DNA of 64,000 nt, from the NCBI RefSeq assembly GCF_963921235.1, contig NC_086108.1, positions 56,918,001 to 56,982,000 on the forward strand, in the 5' to 3' direction. This DNA is from Mobula hypostoma (taxonomy: Eukaryota). Below, one piece after another: positions 1 through 64,000 of the stretch (positions within the stretch are counted from its first letter, which is position 1; the number at the start of each line of letters is the position of its first letter). The position numbers were made by a program, and so were the translations under genes. A model generated the notes under the pieces. That model was not told the origin of the DNA, ran no database searches, and worked only from the letters and a program-made list of their open reading frames with translations.

Positions 1-737
1 CTCAGCAGTGTCCCCTGTCCAAACTGTCTTTGTCAACTTCAATTGCTCTACTCCACGGAGCTTTGGCAAGATCTTGTACTTATTGGTATTATCCTTGCAG
101 CTACAATTACAGAGTTAGTCCTTAAAGGGACACATTGCACTACAACCCGCTCTCCAATGAAATAGTACTGTGTAAAGAATGGCTGTTGTAGTGATGGGGG
201 AGTGGTGTCAGTCTGAGAGTTCTCCAAGTGGTCAGAGGGATTTGGACAGACTGGTGAAGAATAGTTCCACAAAAGGCACGTCCTTGTTCAAAGGTCCAAG
301 GAGACCCTCCTGGCTGTTTGTTCTGTGATAAGTCAGAATGTGTCTCTGACCGGCGAGGATGAAAATTGCATTGATGTTGCATTACTGCTAACATTGCCTG
401 TGGAGTTTTATACTGGAAAAACAGGGCTCACACAAATGAAAGTCCCGCTGAAAGGTTCAGGGTCGAATTTCCCATTAGGTGCCATGGATCCACAAATAGG
501 AACAAGATGCTTTGTTCTGGGTTAAAGCAGATTTCAACTGCATGACTTCGTTTAATGGGAAAATTCTAGAACACTCAGCAGGTCAGGCAGCATCTGTGGA
601 AAAAAACAGAGTTAATGTTTCAGATTGAAGCCCCTGCGTTAAAACTGATATGGGTACTGGAACTAAAATATTATCTTTGTTTTTCTTCCTGCTCATGTTG
701 CCTGATCTGCTGCGAGTGTCCAGCATTTTCTATTTTT

Positions 738-1435
738 AAAAACACAAGAAAATCTGCAGATGCTGTAAATCCAAAGCAAAACACACAAAATGCTGGAGGA
801 ACTCAGGCTAGGGAGCATCAATGGAAAAGAGTAACCAGTCAAAGTTTTGGGTGAGACGTCGTCAGGACTGGAAAGAAATCATAATAAGAAGGTGGGGGAG
901 GGGAGGAAGAAGTACAAGGTGGCAGGTGATAGGTAAAGCCGGGAGAAAGGGAGGGGTGAAATAAAGAGCTGGGAAAATGATTAGTGGAAGAGATAAAGGG
1001 CTGGAGAAGGGGGAATTTGATAGGAGAAAACAGAAGATCACGGAAGGAAGGGAAGTGGTAGGAACACCAAAGGGAGGTGATGGACAGGTAAGAAGGGAAG
1101 GCATGAGAGGGAAACAGGAATGAGGATTGGTAAAGGAGAGAGAAGGGACAATTGGCAGAAATTCAAGCCATTGATGTTCATACCATCAGGTTGCAGGCTA
1201 CCCAGAAGGAATATAAGGTGTTACTCCTCCAACCAGTGTGGCCTCATCCTGGCAGTAGAGGAGGTCATGGACTGACATTTTGAAATGGGAATGGGAAGTA
1301 GAATTGAAATGGGTGGCCACTGGGAAATCCCTCCTTTTGTGACAGACAGAGCAAAGGTGCTTGATGAAGTGGTCTCCCAAACTACATTGGTCGCACCGAT
1401 TTGCAGGAGGCCACACTGGGAGCACCAGATACAGA
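738..1435 (-). mobile_element. Penelope-like element, 3' fragment (GIY-YIG C-terminus and terminal repeat)
   Basis: The minus-strand peptide PVATHFNSTSHSHFKMSVHDLLYCQDEATL matches the Penelope copy at 8998-9345. The same terminal repeat (acacaagaaaatctgcagatgctg...) is present. Confidence 0.8.
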
Positions 1436-2609
1436 TTTTCTGTTTTTATTTCAGGTTTCCAGCAGCTGCTGTTTTTTAAAAATTCTTTTTCAGTTTGTGT
1501 GAAGGAATGCCTTAACACTTACTGGGTACCTTGTTTTTAAAGTCATGGCCCAGTAAAAGAGATAGGAAAGATTTTCTCCAGAACATAATAAAGGAAAACA
1601 GAAACCATTGGTTGTGATTTTCTACAAATTAATCAGTGAAATCTGTTTGTTTGCCCTGCTTGAAACAGAGAGAGTAAACAACCTTCACCTCTGCCTTTGC
1701 AACAATGACCCCAGGCTATTTTTATGTACTTTAAATGGCATTAAAGAATCAGGTTTATAGCAGGCCTCAGCTATGTTTTTGTAAGGATTATACACTGTTA
1801 CCATAAAAAGTCTGTCGCATGATGACATCTAACCCTCTGACATTTCAGTGCTGAGAAACAGGCAGCAGCTGTGGCTTAGTTTTAACATCCTGGAAAACTG
1901 CAAAGGGGCAAGGGGTGTGCTGGCTGGGATCAATTCTTCCTGATACTTGGTTCGAGAGTAAATATATCACCACAAGCCATGACATTAGAAAGAAAATATA
2001 TTACCATTGTCTGAGGATTTTTAAAATTACCTAAGTGTAATATTATAATACCTTTTCTGAATTCAATCAAGATAACACCCCCAGCTCCCTCCCACCACTC
2101 AGTAATTTGTCATATTGTATGTCGCACAAGACTCCGCCCCTGCAACCTGCTGATATGTGTACAGTGTTCTGTGCCAGCCAGTTGTAACCGGAAATGTGAA
2201 GGGATTTGGGAACAGCACAGCAACAAACAATAGAGCAGTTGCCGAGGGAGGGAGCGATTGCATCATTTACAGCCGTCAATATACATTGTTTAGAAGTGCC
2301 TGAGTTGCTGCCAGGCATCTTAATGTTGATTTCTAAAGTTTGTATACAATGTGTTTGGTTTCTGTTCTATTGAGCCCAACGCTGTTGTTCAAAAATGCAA
2401 AAGGTTAGAATGGCAGATGTAAGAGGTGGGAATGGGATTAGCCATATTAGATCCTATCAGTTAGTTATTCGTGTTTCCTGCTTTACCATTATTTGCATTT
2501 GCTCCACCCGTTGCTTACAGTAACCATTGTCTGGGTAGGCCAGTCAGCTACGGTGGAATCTCTTTTCTTGTTCAGACCTATCACAATTGTCACAACCCAT
2601 ACAGAATTT

Positions 2610-2775
2610 CATCAAGGTGGTAAATGCGGGTTCTTTTTTAACATTTAAGAATAAATTGGACAGATACATGGATGGGAGGTGTATGGAGGGATATGGTCCG
2701 TGTGCAGGTCAGTGCAGAAAGTGGTTCGGCACAGCCAAGAAGGGCCTGTTTCTGTGCTGTAGTTTTTCTATGGTT
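2610..2775 (+). mobile_element. CR1 LINE 3'-end fragment
   Basis: VVNAGSFLTFKNKLDRYM is a CR1 ORF2 C-terminal motif, followed by a (tttcta)-type tail. Confidence 0.65.
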
Positions 2776-2990
2776 TCTAAGTATTCCATCAGAGACATCA
2801 CACCTTCAAACCACCATTTGTTATCCTCTGGCGGCACTGGAGAGCAGTGTGGAATCTGCAGTCTTTTCCACAGATGGGGAAGAATGGGGGTGGGATGGGC
2901 AGGTGGGTAATTTACGAGGTGGTATACACCTACCACTGCTATACATGGCCTCTGTATGCTCCTGATACATGGCTTTGAACTTCTTGATAC

Positions 2991-3304
2991 AGATAGGCAT
3001 CCGTTAGTCTCGTGAGACCATGGATTTGCGCCTTGGAAGGTTTCCAGGGCGCAGGCCTGGGCAAGGTTGTATGGAAGACCGGCGAAGACCGGCAGTTGCC
3101 CATGCTGCAAGTCTCCCCTCTCCACAGATGTTGTCCAAGAGAAGGGCACTAGGGCTGATACAGCTTGGCACCGGTGTCGTCGCAGAGCAATGTGTGGTTA
3201 AGTGCCTTGCTCAAGGACACAACGTGCTGCCTCAGCTGAGACTCGAACTAGCGACCTTCAGATCACTAGACCAATGCCTTAACCACTTGGCCACGCACCA
3301 ACAC
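2991..3304 (-). mobile_element. tRNA-derived SINE with 13-bp TSD
   Basis: TSD aacttcttgatac at 2978-2990 and 3305-3317. The minus strand has an A-box (TGGCCAAGTGG) and a B-box (GTTCGAGTC). Confidence 0.85.
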
Positions 3305-3444
3305 AACTTCTTGATACCATTCTAAGTATTCCATCTCTTTGTGCCAGAGATTCCTCAGAGTTTGAGATGATATTGTATTACCCTAACAAGGCTTTAAGCA
3401 GATCCATCTGGAAATCTCAGGCCTAAACAGAGATCAGATTTCAG

Positions 3445-4330
3445 ATTCTAATAAACAAGCTTCAAAACCTGGGCCTCTGTACCTTCCTCTGCAAATAGAT
3501 CCTTGACTTCTTCATCAGGAGACCACAGTCAGTGCAGATCGGAAATAATATCTCCTCCTCTTTGCCAGTCAACACTGGCACACCTCAAGTAAGTGTGCTT
3601 AGCCAGTTACTCTACTCTCTGTACACCCGTGACTTTGTGGCTAGGTGCAGGTCAAGCACCATCTATAAATTTGCTAATGACACAACTATAGTTGGCAGAA
3701 TTTCAGATGGTGATAGGGAATCATACAGGAGTGAGATAGGTCAGCTGGTTGAGTGGTGTCACAACAACAACCTTGCACTCAATATCAATAAAACTTCAGG
3801 AAGGAGAAGTCGAGGAAACACACACCAATCCTCATTGAGGGATTAGTAGTGGAAAGGGTGATCAATTTCAAGTTCCTGGGGGTCAATATCTCTGAAGATC
3901 TATCCTGGGCCCAGCGTATTGATGCAATTACAAAGAAAGCATGGCAGCAGCTATATTTCATTCGGAGTTTGAGCAGACTTGGTATGACATCAAAGACTCT
4001 CTCAAATTTCTACAGATGTACTGTACAGTGCATTCTAACTGGTCGCATTACCATCTGGTATGGAGGGGCCACTGCACAGGATAGGAAAAAGCTGCAGAAA
4101 GTTGCAAACACAGCCAGCTCCATCATGGGCACTAGCCTCCCCAGCACTGAGAATATCTTCTAAAGGTGATATCTCAAAAAGGCAGCATCCATCATTAAGG
4201 ACCTCCATCACTCTGGCGTGTCTTCTCATTGCTACCATCAAGTAGGTGTACAGGAGCCTGAAGACACACACTCAACATTTTAGGAACAACTTCTTCCTCT
4301 CTACCATCAGATTCCTGAATGGACAATAAA
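3445..4330 (+). mobile_element. Rex1/Babar-type LINE, decayed RT C-terminal fragment
   Basis: Peptides GTPQVSVLSQLLYSLYT, KFANDTTIVG and FKFLGVNISEDLSW...KKAWQQLYFIRSL. Confidence 0.8.
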
Positions 4331-7274
4331 CCCTGTACAGTACCTCACTATCTTTCCCTCTTCTTACACTATTAATTTAATTATTATATATATAATTTTA
4401 TTTATATGTATGAAAATATTTATATTTCTTCAACCATCAGACTCTTTAACCAGAGGCGATAACTTCATTCAACTTCACTTGCCCCATCACTGAACTGTTC
4501 CCACAACCTGTTGACTCACTTTCAAGGGCCCATCATCTCATGTTCTCAATAGTTATTGCTTATCTATTTATTTATTTTTTATTTATTATTATTCCTTTTT
4601 TCTTTCTTCTTGTAGTTGCACAGTTTATGGTCTCTTGCACATTGGTGGTTTGTCAATGCTTTTGGGTGTGGTCTTTCATTGATTATTGTGTTTCTTGTAT
4701 TTATTGTGAATGCTCACAAGGAAATGAATCCCTGGGTTGTACATGGTGACATATATGTGCTTTGATAACATATATGCCTTTTAATTTTTTTATTATTATG
4801 CATTGCAATGTACTTCTGCCTCAAGACAACAAATTTCACAACATATGCCGGAGGTATTAAACCTGATTTTGATTCTGATTCTAGACGTCTGGTGTTCAGG
4901 TGTGAGAACTTCCTCGTCTGCCCATTATAGCTGACTGTGAGTAACTTGGCTCTCAATACTGGAGATGTTGGTGTGAGGGAGGACTCTGACTTCAGTCTGC
5001 TTGCCAGTGAACCTTGAAGATTTTGTAGAGCCAACATCGGTATATTTTTCCAGTGCTCTAGGTACTTGCTATAGGTAGACCAGATCTCAGAGAGCTGGAT
5101 CACCACTGGTAGATGCCAGGTCGATCTGAGGTCTTGATCCTCAAATACTTTTCCTCAAATGACAAAAGACTTTGCTAATGCATTGAAGGTGGTGGTGATT
5201 CCAGTGTAGATAACCTCACTCAACTCAGAGCTGATACCACAATCTATGGACTCACTCTCAAGGACTTTACAACTCATGTTCTCTATTATTATTTTTTTTA
5301 ATTTACAGTTTGTCCTCTTTTGCATGTCGGTTGTTTGTGTGTAGTTTTTTGAAAATTTATTTTATTCTATTTCTATTGTGAATTCCTGCGAGAAAGTGAA
5401 GTAGTGTATGATGACATATACATACTTGGATTTACTTTGAACTTTAATGTCTGCCTTCGCTGGCTAAGAAGATATCCTTCTCCATATGTACTTTAATTGT
5501 TGAAAAACCATGCCATGCTTCAGGGGTTCCTTGGTAGAGAGACTTGATCTTACAAATATTGAGTGTAAGGCCAAGTGTTTTGAATGCTTCAGTGAGAGTG
5601 TGAGAGATTGCTCAGCCTACAATCATGTGTACAGAATAAGCCACATTGAGGTTTGGGCAGCCTTGGTTCTGTGTTGAAGTTGTCATAGACTAAACAGCCT
5701 CCCATCAGTTTTGAAGATCAGCTCTCTTTCTGCGGGACCTTTGCTAGAGGTGAGGTGCAAGAAAAATTGAAAAAGGGTAGGGGCAATGATTAGCACCAGA
5801 CTTCACTGAGAATGGTTCTGTTCTGGATCCATTGTGACTTGCCTGCAATTGTGAAGCAAGTGTAAAAAGAATCAAGATTTCTGTTGATAGCTGAACTGGG
5901 GAGGTGTTCCACAAGTTCCCCTGACTGAAGGAGTCAAAGGGTTGGTAAAGGTCATGTCGAGTGGCCGCTGCCTCCCCTGCATTTTTTTTTGGAGTGACCA
6001 AGCAGTGAAGACCATGTCCACTGTGCCTCTGGACAGACGGAATCCTCACCATGATTTAGGGTGCAGCTCTTTCTAGTTACTGGCAGGAGGTGCACGAGGA
6101 GGATTCTGGTGATGTGTGTATGACAAATGTCACCAGCGTTACTCTGTTTCTTCAGATGTTGCATGGAGTGCTAATATATTAAAAAATTCTGTTTTTTCAT
6201 GATCTATTCAATATACATATACTGTAAATAGATTTATTTATTTATTCTTCTATATAATGTATTGCATTGAACTGCTGCTGCTAAGTTAACAAATTTCACG
6301 ACACATACTGGTATTAATAAACCTGATTCTGATTCTGAGTGCTTTGGTACTTATTCAGATTATGGTAAATATCCTGTGCATTTTGAATAGTAAGTATGTA
6401 CCATATTCCCTTCCAGAGTGCCGATGGCCTAAGGAGGCTTTAATGTGCTTTATGACCTTCATCATTTAGCCATTTATCTGATAGGTCTGCTTAAAACCAA
6501 AGCACTTCCCACAAGGTTACTTGACTGCTTTTCCTGGTGCTAAATTTGGGTCACATACAGAAGGGAGATGAGTTCAGGGAAAAAACAAAAGTTCGGGCTA
6601 TCCGTATGCCTGTATAGAATACAAAGGACTCATTCGTTTGCGAGCACCTGGAGAGGAAATGCAGTTTAGATAAGATTGCTTCAAAGAAGAGAGTTCATGC
6701 CAAAAAGCAAACGGCTATAAACTTTACATTAGTTATTTGCCTTAAAGATTTTTGACTGCACTGCAATAGCCAATGAGATGAAAGTGGAGCGTATCTTACA
6801 GTAGCTTATAATAAAGCAAGCAAATCAATGTATGCAGAGAACTGAGGAAATAGAGTTAATATCAATGACTTCTAATAAAAGCAGAAAAGAACATGTGAAG
6901 GATAGTTCCATCTAGATTAAGCATACAATATCGATGTGGTCACCAAGCCTGACTAATAGGGAGCAATGGTGTTTGTTGCTCCAAGGTTCAGAAAAGTCTA
7001 CAGTCTCTTTGTTCCACTGATTGATAGGGATATTACCCAATCACTTACACTTTTCTTGGTCAGAATGCAATCAATAAATAAATAAGCCTATTGGATTTCA
7101 CTGGAGGAAATAACGCTACTTTAATTGGGAGATCCTGCTGTAGTTTTGATCATCTATTCCGTATGATTCTGTAACATAAAATATTATAGTTTAAATGAAT
7201 GGCTTTCAATGTGGAGATTGGGAACCTCGGGTGTGTTGCAGTATAATAAAGAAGTATCATTTTTCTATTCCTTT

Positions 7275-7712
7275 GGAGGAGTTTACCAAGAAGCTGCCTG
7301 GACTAGAGGGTATCACTTGTGAAGGTAGGATGAGTGACCGAGGGCTTTCTTTACCGAGTGAAGGAGGATGAGAGGTGATGAGATAGAACATAGAACATAG
7401 AAATCTATGAGAAAGACAGCCAGGGCGGAAAGGGCTAATACATTGGTACATGATTTAAGGTGATTGGATGGGGGTGAAGGTTTTGGGGGATGTCTGAGAT
7501 GAGTTCTTCACATTGAGTTATGGGGGGGCGTGGGATGCCCTGTCAAGTGTGGTGGTAGAGGCAGAAACATTAAAGAACTCTTAGACAGGCACATAATTGG
7601 TAGAAAAATGCAGGGTTATGTAGGAGAGAAGAGTTAGATTGATCTTATAGTAGGTTAAAAGGTCACCACAACATAGTGGACCACTGTGCTATAATATTCC
7701 ATGTTCTACGTA
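7275..7712 (+). mobile_element. CR1 LINE 3' fragment (old)
   Basis: Degenerate CR1 ORF2 end (ggaggatgagaggtga..., gtggtagaggcag) and 3' tail. Confidence 0.55.
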
Positions 7713-7876
7713 AACACTAGTCCACACACCAAGATACTGTAAATCTATTCAAGGTCAAGATCAATTTATTATCGTTCAGCCAAACAAAACAACAGTCCAC
7801 CAGACCAAGGTGCACAACACAGTACATATGACTCACACATACAACACATAAAGTAATATTACCACAAATAAATTGA

Positions 7877-9700
7877 CACATCTCATGCTCTGAATTTTTT
7901 CAATGATTTTAAGTTCCCTGGCCCCCACTGCCTTATTTTCGCCATGGATGTCCAGTCTCTATATACTTCCATCCCCCAACAGGAAGGTCTCAAAGCTCTC
8001 CGCTTATTTTTGGATTCCAGACCTGACCAGTTCCCCTCTACCACCACTCTGCTCCGTTTAGTGGAATTAGTCCTTACTCTTAACAATTTCTCCTTTGGCT
8101 CCTCCCACTTCCTCCAAACTAAAGGTGTAGCCATGGGCACCCATATGGGTCCTAGCTGTGCCTGCCTTTTTGTTGGCTTTGTGGAACAATCTATGTTCCA
8201 AGCCTATACAGGTATCTGTCCCGCACTTTTCCTTCGCTGCATCGATGACTGCATTGGTGCTGCTTCCTGTACGCATGCTGAGCTCGTTGACTTTATTAAC
8301 TTTGCTTCCAACTTTCACCCTGCCCTCAAGTTTACCTGGTCCATTTCCGACATCTTTCTCCTCTTTCCTGATCTTTCTGTCTCTGTCTCTGGAGACAGCT
8401 TATCTACTGATGTCTACTATAAGCCTACAGACTCTCACAGCTACCTGGACTATTCCTCTTCTTACCCTGTCTCTTGCAAAAATACCATCCCCTTCTCACA
8501 ATTCCTCCGTCTCCGCCGCATCTGCTCTCAGGATGAGGCTTTTCATTCCAGGAGAAAGGAGATGTCCTCTTTTTTTTAAAGAAAGGGGATTCCCTTCCTC
8601 CACCATCAACTCTGCTCTCAAACACATCTCTCCCATTTCACGTACATCTGCTCTCACTCCATCCTCCTGCCACCCCACTAGGAATAGGGTTCCTCTGGTC
8701 CTCACCTACCACCCCACCAGACTCCAGGTCCAATATATTATTCTCCGTAACTTCCGCCACCTCCAATGGGATCCCACCAGTAAGCACATCTTTCCCTCCC
8801 CCCCCGCTTTCCGCAGGGATCGCTCCCTACGTGACTCCCTTGTCCATTCGTCTCCTCCATCCCTTCCCACTGATCTCCCTCCTGGCACTTATCCTTGTAA
8901 GCAGAACAAGTGCTACACATGCCCTTACACTTCCTCCCTCACCACCATTAAGGGCCCCAGACAGTCCTTCCAGGTGAGGTGACACTTCACCTGTGAGTTG
9001 GCTGGGGTGATATACAGCGTCCAGTGCTCCCGATCTGGCCTTCTATATATTGGTGAGACCCGACGCAGGCTGGGAGACCGTTTCGCTGAACACCTACGCT
9101 CTGTCCGCCAGAGAAAGCAGGATCTCCCAGTGGCCACACATTTTAATTCCATGTCCAACTCCCATTCTGATATGTCTATCCGCGGCCTCCTCTACTGTCA
9201 AGATGAAGCCACACTCAGGTTGGAGGAACAACACCTTATATTCCGTCTGGGTAGCCTCCAACCTGATGATATGAACATTGACTTCTCTAACTTCTGTTCA
9301 TGCCCCACCTCCCCTTCGTACCCCATCCGTTATTTACGTATTTAAATTATTAATATTATTTTTTCTCTCTCTCCTTTTTCTCCCTCCGTCCCTCTCACTA
9401 TACTCCTTGCCCATCTTCTGGGCTTTCCCCTCCCCCTTTCTTTCTCCCTAGTCCTTCTGTCCCATGATCCTCTCATATCCCTTTTGCCAATCAACTTTAC
9501 AGCTCTTGGCTCCATCCCTCCCGCTCCTGTCTTCTCCTATCATTTCGGATCTCCCCCTCCCCCTCCCACTTTCAAATCTCTTGCTATCTCTTCTTTCAGT
9601 TAGTCCTGACGAAGGGTCTCGGCCCGAAACGTCGACTGTACCTCTTCCTATAGATGCTGCCTGGCCTGCTGTGTTCACCAGCAATTTTTATGTGTGTTGC
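7877..9700 (+). mobile_element. Penelope-like retroelement, 5'-truncated (RT, GIY-YIG endonuclease, terminal repeat)
   Basis: ORF 7944-8579 has MDVQSLYTSIP, QTKGVAMGT and RCIDD (PLE RT). ORF 8998-9345 has VIYSVQCSRSGLLYIGETRRRLGDRFAEH (GIY-YIG). Frameshift near 8575. Confidence 0.93.
9601..9638 (+). ncRNA. Minimal type I hammerhead ribozyme in the Penelope terminal repeat
   Basis: TAGTC-CTGACGA-AGGG TCTCGG CCC-GAAA-CGTC-GACTG gives core CUGANGA (9606-9612), stem II GGG/CCC, GAAA (9626-9629), a GUC cleavage triplet and stem I TAGTC/GACTG. Confidence 0.8.
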
Positions 9701-10269
9701 GAACAAATAATAAGATGCATTTATGACACAGGTTAAAAAGTAAACAGTATAACACTACTGGCCCTTCATACGTGATGAGACCCGGGTGGTGGCAAGGAGT
9801 TCAGTAGTCTCACATCTGGGGGAAGAAGCTGTTTCCCATTCTAACAGTTCTTGCCCTAATGCTATGGTACCTTCTGCCTGATGGTAGGGGTTCAAGGAGA
9901 TTTTTAGACAAATGGGAGGAATCAGTGACAATGCTCAGCAAAGTTCCCTCTAAATTTTTTTTACAGCTGTCTGGACCAACCATTGCTCTGAGCAGGAATT
10001 TTTTTACGTAGCATGAGAACTTCATGGCACTTTAATTTTTTTTGTAACATGCATACTATGAATATAATCAGAATGGAATTGAAAAATCACATACTTTTGA
10101 TTTTATTTATTAATTGAAAGGTATAATGAAATACAGTACAACAAGGAAAATCTTTCACGTTCCGTGACCATTTTCCAGCTGCGTCCAATTCCTGCTGCGT
10201 GGCAACAAAGGCTATGTATGTGGGAGCATTTCAGTTACTGCATGGCTGCGCTTCCACACAGAGGGAACG

Positions 10270-11125
10270 GTAAAAATTGATTAGAATGCGGGAGGGGTGA
10301 TGGGGAGCGTCAGTCGCCTTGATCTCCTCAGGAAGCAGAGATCCTGCTTGCATTCCTGAGCAAAGAGGTGGTGTTGGGGGGCCAGCTGAGATTGTCCGTC
10401 ATGTGCCCTCCCAGAAACTTGGTGCTCCAAACCCTCTCCATGTAGGAGCACTTTATGTGCAATGAGGAGAGGTCTGCCTGCACCTTCCTAAAGCCCACAA
10501 TCATCTCTTTCGTCTTGTCCACATTGAACGAGCTCACACTATTCCACCAGCCACTCTACCTCCTCTCTGTCGCCGTCTTGTCGCTGTGATGAGGCCAATC
10601 GCTGTTGTTCATCAGCGAAGTTGATGATTTGAACTGGATCTAGCAGTACAGTCACGCAGGAACAGCAGCGGGCTGAGCACACAGTCCCAGGGCTCAGTGT
10701 GATGGAGCTAGAGGTGTTTCTGTCAATATGCACTGACTGTGGTCTTTCTGTCAAGAGGTCCAAAATCCAGTTACAGAGACCCTCAGCTCCTGAGGGTATT
10801 AAATGCCGAGCAGAAATCAATAAACAGCATCCTGGCATATGAGGCACCATGTTCCGGGTGGGACAGGACAGAGTGGAGTACAGAGGCTATGGCACCATTA
10901 GTGGACTGATTTGAGCAATAGGCGGACGGGAAAGAGTCTGATGTAGCAGAAGGTTGGGAGTTAATGCAATCCGTAACCAGCTGCTCGAAGCACATCATTA
11001 CTGTTGAGGTCAGCACCACTGGATGGTGATCATAGGGTAGGTTACTACCACTGTGCTATGACTCTTGGGAACTGGGATGAATGTGCCACCTTGAAGCCTG
11101 TGGGGACAGCGGAGTGACCACTGTA
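10270..11125 (-). mobile_element. Rex1/Babar-type LINE RT fragment
   Basis: Peptides LTSTVMMCFEQLV, SYARMLFIDFCSAFNT, LCNWILDLLTERPQSV and NVDKTKEMIVGFRK. Confidence 0.8.
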
Positions 11126-11534
11126 ATATGTTAACATTGTAAAATACTTGGCCCTCAAATTTACTTTAAAATTCATTCCTTTCACATTAAACCTATGCCC
11201 TCATGTACTTGATATTGCTTTATGTATGGGAAAAGTGATTCTCACTATCTAGATGTCTCTATTAGATCACTCCACAACTTCTTTCACTCCAGGAAAAACG
11301 GCTTCTTCCCATAACTCCTTCCAATGTTCACTCGGTACTGCCCTCCAGTGTTCACTTGGTGGAAGAACAAGGTGGACCAGGACAACTTACCATTAGTCTA
11401 CAGTCATGCCACTCAGGGACGTGGGGCTATTTTTTTTCTTTGTGATGACAAGTTTTTCTGAAATCATTACTCTGGCAATTCACTGTTGTAAAATGTACTG
11501 TAAAGGAAATAAAACAATAAAGCATCAAAGTGCA

Positions 11535-12820
11535 TCCTTCTCTATCATTCAATGATTTGTCAATGATTTGGATAAAGAAATTGATGGCTTTGTGGCCATG
11601 TTTGTGGATGATATAAAGAGGGGCAAATAGTGTTGAGAAAGCAGGATGTCTGCAGAAAGACATAAATTGGAAGATGGCAAATAAGTGGCAGATGGATTAT
11701 AATGTAGGGAAATGTATGGTCATGCACTTTGATAGAAGCAATAAAGGCATGGACCATTTTCTAAATGTTGAGAAACTTGCAGGCTGAGTTGGCGGTAAGG
11801 AAAGCAAATACAATATTAGCATTCATTTCTAGAGGTTTGAAAACAAAAGCAAGGATGTAATGCTGAGGCTTTATAAGGCATTAGTCAGACACCACTTGAA
11901 GTACTGGGAGCAGTTTTGGGTCCCTTATCTAAGAAAAGATGTGCTGGCATTGGAGAGGCTTCAGAGGAGGTTCATGAGAATGATCCAGAGAATGAAAGGA
12001 TTAACTTCTGAGGAGGACTTGATGGCTCTGGGCTTGTACTTGCTGGAGTTTAGAAGCATGAAGAAGAACCATTTTTAATTTTAAACTGAAAGTTGTTTAT
12101 ATCTCTTTTTTTTGGCATGTGTGATGTTGGCGGGACGATGTCTTTTTCATGGCTCTTACAAGGCGCGGAGCGAGAGAGAGAGACTGCGTGACACACCACT
12201 CCTCACACAGACATTTCGCAGTATTTTTTCCTTTACTTTACAAGGTCAAGTTGCGATCTCGACACTCAACCTGTCACGGATGGAAAGCGTACTTGGAAGC
12301 GTCCCCGACTGGATTCGAACCTGGGAACCTTCGTTCCAGAGTCCGGCGCTGATGTCATTGCAGTTTATATCTCAATGCATCCCTCACAACCCTTCCCTCA
12401 TTTCCTTGTTGTTAGATCTAAGGCTGAGAATAATCTCATTGAAACCTATTGAATATTGAAAGGCCTAGATATAGTGGATGTGGAATGGATGTCTCCTATA
12501 GTGGGGGAGTCTAGGACCAGAGGGCACAACCTCAGGATAGAGGGGCGTGCATTTAGAACAGATATGAGGGGAAAAAGAACTCCTTAGCCAGAGGGTGGTG
12601 AATCTGTGGAATTCATTGCCACAGACAGCTGTGTAGATCAAGTCATTGGGTATATTTAAGGTGGAGGTTGATGGATTCTTGATTAATCAGGATGTCAAAG
12701 GTTATGGAGAGAGGCAAGGGAATGGGATTGAGAGAGATATTAAATCAGCCATGATGGAATGGTGGAGCAGAGTCAATGGGCCAAATGGCCTAATTTTGCT
12801 TCCATGTCTTATGGTCTTAC
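11535..12820 (+). mobile_element. CR1 LINE ORF2 3' part, interrupted by an insert containing a SINE
   Basis: MLRLYKALVRHHLKYWEQFWVPYLRKDVLALERLQRRFMRMI and a CR1 tail ending atgtcttatggtctt. Confidence 0.85.
12106..12362 (-). mobile_element. tRNA-derived SINE with A-tail and 11-bp TSD
   Basis: TSD gtttatatctc at 12095-12105 and 12363-12373. Minus-strand B-box GGTTCGAATCC. The T run at 12106 is the A-tail. Confidence 0.8.
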
Positions 12821-13001
12821 ATTTGGAACACTATGCACAGTATTGACCTCATTATTTAAAGCAAAGATTTAAATATGTTGGAAGCAGTTCAGAGCATGTT
12901 CACTAGACTGAGATAGGTGGGTTATCTTATAGAGGGATATTGCACAAACTAGTCTTGTACCTGTTTGAGTTAGGGAGAGTGAGGGACAACAATGATATCA
13001 A

Positions 13002-13221
13002 AACAACAGGAATTCTGCAGATGCTGGAAATTCAAGCAACATACATCAAAGTTGCTGGTGAACGCAGCAGGCCAAGCAGCATCTATAGGAAGAGGCGCAG
13101 TCGACGTTTCAGGCCGAGACCCTTCGTCAGGACGAAGGGTCTCGGCCTGAAATGTCGACTGCGCCTCTTCCTATAGATGCTGCTTGGCCTGCTGCGTTCA
13201 CCAGCAACTTTGATGTATGTT
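13002..13221. repeat. Fold-back (palindromic) Penelope-terminal-repeat element with 13-bp TSD
   Basis: Inverted arms 13038-13128 and 13131-13221 differ at one position. TSD acaatgatatcaa at 12989-13001 and 13222-13234. Confidence 0.9.
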
Positions 13222-15085
13222 ACAATGATATCAACCTCAGTGCCATGGTTTAAACATAGTGATCAACCATAGTCCGTAAATTGTACCATAAATGGGTGAA
13301 ACTGGAAATAAATCAAACCTCAGTGGAATTATTCCCTGGTATTGTAACTGCTTAATTGCATATAGGTTAAACTAGCTTACTGGTATGATCCTTCTTAACG
13401 CTGCTGAAAGGAATCCCCTTATTTTAACAAAATGGCAAGAGATCTAGCAGTAAGGAAATGGGGTGAGGGATGCATTGTAATAGAAACAACTCTCAGTTTA
13501 AAATAAAAAATAATACAAAAAAATATAGTGATTGCATAGGTTTGGCTGCAGGCGGGGGATTATCAAAGTCAGAGCAGAATCTCATTTGTAGCTTCCAGGG
13601 TCAGGACCTTTGCTGGTGACTTGCTGGTCCCCTGCTAGCATGATTAAAAGGAGTTGAAACATTAGTATCTCATACAGTCATAGTACAGAAACAAGACCTT
13701 TGGCCCATCTAGTCCATGCCGAACTATAAACTTGCCTAGTCCTGTTGACCTGCTCCCAGACCACAGCCCTCCACACCTCACAGGCAGGTTTGTTAGAGCT
13801 GTTGGGGAGGGTTTAAGCTAATTTGGCAGGGGGATGGGAATCAGACTAAAGGGATTCAGGATAAGACGGATGGTAAAAAAGCAAAGATAGCGTGCAGTTA
13901 GACAGTCAGGACGGGCAGGCAGATAATAGGACAAAATTGCAGCCAGTACGGTGAGTTATGGATGCAGAATCAAAAAGTGTAGCGAATAGAGTGCTCAAAG
14001 TGTTATATCTCAATGCGTGGAGGATAAGAAAAATGGGGGATGATCTTGTTGCACTTTTACAGATTGTCGGGTATGATATTGTGGCCATCACTGAATCGTG
14101 GCTGAAGGATGGTTGTAGTTGGGAGCTGAATGTTCAAGGTTACACGTTGCATCGGAGGGACAGGAAGGTAGGCAGAGGGGGTGGTGTGGCTCTGCTGGTA
14201 AAGAATGACATCAAATCATTAGAAAGATGTGACATAGGATCAGAAGATGTTGAATCCTTGTGGGTAGAGCAAGGGTGAAAGGCTCCTGATGGTAGTTATA
14301 TATGTACAGGCCTCCAAACAGATTACAACAGGAAATAGAAAAGGAGTGTCAAAAGGGGAAATGTTATGGTAGTCATGGGAGATTTTAACATGCAGGTAGA
14401 TTGGGAAAATGAGGTTGGTAATGGATCTCAAGTGGATTGGTAGGAGGTAATGAGTGGGAATAAAAGGATCCTTTTCTGGTTGGCTGCCAGTGACAGGGGG
14501 TGTTCCGCAGGGGTCAGTTTTGGGACCACATCTTTTTATGCTGTATATCAATGATTTAGATGATGGAATAGATGGCTTTGTTGTCAAGTTTGCAGGTGAT
14601 ATGAAGATTGGTGGAGGGTAGTGGAGAGAAGATTGGTGCAGGTAGTGTTGAGTAAACAGGAAGGCTGCAGAAGGACTTCGACAGATTAGGAGCATGGACA
14701 AGAAAGTGGCAAATGAAATACAATGTTGGAAAATGCATGGCCATGCACTTTGGTAGAAGAAATAAATGTGCAGACTATTTTCTAAATGGAGAGAAAATCC
14801 AAACATCTGGGATGCAAATGGTCTTGGGAGTCCTTGTGCAGAACTCCCTTAAGGTTAGCTTGCAGGTTGAGTCAGTGGTGAGGAAGGCAAATGCAATGTT
14901 AGCATTCATTTCAAGAGGTCTAGTATATAAGAGCAGGGATGTGATGTTGAGGCTTTATAAGGCACTAGTGAGGCCTCACCTTGAGTATTGTGAACAGTTT
15001 TGGGTTTCCTATCTAAGAAAAGATGTGCTGGCATTGGAGAGGAATCAGAGGATGTTGACAAGGATGACTCCAGGAATGAAAGAGT

Positions 15086-18000
15086 AAAGGAGGAGAGTTA
15101 TGCTTCATGGTCAACAATGCTCGGTGCGACCCCCAGAATGTGCATCCCCTCAAATCCTTTTGTTCCCCAGACCTGGAATACCTGGTGCTGCTGTGCAGAC
15201 CCTACTGGCTGCTGAGGGAGTTCACGGCTGTTATCATCACAGCGGTGTACATTCTGCTGCAGGCTGATACTAACCTGGCTTTCAAGGAACCGCACAAGAC
15301 CATCAACACGCTGGAGACTGCTGTCATCATCACCAGTGACTTTAATTGAGCGTTGCTGATGAAAGCCTCTCCAAAGTTTTGTCAGCACATCCAGGTGAGC
15401 GTTCGTGGAGATAACACACTTGACCGCTGTTACACTCCGTTCTGCAATACTTACAAAGCTCTCCTTCGCCCAGCTTTTGGAAAATCAGATCACCCTTTGA
15501 TCCTGCTACAGCCGACATACAAGCAGAAGCTGAAACAAGAGGCGGCCGTAGTTAAAACCATCCACTGTTGGTCCGACCAATCGGCCTCCATGCGGCAGGA
15601 CTGCTTCAATGATGTCAACTGGAATGTCCTCCATGATGAGGATGTCTCCAAGTTCACTGATGGAGTCACGTGCTTCATCCGGAAGTGCATCGACGATGTC
15701 CCCCAGAAGTCGGTCAGGGTCTTCCCAAACCAGAAACCCTGGATCCATAGTTCCGTGCGAGCAGCACTTACAATGCTGGGGATCAATTAGAGCTCAAGAA
15801 AAGCAACTATGATCTGCGCAAAGGTACCACGGGTGTGAAACAACAATATAGGGAGAAGATTGAGTCAAGATTCACAATGAATAGCACATGTGACTTGTGG
15901 CGAGGGCTGATACCATCGCAGACTTCAAAGCCAAATGTTGTGGTGCTGCCAACATCGCAGCCTCTCTCCCAGATGAGCTCAATCGCTTTAATGCTAGTTT
16001 CGATGTCGCTAAAGGCCAATTTATACTTGTGCATCAAATCGACGGCGTAGGTACGGCGTCGCCGCATACCCTACACCGTACCCTACGCCGTAGCCTGACG
16101 CGCACCTCCCCAAAAATGTAACTACGCATTGCAGTGACGCAGACCGCAACAACTGTGATTGGTCCACTTGGTAGCATCGCATTTCCTCCTACGCTGCAAT
16201 AGCTTCCCATTGGGCGACTGAAGGGCAGGGAAGGAACTCTGGCTGCAACGCTTTCCATTAAGTTTCACAGACCTCTGAAATTATGGACCCTGTGCTTGAC
16301 ACCAGTTTGTAGCTAGCTGCTACAGCCTGTTGAATTCCACCTGAAGCTAAAACTCGAATGCTGATTGCCAGTCCCTGAGTATACTGTGCATACACTGACG
16401 CAAAATAAATGGATGGAGATGATGAACCAAATCATCAAATCTGCCTGCCAACACCTGAAAATATTTGAAATGCATTTCCTCGTCCATGTCTCTCAGTGGC
16501 CGGACAAGCACAGAAAATTCACCCTCCTTCAGTTTCAGTTTGCAGTTTGAGTTTCTCCGTGTTGAGTTTCAACACAAAGAAACTCAACACAGTGACATAG
16601 AAACCCCACTGCCAACTAGCGTTTTGACGGTGAATTGCAGAGCGACGCAGACATACCAACGCAGAAGTATAAATGCTCACAACGGCGTAGCCCACTTGTG
16701 TAGGCTACGGTGTAAGCTAGTACGCACGAGTATAAATCAGCCTTTCCTCTCAGCCTCCAAGGAAAGCCACTGCTACAACCTGCAACCTGGTCATCTCTGA
16801 GGCTGAGGTACACAGATGTTTCCAATGAGTGGACAGTCGCAAGGCTGCGGGACTGGATGGCATCCCAGGGCGAGTACTCAGAATGTGTGCAGCACAACTA
16901 GCAGGTGTGTTTACTGATATTTTTAATCTCTCCCTCTACCAGTGTAGAGTGCCCTCCTGTTTCAAATTATCCACCATTGTCCCTGTACCAAAAAAGACCA
17001 TGGTAACATGTCTGAACGACTGGCGTCCTGTCACACTCACCTCAATAATAAGCAAATACTTTGAGAGGCTGGTCAAGGATTACATCTACAGCTTGCTGCC
17101 ACCCACACTGAACCCCCACACTTTATCTACCGACACAACTGATCGACAGATAATGCGATAGCCATTGTTCTACATACCATCCTTATACATCTGGAGAAGA
17201 AGGATGCTTATGTGAAATGCTGTACTTGGATTAAAGTTCAGTATTCAACACCATAGTTCCATCCAGGCTCGACAAGAAGCTCAGAGACCTCGGCTTTGAC
17301 CCTGCTTTGTGCAGCTGGATCCTGGACTTCCTGTCAGATTGCCAGCAGGTTGTAAGAGTGGGTTCCCTCACTTCCAACCCTCTGACTCTCAATACAGGAG
17401 CCCCTCAGGGCTATGTACTGAGTCCCCTCCTTTACCCCCAGTATACCTATGACTGTATCACCACCCACAGCTCCAATCTGCTAATTAAGTTTGCCAACGA
17501 CACTACATTGATCGGCCTTATCTCAAACAATAATGAGGTGGCCTACAGGAAAGAAGTTATCTCTCTGACACAGTGTTGTCAAGAAAACAACCTCTCCCTC
17601 AATGTCACAAAAACAAAGGAGCTGGTTGTGGACCACAGGAGGAATGGAAACAGGCTAACCCCTATTGACATCAATGGGTCTGGGGTTGAGAGGCTAAACA
17701 GCTTCAAGTTCCTCAGCATACACATCACCGAGGACCTCACGTGGTCTGTACACACCAGCTGTGTGGTGAAAAAGGCACAACAGCGCCTCTTTCACCTCAG
17801 ATAGTTGAAGAAGTTTGGAATGGGCCCCCAAATCCTAAGAACTTCCTACAGGAGCACAACTGAGAGCACTCTGACTGGCTGCATCACTGCCTGGTATGGG
17901 AACTGTACCTTCCTTAATCGTAGGACTCTGCAGAGAGTGGTGCAGACAGCCCAACGCATTTGTAGTTGTGAACTTCCCACGATTCAGGACATTTACAAGG

Positions 18001-18320
18001 ACAGGCATGTAAAAAGGGCCCGTAGGATCACTGGGGACCCAAACCATCTCAACCACAATCTATTCCAGCTGCTACCATCTGGGAAACGGTACCGCAGTAT
18101 AAAAGCCAGGACCAATGGGCTCCAGGACAGCTTCTTCCACCAGGCCATCAGACTGATGAACTCACGCTGACTTAAATGTACTCTATATTACATTGACTGT
18201 TCTATCTATTATAAATTACTATGATTGTACATTTCACATTTAGATGGAGACATAACGTAAAGATTTTTACTCCTCATGTATGTGAAGGGTGCAAGAAATA
18301 AAGTCAATTCAATCCAATTC
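15086..18320 (+). mobile_element. Rex1/Babar-type LINE (APE C-terminus and RT), decayed
   Basis: ORFs 15353-15790 (FGKSDH, FPNQKPW), 16829-17161 ([19 protein letters not shown]), 17307-17804 (GAPQG, KFANDTT) and 17805-18170. The 3' tail has aataaa and caatt repeats. Confidence 0.9.
16013..16743. mobile_element. Non-autonomous DNA transposon (MITE, PIF/Harbinger-like TIR) nested in Rex1
   Basis: TIRs aggccaatttatacttgtgc and gcacgagtataaatcagcct. TAA on the left flank. It interrupts the Rex1 reading frame. Confidence 0.7.
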
Positions 18321-19165
18321 ATATGAGGAATGTTTGATGGCTCTGGGCCTGTACTTGCTGGGATTTAGAAGGATGTGGGGGGAGGGAGTAGGATCTCATT
18401 GAAACTTTCCAAATGTTGAAAGGCCTAGTGTGCAAAGGATTTTTCCCATGGTGGAGGAGTCTAGGACAAGAGGGCACAGCTTCAGGATAAAAGGGCATCC
18501 ATTTAAGACAGAGACGCAGAGAATTTTCGTTAGCCAGAGAGTGGTGAATTTGTGGAATTTGTTACCACAGGCAGCTGTGGAGGCCATTAGGTGTATTTAA
18601 AACAGAGATTGATAGCTTCTTAATTGGCCATGGCATCAAAGGTTATGGGGTGAAAGCCTGGGAGTGGGGCTGAGGAGGGGAAAATAGAATCAGCCATGAT
18701 TGAATGGCAGAGAAAACCCAATGGGCCCAATGTCCTAATTCTGATCCCATCACCTCCACTGGAGGTAGTTGGATTGTGACCTGTGACTGTGGCTTGCTTG
18801 CCCTCTGTTAGAAAGAATCAATAGGTTTTGAGATATTAGTATCTCTACTAGGAAAATCACTAAAAAGACAAATGGTGTCCTCTTCTGGTTTGTCCTTCCA
18901 GAAGAAGCTATGACTTCTGTCTTGTTTGATCTGTTCATTGCATCTTGCTCAGGGTGGTGATGTCAATGCCAGAATGTCTGAGGTCACAGGTTACAATGGT
19001 AGAACAATGTTCATGCCTGTTGCTGCTGACACTGTCCACAGTGCTCCTGAACTCCATGTTGAGAGCACATGATGCTGGCATGATTTCCTTTAAATGGGTT
19101 GCACATCAGCTACCACATGGATCTGGTTCAAAGATGGGGGCGGGGGGGGGTGGTTCATGACCACC

Positions 19166-19978
19166 TGTTGGCCATGAAGGAATTAAAGTATGAAAGAAAA
19201 CACCAAACTCAAATAGGTCAAGGACATTGGAAGTAGACAAACCAGATGTCTTTATTCTTCCCATGTGCTTGAAGAAATGGAGGCTGCCACTTTGCGAAGC
19301 TGCTCTGTAACGTCCATTTTGTGAACTAATTCTTGCTCTGGGATAACTTAATCAGAGAAATTGAACGTGGACACAAGGAGTTTCTGTTGATGATCTGCTA
19401 AACCTCAGACCCTTCTCAGATGAAATGTTTATTGTGTACGATGGCATGCTTGCAGAAGTAATCTCATTATCTCGGCCCAGTGCCTGGGTGACCCGGTTTA
19501 ATTGGTTTCAACTGGAACCAATTAGAACTAAAGTCACCTAAGGGCATTATATTGTGCAGCCCTTGGCCATATCCAGTGGGAATCTGACACAGGTCAGTCA
19601 GATGACCTCGAACCAATGAGATTGAAACACAACATTTGAACTGATAAGGTAAGAGTGTAAGAATAAAGGGCTTCAAGTACAAAGGGGAGAGAACTCCAGA
19701 GCTAACTATCATAAGGAAGAACCCTATGCCAGGAACAGGGAGAAAAAGGATCAATCATTTAGCCAACAGGAAATCCTCGATTTCAGTGTTATAAATTAGA
19801 GAAGTTGGCAGAGTGAGTATTGGTAAGAGGGAAGAGTAGAATTCACGTTTTAAGTTGTTGTCCTGGGATCCACATAGTTACGTTGCTGTTTGCGCAGAGA
19901 CAATAAAGTGTAAACTTGGATTAATTAAGAGTTGCATAGTGAATTGACTAATCTAGATTGGTTGATGAACAATCAACA
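19166..19978 (+). repeat. 5' LTR (813 bp)
   Basis: Direct repeat of 32112-32850. TATAAA at 19790-19795 and AATAAA at 19902-19907. Confidence 0.95.
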
Positions 19979-19983
19979 GAGTT

Positions 19984-20001
19984 TGGTGTCCAGGGGTGCA
20001 C
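19984..20001 (+). promoter_or_regulatory. Primer-binding site (degenerate; tRNA-Asn-like, or tRNA-Leu-like)
   Basis: TGGTGTCCAGGGGTGCAC(TCGAA) begins 5 nt after the LTR end. Confidence 0.65.
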
Positions 20002-20149
20002 TCGAAAAGAAACAACAGAGGTCTGAGACCCTAGTTTCGAGTTGAACCACCCACTAGGTTAGGATATTGAAATGTGAAAAGGAAAGGACAAGGAGAACCC
20101 AGGGGGGGTTGGGGGTTTGGAGCGATTACTTTCATAGTAATATTTTATG

Positions 20150-21730
20150 AAAATGGCCCAATTATGACTGGATAAGAAAGGCTGAGCATGTAGGGTCAGG
20201 GACCCTGAGGGATGGATTGGGGAAAACAGTTGGTGAAAAGAAATTACAAGGAATGAAATACAGTTAGCTATTCTAATGGGATGTGTGCTGGAAGATTCAA
20301 TTGAAATGAAGAGGGAGAAACGGAAACTGGCAGAGGAACTGTGTGAGTGTAGGGAAGAGTTAGAGAGAGAAAAGAGCTGGAGAGTGAGAAAGGGAAATTA
20401 AACTCGGGGCAGGCACAGGCAAATTTGATACACGGGTCGGTTTCAGGCTCAGTGTGAACGCACAAAAGAAAGGGAGAAAAGAGGCGTGTAAAAAGGCGAG
20501 TACAAAAGAAGAAAATGGAAAACTCAGTGTCAGGATTTACGGACTGCCATGAATGTCGTACAGAAATCGGCAGCTGGGAAGAAAGGCAGCGCCGGTCACA
20601 CCAAGTGTTTAAAATAGACCAAAAAGCTGAAAAATCAACTCTCAGTTCAGAGACGAGTGATATGTGTAAGGACTGACGATAATGATGATGTCAATGGAGT
20701 GTATGAGGCGATACACCACAATAGCGAGGATTATTGGGGAAATGGCTCGCCTGCCTATGAATTTTTCCAAGAGGGCGTGGAACTTTCAACACCCACTGCC
20801 CCAATGGTGCCCTTGTTAACGGAGAGTTCAGAAGCCAGAGCCAGTCGGACTGGTTGTGACACGGTATTTCCCCCCTTTTGATGTGGCTATAGCTGCGAAT
20901 ATACCCAAGCGCGGTCTGTGAGATAAGCCTCGAGAACTTTCCCAGCAATACGCTGGAATGGATGAAGCAGAGGAACTGAAGTTAACCTTATCGTGTCTGA
21001 CTTCTGTGTTACACTCAGCTCTGCCGGAGGAGGCACAGGCACAAAACCAGGGGACCCCGGGTGATTTACGGGAAGTTATATTAGAAGCTGCAGGGACTAA
21101 TCGAGGTGACCCGGTGGAGGCTTTGCATAAGTACAGACAGTGGAAAGGGGAGCACCCCGTCTATATTTGTGATGAGGCTGTAGCCGGTTTCCTCGAGTGT
21201 TTTCTGGTCCTACCTTGGATAGGCGGAAGTTGACTCAACGACAGAGTAGCAACTGACTGAGGACCTTGGTATCGCACAGTAGAAGAGTGTGTGAAATGTT
21301 TGATCTTACAAATTCCACACGTACTGAAGCGTGGGTTCTCAGAAGGGAGAAAGGTACTAAGGAGGATAAGGGGCAATGAGGTTCTAAAATGGCTCCTATA
21401 AGAGAACATGGAGTGTAGTGTATGGTAGAATGAGAGACGCGGTGCCTATCGCGCTGTGCCGCCGTCATGCTCGACAGCGCCACCTAGTAGAAGGAGATGG
21501 TCAAGGACGCGGTCGGAATGTCTACGTTCCCCTTGTTAGGGATAAGGGATCCCCATGGAAATGCTTCAATTGCTGACACGAAGGTAATTTTACTAGGGAT
21601 TGCCCATAATCTGGACAGGTTGGGAATGGTCAGGATGTAACAAAGGTTCCATATTCGCAATGTAATGTCCAGGGTGCAGATGGAAAGAAGTGTCTGGAGT
21701 TAACTCCAGGGACTCAAAGTGCATAATGAC
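20150..21730 (+). pseudogene. gag: gag remnant (coiled coil, PTAP, capsid-like region, CCHC knuckle)
   Basis: EMKREKRKLAEELCECREELERE; PTAP at 20792-20803; capsid-like ORF 20958-21233; CFNC*HEGNFTRDC at 21562-21603. Many stops and frameshifts; start approximate. Confidence 0.75.
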
Positions 21731-23460
21731 GGTGTGAGGCCTCCTTTACGTGGGATGGTGCTGATAGACCCCTTGTAGAAGCTAGAGTAGGAGGCCCTCC
21801 TATAATTTTTTTTTTTTTTGGGATACAAGAGGCTATCGAACCATCCTAAACACATCCACATTCAATGTACCAAGTTGGCAAATACAAGATTTTATCCGGG
21901 TTTACTGGACATTCACATGCATTGGAGTTGACTACACCACTGAACATACAGTTGGGACTCCATTTGGTTGTGCTCATCGACTTACCAGCTGTTCAAAAAC
22001 ATTTTTCTGGGAAGTGTTTTTATTCAGAAAGCAGGTTTGAGTTTAAATTTGATTTGTTGTGTTATACTTGGCAGTTTACCGTTGATAGAGAGCAGGTCCC
22101 GGATGGCATTCCAGTAGGACTGTATGAGGACAGGATGTATACTTTTGGGGAGAATGTGGGTGATGGCAGAAGATATGTCAGAGGGACTCACAGGCCAGCC
22201 AAATTATTTTCGTCTGCCAGGCAATACGTGCTAAGCATAAACGTAACTGTGGCAGGATGCAAGGAGAGGTTTGTATACAAGGCCCTGATCCAAAACCCTA
22301 GAAGCAATAGCGATTTCCTAAACAAGCAGAGGCAGATTTAGAGATAATTATTCAGAGTTTGTTAACACAGGGAGTTTTGCGAGAAATAACATCTACAAAT
22401 AACTCACCCATGTGGCCACTTCAAAACTCTGATGGGAGTTGGAGACTCACTGTAGGTTACTGGGAATTGAATAAAGTTACCCCTTTAACTATCTCTACTA
22501 TAGCCACATGTCCTGGGATTATGATTAAGCAGAATACTGGATACAAGTAAAGGATCTTGGTCTGTTCCATTGAAAAGGGAGTGTCAATATAAATTTGCTT
22601 TTACCTGAGAAGGACAGCAATATATGGACAGTTTTGCCACAAGAATTTTGAACACACCCTCCATTTTCGATCAATGGTTGGCAACTGGACTGAAAGCTTT
22701 TTCAGCTCCCCAGTGTTTAATTCAATATGTTGATGATCTATTGTTATAGAAAGAGACTGGAGAGGAGCATTATGAGTTATTTAAAGAACTACTGGAACTG
22801 TTACGGGAGATGGGTTGGAAAATTAACCACAGAAAGTCTCAACTCATGAGGCAGCAGCTTATTTATCTGGGAGTGGTCATAACCCTGGGAGATGAGAGAT
22901 TGATAAATGGCATGTGGATGTAGTGGCAAAATGACTTTTCCCCACTGATGTGAGGTGATTGAGCTTATTTCTTGGTGTAGTGGGGTATTGTAGAGGCCAC
23001 AAAGTTGGCGTTGCCACCAAAGCTTATCCACTTGTAGAGCTTTTGAAGAAAGGTGTTGCATAGGAATGGAAACCAGAACACACAGGAAGTTTCAGATCTT
23101 AAAACTAATCTTGCAGAAGTACTTGCTCTTAAGATCCCAAACCTCTTGGAGGTCTCTGCTACCAGTAACATGATATCAGCTGTGTTACTCCAGGAGACAC
23201 TTGGTCAACCGGAACTAGTGGCATATGCATCTTGAATGCTTCCTCCAGTTGAACAAGGATATTCAACAAGTGGGTGTCATCTGTTAGCAGTGTTTTGAGC
23301 AGTTAAATATTTCACATGTTGTGGGCTTTAATTCACTAACCATTTTAACAGAGCATATTCCAATTCAGCTTTTACTGGATAGTTGTATCAAGGGTAAAAC
23401 AGACAGCCAAACTTGATTAGTCCGATGGACATTGCAATTTCAGGGTCGTAATGTCACAAG
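21730..23460 (+). pseudogene. pol: pol remnant: protease, RT and tether-like RNase H
   Basis: WDTRG protease site at 21819-21833; NSPMWPLQNSDGSWRLTV; LPQ; LIQYVDDLLL (YVDD at 22726-22737); LEVSATSNMISAVLLQE...VAYAS. Confidence 0.9.
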
Positions 23461-24390
23461 TTAAAAGATTTCATTTACATATTGTATTTCAGCCGCCTTC
23501 TTGCTATAAATGTACCCTCGATAAGCTGCGCTGTGTTCCTCGCCACAATTGCAGCATTTCAGCCTAGCTCCCGCTTCACATTTCCCATATTCATGTTCTG
23601 CAACGTATCTCCCACATCTTTGTTTTCCTCTGCAGACCGCCACAATGTGCCCGAATTTCTGACATTTATAGCATCTTAAAGGTGGTGGTATATATATTCT
23701 AACCGCATAACACATATACGCAAAGTAAACGTTAATTGGCAATCTCTCTTCGTCAAAGTTAATCATTATCGATAAACTATCACACTTTTTCTGGTTTCTT
23801 GTAACTTTCAAACATTTGGCCTCAATAATTTTTGCTCCTTTTATGTTTTGTTTAATCTCATCCATAGTAACTTTTGTTGGTATCCCTGAAATAACTCCTC
23901 TCCTCCACTTTCTATTGTTGGGTATTGAGCATTTTACTTCTTTGCCGTCTATTTTACATAATCTTATCACTTTGCCTTGCTGTGCACTATCCTGACAAAT
24001 CACTAATAGCGATCCATTTCGTAAAATCTTTGCTCCTTTAATCTCCCCTATAATTTTGTTGAGCATCTTTGTCAAATGAATCGGGTTCCACTCACCAAAA
24101 GACACCCCGTCTTCACTTAGTTTTATAATTGCTTTAATCTCATCTTCTTTCCATTCTTTTGCTGTCCTGTTTTGATCATCCGCTGACTCCTCAGAGTTTG
24201 ATATCCCGTACCTCTGCTTTCTTTTCTTCCTCTTTCCATTCCGTTCCTCTTCCCGCCGAGCTCCATCTCTAGTTCACTTCCACTCTTGCCAAAAACTTCC
24301 TTCAACAGCTTGGCTCTTTCCTTGATGTTCTCTCTCTCCGCCATTTTCCAGTCACAACTCGACTCCTCTCGATCCACTATCCCCCCAGCC
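23461..24390 (-). mobile_element. I-group (Nimb/I-like) LINE 5' end with ORF1, nested in ERV pol
   Basis: ORF 23461-24105 has YIPPPLRCYKCQKFGHIVAVCRGKQRCG...HEYGKC...CCNCGEEH, a triple zinc knuckle typical of I/Jockey-group ORF1. ORF2 is absent. Confidence 0.8.
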
Positions 24391-24559
24391 AGACCTAATG
24401 GTTTCCCAATCCAGCAGCCAGAGGCTGAATCCTGAAGCTATTTATGAAGTCAGCCCAAAAGAGAATCAGCTGCCTCAACAGAAACTGGGGAAAACCGGAA
24501 AACCTGGAATAAGGAGCATGGACCGGACTGTGAACTGGAATGCAGACTTCACGGACCGG

Positions 24560-24774
24560 ATCATGACAAATATGGAGTGGAAGAAACAGCAGAGTAAAGC
24601 TTATTTTGACATATGGACAAAACCTAACAAGTTGGAAATGGGACAGAAGGTTATGATCACGTTACATCAGCTGGGCCATGTTACATCTCTGAGATTTGTA
24701 TGAGGTCAATGACAGAGCAGCCGGTCTATCAAATCCAGACTGCTCCAAGTAAGTTAGGTTGGTATCATATCAAT
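24560..24774 (+). pseudogene. Integrase C-terminal (GPY/F-type) remnant; the motif continues at 29045-29080 after the CR1 insertion
   Basis: KKQQSKAYFD...LEMGQKVM...PVYQIQ...GWYHIN, then N*LS at 29045 (reconstructed WYHINQL). Confidence 0.7.
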
Positions 24775-27700
24775 GTCCTCTTGTAGCTGAGGTTCTTAAG
24801 GCACATTGGCAATGAAATGCTCTGGGCAGAGATGAAGAAACTTTTAGAATTATGTTTCTGGCAATTGACGATAATGAGGATGAAGGAGTAGTTTCCCCTC
24901 TCAGTGAGTTGGGCAACCACTTCCAGTTTGCACCCGGAGGCTAAGGATAGTTCACGTCATACTCAACATCAAGAAGGGAGGGTTAAGGCAAGGCAGTCTT
25001 TGCAAACCTCAAAGCCAAGGCAGAGACAATGAAAGAGAGAAACTGATGGGATACTGCAGATGTTCTAGAAATAAAGGAGGGGGATAGAAGAGTTGAATTT
25101 AGAGGAGGCATCAGAAGAGGCACAGCATTTGGGAAGGGAAGGGAGAGCAGCCAGATGTCTTGGTATATATTGGTACCAATGACATAGGAAGGAAGAGCAA
25201 AGAGGTCCCAAAGAGAGAATTTAGAGAGCCAGGCAGAAAGCTGAGGAGCAGGACCTCCAAGGTAGAAATTCCTGGATTGCTACTTGTGTCACCTACCAGT
25301 TAGGGTAGAAACAGGATGATTTGGCAGATAAATGCGTGGCTGAGAAGCTGATGTTGGGGGCAGGGCTTTAGGTTCCTGGATGGATCATTGGGCTATCTTC
25401 TAGGGATGGGTTGCTTCTGAACCTGAGGAGAACCAATCTTCTCACGAGCAGGTTTGTTAGAGTTGTTGGGGAGGGTTAAAGCTAATTTGGTAGGGGAATG
25501 GGAACTGAAGTGAAGGGATTCAGGGTAGGACGGATGGTAAAAAAGCAAAGATAGTGTGCAGTCAGACTGTCAGGAAGGGCAGGTATATGACAGGACAGAA
25601 TTGCAGCCAGCAGGGTGAGTATCAGTGCATTAGGTTTGCAGAATCAAAAAGGGTAGCAAATACAGTACTGGAAGTGTTATATCTCAATGCATGGTGTAAG
25701 AAATAAGGTGGATGATCTTGTAGCACTTTAACAGATTGTCAGGTATGATGTTGTGGCCATCACTGAATCATGGATGAAGGATGGTTGTAGTTGGGAGCTG
25801 AATGTCCAAGGTTGCACATTGTATCAGAGGGGTAGGAAGGTACGTGGAGGCTGTGGCGTGGCTCTGCTGCTAAAGAATGGCATCAAATCATTACAAAGAT
25901 GTGACAAAGGATCGGAAAATGTTGAATCCTTGTGGGTTGAGTTAAGAAACTGCAAAGGTAAAAGGCCCCTGATAGTAGTTATATACAGGCCTCCAAATAC
26001 GTTTGTAGTAGCTGGGATGTGGACTGCAGATTACAGTGGGAAATAGAAAAGGTGTGTCAAAAGGGCAATGTTATCATAGTCATAGGAGATTTAACAGAGG
26101 TAGATTTGGAAAATCAGGTTGGTAACGGATCCCAAGAGGGTGAATTTGTTGAATGCCTGCAAGATGACTTTTTAGAGCAGTTTATTGTAGAGCTTACAGG
26201 GGGATCAGCTAGAGTGGATTGAGTGCTACGTAATGAACTGGAGTTGATTAGGGAGTTTAAGGTAAAGGAACCCTTAGGAGACAGTGATCACAGTATTATT
26301 GAGTTCAACTTGAAATTTGATAGGGAGAAAGTAAATTCTGACATAGCAGTATTTTAGTGGAGTAAAGGAAATTATAGTGGTATGAGAGAGGGGCTGGTCA
26401 AAGTAACTTGGAAGGAGTTGCTGGCAGGGATGACAGCAGAGCAGCAATGGCTTGAGTTTCTGGGAAATATGAGGAAGGTGCAGGATAGATGTACATGTAT
26501 TCCAAAAACAAAAAAATTAACTCAGATGGCAAAATATTACAACCTTGGCTGACAAGGGAAGTCAAAGCTAATGTAAAAGCAAAAGAGAGAGCATACAGCA
26601 AAGCAAAAGAAGAAGATAGAGAATTGGGAAGCTTTTAAACCCTACAGAGAGTAACTAAATTAATCATTAGGAGGGAAAAGATGAAAAATGAAAGCAAGCT
26701 AGCAAACAATATCAAGGTGGATAGAAAAAGCTTTTTACAAGTATATAAAAAATAAAAGAGAGATGAGAATGGAAATAGGACCACTAGAAATTGAGGCTGG
26801 AGAAATAATAACAGGGGACAAGGAGACAGCAGGTGAACTAAGTGAGTATTTTGCATCAGTCTTCCCTGTGGAGGACACTAGCAGTGTGCCAGTTGTTGAA
26901 GGATGTGAATGAACAGAAGTGAGTGCAGTTAGTATTACAAGGGAGGAGGTGCACAAAAAGCTGAAAGTCCTAAAGGTACATAAGAAGTTGTCCTGTCCAA
27001 GACCGGAAGAAGCTGCAGAAGATCGTGAACACGGCGCAGCACATCACACAAACCAATCTTCCGTCTGTGGACTCACTTTACACCGCACACTGTCGGAGCA
27101 GTGCTGCCAGGATAATCAAGGACATAACCCACCCAGCCAACACACTTTTCGTCCCTCTTCCCTCCGGGAGAAGGTTCAGGAGCTTGAAGACTCGTACGGC
27201 CAGATTTGGGAACAGCTTCTTTCCAACTGTGGTAAGACTGCTGAACAGATCCGGACCCAGATCTCGGCCATACCCTCCAAATATCCGGACCTGCCTCTCC
27301 ATTTTTTTTGCACTACCTTACTTCCCATTTGTTCTATTTTCTATTTATGATTTATAATTTAAATTTTTAATATTTACTAATTTTAACTTTTTAATATTTA
27401 ATATTTGTAATCCAGGGAGTGGGAAGCGCAGAATCAATTATCGCTGTGATGATTGTACGTTCTAGTACCAATTGTTTGGCGACAATAAAGTATAAAGAAT
27501 GTCACCTGGACAAGATGAACTGCACCCTAGGGTTCTGAAAGAGGTAGTGGTAGAAATTGCGAGGGCATGAGCTATGATCTTTCGAGAATCATTGGACTCT
27601 GACATGGTTTCAGAGGACTGGCAAGTTGCAAATGTCACTCCACTCTTTAAGAAAGGAGGGAATCTGCAGAAAAGAAACTGTAGACCAGTTAGCCTGACCT

Positions 27701-29044
27701 CAGTGGTTGGGAAGAAGTTGGAGTCAATTGTTAAGAATGAGTTTATGGAGTACTTGGTGACACAGGACAAGGTAGGACAAAGTCAGCTTGGTTTCCTTAA
27801 AGGAAAATCTTGCCTGACAAATCTGTTGGAATTCTTTGAGGAGATTATAAGTAGGATAGATAATGGGGATGTCGTTGATGTTGTATATTTAGATTTTTAG
27901 AAGGCGTTAGACAAGTTGCCACACATGAGGCTACTTACCAAATTAAGAGTCCATGGCATTACAGGAAAGTTACTAGTGTGGTTAGAGCATTGGTTGATTG
28001 GTAGGACGCAGTGAGTGGGGAAAAAAAAGGATCCTTTTCTGGTTGGCTACCAGTGGCTAGTGGTGTTCTGCAGGGGTTGGTGTTGGGACTGCTTTTTATG
28101 CTGTATATCAAGGATCTACATGATGGAATAGATGGCCAACTTGTTGCCAAGTTTACAGATGATATGAAGATTGGTGGAGGGGCAGGTAGTGTTGAGGAAA
28201 CAGGAAGGCTGCAGAAGGACTTAAACAGATTAGGAGAATGGGTGAGAAAGTGGCAAATGAAATACAGTGTTGGAAAATGCATGGTCATGCTCTTTGGTAG
28301 AAGAAATAAATGTGTAGACTATTTACTAAACGTGAGAAAATCCAAAAACCTAGGATGCAAAGCGACTTGGGAGTCCTTGTGCAGAACACCCTAAAAGTTA
28401 ACCTGCAGGTTGAGTCAGTGGTGAGGAAGGCAAATGCCATGTTAGCATTCATTTCAAGAGGTCTGGAATATAAGAGCAGCGATGAGATGCTGAGGCTTTA
28501 TAAGGCACTGGTGAGGCCTCACCTTGAGTATTGTGAACAGTTTTGGGCTCCTTATCTAAGAAAAGATGTGCTGGCATTGGAGAGGGTTCAGAGGAGGTTC
28601 ACAAGGATGATTCTGGGAATGAAAGGGTTATCATGCAAGGAACATGTGACAGCTCTGAGTCTGTACTCACTGGAATTTAGAAGGATGTGGGAGGGGGGAG
28701 AAATCTCATTGAAACTTTTTGAATGTTGAAAGGCCTAGACAAAGTAAATAGGAATGTTTCCCAGGGCGGGGGGGTGTCTATTTAAAACATGCAGAGAGAT
28801 TTTTTAGCCAGTAGGTGGACGATTTGTGGAGTTTGTTACCACAGGCAGCTGTGGAGGCCAGGTCGTTGGGTGTATTTAAAGCGGAGATTGATAGGTTCTT
28901 GAATGGCCACTGCATCAAAGGTTGTGGGCAGAGGGCCAGGGAGTGGGGCTGTGGAGGGAAAAAGGGATCAGTCACGATTAATTGGCGGAGCAGACTCAAT
29001 GGGCCAAATAGCCTTATGTCCAAATATCCTATGTCTTAAGGTCT
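24775..29044 (+). mobile_element. CR1 LINE (ORF1 SGNH esterase part and ORF2), decayed, inserted at the end of ERV integrase
   Basis: PDVLVYIGTNDIGRK (ORF1); AITESWMKDG, RPVSLTSVVGK, KFTDDMK and LYKALVRPHLEYC (ORF2); possible AAT duplication at both ends. 5' boundary approximate. Confidence 0.88.
26985..27497 (+). mobile_element. Young Rex1-type LINE 3' fragment nested in CR1
   Basis: NTAQHITQTNLPSVDSLY...LPSGRRFRSLKTRTARFGNSFFP; nearly identical to 36236-36845. Confidence 0.85.
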
Positions 29045-29089
29045 AATTAGTTAAGTACAGAAACTGCCCTTGATGTTTAGTGTTCGGAA

Positions 29090-31760
29090 ATGATTCGTAT
29101 TGGAATACTACCGATTGGTGGCCTCATAATGGTTGCAGGCTGTACTGAAGGATATATGTTCTACAATGGAGTGTATTATTGGCTACTTGTACATTCATCT
29201 GAACAGATGTTAGGTATGAAGATTAGGTTGGCAACAGACAGAATATTCACAACATTCATGGAGAGGTCTATTTGGATTATTTCAGATACCATGGTAATAG
29301 TAGTCTGTGTGGGTGAGGAAGGCGAAAAGGAAGTATGAATTTATGAAGAACTAAGAAGAGATTTTGTAAGGAAAAGGAGACCAATGTTTATTGGTCATTC
29401 TGTTTGAGTAACGGTAATATGGGGAAAAGATGGAACTACTAGGATAACAGTGGGAAGTCATGTTTTTTGGGCCCTGCTTCAGAAAAAAAGGGGTAATAAC
29501 TCAGCACTACTTCTTTGTGAATGTAATGGTACTGTTGACATGGACACAAATCAGAAACGAGATTATCGGTTAGCATGTTTCCCAGGCAACTCAATCCCTG
29601 TCACTCTGGAGCCCCAAAATCTTCCGTAAACACCTCACCCCATGTTGGAGCTGTCAACTGTTACTATTCTTATGTGATGAGGCTCAGACAGGTACAAAGG
29701 GAGTAGGACTTGTATTAGAAGAAACGGAAGAATGAATTATTCTAGTACCGGGATGTAGACAAGTGTAAGTGTTGTTTAACTTGACATCACTCCAAATCCC
29801 TAGCTGGTGTGACATAAGCCTCCAGCAGCTTTTCTGACATTTATTAATTGAACAGTTTACCCATTCTGAATTTAAAACATGAGAGAGGTGAAGAAGAGGG
29901 CTTATTAAACTTACAGGAGTGGGATACACAGCTGGAGTTTCCATGGTAAGTACACCAGATATTGCAGAGTTAAACTCTCAGTTCGATTCTCTAAGGCAAA
30001 AGATGAAAGAAATTGTAAATTGAGATTTTCAGGATATGGGAGGAGTTAGCACTTTGGGAAAGGAACAAGTGAATGTATTTTCGGAAATGCTCCATATCTT
30101 ACAACCCTTGGGAAATGTGACAAATCAAATTATTGACAGAGTTAATAATGAAACCACTGCACTAAGGATGCTGTGTGCATAACCCGTATCTCTTGGCTAC
30201 TTTCTGTAATTGGAATTAACATGGTACAATTAGTGAACCACAGGGTTACTGATTGGATTTCAGATGAACAGCTAAAGGAATAGATTGTTACTAACACCCC
30301 AGGGTGACACATTAGGAAGTTCACCTTGACTAATCACCTCCTTGGAAATTGTAGGATTGGGTTTGGAGCACTAAATGTTGGAGATGTTCTTCATATTCCT
30401 TACTATAGTGATGACTGAACATACCAGCTATACAAGGTTCATAATGTTGGGAAATATTAAGAAGCAGTTTGTATTTCACTTACTTAATCCACCTACTTAT
30501 GCCATTAAATAGCAAGGATGTTCAAAGGGAGCATATTTGGCTTTCTGTCATCACAAAGTAGAATACTGGGTTTGTCCAGAGGATTTAATAAAGAATGGGT
30601 TAACAGATTATGTTTTTTTTCTTACGATAACTGTTCTCCATCTATTTTGCCTGTCAATAACAGGACATTCTTGAAATATGATTTGGTGAATGATACTTAT
30701 TACATTGCTACTTCAAGCACACTTTACAAGAAGAGATCTTTAATTTGCAGTTTAATTAACTCTAATGATGCAGTTTCTAATTTTTTGAGGGGCTTACTTT
30801 TAGCTTGGCAAGTATTATCCCATCCAGTTGTAAAACCACCTATTCAACTGAATGTAATGGGCTCCTTAAGGTTGTTATAGTCAGGGGTGGTAAAGGGGAC
30901 AAGCTCCCACTACCTGTTAAATGCTCCCAATGGCGTGCACGTCAAATAGCTTCTGACAACCAAGTCCAGCTCCTGGCCTTCTCGTGTAGCTTAATTTCTA
31001 AGCCCAATGGAATCATTTCTGCTGATAGAAGGGGCAAAGGCGGGTTACTGGCACCTTAAAACCAGTTGCTTTGGGCAGATGGGGCTCGTCAGCCATCTAG
31101 GAGAAGGAAAAAACTGATCTCAAACCTCCACTACCTTGTGGCTGTACCCACTCGTGGGGAAGGCTTCAGGAGTAAGCCCCGAGGGGAAAAATCCAGAGCT
31201 GGAGTTTCAAAGGCAAACCTACATTGAATTCAATGCTGACTGGCAACTCCTGCGACACTGCTGGTACCAAACTGTAACGTTCCTTTTGGTTCATCAGGTG
31301 CATGGAGAGGGAGCTTGCTACATGGGCAACAGCCTGCTCTCCATATTGTACTGTCCAGGCTTGTATATCTAGACTGCCAGGACACAACATCCATAGTCAA
31401 CTCGGACTGAGGTAGGCCTCTGATATATCAATGATACTGTTAAGGGCTCACTTAGATATGTACCTACTGCTCTTCCACCCGTCCCTTATTTTAGTTATTA
31501 ACCAAAATTAAGCTATTAGACAATGAGTTGAATTATCCAAGGCTGTTAGAGATCATGTGGATTTAGCTGATGATGTTTTGCAGAATCCACCCTTTTGGAG
31601 TAAAGTTTGGAACCGAGGTCTGAATGTTAATGTACATCCTTGGATTCATGTTATTTCACTTTATTTTTGTTCTGCTCTTTGTTCTAATGATTATCCAGTG
31701 TATTTTTCCGTGGCTTTCGATGGCTACTTAAACACCTGGAGTATTTATGTGCTAAAGTAC
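29090..31760 (+). pseudogene. env: env remnant: signal peptide, beta-rich domain, and class I fusion (F-like) glycoprotein
   Basis: MIRIGILPIGGLIMVAG leader; (R)ER(R)RR|GLIKLTGVGYTAGVSMVSTPDIAELNSQFDSLRQKMKEIVN at 29880-30020; Cys-rich LAFCHHKVEYWVCP; WSKVWNRGLNVNVHPWIHVIS followed by FIFVLLFVLMIIQCIF near 31600-31710. Confidence 0.8.
30871..31436. mobile_element. Non-autonomous retroelement-like insertion interrupting env
   Basis: Composition shift, with env-like sequence resuming after it. Possible diverged TSD (tgtaatgggctccttaag / tgttaagggctcacttag). Confidence 0.55.
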
Positions 31761-32091
31761 CATTCCAAATCTCTTCATAGTAAGTTTTGTCTGACTTTAT
31801 ACCATCATGTTGTCTTTGAGTATTTTGTACCTTGACCTCATTATATTTTAATTGTTATTATATGCCTTGATAAATGGTTCAAAATTAGGTATATTTTATC
31901 ATGTTTCTTTTATATGCTTTTGCACTGATAATATTTTTAAACGTGCCACTGTTTTGATATTACTTTTTATCTATGTTTTATAGTCTATGACATTTTGTTG
32001 GTATCTTTATCAGTATTATTTGATGTAGTCATAAATGCTGGTGTTCCTTTCGTACTATATTCGCTCAGACATATATACAGTAGTGTGATCC

Positions 32092-32110
32092 AAAGGGGGT
32101 GGGGGGGGAA
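32092..32110 (+). promoter_or_regulatory. Polypurine tract
   Basis: aaagggggtggggggggaa lies 1 nt upstream of the 3' LTR. Confidence 0.85.
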
Positions 32111-32111
32111 C

Positions 32112-32850
32112 TGTTGGCCATAAAGGAATTAAACTATAAAAGAAAACATCAAACTTGAATAGGTCAAAGACAATGGAAGTGGATAAACCAGACATTTTTA
32201 TTCTTGCCATGTGCTTGAAGAAATGGAGGCTGCCATTTTGCGAAGCTGCTCTGTAACTTCCATTTTGTGAACTAATTCTTGCTCTGGGATAACTTAATCA
32301 GAGCAATTGAACGTGGACACAAGGAGTTTCTGCTGATGATCTGCTAAACCTCAAACCCTTCTCAGATGAACTGTTTATTGTGTACGATGGCATGATTGCA
32401 AAAGTCACCTAAGGCATGAAGTTGTGTAGCCCTTGGCAACATCCAATGGGAATCTGACACAGGTCATTCACATGACCTCAAGCCAATGAGATTGAAACAC
32501 AGCATTTAAACTGATAAGGAGAGTGTATAAGAATGATGGGCTTCAAATGCAAAGGGACAAGAACTCCAGAGACTAACTATCATAAGGAAGAACCCCATGC
32601 CAGGAACAGGGAGAAAGACAATCGATTGTTTGGCCAATGGGAGATCCTCTATTTCGGTGTTATAAATTGGAGAAGTTGTCTAAGTGAGTATTGATAGAGA
32701 GGGAACAGTAGAATTCATGTTTTATGTTGTTGTCCTGGGGTCAACAAAGCTACATTGTCACTTGTGAAGTGACAATACAGTGCAAACTTCGATTAATTAA
32801 GAGTTGAGTCATGAAATGCTTAACCTAGATCAGTTGATGAATAGTCAACA
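32112..32850 (+). repeat. 3' LTR (739 bp)
   Basis: Direct repeat of the 5' LTR lacking about 75 bp; followed by the CACC TSD. Confidence 0.95.
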
Positions 32851-32999
32851 CACCAGAGACCGAGTTTTGCTGCAAGGACAGGCACATCCCACTAATGCCT
32901 ACTCAGACTCTAAATATGTAGAGCTACCCTCTGATCACACAGAGACAATTATACCATTACACAGAGACTTTCACACTTGTACCCGTCCCTTCCTCCTCC

Positions 33000-33480
33000 C
33001 ATGCTGTCATTTTAACTTTCTCCTGTACAGAGTTCAATTCCCCCACTACTTTCTCCTTCCCCTCCCTACTGTCCCACTCTGCTCGCTGCCCTCTCTTCAT
33101 CCGTTTCAAGTTTGCTCTCATGTCCACCACTCCCCACTCTTGTGTTCCCATTCCACCTGTTCCATCTCCCTTTCTCCATCCTACTCTTCGTTCCCCACTC
33201 TTCCCTCTCAGCCCCACTCCCTACTCTCCCACTCCCTTGCTCACTCCGTCTGTCCCACTACTCCCCCTCTCCCACTCCCTCTCCCCACCTGCCCTCACCC
33301 TCTATCTCCTCCCAATTCACTGCTACTTTCTGTCCCATCTTGATACCCTGGTGACCCTGTCCCACTCCCCACTTCTCTCACTCTCCACTTTTCCTCTCTG
33401 TCCCACTTACTCTGACTATGGTCCCCCTTTTTCCCTTCCCCAATCTGTCTCTCCCTCTGCTCTCTCCCATGGTGAGCTTC
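33000..33480. repeat. Pyrimidine-rich low-complexity tract
   Basis: Imperfect ccactccc/ctct repeats. Confidence 0.7.
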
Positions 33481-34639
33481 TGTCACTTAACCATCAGTCA
33501 GACGCCTGCATTTGTCCAGAAGTTGTCCAGTCACCTTTCCTCTACTCTTTGATTGCAATAGGGAAAGGAATTCCATAGTCATTCTACATAGCACCTTACT
33601 GTCCTTTCATCAAGTGCTGCTCCACACTCAGACATAACCACAGCAGAAGACCAGACATGGGACCATTTCTCAGTGAGAGCCTTGACAGGGAGTTTTGGCA
33701 GGGCTTTCAGAGCAGGAAAGTTACATTGGAGCTTGTTCCCATACACAAGCACTTTTCATGTGCATGCATGTTCTAGTGCTGAGGAGAAGCAATCCTCTTC
33801 CTCACCCACAATACCCCCGCCCCCAACCTGAAGCCAATAACAACCGCAGGGCTTTGGCCAACATCATCTAGTTCAACACTGACATAACCTTTTGGCTCAA
33901 GGAGAAGTCACACTGGTAAAGGCTGTTTTAAAAGCGAGACAAATGATTGCAGTTTTGTGGCTTAGGGAGACCTCTTGTGTTGAGTAAAAGAGAGAATGAC
34001 ACAAAGTAAACGAGAATACAGGCTCTGGGTTACGTAGGAGTTCCATTCATGAGATCTGTTCATCAGATGATTTCTCCATAAATCAGAAACCCATATTGTA
34101 TTACTCTACATTCGCTTGCTCTAATTCTTTTGCCTCATTCAATAGTCATTCTAACACCGCCCATAATTAAACAGGTGAAAATATTCTGTATCCAATCATT
34201 AATGAAGATCATCTAAATTGTTATGACTATTAGTAGCTTGGAAAATGTGTTAAAAGTATATGTAAGATTTCCATGAGTCAAGGCAATCATTGCCAGGGGA
34301 GCTCTTGTATAAATAACTTGGAATTGGTTTATTATTGTTACATGTATTGGGATACATGGAAAAGCTTGTTTTGCATGCTGTTCATACAGATCAAATCACA
34401 ACAGGGCATTGAGGTAGAACAAGGTAAAACAATAATAATGCAGAACAGTCTAACAGTTACAGAGAAAGCATAGTGCCTGTAGCAATAAAATTCAAGATCA
34501 TATTGAGATAGATTGCAAGGTCATTTCCATTACAGCAGCATGGACTTTCCAAAGGGTCAATGTTTGTGACAAATATTACTTGCTCAATTTGACGTTGTAA
34601 ACAAGAGCCAGTAATCAGCTCCTTAATAAACCTCTGACT

Positions 34640-35570
34640 TTCCCAGCTATCTTGACCACACCTCTTCCCACCCACCACTTGCAAAAATGCTATTTGTTTT
34701 TCTCAATTCTTCCATCTCTACTGTTCTCATGATGAGTTTTTTCCATTCTGGAACATCTGAGATGTCCTCAAACTTACAGAATAGGGTTTTCATTTCACCA
34801 CCATCAATGCTGCCCTCACCCACATCTCCTTCAGATCCCACACATCTGCCATCCACCATAAAAGGAATAGGGTTTCTCTTGTCCTTACCTATCACTCCAC
34901 AAGCACATAATTTCCCGCAACTTCTGCTACCTCCAACGGGATACTACCACTACACTCACCTCACCTCCCCCCCCTGCCCCCATCCCACTCTCTACTTTCT
35001 GCAGGGATCACTCTCTATGTGACTCCCTTGTCCACTTGATCGTCTGCATTGATCTACATCCTGAAACTTGTCACTGCAAGCAGGACAAGTCTTACACCTA
35101 CCCCACCATGATCAGGGCTCCAAACAGTTCTACCAGGTGAGGTGACACTTCATCTGCCAGAAGGTTGGGGTCATCTACTGTGATCCCACTGTGATGACCC
35201 AACATAGATTGGGGGGCCACTTTGTTGATCACCTTCACTCCATCCTCCACAAAAGGCGGGATTTCCTGGTGGCCACCCATTTTAATTCGACTTCCCATTC
35301 CCATTTTGACATGGTGGCCCACGGCCTCCTCTAGTGCCACAATGAGGCCACACTCAGGTTTAGGAGGAATACATCATATTCCACCTGGGTAGCTTCCAAC
35401 CTGACGGCATGAACATTGATCTCTCTAACTTCTGATACCTTCGCTCCTTCCTTAGCCTGAAATGTTGACTGTTCATTCCTCTACATAAATACTGCCTGAC
35501 CTGTTGAGTTCCTCCAGTACTTTGTGTGTGCAACTCAAAATATCCTGCATGCAGAATCTCTTGTGTTTAA
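34640..35570 (+). mobile_element. Older Penelope-like fragment
   Basis: Colinear with 8500-9300 (ccaccatcaatgctgccctc, ccacccattttaattc, gccacactcagg) plus terminal repeat. Confidence 0.75.
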
Positions 35571-35852
35571 GTACCTGTATCAACCCCAGGCATTCCAATC
35601 GAGTATAAAGTGGAACCCTGCATAGTTTGACTCTAGGTTGGTAATTGTGATATCTGGTTATTTCGTGACCTAGTTCCTGAGGGAAATCTGACCTCTTTGG
35701 TGATGTCCAGCTCAGGAACATTTAGGAAATGGATGTTATGGCAACTCCAGTGATAGCAAACAAATAAAAATATGGTAGATCTGATTCAGGATTCACAAAT
35801 ACCAAATAACTGTCAGAGAGATTTCTTCAAAGAACTGGGGAAATTAACTTAC

Positions 35853-35960
35853 TTGGAGAAGGAACTGGGGATATTTTTTGACGAATTTTTTCTAGAAAAT
35901 CAAAGCCTTTAATGTTGATTGGGCAGCTTAAGTGGACAGGCAGAACAGCAATATGGCATT
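35853..35960 (-). other. Candidate 108-nt exon of an unidentified transcript
   Basis: Acceptor ttgtatatccttatAG and donor GTAAGT. Only one frame is open (ECHIAVLPVHLSCPINIKGFDFLEKIRQKISPVPSP). No homolog recognised. Confidence 0.25.
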
Positions 35961-36235
35961 CTATAAGGATATACAAATTGTCATCAATGCAATAAAAAGG
36001 GAAATGACAAATCCTCACCATGAACAGTGAAAAGCATCACGGTAGATTATGTTCAGAAACACAATAACATGAGGAATACTTCAACAAACAGGCATGTTTT
36101 CCATACCAAAATAAATTAATATGAGATAATTGATAATTGTGATAGGAAATGCAATGAGAAGTCATGCTAAAAGGTTGTGCTCAGGAGAATAGAATAGGGT
36201 TGAGCAGAATGCAATCAATGTCCTGGGAAAGTGCT

Positions 36236-36845
36236 AAAGACTAAGGAAATTTGGCCTGTCCCCTAAAACCCTCACTAATTTTTATAGATGCACAGTAGAA
36301 AGCATTTTTGCAGGGTGCATCACAACCTGATATGGAAGTTGTCCTGTCCGAGACCAAAAGAAGCTGCAGAAGATCGTGAACACGGCGCAGCACATCACAC
36401 AAACCAATCTTCCGTCCGTGGACTCACTTTACACCGCACACTGTCGGAGCAGTGCTGCCAGGATAATCAAGGACATAACTCACCCAGCCAACACACTTTT
36501 CGTCCCTCTTCCCTCCGGGAGAAGGTTCAGGAGCTTGAAGACTCGTACGGCCAGATTTGGGAACAGCTTCTTTCCAACTGTGATAAGACTGCTGAACGGA
36601 TCCGGACCCAGATCTTGCCATACCCTCCAAATATCCGGACCTGCCTCTCTGTTTTTTTTGCACTACCTTACTACCCATTTGTTCTATTTTCTATTTATGA
36701 TTTATAATTTAAATTTTTAATATTTACTAATTTTAACTATTTTTAATATTTGTAATCCAGGGAGTGGAAGCGCAGAATCAAATATCACTGTGATGATTGT
36801 ACGTTCTAGTACCAATTGTTTGGCGACAATAAAGTATGAAGTATA
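36236..36845 (+). mobile_element. Young Rex1-type LINE 3' fragment
   Basis: Same subfamily as 26985-27497; tail aataaagtatgaagtata. Confidence 0.85.
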
Positions 36846-38199
36846 AGTGCTCATGTTTCTATAAGGAGTTAATTGGGTGCACAAGTGTCCAATCAGTTCA
36901 GTAGGTATGGGCTCACATTTCAAGCTGTAGGTTTTCTGTACATGAAATTGTATTGGCTTGTCTGCAAGAATTCATACACCAGAGCTATTTAAGGTAGTAA
37001 ATAATATAAACGAGTGAGGCTCTTATTTGTTGAAATATGCTTTTCAACTATTGGCACAAGTCTCCCACGGGACTGGTTAAACTTGCTCTGTAGCTTGCAA
37101 TGTTAATAAGCAGAAAGCAACACGCACACAAGTCAACCAGCATCTATGGAGGAAATAAAAGGATAACGCTTCAGGTTGAGAGAGGATTTCAGCCTGAAAC
37201 GTCGACTGTTTATTCCCCTCCATAGATGCTACCTGACCTGCTGAGTTCTTCCAGCATTTTGTGTGTGCTGCTGAAGACTTCCAGCATCTGCAGAACCTTT
37301 CGTGTTTGTAATATGCAGGAAGGATCTTTCACTTAAAGGGATCCAGCAATACAGGTTGACTGACATTTTAGATTGTAGCTTTTGGAGGTCGTAACTCATA
37401 AATCTAGAAGTCTAATGTTTCAGCTGAGATTATAGGAACTGTAAAACTCTTATGACAGACCGGTCCCCTCCACTGCACAATGTGGCTTATTACACCAGTT
37501 TCTGAATCATAAAAATAAATTATTACTTAGGGTATTGATTCTCATCAAAATTTTTCTATGCCATTGTTTAGTTTATTCATTGTTCGTGTGCCATACGGCT
37601 TTAAAACTTATGCTGATTTGACTTTTTTTTTCCTTGCAGCTTGGTATATTTTGCAGCATGTTATTTTGTATATAAACATACAAAATATCAGGAAATTAAG
37701 ATCTTATAAAAGTTATATAACTGATTTGATGGCTTAAACGTGACACAAACATGAAAAGTCCTGATGAAGAGTCTTGGCCCAAAACATCAACTGTTCATTC
37801 CCCTCCATAGATGCTGCCTGGTCTGCTGAGTTCCTCCAGCATTTTGTGTGTGTTGCTCAACATTTCCAGCATCTGCAGATTCTCTTGTGTATACATACGT
37901 GAAGTAAGGTTTAGACATATCATACACTCCATTTCAGAAAACAAAAGACCTGTCCTGGGGTGGGAAGCCTGTCCGTGGGTGGGTGGGAGGAAGGGAGGGA
38001 AGGAGGAGAAGTTTGTTTGCTGCTATTGTTGTTTTGTTTTGTCCTGTTCTGGTGAGCGTCGCGGGCTTGCTGTGTATGTGCTGGAATGTGTGGTGACACT
38101 CGCGAGTTGCCTCTAGCATATCCATAGGATGTGTTGGTTGTTAAGGCAAACAATTCAGTTCACTCTATGTTTTGCTGTACAGTACATGTGATAAATCTG

Positions 38200-40915
38200 A
38201 TTTTTTTTTGTTTTGTTTTCAAATGTTTTTATTGTGAAGCACATCAGCTTAACCACAACCGACAATGTCCTAAAGCAGCGGTCCCCAACCACCGGGCCGT
38301 GGACCGGTACCGGGCCGTAAAGCATGTGCTACCGGGCCGTAAGGAAACGATATGAGTCAGCTGCACCTTTCCTCATTCCCTGTCATGCACTGTTGAACTT
38401 GAACATGGGGTTGCCAACTGCCCTGTATTTACCGGGACATCCCGTAGATTGGGCTAAATTGGTTTGTCCTGTATTTCCCCTGCTGAGGTAGAGCGATCCT
38501 ATGAAACCTTTTGTGCCGAAATGGCGTGAAGTGAAAAAGCAATTACCATTAATTTATATGAGAAAAATTTTTGAGCATTCCCAGACCCAAAAAATAACCT
38601 AACAAATTATACCAAATAACACCTTAAACCAAAAATAAATAACACTAACATATAGTAAAAGCAGGAATGATATGATATATACACAACCTATATAAAGTAG
38701 AAATAATGTATGTACAGTATAGTCAGGAAGATGAAGGCCAAACCGATTTGTGTGGGAAAAAATCGGCACAGACGTGCATGTGCCCATCACATGCGCGCAC
38801 AGGTGCCCACGCAAGGTTTCATGGTCATTGTAGTCTTTTCTGGGGTAAAGTGTCCCAGGATTTGACTGCTACTTTTGTCCCTTATTTGGGAGTGAGAAAG
38901 TTGGCAACCCTAACTATAAAAGACATGTCGAGGTGAGTTTAACCCTACTTGAACACCCCCCCCCACCCCCCGGTCGGCCAGTCCGCAAGAATATTGTCAA
39001 TATTAAACCAGTCCGTGGTGCAAAAAAGGTTGGGGACCCCTGTCCTAAAGTACAATGCTTCTTTTTCCTTTTCTTTCTTATAATAATGTAATGAAAATCA
39101 AATGAATGTATGTATAGTAAACAAGCAAAAAGCAAAGGAAACCCTACCACCCCGTCTCCTTTCCCCTTCCCAGCCCAACCCTCCCCTCAGCCCTCCCGTA
39201 TGTGCTGTTTAGGTCCTACTGGCCCCCACACTTAGTTCAGCTGTCAGTCTCTTCTAAGTACAACAGTAATGGTTGCCAGATTTTTTCAAATTCCTTGAGT
39301 CTGTCCTTGATAACGTATCTTATCCTCTCTAGATGCAGAGTATCCATTAATGTAGCCAGCCATTGTCTGAGTGACGGAGTTTCCTCCTTTTTCCAGAACA
39401 TCAGTATGAGTTTCTTTCCATTAAGTTTGCCATGGGTCAGGAGTTGTTGCTGGGTAGCCTGGAATTTATTTGACCTCGCAGAAATTCCAAAAATTATTAA
39501 AATGGGGTCTGGTATTATCTGAACCTTTAGTACCTTCAATAGGTTCTCAAATATTTGCTTCCAATACTCTTGTATCCTGGGACATAAAGCATAACTATGT
39601 AACAAATTTGCCTCTGAGGACTTGCATTTCTCACACATTGGGGACACCTCTGGGAATATTTTATGAATCCTTACTTTTGAGTAATATAGTCTATTTATGA
39701 ATATTAAATTGTATTGAACAATACCTGGCATTGATGGAACAGGAATTAACATACTCCAAAGCCTCATTCCATATAACCTCCTCTATCTCTGTACCCAACT
39801 CCTTTTCCCACTCTTTTTTTAATATTATCCATTGTTGTATGACACTTGTTTTATATGGCATCATACAGATAGGCGATGATGTGTTCCGTCCCTAAACATG
39901 ATCTTACATGATTATCTAATTTATCGGGTTCTGCCATCTCAAAACCAGAAAGATGTGATCTTATATAGTATCTTAGCTGGAGATACCTGAAAAAATAACT
40001 CTCTTGTAATCCAAACTTGTCCTGGAGCTGCCGAAATGACGCAAAAATCCCTTGTATGTATAAGTCTCCAATGCTGCATATCCCTAATTCTCACCATGCA
40101 TCAAAGGCCCCATCTGTACATGAGAGGATAAAAGAGGGGTACAAGAAAAGCTAATGTTCTGAGTTTCAAATGCTTCCCCATTTGTCTCCACATCTGTATG
40201 GTGCTATGGATAATGGGATCGCCTCTATAACAGGCTTTATTTAACTGAATAGGGACATAATGATTTTTTTTAGTCTTGGTTTGTCTTGTGTTTCAGTGAT
40301 ATCATTCTGGAGGAACAAATTGTATCATTTCTTAGTGTATGCATTACTAAATGACAATAAAAGAGGACTGCGTGTCCTCATAATCTAATCTAACATGGTA
40401 GGCAATCCTCACGCTCCATCTCCAGTCATCCGGGAAGTACAACTGTATCATCTATCCAGTATGCTATATGGCTAACGTTAACAGCCTAGTAATAAAAAAT
40501 AAAGTTGGGTAGTGCCAGTCCCCCACTAGTCTTATTCTTGCAGAGATGTTCTTCCCTAATTCGATGGGCTTTATAATTCCATATTAAAGGTAGAATTATC
40601 AAATCTAATTCTTTACAAAAGGTTTTGGTGAGATAGAGGGGCAGGTTCTGAAATAGATAGAGCAGTTGGGGAAGGAAGATCATCTTGATTGCATTTACTC
40701 TACCCATTAAAGAAATTGGGAACGTCTTCCAAAATTCTATTTTCTTTTTAATCGTTTCAATTAGAGGGATAAAATTTGCTTCAAATAGAGAACTATACTT
40801 TTTGGTTATTACAATTCCAAGGTAAGTAAACTTCTCAAGGGTTATTTTGAATGGAAATTGTTTAAGGCCCTACTGTTCTTCTACTCGGACCGGGAATAAT
40901 TCACTTTTCCCCTGA
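38200..40915 (-). mobile_element. L1-clade LINE ORF2 3' portion
   Basis: GRVNAIKMIFLPQLLYLFQNLP, GGLALPNFIFYY, and C-terminal CEKC...LLHSYALC. T-rich run near 38200 is the A-tail. Interrupted by a hAT MITE and a short insert at about 40255-40395. Confidence 0.85.
38276..39042. mobile_element. hAT (Charlie-like) MITE with 8-bp TSD
   Basis: TIRs cagcggtccccaacc and ggttggggacccctg. TSD tcctaaag at 38268-38275 and 39043-39050. Confidence 0.92.
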
Positions 40916-41384
40916 CAAATCTGAATTTGCATCTGATTTATACAAAACCTGGCTCAAATATTGCTTTTCCAGATTTGTGGATGTGATTCCTTAGTAGGAA
41001 AACCATTTCCAATAGATCGTAATAAAAGCTGAGTATTCCCAGCCATTTTCTTCTCCTCATGATGGTCCAGGGAGCTTCTGGGATGAGGTTCCAGTAGCTC
41101 CTTAGATCCCAGGAACAATTTCAGCTTCAGAGTTCACACAGTAAGCCTGCCCCGTTTCCAGACAAAGGCCATTCACACTCACCTCCTAACAGCAGTTATT
41201 CAATGTTAGGAGCAGAACACCAACGGAATTTTCATCCTGCCTTTGGTGTTGATGACAGCAGCAATAAAAAAATCCTGTTAGGATCTGCTACTTCATACAA
41301 GCCTGGATTAAATCCACCTCATTAGGAAAACTGATATCCACACCAGGTTCCAACAGTGCCCACAGGCCAAATTCTGTAAATTGG

Positions 41385-42395
41385 CAAGTAGGTTTATTAT
41401 TGTCACATGTCTGCAGGTACAGTGTAAAACTTGTCTTGCTTACATTAATACAGATGACACAAACAACAGAAATTTTGCAGATGCTGGAAATTCAAGCAGC
41501 ACACATCAAAGTTGCTGGTGAACACAGCAGGCCAGGCAGCATTTCTAGGATTCATTACAACAGAGCATTAAGGTAGTATAAGATAAAACAATGACAGAAT
41601 ACAGAATAAAGTGTTACAGTACAGAGAAAACGATGTACAGGCTGACAATAAGCTGAAATGTCATAATTAGGTGGACTGTGAGGTTAAGAGTCCATCTTAC
41701 TGTACCAGGAAACTATTAAATAGTCTTATAACAGCAGAAAGGAAACTGTCTTTGAGCCTGGTGGTACATACTTTCAGGCTTTTTATTCTTTCACTGGGGT
41801 AGATGGGGGCTTTGATTATGTTGGCTGCTTAACCAAGGCAGTGAGAATTATAGACAGAGTCCATGGAGGAGAGATTAGTTTCTGTGATGTGCTGGACTTT
41901 GAACGTAGCTCTGCACTGTCTTGTGGTCACGGGCAGAGTAGCTACCACACTAAGGTGTGATGCATTGAGGTAGGACGTTTTCTGTGGTGCATTGATACAA
42001 ACTGGTGTGAGCCAAGGGAGACGTGCAAGATTTCTTTAGCACTAGTGAGCTTTCTGGGTTCTGCTGTCAACACGGTTGGACCAGGAAATGTTACTGTTGA
42101 TGTTCATTCCTAGGAACTTGAAGCTTGAAACACTCTTGGCCTCAGCACCGTTGAAGTAAACGGGAGCATGTGCACTGATCCATCCCCACCCCCCCCACCA
42201 AACCTTCCTGAAGTCAATCACTAATTCTTTTGTTATGCTGACAATGAGAGGAAGGTTATTGTCTTGACACCATGTCGCGAGGCTCTCTATCTCCTTCCTG
42301 TACTCCAGCTCATTGTTACTGAGATTCAGCCCGCTACGGTGGCATTATATGCAAATTTGTAGATGCAGTCAGAGCAGAATCTAGCCTCACAGTCA
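41385..42395 (-). mobile_element. Old Rex1-type LINE 3' fragment
   Basis: Reverse complement shows the FKFLG-type motif (ggaacttgaagc) and aagtcaatcactaattctttt (KELVIDF). Confidence 0.6.
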
Positions 42396-42499
42396 TGAGT
42401 ATAAGGGTATAACTACAGAATAATACCTGTTGTCATTATTCTGTCTTCCAGAAGAACACACAATATCCCGAGGCATCATTTTAAAACAGGTCTGGTGAG

Positions 42500-43540
42500 C
42501 AGGGTGGTATGGTGGCATAGTAGTTAGCATAACACTTTACAGTGCCATCTATCAGTAAGTTGGGGTTCAGTTCTGGCCACTGTCTGTTAGGAGTGTACAT
42601 TCTCCCTGTGACCATATGGGTTTCTTCCGGGTGCTCCAGTTTCCTTCTACATTTCAAAGACACAGTTAGAGTTGATGGTGGACGTGAAGAGGGCTAAGGC
42701 ACCGGTGACCCCTGTTTCCATCCAGGGGTTCAGTGTGGACATGGTGGAGGATTACAAATACCTGGGGATATGAATTGACAATAAACTGGACTGGTCAAAG
42801 AACACTGAGGCTGTCTACAAGAAGGGTCAGAGCCATCTCTATTTCCTGAGGAGACTGAGGTCCTTTAGCATCTGTCAGACGATGCTGAGGATGATCAATG
42901 AGTCTGTGGTGGCCAGTGCTATCATGTTTGCTGTTGTGTGCTGGGGCAGCAGGCTGAGGGTAGCAGACACCAACAGAATCAACAAACTCATTCGTAAGGC
43001 CAGTGATGTTGTGGGGATGGAACTGGACTCTCTCACGGTGGTGTCTGAAAAGAGGATGCTGTCCAAGTTGCATGCCATCTTGGTCAATGTCTCCCATCCA
43101 CTACATAATGTACTGGGTGGGCACAGGAGTACATTCAGCCAGAGACTCATTCCACCGAGATGCAACACTGAGCGTCATAGGAAGTCATTCCTGCCTGTGG
43201 CCATCAAACTTTACAACTCCTCCCTTGGAGGGTCAGACATCCTGAGCCAATAGGCTGGTCCTGGACTTATTTCCATCTGGCATAATTTACATATTATTTA
43301 ATTATTTATTGTTTTATATTGTTATATTTATACTTTATTCTTGGTTGGTGCAACTGTAACGAAACCCAACTTCCCTCGGGATCAATAAAGTATGACTATG
43401 ATTATGACTAGAGTTAGTACGTTGTGGGCAAGCTATGTGACAATTACAAGTTGCCCAACACAATCCTCACTGATTCAATTTGATGCAAATGATGCATTTC
43501 ACTGTATGTTTCAATGTACATATACAAATAAAACTGATCT
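42500..43540 (+). mobile_element. V-SINE (HE1-like), split by a LINE insertion
   Basis: tRNA-like head plus V-domain tgggtttcttccgggtgctccagtttcc; resumes at 43416. Confidence 0.7.
42674..43408 (+). mobile_element. Rex1/Babar-type LINE 3' end with TSD tagagtt
   Basis: YKYLG, KKGQSHLYFLRRLRSF, RCNTERHRKSFLP and a (tatgac)n tail. TSD at 42667-42673 and 43409-43415. Confidence 0.88.
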
Positions 43541-44009
43541 TTATTATCCTTGGTAGTCTGGCCGATAATTAATTCTGAACAAAAGCTAAAGCCCGTTTGT
43601 GAGATCCTGCTTTGTGTAAGTTACCTGCTCTGCTCTAACATTTCAGCACAACAATGTGTGAAAAGTCTTCATTTACTGTGAGATGTTGAGTAGGGTCTTG
43701 AACTTCAAAGACATCACACATGTAAAAGCTTGTTTCTATGGTAATACATGCGTAGCCTGCAAACACTGAACAAATAATGTTGCTTGTTAAGTTTTAAATG
43801 CCACTGGCAAAGATGGTGTCTTATCTTACAAAATATATTGAAGCACTCTTGCACAGGTCCCCTTCCTTTCCGTGTCTCCTGGCTTGAGATCTTAAGGAAC
43901 CTTTATTTGTACAGTGTAATTGGAACTCAGTGGCCAGCTGGTGGTGCTCAACTGCAAGATTTTTCTCTTTCTGGTTTAGCTTCCTCCTTAAGATATGAAG
44001 TAAATTTCT

Positions 44010-44940
44010 CAAACAAGAGAAAATCTGCAGATGCTGGAAATCTGAGCAACACACATGAAATGCTGGAGGAACTCAGCAGGCCAGGCAGCATCTATGGAAA
44101 AGAGTACAGTTGACCTTTTGGGCTGAGACCCGTCATCAGGACTGGAGAAAAAAAGATAAGGGGGTCAGACTTAGAAGGTGAGGGGAAGGGAGAAACACAA
44201 GGTGATAGGTGAAACTGGGGTTGGGGAGGAGGGGTGAATTAAAAAGTTGGGAAGTTGATTGGTGACAGCGATAAAGGGCTGGAGAAGGGGGAATCTAATA
44301 CGAGTGGACAGAAGGCCATGGAAGAAAGAAAAGAGGGAGAAGCACCAGAGGGAGGTGATAGACAGGCAAGGAGATAAGATGAGAGAGGAAAATGTTGAAG
44401 TGGGGGGGGTGGATATTACTGGAAGTTTGAGAAATTGATGTTCATGCCATCAGGTTGGAGGCTACCCAGACGGAATATAAGGTGTTGCTCCTCCGACCTG
44501 AATGTGGCCTCATCGGAGCAGTAGAGGAGGCCATGGACTTGACGTATCGGAATGGGAATGGGAAGTGGAATTAAAATGGGTGGCCACTGGGAGATCCCGC
44601 TTTTTCTAGCGAACGGAACATAGGTGCTCGGCAAGGCGATCTCCCAATCTACGTCAGGTCTCACCAATATACAGGAGGCCACACTGGGAGCACTGGATAC
44701 AGAAAATGACCCCAACAGGCTCACAGGTGAAGTGTCGCCTCAGTTGGAAGTACTCCCCTCCCCACAATTTCCTGCTTTCCGCAGGATTGCTCACTACGTG
44801 ACTCCCTTGTCCATTCGTCCCTCCCCACTGATCTTCCTCCTGGTACTTATCCTTGTAAGTGGAACAAGTGCCACACCTGCCCCTACACCTCCTCCCTCCA
44901 TTCAGGGTCCCAAACAGATCTACCAGGTGGGCCACACTTC
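44010..44940 (-). mobile_element. Penelope-like element with an inverted 5' segment
   Basis: 44010-44750 on the minus strand (CSQCGLLYIGET, LIFRLGSLQPDGMNI). 44750-44940 is the adjacent upstream segment in plus orientation. Confidence 0.8.
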
Positions 44941-45464
44941 GGAGATCCATGAGCCAGCCAGTCCTCATCAGGGGATCAGAGCTGGAGGGAGTCAGCAACT
45001 TTAAATACCTTGGTGTTATCATTTCAGAGGATCTGTCCTGGGTGCAGCATGTAATGCCATCATGAAGAAAGCATAGCAATGTCTCTACTTTCTTAGAAGT
45101 TTCCAAAGTTACAGCATGTCATTAAAATTTTGACAAACTTCTAAATTTTGGTAGAGAATGTATTGACTGGTTGCATCATGGCCTGGTACCGAAACACCAA
45201 TACCCTTGGAAAGGAAGAGCCTACAAAAAGTAGTGGATATGGCCCAGTCCATCATGGGTAAAGCCCTCTCCACCATTGAGCGCATCTTCGGCCAGTTCAG
45301 CTCTCATGCCTCTGTAATACTTATACTGTACATCTGATTTTAGCTTCTCCTTCTCAAACTGCAGGGTTGAAATTATATCAGCACCCAAATTTCATACTGG
45401 GTCTAGAATTTTCCAATATTTTTGATAGTCTTCCATCCATTAAATGGAAAGTCAATATTGTGAG

Positions 45465-46142
45465 GGGAGGGGAGGAGAAGATGGCGGTGCGACGCAGCGC
45501 ACGCGGCCGCTCCGAAATGATATCGTATTTGTGAAGTAGGTACCGTGTACAATCCTGATTTGATGTAGACTGCTGTGTGAAGCACAGAGGAACATCTGGA
45601 GAAACTTCTGAAATGCCTGCTTTGCTGCCGCTGCTACTGTGCGATCGAGAATCTCCGGAGGGGAAGGCCCCAAATCCTCAGCTTTGCCTATTGCCTGTTG
45701 CCGGGGCTGGGGTCGAAACACTCGGCAGAGATGGTGCTCGGTGTCGGGGGGCTGGTCGGAGTCTCGAAGTTTTCTAACAGACTCAAGAGTCGGCTGTGGG
45801 TCGGGTGCTTCCAGGGTGCTGCATCGGCAAGTTTGCGGCGCTGGAAGCTCATGGCAGGAAGAGTTTTTCTTCCTTCAAACATCTGCGTGAGATGATGGGA
45901 CTTTCGAGAGACTTTGAGACTTTTTTTTTACTATGCCCATGGTCTGTTCTTTATCAAATTATGGTATTACTTTGCACTGTTGTGACTATATGTTATAATT
46001 ATGTGGTTTTAGTCAGTTTTTCAGTCTTGGTTTGTCTTGTGTTTCTGTGATATCATTCTGGAGGAACATTGTATCATTTCTTAATACATGCATTACTAAA
46101 TGACAATAAAAGAGGACTGGGTGTCCTCATAATCTAATCTAA
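45465..46142 (+). mobile_element. Short non-autonomous retroelement (CpG-rich head, LINE-like tail)
   Basis: Head ggagaagatggcggtgcgacg and tail aataaaagaggactg...ataatctaatct. The same tail is at 40255-40395. Confidence 0.6.
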
Positions 46143-46818
46143 ACATCTGGATATTAGCATCAAAGAGTCCAAAACATTGCAGGTATGTTGTGGAAGAAAA
46201 TGAACAGTTGATGTCCTCAGTCAGGTCCTGATGCAGGGTCTCAGCCTGGAACATCGACTGTTCATTTTACCCTCTAGATCATGTGTTGCCAAGCTTTTTT
46301 ATGCTATGGACCAATACCATTAAGAAAAAGGTCCATGGACTCCAGGCTGGCAACCCCTGTTCCAGAAGCTGCCTGACGTGCTTACTGCTTAGTTCTTCCA
46401 GCATTTTGTGTGTGTTGATCCAGATTTCCAGTATCTTCACTCTCTCTTGTGCTGGAATCTGACCTCCCATCACCCTATCCACATCCTTCTGCTTCTCTGC
46501 ATGAACTCTTTTGGATAGGCTGGTTTATTACTTAGGGTTTTCTGGTCATTTTGAAAAAGTAGGTTTCAATGCAGACTTGGAATTTGTTCTTGAATAACCT
46601 GAAAAGCCAGTCTCTGCCAATTTCCAAGACATAGTTCTAAATCTTGTCACGTTGTCACAGACCATCCTTGATATGTCTACCATGGAGATATAGTGGCCCC
46701 TCTATGTCTGAATATCTCAAATTTGAGTCAAAGTCGTAAGTCTGAATTAAGTAGATCCTGACTTCTAGTTGCTCTATATTTGGGTGAGTTTAGTAGGTTA
46801 TCAGTTGAAATAATTTGT

Positions 46819-46821
<3 letters not shown>

Positions 46822-46873
<52 letters not shown>
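46822..46873. repeat. (AC)n microsatellite, about 25 units
   Basis: Seen directly in the sequence. Confidence 0.98.
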
Positions 46874-46874
<1 letters not shown>

Positions 46875-49800
46875 GAGCATTGATATTACAACTGGAAGGG
46901 AATTGTCAGATGCCACTCACCTCATTTTGGACAATCAGAACATTACAAGAACCCAAAAACAACTGAAGAAAAGTTATTTGTCCTTGAAGAAGTGAAGGAC
47001 TGAACAAACAGCAGTGTGTTACTGACAATACTGCTCATTCCTTATTGAAGCCAAATAGATTTACATGGGGCAACTAAATGTGGGCAAAGAAACTACTGGT
47101 GTGAGGGGGAAAAAAGCCTGAAGTTTTACAGCCTTGTTTCCAGTCTTGTCACATTACTGAAATAAACCTTTTCAAAGCCACAGAAGACAGCTCTCAAGAG
47201 ACCTTGAATGATCACAAATGTGCTTGATGAACTTTTTCTAGGCCCTTCTCTAATACTACCTCCAATTTAAAATCCTCTTTCTTGCAACCAGGTTTCTCCA
47301 TGGTTTCACTCCCGTCCTTCTCACTCTGTAACTATGACCCCTCCAAGCTCCCCAGAAGGGCCTTTTGTGTATTCCCTAGCATAATCAATCCAATCCGTGC
47401 TTTCAATTGCCTTAACCCCAAACTCCAAGGGCTAGTTAAGAGTTAACCAATTAATTGCGGGTCTGGAATCACATATAAACCAGGTGAATATGGATAGCAG
47501 ATTCCTGCACCTAAAAGATATTGGTGAACCAAATGAAAATCAAATATTTTTGGATGTCTGAAATGAAAAAAAAGATACTGAAAACACTTGGCAAGTGAGG
47601 CTACATTTGTAGAAAGAAAAAAACGAAGTTAATGTTTTAGGTCCAAGACTCTTTGTCTGAACTGGGACTTCAGTTTCCTGGTGCTAGCATTTTAGTCAGA
47701 CTTGCTAGTTAATCGAATTTAAAAGTCTGTAGCTGAGCTGATGAAAGATGGATTCGTATCTCCAGATCATTTGTTCTGTATTCTGGATAACTTCTCCGGT
47801 GCGACTGAACCACCAAATCCACAGTACTGATGGAAACAACAAGTTTGACAGGGGTCAACACATTCCAAGATGTTGCGTAAGCTCTGGAAGTTAGGGATGG
47901 GAATAGTGATCTGTTGAAGCAGAGAGAGGGCAAAGGAGTCTTTGAGGAGAACGGTGATCACAGTAAATTTGAACATAGGGGTACAGCAACATCTTACATT
48001 GAGACCAGGAAAGGGATAGGCTCAGGTGAAATGGATTGTGGACACACTGAACATGCAGAAATACAAGGCATGAAGTGGGATTTCATACATCGTTCCAGGC
48101 AAAGGGCATTTGAAAATTTGGCCTGATGGCAAGAGAGAGAAAAAGAAGCATCAGAGGCAACATGTCTCTGTGACAACAAAATAATGAGATCTTCAAACTT
48201 GCTATTGAAGATAATGGTGATGAAGTATGGTGGGAGTGTATTCAAAGATTCAAAGTACATTCATAATCTAAGTAATATGCAATATACAACTCTGAGATTC
48301 ATCTTCCCACAGACAACCATGAAACAAAGAAGCACCACAGAACCCATTAAAAGAAAACATCAAACACCCAACAAACCAAAAAAAAGAACAGATCATGCAA
48401 ACAGTAAAAAGATGAACGAAAAACATGGAATATAAAACATCAAACCATAAGATCATTGAAACAGTCTAGGAATGTTCAGTTTAGTTCAGCTCATTTCAAT
48501 TTAACACTGTGTCATTTGTTGACTGCAAAATCGCACAAACTTGCAAAAAATAAGGAGTAACCAGAAAGCAGAAACTCATCATAGCACGAACTACAGAATC
48601 CAATCCACAAACCATGTCGATTAAACCTTGCCATCGAGCAAGAGGGAGAGAGAGCCCAGTCAAACGCAGGCAGGCAGTGCCTAACACCTGTTTGCCTTTT
48701 GCTCTCGTTCTCGTTGATTTCCAACTTGCTTGAATGAAGAAAATTTGGTGATGGAAAGGAAGTGGGGAGTGAACTTTGATCAATCTTTAGCGATAAGGAC
48801 ATGAAATGGAAATGCTTGCTTCATTCCAGCCAAGTCTGGCGACAGATGGTTAAAGATGTCCACACCTACATCCCTTAGCTATAAGAGAGATGCAAATGGG
48901 AGCTACACCATGCAGGACCACAGGTGAAAGGGGTTAGTAGTGTTAATGGAGCAAAGTTATCAAAGTTGTTACATACTTTTCAGAAACTGGAGAAACAACA
49001 TTTAGGATGGTGGATCGGAGTTTAGACAGAATCAGAAAATGGAATCTGAAGGAGAAAGGGGAAATTATGGACAAAAAAATGAATAAGAAAATAATCAGAG
49101 ACTTGCTTATCAGTGAGAGTTGTGTTCGGGGTAGAAAGGCCACATGAAATACAGATTGAGGTGTAGCTACAAATATGGGTATGTCAATCTCCACAGAAAG
49201 AAATAGGCAACAAATGAGAGAGAGAGAGAGAGAGAGAAAGAAAAAGCTTAAGGGGAATATTTGAAATGTCAAGGATGAGAGTCAATGTGTAGGATGAATC
49301 AGAATGGCACCAATACTTGACAATGTTGTCAACATATTTTCCTAGGTTCCAGTGTCATTAGGAAAGGTGGGGAAGATCCCAGATGGGATACCATGCATTC
49401 TGATTCTAATTGCATGACTGACAAACTGTGTGGTTGTGAAATGTTCAGGTCATGAGGCACTCAGATCTGGAACTGCAAATCATGACTCATACAGATCACA
49501 AAGTGCTCAAGCTGAGAACTGCAGAAACAATGTTGTACATTCAATAGCCTTCACTAGGTCTTTTATCAAAATAATAGAAAATCAGCATATGTATAAATAA
49601 CACTCCCACATAACACTACTACTGCCACTTCCGTCAATCCCTTCACTAATCATTAATCCCACACATTACTGTCTGTGTGAGTAATAATATTTAATTCATA
49701 CACTCTGTGAAAATCCCTGTTCTGTAAATATCATACATGTAGATTGTCAATTTTCATCTTGTATTTTTGGAGTGTTCTTTCAAGACTTCTTCCCAATTTG

Positions 49801-51546
49801 ATCCCCTTTCATTAAACATAATGATGGATTTCAGGTGCCTTGCTGTATACCTTCAAGTGTAATTTGTCACTGGGTTGAGTGTTGGGTGCTTAATCAGTGA
49901 TGGATGTGGTCATTTCTTAGAGCAGCTATGAGTCAACAATATTGCTGTGACTCTGGAGTCATATTGTCCATACTAGGCAAGGGTGGCAAATTTTCTTTCT
50001 TGAAAAAACGTAAATGAACCAGATTCATTCCCATGACAATCTGGTTATTTCATGGTTAGCGTTACTAATACTGGCTTTTAACATTTCTTTTAAACTTCAA
50101 TCAAATTGCTCATACTCCTAACTGGAGTACACTGTGTACATCCTATCTATTCAATAGTCCATATGAGTTAATTTGCTGTAGAAAAAAAATTGATATTTAA
50201 AAGTGCAATACTGATATTGTGAGCATCTCCACGGGATATTCAGGATCTGTTAAGCGTAGACCTCTGTTAATGTTGATGTGTTACAGCTGGTCCCAGCATT
50301 CGGCGTCATTTCAAATAGTAGCTGAGTGTGGATGAAAGGACTGCTGTTGCATCTGAATCTTTACTCAAGGCTATCCTTTTTCCTGAAACGCTGGCCATTG
50401 CAGAAGTTGGTGCATTTGTTGCCTTGTGTTATCTCAGATGCTCAGTATACAGTCTTATGTGCAGCTGAATCAGACAAATTACAAAAGACAAAGGATCGTT
50501 ATTCTGGCTTCTAAAATGGCTGATTTCGACCAAGGCAATTTGAATTGGGCCAAGGGTTATAGGAATAATTTTAAACAACAGTGCATATTTTCCCTTCTGA
50601 AGTCTAATGCACAAGAAGGGTGTCTTCTCAAGCCAAGTGCACAGGAGGTGGGCGGAGAAGAAAAAAGTAGAAACTATATTGGTGTTTACAATTGTTCTTA
50701 AAATGACAATATTATTACTGGTAAAGAAACACCACAATTACAGGCAGACATCCCGTAATCTAGAGAAGCTGGGTTGCATGGTGTGGGTGGTGGGTCTTCT
50801 TGCAATCTTTGGAGTTTTGACACGATAACATTGGTTTTGGAGATTCTCCCTCTGATTGCATGAGTTTCTTTTGGGTAACCTGGTTTCCTCGCATATTCCA
50901 AAAAGAAACTAATTGGCAGGGTGTCACTGGTGAGTCAGCAGGTAAGATTGCTGCAGTGAACTGAGTTTAGCCCTGACCTTCAATGCTGTTTGCATGATCT
51001 TCCTGTGATTGCATGGGGTTGCCCTATCTGTTTTTTCTCTCAAGTCCCAAAGACACGCTGCTGGATTGGTTAATTGGTTGCTATAAAATACCTCCCAGGT
51101 AAGTGAGTGGGAGGAGAATCAGGACAGAATTGATGGATATATGAGAGAGAAATAAGTCATGTGTGGGAATAGTTTGGAGAACCAACATAGACTCAACATA
51201 CTGAATGGCCTGCTTTTATGTGATAAATAAGTATGAGAACAGGAAACAAAGTATGCAAGAAAATGGGACAGGGTTAGGGAAATGGATGACATGGGTGTCA
51301 TTTGTTTTGGGGGTCTTGTCGTAAACTGCATTACCTAATGAACGAAGGTTGGTAAACCTCCTTTGCCATCTATTTAGTTCCGCAATGGGCCAGCCAATTT
51401 ATCTTATAATCCAAAAACACATTTCACCTCTGGAAGAGTAATCTACCTTTCCACTAATAAAATACTTTATTATTACTGTTGGCTCAGTATAAATTACTTT
51501 GCCATTAACATGTAAAAACTTTTAAGTATTCTACCACTTTCAAAAA

Positions 51547-51865
51547 ATGGGGGAGTCTAGATCCAGCGGGCACGGCCTCAGAATAGAGGGGTGTCCCTTT
51601 AGAACAGAGATGAGGAGGATTTTCTTCAGCCAGATTGTGGTGAATGTGTGGAATTCATTGCCACAGATGGCTGAGGAGGTCAAGTCATTGGGTATACTTA
51701 AAGCGGAAGTTGATAGGTTCATGACTAGTCAGGGCATCAAAGGTTACGGGGAAAAGGCAAGAGAATGGGATTGAGAGGGATAATACATCAGCCATGATGG
51801 AATGGTGGAGCAGACCTGATGGGCAGAATGGACTATTCTGCTCCTATGTTTAATGGTCTTATGGC
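51547..51865 (+). mobile_element. CR1 LINE 3' end
   Basis: GHGLRIEGCPFRTEMRRIFFSQIVVNVWNSLP. Confidence 0.8.
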
Positions 51866-52554
51866 TTTTTGTTATATGAGAAAAAAAACTTTCAGAATAT
51901 GTTTCATCAACTCGAATGGAGTAATCCCAGCAATTTTCCAAGCACTTCTGAGTGTTGAATCTACGATTATTGATTTTCACTGCCTTAAGTTTACAAGGGA
52001 GGTGAAGTGGAAGATACATCAAGCTTATAATAAAATGGTGATTAGAGATGTTATTGGCCCTGCCCAGGGGAAAGTCAGCTGGGGGTGTCATGACACGGAG
52101 GTTGTATCAAAAGTGGCAATTTTCCCAGTCATATCAAAACTAGAAATAATCCACTGAAGGTGCAAAATGAGTACAAGAGAGAAAAATAAAAACACCGGTA
52201 ACCCTGTTGATGCTGGAAATCCAGAGCAATATGCACAAAATGCAAGATTGGTAGGCTGACATCCCAATGAGTTGGCCTCAGCCCAGACTGTCATTAATTT
52301 CTGTATCTGCTGAGTGATGGCTTTTCTCTGATTCCCAGCAACAGCTACAATTTCCGGCTAGCAAAGGAAAATGATGATTTAAATCATTTGCGAATTAAAA
52401 TAACACTATGTTTTCTGAAAGGCAACAGATTCATGATGTGCAATAATGATAAGAGCTTGCCTTGACCCTCTAATCTCACGAAAATGTTCAGAGCTTAGAG
52501 AATTGTTTATTGCTGTCATTTTACTATCCTTGAAGAGTGTAAGAATATGGTTAA

Positions 52555-52875
52555 AGATTAGCTTTATTAGTCACATGTACCTCAAAACATTGAAATATAT
52601 GGTGAAAAGTGTCATTTTCGTCAAAGACCATCACATACTGAAGATGTGCTGAGGGCAGCACACAAGTATTGCCCTGCTTCCGGCATCAACATAGCATGCC
52701 CACAACTTACTCACCCCATTCCGTATGTATTTGGAATGTGGGAGGAAGCTGGAGCACCCGGAGCAAACTACAGGGGGAACATAAAAACTTTGTTCAGACA
52801 GCAGTGAGAATTGAACCCTGATCTTCCAATCACTGGTGCTGTAAAGCATTGCACTAATTGCTACGTTACCATGCC
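52555..52875 (-). mobile_element. V-SINE (HE1-like)
   Basis: Reverse complement of the V-domain (gtgggaggaagctggagcacccggag) and of a B-box (ttgaaccc). Confidence 0.65.
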
Positions 52876-53314
52876 ATCTGTTACTGTTACGTTCATGTTA
52901 TGTCTAAAACTAAATAAACTCTACCAGATGTATTGAGCACTGAATCAGTTGTTTTAATCTTGCTTGACAGAAACCATTGCACAGTACCCTGACACAGGTA
53001 GAGCTGACTGCAATCTTTCCTGCAAACTGCACCCCATGACGTCTGAGTCAGACAGACAGCACTGCCCACTGGAAGGGTTACAGCCTACCGTGCCCAATGC
53101 TGCAGAGCAATTACCCGTTGAGCCACTGTTCCCCCGACCAAGCAGCATACCTACGGCTGTCCTTCAAACCACCTCAGTCCCCACCAAATTAAAATCAAGC
53201 TTTATTGTCCACAGTTCACACAACTTATCTCCAGAGTCGTCAAAGAACTGACTATAAAACAAAAAGAAATCAACTCTTCAGTGAATCAGGTGCATCTTGC
53301 TTAAGAAACTGAAC

Positions 53315-53613
53315 AGAAATAACGTCTCCTCCTTGCTGACAACCGATACTGGTGCACCACAAGGATGCATGCTTAGCCCACTGCTCTTCTCTTTCTACAC
53401 CCACGACTGCATGTCTAGGCACAGCTCAAAAACTGCCGATAAATTTGCCAATGACATAACTATTGCTGGCAGAATTTCAAATGGTGACGAAAAGACATGC
53501 AGGAGTGAGGTCGATCAGCTGATTGAAAGTGCTGCTTCAAAGCAACCTTGCCCTCAGCATCAGTAAGACCAAGGAATTGATTGTGGACTTCAGGAAGTGG
53601 AAGTTGAAGAAAC
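53315..53613 (+). mobile_element. Rex1-type LINE, 5' part; continues at 58950-59600
   Basis: TGAPQGCMLSPLLFSFYTHDC...KFANDITIAG; continuity across the CR1 insertion with AAAC duplicated. Confidence 0.8.
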
Positions 53614-56016
53614 TTTAGATTGTTTCAGAAAGGACAGGGAAGGAGATAAAAGAGGTGGGGGCGTGGCACTGTTGATCAGAGAGTGTCACAGCTGCAGAAA
53701 AGGAGGAAGTCACGGAGGGGTTGTCTACGGAGTCTCTGTGGGTTGAAGTTAGGAATAGGAAGGGGTCAATAACTCTACTGGGTGTTTCTTATAGACCACG
53801 CAATAGTAACAGGGACATCGAGGAGCAGGTAGGGAGACAGATTCTGGAAAGGAGTAATAATAACAGGGTTGGTGTGGTGGGAGATTTTAATTTCCCAAAT
53901 ATTGATTGGCATCTCCCTAGAGTGAGGGGTTTAGATGGGCTGGAGTTTGGTAGGTGTGTTCTGGAAGGTTTCTTGACACAGTAGGTAGATAAGCCTACAA
54001 GAGGAGAGGCTGTACTTGATCTGGTATTGGGAAATGAACCTGGTCAGGTGTCAGGTCTCTCAGTGGGAGAGCATTTTAGAGACAGTGATCACAATTCTAT
54101 CTCCTTTACCGTAGCATTGGAGAGGAATAGGATCAGACAAGTTAGCGAAACATTTAATTGGAGTAAAGGGAAATATGAGGCTATCAGGCAGGAACTTGGA
54201 AGCATAAATTGGAAACAGATGTTCTCAGGGAACTGTACAGAAGAAATGTGGCAAATGTTCAGGGGATATTTGTGTGGAGTTCTGCATAGATACGTTCCAA
54301 TGAGACAGGGAAAGGATGGGAGGATACAGAAACTGTGGTGTAGAAAGGCTGTTGTAAATCTAGTCAAGAAGGAAACAAGAGCTTACGAAAGGTTCAACAA
54401 ACTAGGTAATGATAGAGATCTAGAAGATTATAAGGTTAGCAGAAAGGAGCTTAAGAACGAAATTAGGAGAGCCAGAAGGGGCCATGAGAAGGCCTTGGCA
54501 GACAGGATTAAGGAAAACCCCAAGGCATTCTACAAGTATGTGAAGAGCAAGAGGATAAGACATGAGAGAATAGGACCAATCAAGTGTGACAGTGGAAAAG
54601 TGTGTGTGGAACCAGAGGAGATGGCAGAGGTACTTAATGAATATTTTGCTTCAGTATTCACTACAAAAAAGGATCTTAGCGATTGTAGGGATGACTTGCA
54701 GCGGACTGAAAAGCTTGAGCATATAGATATTAAGGAAGAGGATGTGCTGGAGCTTTTGGAAAGCATCAAGTGGGATAAGTCACCGGGACCAGATGGGATG
54801 TAACCCAGGCTACCGTGGGAAGGGAGGAAGGAGAGGGCTGAGCCTCTGGCGATGATCTTTGCATCATCAATGAGGACGGGAAAGGTTCCGGAGGATTGGA
54901 GGGTTGCGGATGTTGTTCCCTTAATCAAGAAAGGGAGTAGGGATAGCCCAGGAAATTGTAGACCAGTGAGTCTTACTTCTATGGTTGGTAAGTTGATGGA
55001 GAAGATCCTGAGAGGCAGGATTTATGAACACTTGGAGAGCCATAATATGATTAGGAATAGTCAGCATGGCTTTGTCAAAGGCAGGTTGTGCCTTACGAGC
55101 CTGATTGAATTTTTTTGAAGATGTGACTAAACACATTGATGAGGGTAGAGCTGTAGATGTAGTGTATATGGACTTTAGCAAGGCATTTGATAAGGTACCC
55201 CATGCAAGGCTTATTGAGAAAGTAAGGAGGCATGGGATCCAAGGGGACATTGTTTTGTGGATCCAGAATTGGCTTGCCCACAGAAGGCAAAGAGTGGTTG
55301 TAGACGGGTCATATTCTGCATGGAGGCCGGTGACCAGTGGTGTGCCTCAGGGATCTGTTCTGGGACCCCTACTCTTTGTAATTCTTATAAATGACCTGAG
55401 TGAAGAAGTGGAGGGATGGGTTAGTAAATTTGCTGATGACACAAAAGTTGGGGTTTTTTTGGATAGTGTGGAGGGCTGTCCGAGATTACAGCTGGACATT
55501 GAGAGGATGCAAAAGTGGGCTGAGAAGTGGCAGATGGAGTTCAACCTAGATAAGTGTGAGGTGGTTCATCTTGGTAGGTCAAATATGATGGCAGAATATA
55601 GCATTAATGGCAAGACTCTTGGCAGTGTGGAGGATCAGAGGGATCTTGGGGTCCAAGTCCATAGGACACTCAAAGCTGCTACGCAGGTTGACTCTGTGAA
55701 TAAGTAGGCATATGGTGCATTAGCCTTCATCAACCACGGGATTGAGTTTAAGAGCCGACAGGTAATGTTGCAGCTTTATGGGACCCTGTTCAGACCCCAC
55801 TTGGAGTACTTTGCTCATTTCTGCTTGCCTCACTACAGGGAAGACATGGAAACCATAGAAAGGGTGCAGAGGAGACTTACAAGGATGTTGCCCGGATTGT
55901 GGAGCATGCCTTATGAGAATAGGTTGAGTGAACTCACGTTTTCTCCTTGGAGTGACGGAGGATGAGAGGTGACCTGATAGAGGTGTACAAGATAATGAGA
56001 GGCATTGATCATGTGG
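53614..56016 (+). mobile_element. CR1 LINE ORF2, copy 1 (3' end cut at the rearrangement junction)
   Basis: ORFs 53721-55965 contain VGDFNFP, SDHNSI, KSPGPDG, YMDFSKAFDKVPH, GVPQGSVLGP and KFADDTK. Confidence 0.92.
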
Positions 56017-56893
56017 AATTCAAGGGAAGTATTCTGTAATCAGCAGCGTCTGCATTTCTTTAACATCCCCTAAGCGTAAGAAAACAATTGTGCAGCCACA
56101 GCAGCAATCCCCTAGTGTGGAGAGCTGAACAAAAATGTGGTCAGGTTTTGTTCTGAGATGGAGAGAGATGAAAATATGCAGTGCTTTTGATTGAATTGTT
56201 AGGGCTTGAAACTACGGCTCTGGATTTGTAGAATGCAGATGTGTGAGGGTGGAGAGGAGGTCATTACAATCAGAAAGCCTCTCTGATCTTTAAGAAGTAT
56301 TTAGATGAGCACTTGGACTGCTACAGTGAAGAAGGCTACTGGCCAAGTATTGGCAAATGGAGTTAATAGTGGGCTCTTAGGCCTATTTCTCTGCTGTATG
56401 ACTCTGACCCTATGGTATGCTCCTCAGATCCCTTTAACAAATCCAACACATCATAGACCACAGGAGGTGTAAAACCAGTTCTTCCCACTCTCTCAGGTGC
56501 CAAACTTTCTTTCAGTTTAGCTCAGTGTATTTGCTGCTTAAGATGTGGTCTTTTCCACACAGGGGAGGCCAAGTGTAGATTCATTGATTCCTGGACAGAA
56601 AGCTTATCTGAATCAGAATCAGATTTAATACCCCTGGTTTATATCATGAAATTGGTTGTTTTGTGGCAGCAGTACATTGCAAAGCATAATAGTAAAAAAA
56701 ACTATACATTACAATAAGAAATGTATATAAAAATAAACTAAATACGCAGTACAAAAAGAGACGAAAAAAAAGAGAAAATGTAGTGAGGTAGTGTACATTC
56801 ATTCAGAAACCTGATAGCACAGGGGAAGAAGCTGTTCCCACAACACAGAGTGTGTGGCAGCAATGAGAAGGGGGTATGTCCAAGGAGATGAGG
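56016..56893 (-). repeat. Inverted copy of about 59310-60209
   Basis: For example, gaattcaagggaagtattctgtaatcagcagc (56016) matches the reverse complement of 60180-60209. Colinear along the whole arm. Confidence 0.92.
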
Positions 56894-58949
56894 TACGTTC
56901 CAATGAGACAGGGACAGGATGGAAGGGTACAGGAACCGTGGTGTAGAAAGGCTGTTATAAATCTAGTCAAAAAGAAAAGAAGAGCTTATGAAAGGTTCAA
57001 AGAACCAGGTAATGATAGAGATCTAGAAGATTATAAGGCTTGCAGAAAGGACCTTAAGAATGAAATTAAGAGAGCCAGAAGGGGCCATGAGAAGGCCTTG
57101 GCAGACAGGATTAAGGAAAACCCCAAGGCATTCTACAAGTATGTGAAGAGCAAAAGGATAAGACGTGAGAGAATAGGACCAATCAAGTGTGACAGTGGAA
57201 AAGTGTGTGTGGAACCGGAGGAGATGGCAGAGGTACTTAATGAATATTTTGCTTCAGTATTCACTACGGAAAAGGATCTTGGCAATCGTAGGGATGACTT
57301 GCAGTGGACTGAAAAGCTTGAGCATGTAGATATTAAGGAAGGGGATGTGCTGGAGCTTTTGGAAAGCATCAAGTGGGGTAAGTCATCGGGACCGGACGGG
57401 ATGTACCCCAGGATACTGTCGGAAGGGAGGGAGGAGATTACTGAGCCTCTGGCGATGATCTTTGCATCATCAATGAGGATGGGAGAGGTTCCAGAGGATT
57501 GGAGGGTTGTGGATGTTGTTCCCTTATTCAAGAAAGGGAGTAGGGATAGCCCAGGAAATTATAGACCAGTGAGTCTTACTTCAGTGATTGGTAAGTTGAC
57601 GGAGAAGATCCTGAGAGGCAGGAATTATGAACATTTGGAGAGCCATAATATGATTAGGAATAGTCAGCATGGCTTTGTCAGAGGCAGGTCGTGCCTTATG
57701 AGCCTGATTGAATTTTTTGAGGATGTGACCAAACATATTGATGAGGGTAGAGACGTAGATGTAGTGTATATGGACTTTAGCAGGGCATTTTATAAGGTAC
57801 CCCATGCAAGGCTTATTGAGAAAGTAAGGAGGCATGGGATCCAAGGGAATATTGCTTTGTGGATCCAGAACTGGCTTGCCCACAGAAGGCAAAGAGTGGT
57901 TGTAGATGGGTCATATTCTGCATGGAGGCTGGTGACCAGTGGTGTGCCTCAGGGATCTGTTCTGGGACCCCTACTCTTTGTAATTTTTATAAATGACCTG
58001 GATGAAGAAGTGGAGGGATGGGTTAGTAAATTTGCTGATGACACAAAAGTTGGGGTTTTTTTGGATAGTGTGGAGGGCTGTCTGAGATTACACTGGGACA
58101 TTGATAGGATGCAAAAGTGGGCTGAGAAGTGGCAGATGGAGTTCAACCCAGATATGTGTGAGGTGGTTCATCTTGGTAGGTCAAATATGATGGCAGAATA
58201 TAGCATTAATGGCAAGACTCTTGGCAGTGTGGAGGATCAGAGGGATCTTGAGGTCCAAGTCCATAGGACACTTAAAGCTGCTGCGCAGGTTGACTCTGTG
58301 GTTAAGAAGGCATAGAGTACATTGGCCTTCGTCAACCATGGGATTGAGTTTAAGAGCTGAGAGGTAATGTTGCGGCTATATAGGTCCCTGGTCAGACCCC
58401 ACTTGGAGTACTTTGCTCAGTTCTGGTCGCCTCACTACAGGAAAAATGTGGAAAGCATAGAAAGGGTACAGAGGGGATTTACAAGGATGTTGCCTGGATT
58501 GGGGAACATGCCTTATCAGAATAGGTTGAGTGAACACAACCTTTTCTCCTTGGAGCGAAGGAGGATGAGAGGTGACCTGATAGAGGTGTACAAGATAATG
58601 AGAGGCATTGATCATGTGAATAATCAGAGGCTTTTTCCCAGGGCTGAAATGGCTAGCATGAGAGGGCATAGTTTTAAGGTGCTTGAAAGTAGGTGCAGAG
58701 GAGGTGTCAGGGGTAAGTTTTTTATGCAGAGAGTGGTGAGTGCTTGGAATAGGCTGCCGGCGACGGTGGTGGAGGCGGAAACGATAGGGTCTTTAAAGAG
58801 ACTCCTGGATAAATACATGGAGCTTAGAAAAATAGAGGACTATGGAGAAGCCTAGGTAGTTCTAAGGTAAGGACATGTTCGGCATAGCTTTGTGGGCCAT
58901 AGGGCCTGTATTGTGCTGTAGATTTTCTGTGTTTCTATGTTTCTATTCT
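56891..58949 (+). mobile_element. CR1 LINE ORF2, copy 2 (local duplicate of 54290-56016, with intact 3' tail)
   Basis: 479-aa RT ORF 56876-58315 and ORF 58367-58855; (tttcta) tail. Confidence 0.93.
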
Positions 58950-59600
58950 AAACATACACCAGTCCTCACTGAGGGATCAGCAATGGAACAGATGAGCAGT
59001 TTCAAGTTCCAGGGTGTCAACATCTCTGTAGATCTATCCTGCGCCCAACATATTGATGCAATTACAAAGAAGGCACAACAGTGACTATATTTCATGAAGA
59101 GTTTGAAGAGACTTGTGTGTCACTAAAGACTATCTCAAATTTCTACAGACGCACCATGGAGAGCATTCTAACTGGTTGCTCTGGAGGATCAGAAAAAGCT
59201 GCAGAGAGTCGCAGACTCAGCCAGTTCCATCATGGGCACCAGCCTCCCCAGCATTGAGGACATCTTCAAAAGGCAGTGTCTCCAACGGGTGGTATCTATC
59301 ATTAATGATCCTCATCGCCCCATCCTTGGACATATCCTCTTCTCATTGCTGCCACACACTCTGTGTTGTGGGAACAGCTTCTTCCCCTGTGCTATCAGGT
59401 TTCTGAATGAATGTACACTACCTCACTACATTTTCCCTTTTTTTTGTCTCTTTTTGTACTGCGTATTTAATTTACTTTTATATACATTTCTTATTGTAAT
59501 GTATAGTTTTTTATTATTATGCATTGCAATGTACTGCTGCCACAAAACAACCAATTTCATGATATAAACCAGGGGTATTAAACCTGATTCTGATTCAGAT
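58950..59600 (+). mobile_element. Rex1-type LINE, 3' part
   Basis: FKFQGVNISVDLSCAQHIDAITKKAQQ; tail ctgattctgattc. Confidence 0.8.
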
Positions 59601-61614
59601 AAGCTTTCTGTCCAGGAGTCAACGGATCTACACCTGGCCTCCCCTGTGTGGAAAAGACCACATCTTAAGCAGCAAATACACTGAGCTAAACTGAAAGAAT
59701 GTTTGGCACCTGAGAGAGTGGGAAGAACTAGTTTTACACCTCCTGTGGTCTAAGATGTGTTCGATTTGTTAAAGGGATCTGAGGAGCATACCATAGGGTC
59801 AGAGTCATACAGCAGAGAAAAAGGCCCAAGAGCCCACCATGACGATGACCCTTCTATACTAACTCCATTTGCCAGTACTTGGCTAGTAGCCTTCTTCACT
59901 GTAGCAGTCCAAGTGCTCATCTGAATACTTCTTAAAGATCAGAGAGGCTTTCTGATTGTAATGACCTCCTTTCCACCCTCGCACATCTGCATTCTAAAAA
60001 TCCACAGCCGAAGTTTCAAGCCCTAACAATTCAATCAAAAGCACTGCATATTTTCATCTCTCTCCATCTCAGAACAAAACCTGACCACTTTTTTGTTCAG
60101 CTCTCCACACTAGTGGATTGCTGCTGTGGCTGCCCAATTGTTTTCTTACGCTTAGGGGATGTTAAAGAAATGTAGACGCTGCTGATTACAGAACACTTCC
60201 CTCAAATTCAAGAAACACCAGCAAAAGTGCTGGTAAATCAAGCCCAGCCCAAAAATTGCAGGGAAAAACACAAAATGAAAGATGAATTGAAAGGATTTTA
60301 GGAAGTGAGCCACATGTAGAGATGAGGCAACAGCCATACTCTGGAAGTAATAATTTAATGCAGCTGTTGTAACGTAATTGCAATAAAGGGCTTTATTACA
60401 GCCAGGGACAATACAATATGTTGCTGATAATCTTGGTTCAGTAAGGAAAGGCAGTGTGGCTGAAGATAAAAAAGTTCTTTAGTGGTTTTTTTGGTTGCCC
60501 CACCCTGACCCTGCTGAAAGGAAACCTAACTCATTGTCCCTGCTCCTTCCTGCACCCACTGCACAATCTACTCTCAATTCATTTTGTAGTTTCACAGAAC
60601 ACACTGAGATTTGGCACCACCCAAATCTGCCTCCATACGTCTGACATTTTGTAAGTCATGTGCTAATTATCTATGATCTCAGCCTTCCTTTGCCAGTAGC
60701 TGGCTTGAGTTTGTATATTTTAAAAAAATTGCAGTATTAACAATTGGTCCTTTTTAAGATTATTCTAGAGCCATTAGTTCATGCTTTCTGATGAAATAGG
60801 TTATAGTTAATTTCTCTGAAAGCAATCCCTAACTACAGAGAGGTATAAAAAAACAAGGAAGGCAGTACAGCAGGTTAATTTTTGAATACTGAGCATTCTC
60901 AGCCTAGGTTTCCAAGAATAACATAGCATCTGAACATGGTACCACACCCTAATATACATTAGTGTCATTAAAATGAATAGGGACTAAAAATCTTAAAAAT
61001 GTGATATTTACATCTTGCATCGCTCAGTGGTTTAACAGGGGAAGGCTGCTTGGAATTTTTTGAGGCACATTACTGTCAGTCACAGCCAACTGGATGGTGT
61101 GCATAAGGCAGAAACAATAGAAATGATAGAATGCAGGCTTAGGCCATGGGGAATTCAGCCAGGATTCCGATCAAAAAGAATGTGAGGGATGCCATATAAA
61201 TTCAAAGTTCTTACATAGCACTGAGTATTGCATTCAAATTATTTTGGCTCATAGAAATTCACATTTTAGAACCATGTTACTTTTGCTAAAGATAAAATAA
61301 TTTATCAGATCTATTTCTGCCAAATTCATAGGTTCTGCAGCTTGTTCTATCATGGTACTGACTTTGCAATATTTGCAACATAGTACAGGTCAACCTTCAC
61401 TAATCTGGCACCACTGGGGCCTGAGGAGTGCCGGATTAGTGAAAATGCCAGATTACAGAAGGATCACATTAAGCAATAGCTAACCATCTCATCATATTTT
61501 TAAAATATCATGTAAGTCAGTACAAGTTAGATAATAATAAAACAGAAATATTAAATGAGTAGCAAGTGAAATTTTAATAAGGTAATATATTGTACAGGCA
61601 TAGATGAAATAAAG

Positions 61615-61964
61615 CAGTGGTCCCAGCCTCTGGGCCGCGGACCGATACTGGGCCGCGAAGAATGCAGAGGTGCAGCAGTAGGCGGAATGCACCCAGCACA
61701 TCTTTAAGAAAAAAAGCCGAAATAAACAAGCTAATTAATTAGGTGCCGCCCGGCTTGTAAATGTCGGCCCAGATCAGAGGCGATGCAATCGGCAATTGCC
61801 TCTGATCTGGGCTGACATTTACGTGCCGGGCAGCACCTAATTAATTCACTTGTTTATTTCAGCTTTTTTCTTAAAGATATGCTGGGTGCATTCCGACTAC
61901 CACTGCACCGCTGCATTTTTCATAGCAATGTATTGGTCCGCGGCCCGGAGGTTGGGGACCACTG
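61615..61964. mobile_element. Palindromic hAT MITE with 8-bp TSD, nested in Tigger
   Basis: TIRs cagtggtccc and gggaccactg. TSD aaataaag at 61607-61614 and 61965-61972. Confidence 0.92.
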
Positions 61965-62342
61965 AAATAAAGGGTACAGGTAAATGTACAGGAATTAACT
62001 TTTACAGAAAAGTTGAGCACTTCCGCCTCTAAAGTGAGACGTTTAATATACCTTCAGGCAAAGTTACATGTCTGCGAGTGTGGGGTTGTCAGGATCATCA
62101 ACATCTTCATTTTGAAAACGAATGAAGCAGCAGGAACTGGTGCTGAAACTGGTTGGTGGCAGCACATCTGGGTGAGCAGAAGCTGATGGCACTGGATTTT
62201 CAAGTGTTAGCTCCCCTGTTGCACTTTTTCTAGCAATTTTTGAACATATCTTCCAATGTAAGCTGTTTTGTATATTTTGGTCTCTCTCTGATTAGCTTAT
62301 CCTGCAGCATATAAACACTCATTATTTCTTGCTCAGTTATAA

Positions 62343-62656
62343 TGTTCACTACATAATGTACTGGTTGGGCACAGGAGTACATTCAGCCAGAGACTCATTC
62401 CACCGAGATGCAACACTGAGCGTCATAGGAAGTCATTCCTGCCTGTGGCCATCAAACTTCACAACTCCTCCCTTGGAGGGTTAGACACCCTGAGCCAATA
62501 GGCTGGTCCTGGACTTATTTCCTGGCATAATTTACATATTATTATTTAATTATTTATGGTTTTATATTGCTATATTTATACTCTATTCTTGGTTGGTGCA
62601 ACTGTAATGAAACCCAATTTCCCTCGGGATCAATAAAGTATGACTATGACTATGAC
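62343..62656 (+). mobile_element. LINE 3' end (same family as 42674-43408) nested in the Tigger transposase
   Basis: Near-identical to 43100-43408; (tatgac)n tail; TATAA duplicated on both sides. Confidence 0.85.
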
Positions 62657-64000
62657 TATAAAACTTCATTACTCTAATCCTTTCAGCAATTCACCTGTCA
62701 ATTTAATTAGCCTGTCAATCGAAAGTCTCTCTGCTACAACTTCCTCATCTTCATCACTGCTTTCTCCTCCAATATCTTCCTTCTCTGGATGTACAACCAT
62801 CTGCACAATTTCCAACTCAGTATAATGATGAACAGTAGGCTCATTCTCATCTATATTCATCCATTCTTCAACATTGTCACCATTGAACCTTGATGCAAGA
62901 TCCTTGGCAGCAGGATTAGTTAGCTCTTGAGCAAAAGAAAGCAGTTCACGTATAATCTGTTTTTCCTTGGAACCTCTAAAGCCTGTAAAGTCATTTCCAG
63001 TGTCTTCACCAGGCAGACTCAAACAATAAACCTGGCCATAATCTATGCCAACCATTCTTCAGTGTGGATGGCTCTACAGACCTCCAAGTATTAGCAGCAA
63101 AGTAAATCATCTCTTTCATATTAAAATCCTTTATAAATTCCTTTACCGGTCTGCCAGTATTAACTGCACTCAAAAGGTGCCTCATAAACAGGGAACAATA
63201 CTTCGACTTGTGAGAATGTAATATGCCATTGTCCAGGGGTTGAATTAATGACATACAGTTAGATGGCAGGAAGATACCAAAAACATTTTTTTTACCCGGA
63301 GTTCTGCTTTCGGGTGTGCTGAACAGTTGTCAAAAACAAGCATTATCTTACAGTTGTGATGCAGGCCAACAGAGTCACAGTGAGCTCGTGCTTCGAGAAC
63401 GAAATAATTTTCAAACCATTCTAGTGTGGTGCTGGTTGTAATCCGTCCGTTTTTGTTAGCACGGTAAATTACAGGAAACTGCGTCATACCTTTGAAGGCC
63501 CTGGGACGTAAACTTTTGCCAATGACCAGTAACTTACATCTGTAGGTTCCTGGAGTATTAGAGCAGCCTAGCAAAGTCACACGATCTCTCGATGCCTTAT
63601 ACTCTGTTGGTGTTTCTGCATCTGCTGTTGTTAGTGTTCTTCTTGGTGTACATCTCCAATGCAAAGCAGTCTCATTAGCATTGTACACCTGCTCGGGGCT
63701 TAATTTTTCATCGGAGACTAATTTGGCGAACTGGTCAACAAACTCTGCTGCTGTTTCCCTGTCAGCTGAACGTTTTTCACCACACGGTACACCAAACTGT
63801 AAGCCATGAAGCTGCTTGAACCGATGAAGCCAGCCTTCACTATAGTCACACTCATAATCTAGTCCTAGTTCTTCATGAAACACTTTTGCTTGTCCTTCAC
63901 CATATCTCCAGATAGTTCAACACCTTCACTTACAGGAAGATTAAACCACGTTGTCAGCACTTTATATAGTTCCGAACTTCTTCCTTCTTTCATTGTTTTT

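Follow-up and report, generated by a model that had tools for sequence, protein, structure and literature searches.

What kind of retrovirus left the provirus at positions 19166 to 32850 of the window (the whole stretch of DNA analysed here, 64,000 nucleotides long), and has the host kept any part of it? An earlier note had placed the element in or near the lokiretroviruses, as a member from a cartilaginous fish that would extend their known host range. The joint explanation that we favor, and regard as probable, is a different one: the window holds a dead provirus from outside the lokiretroviruses, and the envelope gene of a sister copy was captured by the host and may act as a cell-surface fusogen.

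Anatomy of the window provirus

The provirus lies on the plus strand between two copies of the target-site duplication CACC (19162..19165 and 32851..32854). Its 5' LTR (19166..19978, 813 nt) runs from TGTTG to CAACA, with a TATA-like sequence at 19790 and AATAAA at 19902, and its 3' LTR (32112..32850, 739 nt) has a 75-nt gap relative to the first; 644 of 737 aligned columns are identical between them (87%, K2P 0.14). A primer-binding site of the tRNA-Asn type (19984..20001) matches the 3' end of genomic tRNA-Asn at 13 of 18 positions (17/18 in the sister copy L025), and a polypurine tract (32092..32110) is situated directly 5' of the 3' LTR. Together with the decayed gag, reverse transcriptase (RT) and env, these features bear out the description of an enveloped retroviral provirus.

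The coding region is heavily decayed. The gag region (20160..21630, limits approximate) is recognized by DNA homology to sister copies and by its frames. The CCHC knuckle reported for it (21562-21603) is degenerate and lacks its His in the window copy; the full CX2CX4HX4C is found in three of ten sister loci scanned (L024, L025, and L026), which agrees with the earlier view that this is not a classical foamy virus. The protease region (21760..22200, approximate) is inferred from its position, and the remnant described previously is retained in that sense only, as it shows no recognizable catalytic motif and no Pfam match. The RT (22203..23076) carries YVDD at 22726-22737, as had been read, and matches Pfam RVT_1 (E 3e-11). 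It is followed by the tether, a degenerate Ty3-type RNase H (23077..23471, where sister-copy homology stops). Pfam RT_RNaseH matches cover 23077-23458, and the catalytic acidic positions, read by eye, look lost. The RNase H remnant of the earlier note is this tether. Through a deletion, the window copy has lost its second RNase H and its integrase core, both of which sister copies still have (in Pfam scans of sister loci, PF00075 at E 5e-11 in L034 and H2C2 at E 3e-7 in L028), so that the dual RNase H plan holds at the family level.

A non-LTR retrotransposon fragment, presumably I/Nimb-like (23472..24568, minus strand, with a 270-codon frame containing a zinc knuckle), sits at the site of this deletion. 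Beyond it, the integrase C-terminus, located as claimed, and the pol-env spacer occupy 24569..25115. A nested LINE, which we take to be CR1/L2-like, follows on the plus strand (25116..29043, with a further insert at ~26984-27500). All three nested insertions proposed before were recovered, although the second starts near 25116 and not at 24775: the stretch 24775-25115 is not part of the insertion, because the element's own sequence continues to ~25115 and resumes at 29044. The first part of env (29044..30856), with signal, furin-like site, fusion peptide, heptad, and F-like core, is separated by the third insertion (30857..31422, no strand assigned) from the part that holds the C-terminal heptad and the transmembrane segment (31423..31790, end approximate). 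No clear target-site duplications were seen around the nested inserts. Segment by segment, the env remnants share 58-81% identity with the intact Env of the sister copy, and the window copy is an ordinary decayed member of its family. A search of five sister loci, all heavily decayed, gave no Pfam match to smc, an accessory gene of some lokiretroviruses. The host is likely a ray, in keeping with the cartilaginous fish that had been assumed.

Placement of the family by its reverse transcriptase

The RT sets the family apart from the lokiretroviruses. Its closest relatives carry the retroviral motif LPQGF, whereas CPFGY is found in the published Loki-Lch Pol and in the Loki-type rows, which were labeled by a motif match, read by eye, to this Pol in Wang and Han's supplement. 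In IQ-TREE analyses the copies join Pols of coelacanth, frog, and Xenopus on the retroviral side (split SH-aLRT 99 and 96); these were quick searches over 237 columns, less than half of them filled in the window's RT rows, and they left out foamy, SnRV, ERV-L, and published Loki sequences. AU tests rejected a grouping of the copies with Loki (p 4e-6), of the whole lineage with Loki (0.007), and of the copies with gypsy (3e-4). The last result, together with the dual RNase H, places the family outside Ty3/Gypsy (Metaviridae); the RT does not fall within class I (epsilon/gamma-like) either, since the class I-like rows, whose labels come from source names and Pfam domains, make up a group of their own (SH-aLRT 99). 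Judged by its RT sequence, the family is very probably not Loki. The proposed membership is thus discarded on motif, trees, and AU tests, and with it the extension of the Loki host range, because the RT does not group with lokiretroviruses.

The family could still be a true lokiretrovirus, or a direct sister group that carries Loki into cartilaginous fish. It shares the dual RNase H plan, its Env is detectably related to Loki-type Env, and its second RNase H falls in a weak group with Loki rows (SH-aLRT 89); moreover, its relatives are named NYNRIN-like in databases, and the Loki integrase is CGIN1-like. The dual RNase H is, however, common to all retroviruses, and the RT motif, trees, and AU tests are all opposed. 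In Wang and Han's survey, none of six chondrichthyan genomes was scored positive and Pyxicephalus is unstarred, yet relatives of the family occur in S. torazame, C. punctatum, and Pyxicephalus. With a Loki-type Pol as query, the ray genome yielded 40 matches at only 28-40% identity, in a stricter first look that does not show absence of Loki, and in six loci taken from these matches the RT motif was found in three, always as LPQGF. The integrase tree, in which relatives stand for the family and which has no CGIN1 row, is a polytomy, and in the NYNRIN paper (PMC9447858) nothing was found on origin. Altogether, the Loki assignment appears improbable, and the element in the window is likely the dead remnant of a retrovirus from a deep-branching lineage that is separate from the lokiretroviruses.

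There is close to an even chance that this lineage already has a name, either as the shark and frog "foamy-like" group, CmiFLERV/XtrFLERV, or as some other clade III lineage described before. It joins a Xenopus tropicalis Pol in the trees, and a clade of ghost-shark and Xenopus elements has been described, as has a tRNA-Asn primer-binding site in a newt FLERV (PMC5512871). Most chondrichthyan ERV RT matches belong to clade III (2843/4861; PMC11089739), and the top PDB score of the window RT is to foamy RT. On the other hand, a full-length close relative prefers the MLV-type RT-RH (230 bits) to foamy (195 bits) in the PDB, neither foamy Env nor foamy protease is matched in Pfam, and the family Gag has the CCHC knuckle. 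In either case the RT lineage was already known, and only the Env and its capture are new. This identity is compatible with the captured-envelope explanation and changes the lineage name only.

The envelope and its probable captured copy

The Env of the family is predicted to be of F type, with a fold like that of the paramyxovirus and pneumovirus F proteins (the fusion proteins of measles virus and RSV), in line with the F-protein-like Env of the earlier note. Among 44 Foldseek PDB rows listed for the model, all are paramyxo/pneumovirus F (best E 1.3e-11), and the VIA comparison gave Z 11.1 and rmsd 7.4 over 316 residues; the model is weak overall, with mean pLDDT 57, pTM 0.41, TM-scores of 0.2-0.3, and residues 1-206 unmodelled. 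Direct Pfam and PDB sequence searches with Env gave no match to an F protein, the top PDB match of the Env profile has E 0.044, and ESM Atlas matches, all <0.9, serve as leads only. The Env is 23% identical to Loki-type Env over 292 aa, which supports the claimed relationship, but an F-like Env is not diagnostic of Loki because foamy Env shares the fold (PMC11468914). Env relatives occur in at least six shark genera, a sawfish, and two frogs, with full-length ones in Chiloscyllium, Mustelus, and Pelodytes. A long foamy-like leader continuous with Env was considered and found no support, as a stop immediately 5' of Env is common to 11 of 14 copies.

One sister provirus, G000:C2 (C2 below), is otherwise decayed and keeps a 741-codon stop-free env frame, the only full-length one among 77 matches. 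Its LTRs are identical at 481 of 609 positions (21% diverged) and its RT is largely deleted. In 26 sister env copies, 209 stops and 274 frameshifting indels were counted in 33,254 aligned bases; from this rate ~32 breaks are expected in the C2 env, and none is observed (Poisson 1e-14). The frame is under purifying selection, with a 0-fold/4-fold branch ratio of 0.25 (bootstrap 0.18-0.36) vs 0.90. Proteins of Hypanus sabinus and Hemitrygon akajei are 92.6 and 93.1% identical to the C2 env, with no gap, and both gene models (RefSeq gene predictions) open with a 9-residue exon. At C2 the sequence for these residues, flanked by an acceptor and a donor, lies 1.6 kb before the 5' LTR. Contigs from two further organisms cross the end of the C2 3' LTR and continue into the flank seen at C2; they show fewer differences within the env frame than beyond it (2.4 vs 4.8% and 3.2 vs 7.6%, for the longest contigs among those listed, paralogues included). 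Contigs from run X2 (RNA by guess, tissue not given) fit a spliced C2 env transcript, and run X1 gave short low-depth contigs only, one of them upstream of the acceptor. Three near-identical env matches on C116 and C186 were considered as young intact proviruses and proved to be segmental duplicates of a single decayed fragment.

It is very unlikely that the C2 env survived by chance or was inserted only recently, given the missing breaks, a 4-fold branch as long as that of the decayed copies (0.156 and 0.139), the divergence of the LTRs, and a frame intact in two other species. The sequence comparisons instead indicate that the C2 env has very probably been kept by host selection, with orthologues apparently retained in several species, and that it is likely an F-type envelope gene captured in live-bearing rays. 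Because it is intact in the sister copy and in two other stingrays, this Env likely serves the host as a gene of the ray itself.

What the protein does is harder to judge. A fusogen is plausible, at somewhat less than an even chance. The captured Env might instead act as an antiviral restriction factor, by receptor interference against its own virus family, or in another non-fusion role. Receptor blocking by retained env genes is established in mammals, and stingrays are not known to have a true placenta. Related subfamilies that have decayed less are also numerous in the genome (63-67% to P0001), suggesting that related viruses kept invading. Yet the furin site, fusion-peptide region, heptads, and transmembrane segment are the best conserved parts and the N-terminal part changes faster (21/455 changes in the fusion machinery vs 28/259, p 0.003; p 0.04 in the second species), which argues against a blocker, as this would not need fusion machinery. 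A non-fusion role seems unlikely.

The history that we propose, with the C2 Env as a candidate fusogen of the cell surface, is as follows. The virus would have been primed by tRNA-Asn and entered cells through an F-like trimer cleaved by furin; its multiplication in the germ line of the ray would date back perhaps tens of millions of years. A short exon from the host flank of C2, within an old repeat, would be spliced to an acceptor just 5' of env and provide its start codon. After cleavage at RRRR, the protein would remain anchored in the membrane and fuse cells.

Comparison with known systems

Lokiretroviruses have an Env with signal peptide, RXXR site, fusion peptide, coiled coil, and transmembrane segment, related to the F proteins of Mononegavirales (PMC7947760). 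The family resembles them in its gag-pol-env order between LTRs, its tether plus second RNase H, and its F-related Env (the 23% identity given above). It differs in the LPQGF of an RT that groups on the canonical-retrovirus side, in the short protease-RT spacer of its relatives, in a Gag that ends with a CCHC knuckle, and in an Env of ~745 aa with an extra N-terminal part of ~190 aa, compared with ~570 aa in Loki. A canonical RT and a Loki-related Env in one retrovirus bear on the four scenarios for the origin of env set out by Wang and Han (PMC7947760). This pairing, together with the foamy Env structure, favors either a common ancestor that already had an F-type envelope or an exchange of env from one lineage to another.

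With foamy viruses and FLERVs the family shares a basal retroviral RT with YVDD, an F-like Env fold (8rm0, Z 8.1, rmsd 5.4 over 256; PMC11468914) and, with NviFLERV-1, the tRNA-Asn primer-binding site (PMC5512871). It differs from foamy viruses in its shorter Env, in having no Pfam match to their protease or Env, and in its knuckle, which the Gag of spumaviruses lacks (PMC8278194). The ghost-shark and Xenopus FLERV clade is known from pol alone (PMC5512871). The family also resembles the "NYNRIN-like" Pols of coelacanth, frog, and shark (45-48% RT identity) and the uncharacterized Envs that are relatives of the family Env; no description of these as one lineage was found in the literature examined.

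Env captures have been described chiefly in mammals, in a lizard, and in teleosts, most of them of gamma type (compare PMC12813294). None was found in cartilaginous fish in the literature searched; the 2020 co-option survey of Wang and Han, which was outside its scope, may list the C2 env. It is conceivable, but doubtful as a whole, that live-bearing stingrays domesticated an F-type Env as a syncytin-like fusogen, the first such capture in cartilaginous fish, from a basal lineage with canonical RT and Loki-related Env that is as yet undescribed and widespread in sharks, rays, coelacanth, and frogs, and that the F fold is ancestral. If this is true, a paramyxovirus-like F fold is the ancestral envelope of retroviruses. 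The C2 env is a concrete stingray gene in which a part in nourishment within the uterus, in the fusion of cells, or in defence against viruses may be sought. Fusion and placenta-like expression belong to the syncytins, and the C2 env is known from sequence and model. Like the syncytins, percomORF and teleost env captures, and the foamy-derived genes of geckos, it is a single env left whole within a decayed provirus, shows purifying selection, and has orthologues across species; unlike them, it is predicted to be of F type rather than gamma type, resides in a cartilaginous fish, and would owe its start codon to a repeat that lies outside the provirus and was turned into an exon.

The window provirus and its family

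The provirus on the forward strand at 19166-32850 is real, as the earlier note had proposed: it has an LTR pair (813 and 739 nt; identical in 644 of 737 aligned columns, K2P 0.14), the target-site duplication CACC at both outer ends, a tRNA-Asn-type primer-binding site and an RT recognized by Pfam. In the primer-binding site 13 of 18 positions match the genomic tRNA-Asn end, as do 17 of 18 in a sister copy; the sister pattern occurs exactly 27 times in the genome and a control pattern not at all, and five of six fetched loci matching the sister pattern are tRNA-Asn genes. A single frame holds Pfam matches to RT (E 3e-11) and to RNase H of the Ty3 type, and what had been read as an RH remnant is the tether, a degenerate Ty3-type RNase H. 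The second RNase H (PF00075, E 5e-11) and the integrase zinc finger and core, matched by Pfam in sister copies, are lost from the window copy. Homology to sisters (12 loci compared) stops at 23471, restarts at 24569 and continues to ~25115, so that the second insertion begins ~340 nt later than the 24775 first called; it restarts at 29044 and is interrupted once more at 30857-31422. The window copy itself is ordinary. The pol-env spacer (window 24790-25115; sister locus L067, 1871-2264) holds a short acidic stretch that is alike in several copies, with few shared stops in one frame, possibly a small accessory frame. Elsewhere in the window, LINE-like sequence at 54288-60209 is directly duplicated over 2.6 kb (93-95%) and also forms a large inverted repeat (arms ~56016-56886 and 59323-60209, 93-98%), and near-perfect hairpins from head-to-head repeat copies occur at 13038-13221 and 61622-61956 (91-nt arms, 99%; nested arms, 84-89%).

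The genome searched comprises 3.48 Gb in 200 contigs; the env locus that it shares with stingrays points to a ray close to them as the host. An LTR search, suggested earlier as a route to intact copies, gave 2668 first-look candidates, 40 of them scored, with other full-length LTRs 75-80% identical; RT and env searches gave 89 candidates each (40 scored each). Every copy examined is decayed, bar one env, on contig C2. Because substitution rates are slower in elasmobranchs, the ages obtained from LTR pairs at 2.2e-9, 32 My for the window provirus and 57 My for its sister on C2, are likely minimums. This rate is the mammalian one given by Wang and Han (PMC7947760). Related, less decayed subfamilies occur in the same genome (Pol 63-67% to P0001; Env 40-47% when compared with the kept gene); G000:C21:139536812-139537750 is among their matches, and one env match runs for 311 residues without a stop, not full length. 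A decayed env and LTR fragment (L060-L065; G000:C116 twice, C186) lies within a 99% identical segmental duplication, which triplicates at C9:200.38-200.43 Mb resemble. An immunoglobulin V-set exon, presumably light-chain-like (Pfam E 8e-18), occupies 8824-9270 of L032 (G000:C2:154.50 Mb), <5 kb from a family copy.

The env frame kept on contig C2

Outside the window, env finds its best match in the C2 copy (84% at the nucleotide level); the three long copies that rank next reach 79%. The stop-free C2 frame of 741 codons (G000:C2:126459289-126461514) is the sole full-length one among 77 matches, with 61 of 1161 candidates scored. The provirus around it is old and disrupted: the LTRs have diverged (481/609 identical, K2P 0.25), the leader and gag region contains inserts, and most of RT is deleted. 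Among 26 sister env copies, a set excluding the more distant L061, 33,254 aligned bases contain 209 stops and 274 frameshifting indels, and every copy has at least one such break; over the C2 frame ~32 breaks are expected and 0 observed. By three-point distances, which assume a star tree, with site classes set on the C2 frame, the C2 branch measures 0.039 for 0-fold sites and 0.156 for 4-fold sites (ratio 0.25; 0.18-0.36 in 60 bootstraps on 60 of 325 pairs), and the decayed copies 0.125 and 0.139 (ratio 0.90). The low C2 ratio indicates purifying selection on the frame.

Proteins of 745 aa from Hypanus sabinus (XP_059838750) and Hemitrygon akajei (XP_072911529) are identical to the C2 Env at 680 and 683 of 734 positions, respectively, without a gap. 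The first nine residues of both are encoded at C2:126449848, ~1.6 kb upstream of the 5' LTR, by an exon that is flanked by a splice acceptor and donor and lies within an old interspersed repeat (742 candidates, ~73% identical); a second acceptor directly precedes env. Public-run contigs of two other organisms cross the end of the 3' LTR and continue into the flank present at C2. In listed long contigs, differences inside vs outside the frame number 21/864 vs 125/2581 (run X4) and 27/837 vs 147/1926 (run X8, leaving aside two contigs straddling the frame ends and two likely paralogues), and 9 of 15 listed variants in the frame are silent. In run X2, RNA by guess, one contig starts at the predicted acceptor with 64 letters from elsewhere and another extends from within env to a point 24 nt short of the 3' LTR AATAAA, compatible with spliced mRNA, short of proof. 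The C2 env is likely a captured env gene of stingrays. A second, partial model in H. sabinus (P0138, LOC132400333; 319 aa, 95% identical to the full gene), whose contig equals that of the full gene in length, is possibly a local duplicate. Literature searches turned up no paper on a ray env gene, the co-option survey of Wang and Han being outside that scope, and a word search of the available text of PMC12813294 gave no mention of sharks or cartilaginous fish. F-type env capture may have a precedent, because co-opted foamy viruses are described in geckos (PMC6669660).

Predicted fold and proposed role of the Env

The C2 Env, with 15 Cys and 8 N-glycan sequons, carries RRRR at residue 279, between an N-terminal hydrophobic stretch and a C-terminal TM. 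Sequence searches with it against Pfam and PDB returned no F protein, and a whole-library search returned 36 relatives; hosts for 12 of the 13 looked up are sharks (six genera), a sawfish and two frogs. One match, P0169, scores with Pfam Fusion_gly (E 4.7e-6), resembles the published Loki-Bsp Env as judged by eye, and is 23% identical to the C2 Env over 292 aa. Taken as a whole the AlphaFold2 model is weak, with pLDDT 57 and residues 1-206 unmodelled. Each of the 44 Foldseek PDB rows listed for its core is a paramyxo/pneumovirus F (best E 1.3e-11), with TM-scores of only 0.2-0.3. VIA-align gives Z 11.1 against F (rmsd 7.4, 316 residues) and Z 8.1 against foamy Env 8rm0, and BFVD matches include predicted epsilonretrovirus and feline foamy Envs. 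The F-type Env proposed in the earlier note is thus borne out by fold searches with a predicted model and by P0169. Env relatives at 24-28% identity in Chiloscyllium punctatum (P0145, 739 aa), Mustelus asterias (P0143, 673 aa) and Pelodytes ibericus (P0147, 723 aa) are young proviruses or independent captures. Within a TRP-channel gene model of Pristis pectinata (P0149, XP_051879492), 71 residues are 60% identical to the C2 Env, which places the family in sawfish too.

Changes are fewer in the fusion peptide, heptads, core and TM than in the N-terminal part (21/455 vs 28/259, p 0.003; second comparison, 24/455 vs 24/259, p 0.04). Because the fusion machinery and TM change less, this sequence pattern tentatively favours a working fusogen over other roles, among them a receptor blocker, which we consider rather improbable. 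In the proposed expression route, a promoter in the C2 flank would drive the transcript, the repeat-derived flank exon would give the start codon and splice into env, and the product would be a furin-cleaved, membrane-anchored F-type trimer. Stingrays are live-bearing and feed their young by uterine secretions, which makes a reproductive role worth testing and is not evidence for one. Hemitrygon akajei is viviparous (PMC7193589).

Placement of the RT and comparison with known retroviruses

By its RT sequence the family is likely not a lokiretrovirus (Loki), the lineage in or near which the earlier note had placed it. The best intact RT relatives are proteins at 54-62%, and coelacanth and frog 'NYNRIN-like' Pols reach 45-48%. 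Relatives of the window family carry the retroviral LPQGF motif; the Loki-Lch Pol is given with CPFGYLNSPA (Wang and Han, PMC7947760). RT trees were built from 79 rows (LG+G4) and 60 rows (C20, quick search; 19 dropped as redundant, long or short), with Loki-type represented by eight rows, teleost-type in part, carrying CPFGYANSPAE, and one eel row. In both, the ray copies cluster together (SH-aLRT 96-97) and fall, along with rows from coelacanth, frog and Xenopus, on the side of the canonical retroviruses, apart from Loki-type and class I-like rows. AU tests (38 rows) reject copies with Loki (p 4e-6), lineage with Loki (p 0.007) and copies with Ty3/Gypsy (p 3e-4). On the motif, the trees and these tests, Loki membership is improbable. 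On these rows, which include no foamy, SnRV or ERV-L sequence, the phylogeny called for in the earlier note separates the family from Ty3/Gypsy and Loki-type.

Counter to this clean RT picture, a tree of the second RNase H places the lineage loosely with Loki (SH-aLRT 89), and the integrase tree is a polytomy. By PDB scores the window RT fragment is best with foamy RT, and a full-length relative scores 230 bits with MLV-type vs 195 with foamy. None of six chondrichthyan genomes is listed as Loki-positive (Wang and Han, PMC7947760), and two of these six contain Env relatives of the window family, which fits a separate lineage. The family may be the shark and frog FLERV group outlined, from pol only, in PMC5512871.

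The chief interest lies in a likely captured stingray env gene and in a basal lineage joining a retroviral RT to a Loki-related Env. The likeness to Loki Env consists in the 23% over 292 aa to P0169. The F-like fold is no marker of Loki, because the same fold is reported for foamy Env (PMC11468914), with which the C2 Env has its predicted fold in common.

Follow-up and report, generated by a model that had tools for sequence, protein, structure and literature searches.

An F-type retroviral envelope of stingrays with an additional N-terminal domain, a candidate attachment module, and its decayed copy in Mobula hypostoma

The 64,000 nucleotides analysed here (Mobula hypostoma, GCF_963921235.1, contig NC_086108.1, positions 56,918,001 to 56,982,000; hereafter the window) contain a decayed provirus whose env gene begins with the remnant of an extra domain, placed in front of what is predicted to be a paramyxovirus F-like fusion protein. 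Unbroken versions of this Env are encoded in two stingray genera, and relatives of its core have other modules, or none, at the same position. By analogy with known fusogens we propose, with a probability of roughly two in three, that the domain is a tethered and exchangeable attachment module, with one protein both binding and fusing.

Results

Layout of the provirus

The provirus spans approximately positions 19165–32850 and is interrupted by three later insertions: a LINE-ORF1-like piece, a CR1-type LINE, and a high-copy repeat in env. The first is LINE-ORF1-like by its motifs, and the second is presumably of the CR1 type. The DNA of the window is rich in repeats. The features of the provirus are listed below with window coordinates and strand.

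19165–19978, forward: 5′ LTR (aligned part); blastn to the 3′ copy, 92.5% over 19165–19459 and 83.4% over 19530–19978
20150–21700, forward: gag-position region, broken into reading-frame pieces; assigned by position only
22311–22908, forward: reverse transcriptase pieces with YVDD, broken; Pfam RVT_1, E 5e-11
23095–23334, forward: RNase H-like tether after the reverse transcriptase; Pfam RT_RNaseH_2, E 3e-9
23460–24330, reverse: inserted LINE-ORF1-like piece with a 270-codon frame (ORF 23461–24273) and CCHC knuckles
24330–24775, forward: integrase C-terminal remnant ending in WYHIN; from the translation, motif compared by eye with loki Pol ends
24780–29045, forward: LINE that carries a nested repeat and lies within the end of pol; 8 further matches in the window
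29050–29074, forward: probable last pol codons and stop; from the translation and the position of the LINE
29090–29140, forward: env signal-peptide region; aligns to the hydrophobic stretch (residues ~8–30) of the intact Env
29141–29626, forward: extra N-terminal Env domain, ~160 aa, four conserved Cys; 99/161 identical to XP_059838750 30–192
29627–29669, forward: Pro/Thr linker, shortened and broken; alignment to the intact Env
29670–29897, forward: F2-like subunit and broken furin site; 60/72 identical to XP_059838750 218–290
29898–30856, forward: fusion peptide, heptad repeat A and F1 beta core; 81% and 74% identity to XP_059838750
30851–31422, no strand assigned: high-copy repeat inserted in env; contig depth 3e4–2e5 versus ~1e2 in env
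31424–31707, forward: env C-terminal heptad, membrane-proximal region and TM, broken; tblastn 68–71% to XP_059838750 616–717
32111–32850, forward: 3′ LTR (aligned part); blastn

A 177-aa piece of the gag-position region gave no Pfam match, and neither a second RNase H nor the integrase core was seen in the translation of this provirus copy. Contig depth reaches 4e4–1e5 at the 3′ end of the LINE at 24780–29045. The joint 30850→31423, which is env without the repeat, was seen in three of four runs. The frame under study had been placed just after the pol stop. Because the integrase-like WYHIN sequence (~24760–24775) is cut by the LINE, at most a tail of about nine codons, ending at ~29074, can be pol; the DNA upstream of it is the CR1-type LINE.

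Among PDB entries the reverse transcriptase piece matched foamy virus Pol best (7o0h, E 2e-9), followed by MLV and then Ty3, and these matches include no SnRV or loki entry. Identities over 133 positions, counted by hand and without a tree, numbered 68 (51%) with SnRV and 50 (38%) with Loki-Bsp. Judged from its sequence, the element is probably SnRV-like (class III-related) and not a lokiretrovirus. It has an F-type Env, as lokiretroviruses do; of the lokiretroviral set of tether, second RNase H and CGIN1-like integrase, the tether alone was seen in this copy. A lokiretrovirus identity is weakened by the reverse transcriptase count. The Chondrichthyes row of the lokiretrovirus survey supplement holds three genomes with 0 positives (PMC7947760), and the elephant shark has SnRV-like ERVs, CmiERV lineage I, according to the available text of PMC4422223.

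The frame at 29090 reads as the decayed 5′ end of env

A frame of 180 codons runs from an ATG at 29090 to 29629 with two internal TGA codons, just as the preliminary description had it. Stops fall at 29336 (TGA), 29405 (TGA) and 29627 (TAA), which amounts to three in 184 codons; 5000 base shuffles gave 13.3 on average (P(≤3) = 0.0004), and the remaining five frames over the same region contain 9–13 stops each. The frame break said to separate it from the F2-like region was found near 29,670. Another lies at ~29,470–29,510, where the frame of a stretch beginning WALLQKK departs from that of the intact stingray ORFs, and further ones follow later in env.

For protein searches the frame was translated with X at the stops. 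Among 151 candidates in the search of longer proteins there was a single match, a natural 745-aa ORF from Hypanus sabinus (XP_059838750), which covers 100% of the window frame at 57% identity. By tblastn, this protein aligns piece by piece along positions 29084 to 31707, and the frame at 29090 is therefore read as the 5′ end of env. The domain at 29141–29626 retains all four cysteines, with two stops and one short off-frame stretch (BLASTP E 6e-70). In all three natural proteins, two from Hypanus and one from Hemitrygon, domain and F2 lie in one continuous ORF, and contigs of all four runs cover the domain at a depth equal to that of the rest of env, with several divergent copies in each.

On this sequence evidence, the region 29090–29629 is the decayed 5′ end of env and no separate gene. 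The stop and the frame break that part the domain from F2 in the window would also suit a separate secreted accessory gene, an unrelated insertion or a chance frame, and the first of these had been offered as an alternative; the single ORF in three of three natural proteins, the env-like depth in four of four runs and the depletion of stops leave these readings with a nearly negligible probability. The window copy of env itself is dead and without likely function.

Intact stingray Envs have a predicted F-type core

Unbroken Env ORFs of 745 aa are present in two stingray genera, as XP_059838750 in Hypanus sabinus and XP_072911529 in Hemitrygon akajei, and are 96% identical at the same length. 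They read, in order, signal peptide, ~160-aa domain, Thr-rich linker, F2, furin site, fusion peptide, heptads and TM. In XP_059838750, hydropathy peaks at ~8–30 (signal region) and ~697–720 (TM), the domain with its four Cys occupies residues ~30–192, a Thr/Pro/Ser-rich linker follows at 193–217, F2 starts from Cys220, and the furin site RRRR lies at 291–294, with the fusion peptide and heptads after it.

These ORFs bear out the idea that the domain is coding and in frame with env, since they carry both in one chain, and that a secreted-type domain is fused to an F-type fusogen through a Pro/Thr linker. The linker is real in the intact proteins, where it measures 25 aa and P/T/S make up 56% of the 27 residues that precede the F2 cysteine; in the window it is broken and ~11 residues shorter. 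The PMFIGHSV motif singled out in the window frame is not conserved, the intact ORFs having SRSVDNRG/WG there.

An AF2 model of full-length XP_059838750, built from a 26-row alignment, has long helices at 290–408 and 642–674. Its pLDDT is mostly 65–89 in the core, over most of 221–605, and below 40 in the N-terminal domain. The best Foldseek match was RSV F (E 4e-11), with hPIV3 F next (E 4e-10) and then the F proteins of Langya, NDV and Nipah viruses; foamy Env (8rm1) was matched at E 2e-6. TM-scores are low (0.29–0.31 by query) because one third of the model is unfolded. Matches in a viral fold library were to F-type glycoproteins of lispi-, baculo- and paramyxoviruses, with SnRV Env not by name among the 50 listed, and a profile search matched the Env to PIV F0 (E 0.002). 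Residues ~221–605 are thus predicted to adopt a class Ib (F-type) fold like that of paramyxo- and pneumovirus F. Features of class Ib fusion proteins are present: an F-like three-domain core in the model, together with signal peptide, polybasic site, fusion peptide, heptads and TM.

Two intact ORFs of equal length, 96% identical across two genera, might indicate a domesticated host gene of the syncytin kind, in which the domain was kept for a host function. Hypanus, however, holds a second, truncated copy that is 96% identical, several divergent copies occur in all four runs, and the provirus that holds the window copy is dead. Over the domain, one contig reaches a depth of 59.8 against ~5–9 for others of the same run, which suggests a young multicopy family. 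Domestication therefore seems to us quite improbable.

The domain diverged faster than the core

Compared with XP_059838750, the window copy is identical at 99/161 positions in the domain, 60/72 in F2, 76/94 in the fusion peptide and heptad repeat (FP/HR1) and 165/224 in the F1 core. The domain is less identical than F2 and FP/HR1 taken together (136/166; Fisher p = 5e-5) and also than the F1 core (p = 0.014). Decay after insertion should strike all parts equally, and the lower identity of the domain therefore points to faster divergence while it was still coding. As read from these alignments, divergence of the domain outpaced that of the core while the frame was maintained, an established pattern for receptor-binding surfaces. 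Between the two intact stingray Envs, 8/163 domain sites and 15/524 core sites differ, which is not significant (p = 0.22).

The fold of the domain and the lectin question

The domain had been compared with galectin carbohydrate-recognition domains and with the start of a C-type lectin domain. Galectins are marked by H-x-N-x-R and W-x-x-E-x-R, and C-type lectin domains (CTLD) by their first disulfide, WIGL, EPN/QPD and WND. H.N.R, W..E.R, the CTLD first-disulfide motif, EPN/QPD, WND and WIGL are all absent from the first 215 residues of the four copies inspected (window frame, XP_059838750, XP_072911529 and the truncated Hypanus copy). The details on which the comparison was built also fall away: the cysteine of CTEGY in CTEGYMFYNG, taken for a C-type lectin start, is serine in both intact ORFs, and the galectin-like P-x3-G spacing is, within the domain, present in the window copy only. 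With Pfam, PDB and PHROGs giving no match besides, a canonical galectin or C-type lectin was rejected.

Searches for other homologues were negative within their respective scopes. Pfam returned no family at E ≤ 10 for the 161-aa domain, in a search in which the filters of HMMER discard weaker matches; PHROGs and PDB sequence searches with the domain were blank or at noise level, with one noise-level PDB match for the window frame. A same-length search found none among nine candidates, a word-index search with full-length XP_059838750 found only itself among 6612, and of the candidate stretches in viral and metagenome contigs, 0 of 2 and 0 of 52, respectively, were confirmed. None of the 36 HMMER matches to the Env has its best stretch before residue 209, in a listing that omits the protein's own cluster, so that close domain-bearing relatives may hide behind a 50% representative. 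At the level of sequence, the domain appears to be without detectable homologue outside its virus family.

A beta-rich module had been proposed, and the predictions agree: AF2 of the domain alone, from four near-identical sequences, gave ~ten strands and one helix, in a low-confidence model. With a pLDDT of 34 this model offers no usable fold, and fold searches with it (best Z 4.5, best E 0.14; galectin-3 at rank 50, Z 3.4, within noise) speak neither for nor against a lectin. A structure search of the Atlas with a similarly poor model (pLDDT 0.48) reached TM ≤ 0.41 by query. The language-model feature search of the Atlas with XP_059838750 30–195 placed PF12248 (Methyltransf_FA) first at 0.79, a score exceeded by a third of shuffled proteins, and laminin G and pentraxin at 0.77; eight of the ten best named matches share a family or clan, and the three families agree on a beta-sandwich clan. 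A concanavalin-A-like beta-sandwich is the best lead on the fold, and a weak one; the stingray domain may resemble FAMeT.

One form that an attachment module could take is a concanavalin-A-like glycan-binding lectin (FAMeT-, laminin-G-, pentraxin- or galectin-like) captured from an animal gene. The feature-search matches and the ~ten strands predicted in 160 aa speak for it, and the galectin fold of the coronavirus S1 N-terminal domain is a precedent. Against it stand the shuffled proteins, a third of which score higher than 0.79, the missing galectin and CTLD sugar-binding motifs in four of four copies, the blank Pfam search, and the fact that none of the 36 HMMER matches is a host protein with its best stretch in residues 30–200. 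We regard this form as unlikely.

Related Envs carry different modules at the same position

Fourteen of the 36 core relatives detected by HMMER were fetched. In five of them a long stretch precedes the F2 cysteine; none of these stretches resembles the stingray domain (best BLAST E ~1). The Envs of Mustelus and Pristiophorus share a Cys-rich module (40% mutual identity, E 1e-32). That of the frog Pelodytes is Ig-like: it matches Fab heavy chains in the PDB (best E 0.005), and all 50 matches listed at E ≤ 10 are antibody heavy chains. The Rhinoraja module scores 0.90–0.92 to Ig families in the Atlas, with ten of ten matches in the Ig clan, and has no PDB or Pfam Ig match; the Chiloscyllium protein is Ig-like by its UniRef name. 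One relative, P0037 (Pfam Fusion_gly, E 5e-6), passes from the signal peptide directly to F2 and so has no module; it is visibly of the same family as Loki-Bsp Env and matches XP_059838750 weakly (25%, E 1e-5).

The remaining fetched relatives are either fragmentary or chimeric as gene models. Since several relatives come from automatic annotation, with Rhinoraja (P0031) lacking most of F1 and P0016 and P0032 being chimeric, a host exon joined at that stage is possible in single cases. A tree of the core was built from 19 sequences, with 18 of the 36 HMMER matches left out (fragments, C-terminal-only or chimeric models and some with partial F1). In it the beta module forms one branch (100/99) and the Cys module another (82/99), and the Ig rows fall in two places; the deep forks are not resolved. 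These sequences indicate three or more types of module at the N-terminus of this Env, besides a state without one, and by analogy the N-terminal module is likely swappable with a role in attachment.

Discussion

A proposed tethered module for attachment

The attachment role is drawn from the position of the domain and from analogy. In the mechanism that we propose, signal peptidase and furin would cut the Env precursor, and the domain would stay tethered to F2 by a flexible, probably O-glycosylated linker. Three copies of the module, placed around the rim of the trimer, would engage a protein or glycan on the cell surface and so take on the task that paramyxoviruses give to a separate HN, H or G protein. 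Since a linker joins the module to the N-terminal side of the core, its exchange by recombination would spare the fusion core, and such replaceability would explain how unrelated Ig-like, Cys-rich and beta-rich modules come to occupy one place. Against this reading, loki Envs function without any module, and the core itself may bind a receptor.

The same completeness of module-free loki Envs would fit a shield, a folding aid or an immune-modulating appendage, such as a decoy or a binder of host immune proteins. The Ig-like modules of relatives could mimic host immune receptors, and a surface exposed to antibodies would likewise diverge faster. What tells against an appendage of this kind is the layout, an N-terminal domain on a Pro/Thr-rich hinge, which is that of the gammaretroviral RBD and of coronavirus S1 as far as the available sources describe them, and the retention of different modules in three lineages, which suggests one common job at that position. 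A shield or decoy is a possible, if rather unlikely, explanation, and we retain the attachment module as the main reading.

A wider and doubtful proposal is that SnRV-like retroviruses of cartilaginous fish and amphibians have repeatedly captured animal extracellular domains onto their F-type fusogen, with the stingray domain as a concanavalin-A-like glycan binder. If true, it would mean a retroviral class Ib Env with a lectin joined to it, parallel to the N-terminal domain of the coronavirus spike.

In the available text of PMC11468914, F is proposed as a minimal scaffold to which binding modules were added, N-terminally in coronavirus and ahead of the furin site in foamy virus, and a shortage of fusogens showing gain or loss of domains is remarked on in comparing class Ia with class Ib. 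The principle of a class Ib Env bearing a module at its N-terminus is known, and the stingray module and the series of alternatives appear to be undescribed: in the literature open to us, mostly outside subscription journals, we found neither this domain nor any N-terminal module on F-type Envs of sharks or rays described. Among vertebrate retroviral F-type Envs, a single alignable family shows the position in four states (empty, Ig-like, Cys-rich and beta-rich), a series that lets one ask how class Ib fusogens gained attachment and whether their modules came from hosts. Our findings also suggest that F-type Envs are not confined to loki and foamy viruses and occur in SnRV-like retroviruses from sharks and rays as well. 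With no relative detected outside its family, the structure of the domain is worth solving.

Comparison with known systems

Among the close parallels are the Envs of lokiretroviruses, which are vertebrate LTR elements; these Envs share the F-type fold, signal peptide, furin site (RXKR), fusion peptide, coiled coil and TM, whereas Loki-Bsp and Loki-Aro run from the signal peptide straight to F2 without a module (available text of PMC7947760). Paramyxo- and pneumovirus F and the errantivirus F-type Env have the same predicted fusion core. The former depends on a separate attachment protein, unlike the stingray Env, and for the latter no N-terminal extra domain is described in the part of bioRxiv 2023.10.26.564294 available to us.

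Foamy Env likewise combines an F scaffold with a receptor-binding module of its own, but its RBD measures ~330 aa, lies just before the furin site and comes with a leader peptide (PMC11468914, in its available part). The stingray module, in contrast, is ~160 aa long and stands N-terminal to F2 behind a short signal peptide. A foamy-type internal RBD was rejected, as only ~72 residues separate the F2 cysteine from the furin site.

SnRV and CmiERV lineage I are parallels in the reverse transcriptase, which in the window element resembles that of SnRV, and in a known cartilaginous-fish host of SnRV-like ERVs; no Env architecture is given in the available text of that account (PMC4422223). The gamma/alpha-type Envs likewise have an independent N-terminal domain that moves between lineages, and unlike the stingray Env they are of class Ia; their RBDs have been transferred, in one case by capture from a host Ig gene (SIRP), in an account whose available text makes no mention of sharks, paramyxoviruses or lectins (bioRxiv 2024.03.17.585361). 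The coronavirus spike belongs to another virus order and has a far larger S1, and searches found no sequence or fold link between it and the stingray module. In general plan it is nonetheless alike, with a class Ib core that bears binding modules at its N-terminus (PMC11468914, same part).

The provirus in the window

By hand count, the reverse transcriptase encoded at window positions 22311-22908 is nearer to that of snakehead retrovirus (SnRV) than to that of a lokiretrovirus, a sequence likeness which suggests that F-type Envs are carried by SnRV-like viruses. The second RNase H and the integrase core of the provirus seem to have been deleted, and their expected place is occupied by the following insert:

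23460-24330, minus strand, LINE-ORF1-like insert

Dating of this provirus by its LTRs (19165-19978 and 32111-32850) is unsafe, because the two aligned segments are unequal in divergence (92.5% versus 83.4% identity) and are separated in the 5' LTR by about 70 additional bases. Elsewhere in the window, near-perfect inverted repeats with spacers of 2-149 nt were observed at 13038-13221 and 61622-61956; these are probably head-to-head repeat copies.

Intact stingray Envs and related sequences

The Envs of Hypanus sabinus (P0004, XP_059838750) and Hemitrygon akajei (P0005, XP_072911529), two stingray genera, are both intact, 745 amino acids long and 96% identical, and may reflect domestication or a recently active family. 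Two gene models, P0016 and P0032, in which pieces of the stingray-related Env family are fused to a TRP-like channel and an F-box protein, are probably annotation chimeras. When the AlphaFold2 model of P0004 was searched against the viral fold library, the predicted Envs of the walleye epsilonretroviruses WEHV1 and WDSV matched at ranks 11 and 20 (E-values 3e-9 and 4e-8) with very low TM-scores, and these matches between models possibly involve long helices only.

Other N-terminal modules of Envs

A second N-terminal Env module, Cys-rich and unrelated to the extra stingray domain, is common to two sharks of different genera (Mustelus and Pristiophorus), with 40% identity between the two modules; it had no match in Pfam. 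Ig-like modules occur on three F-type Envs, which fall in two places on the tree of 19 Env cores.

P0011 (XP_078086612), residues 20-140, Cys-rich module
P0026, residues 40-168, Cys-rich module
P0013 (GCC29952), bamboo shark, Ig-like module
P0017 (KAM8960540), frog, Ig-like module
P0031 (XP_078281906), skate, Ig-like module

In addition to its Ig-like module, the frog Env possesses a long leader, together with a second furin site (residue 62), an arrangement that recalls the foamy virus leader peptide.
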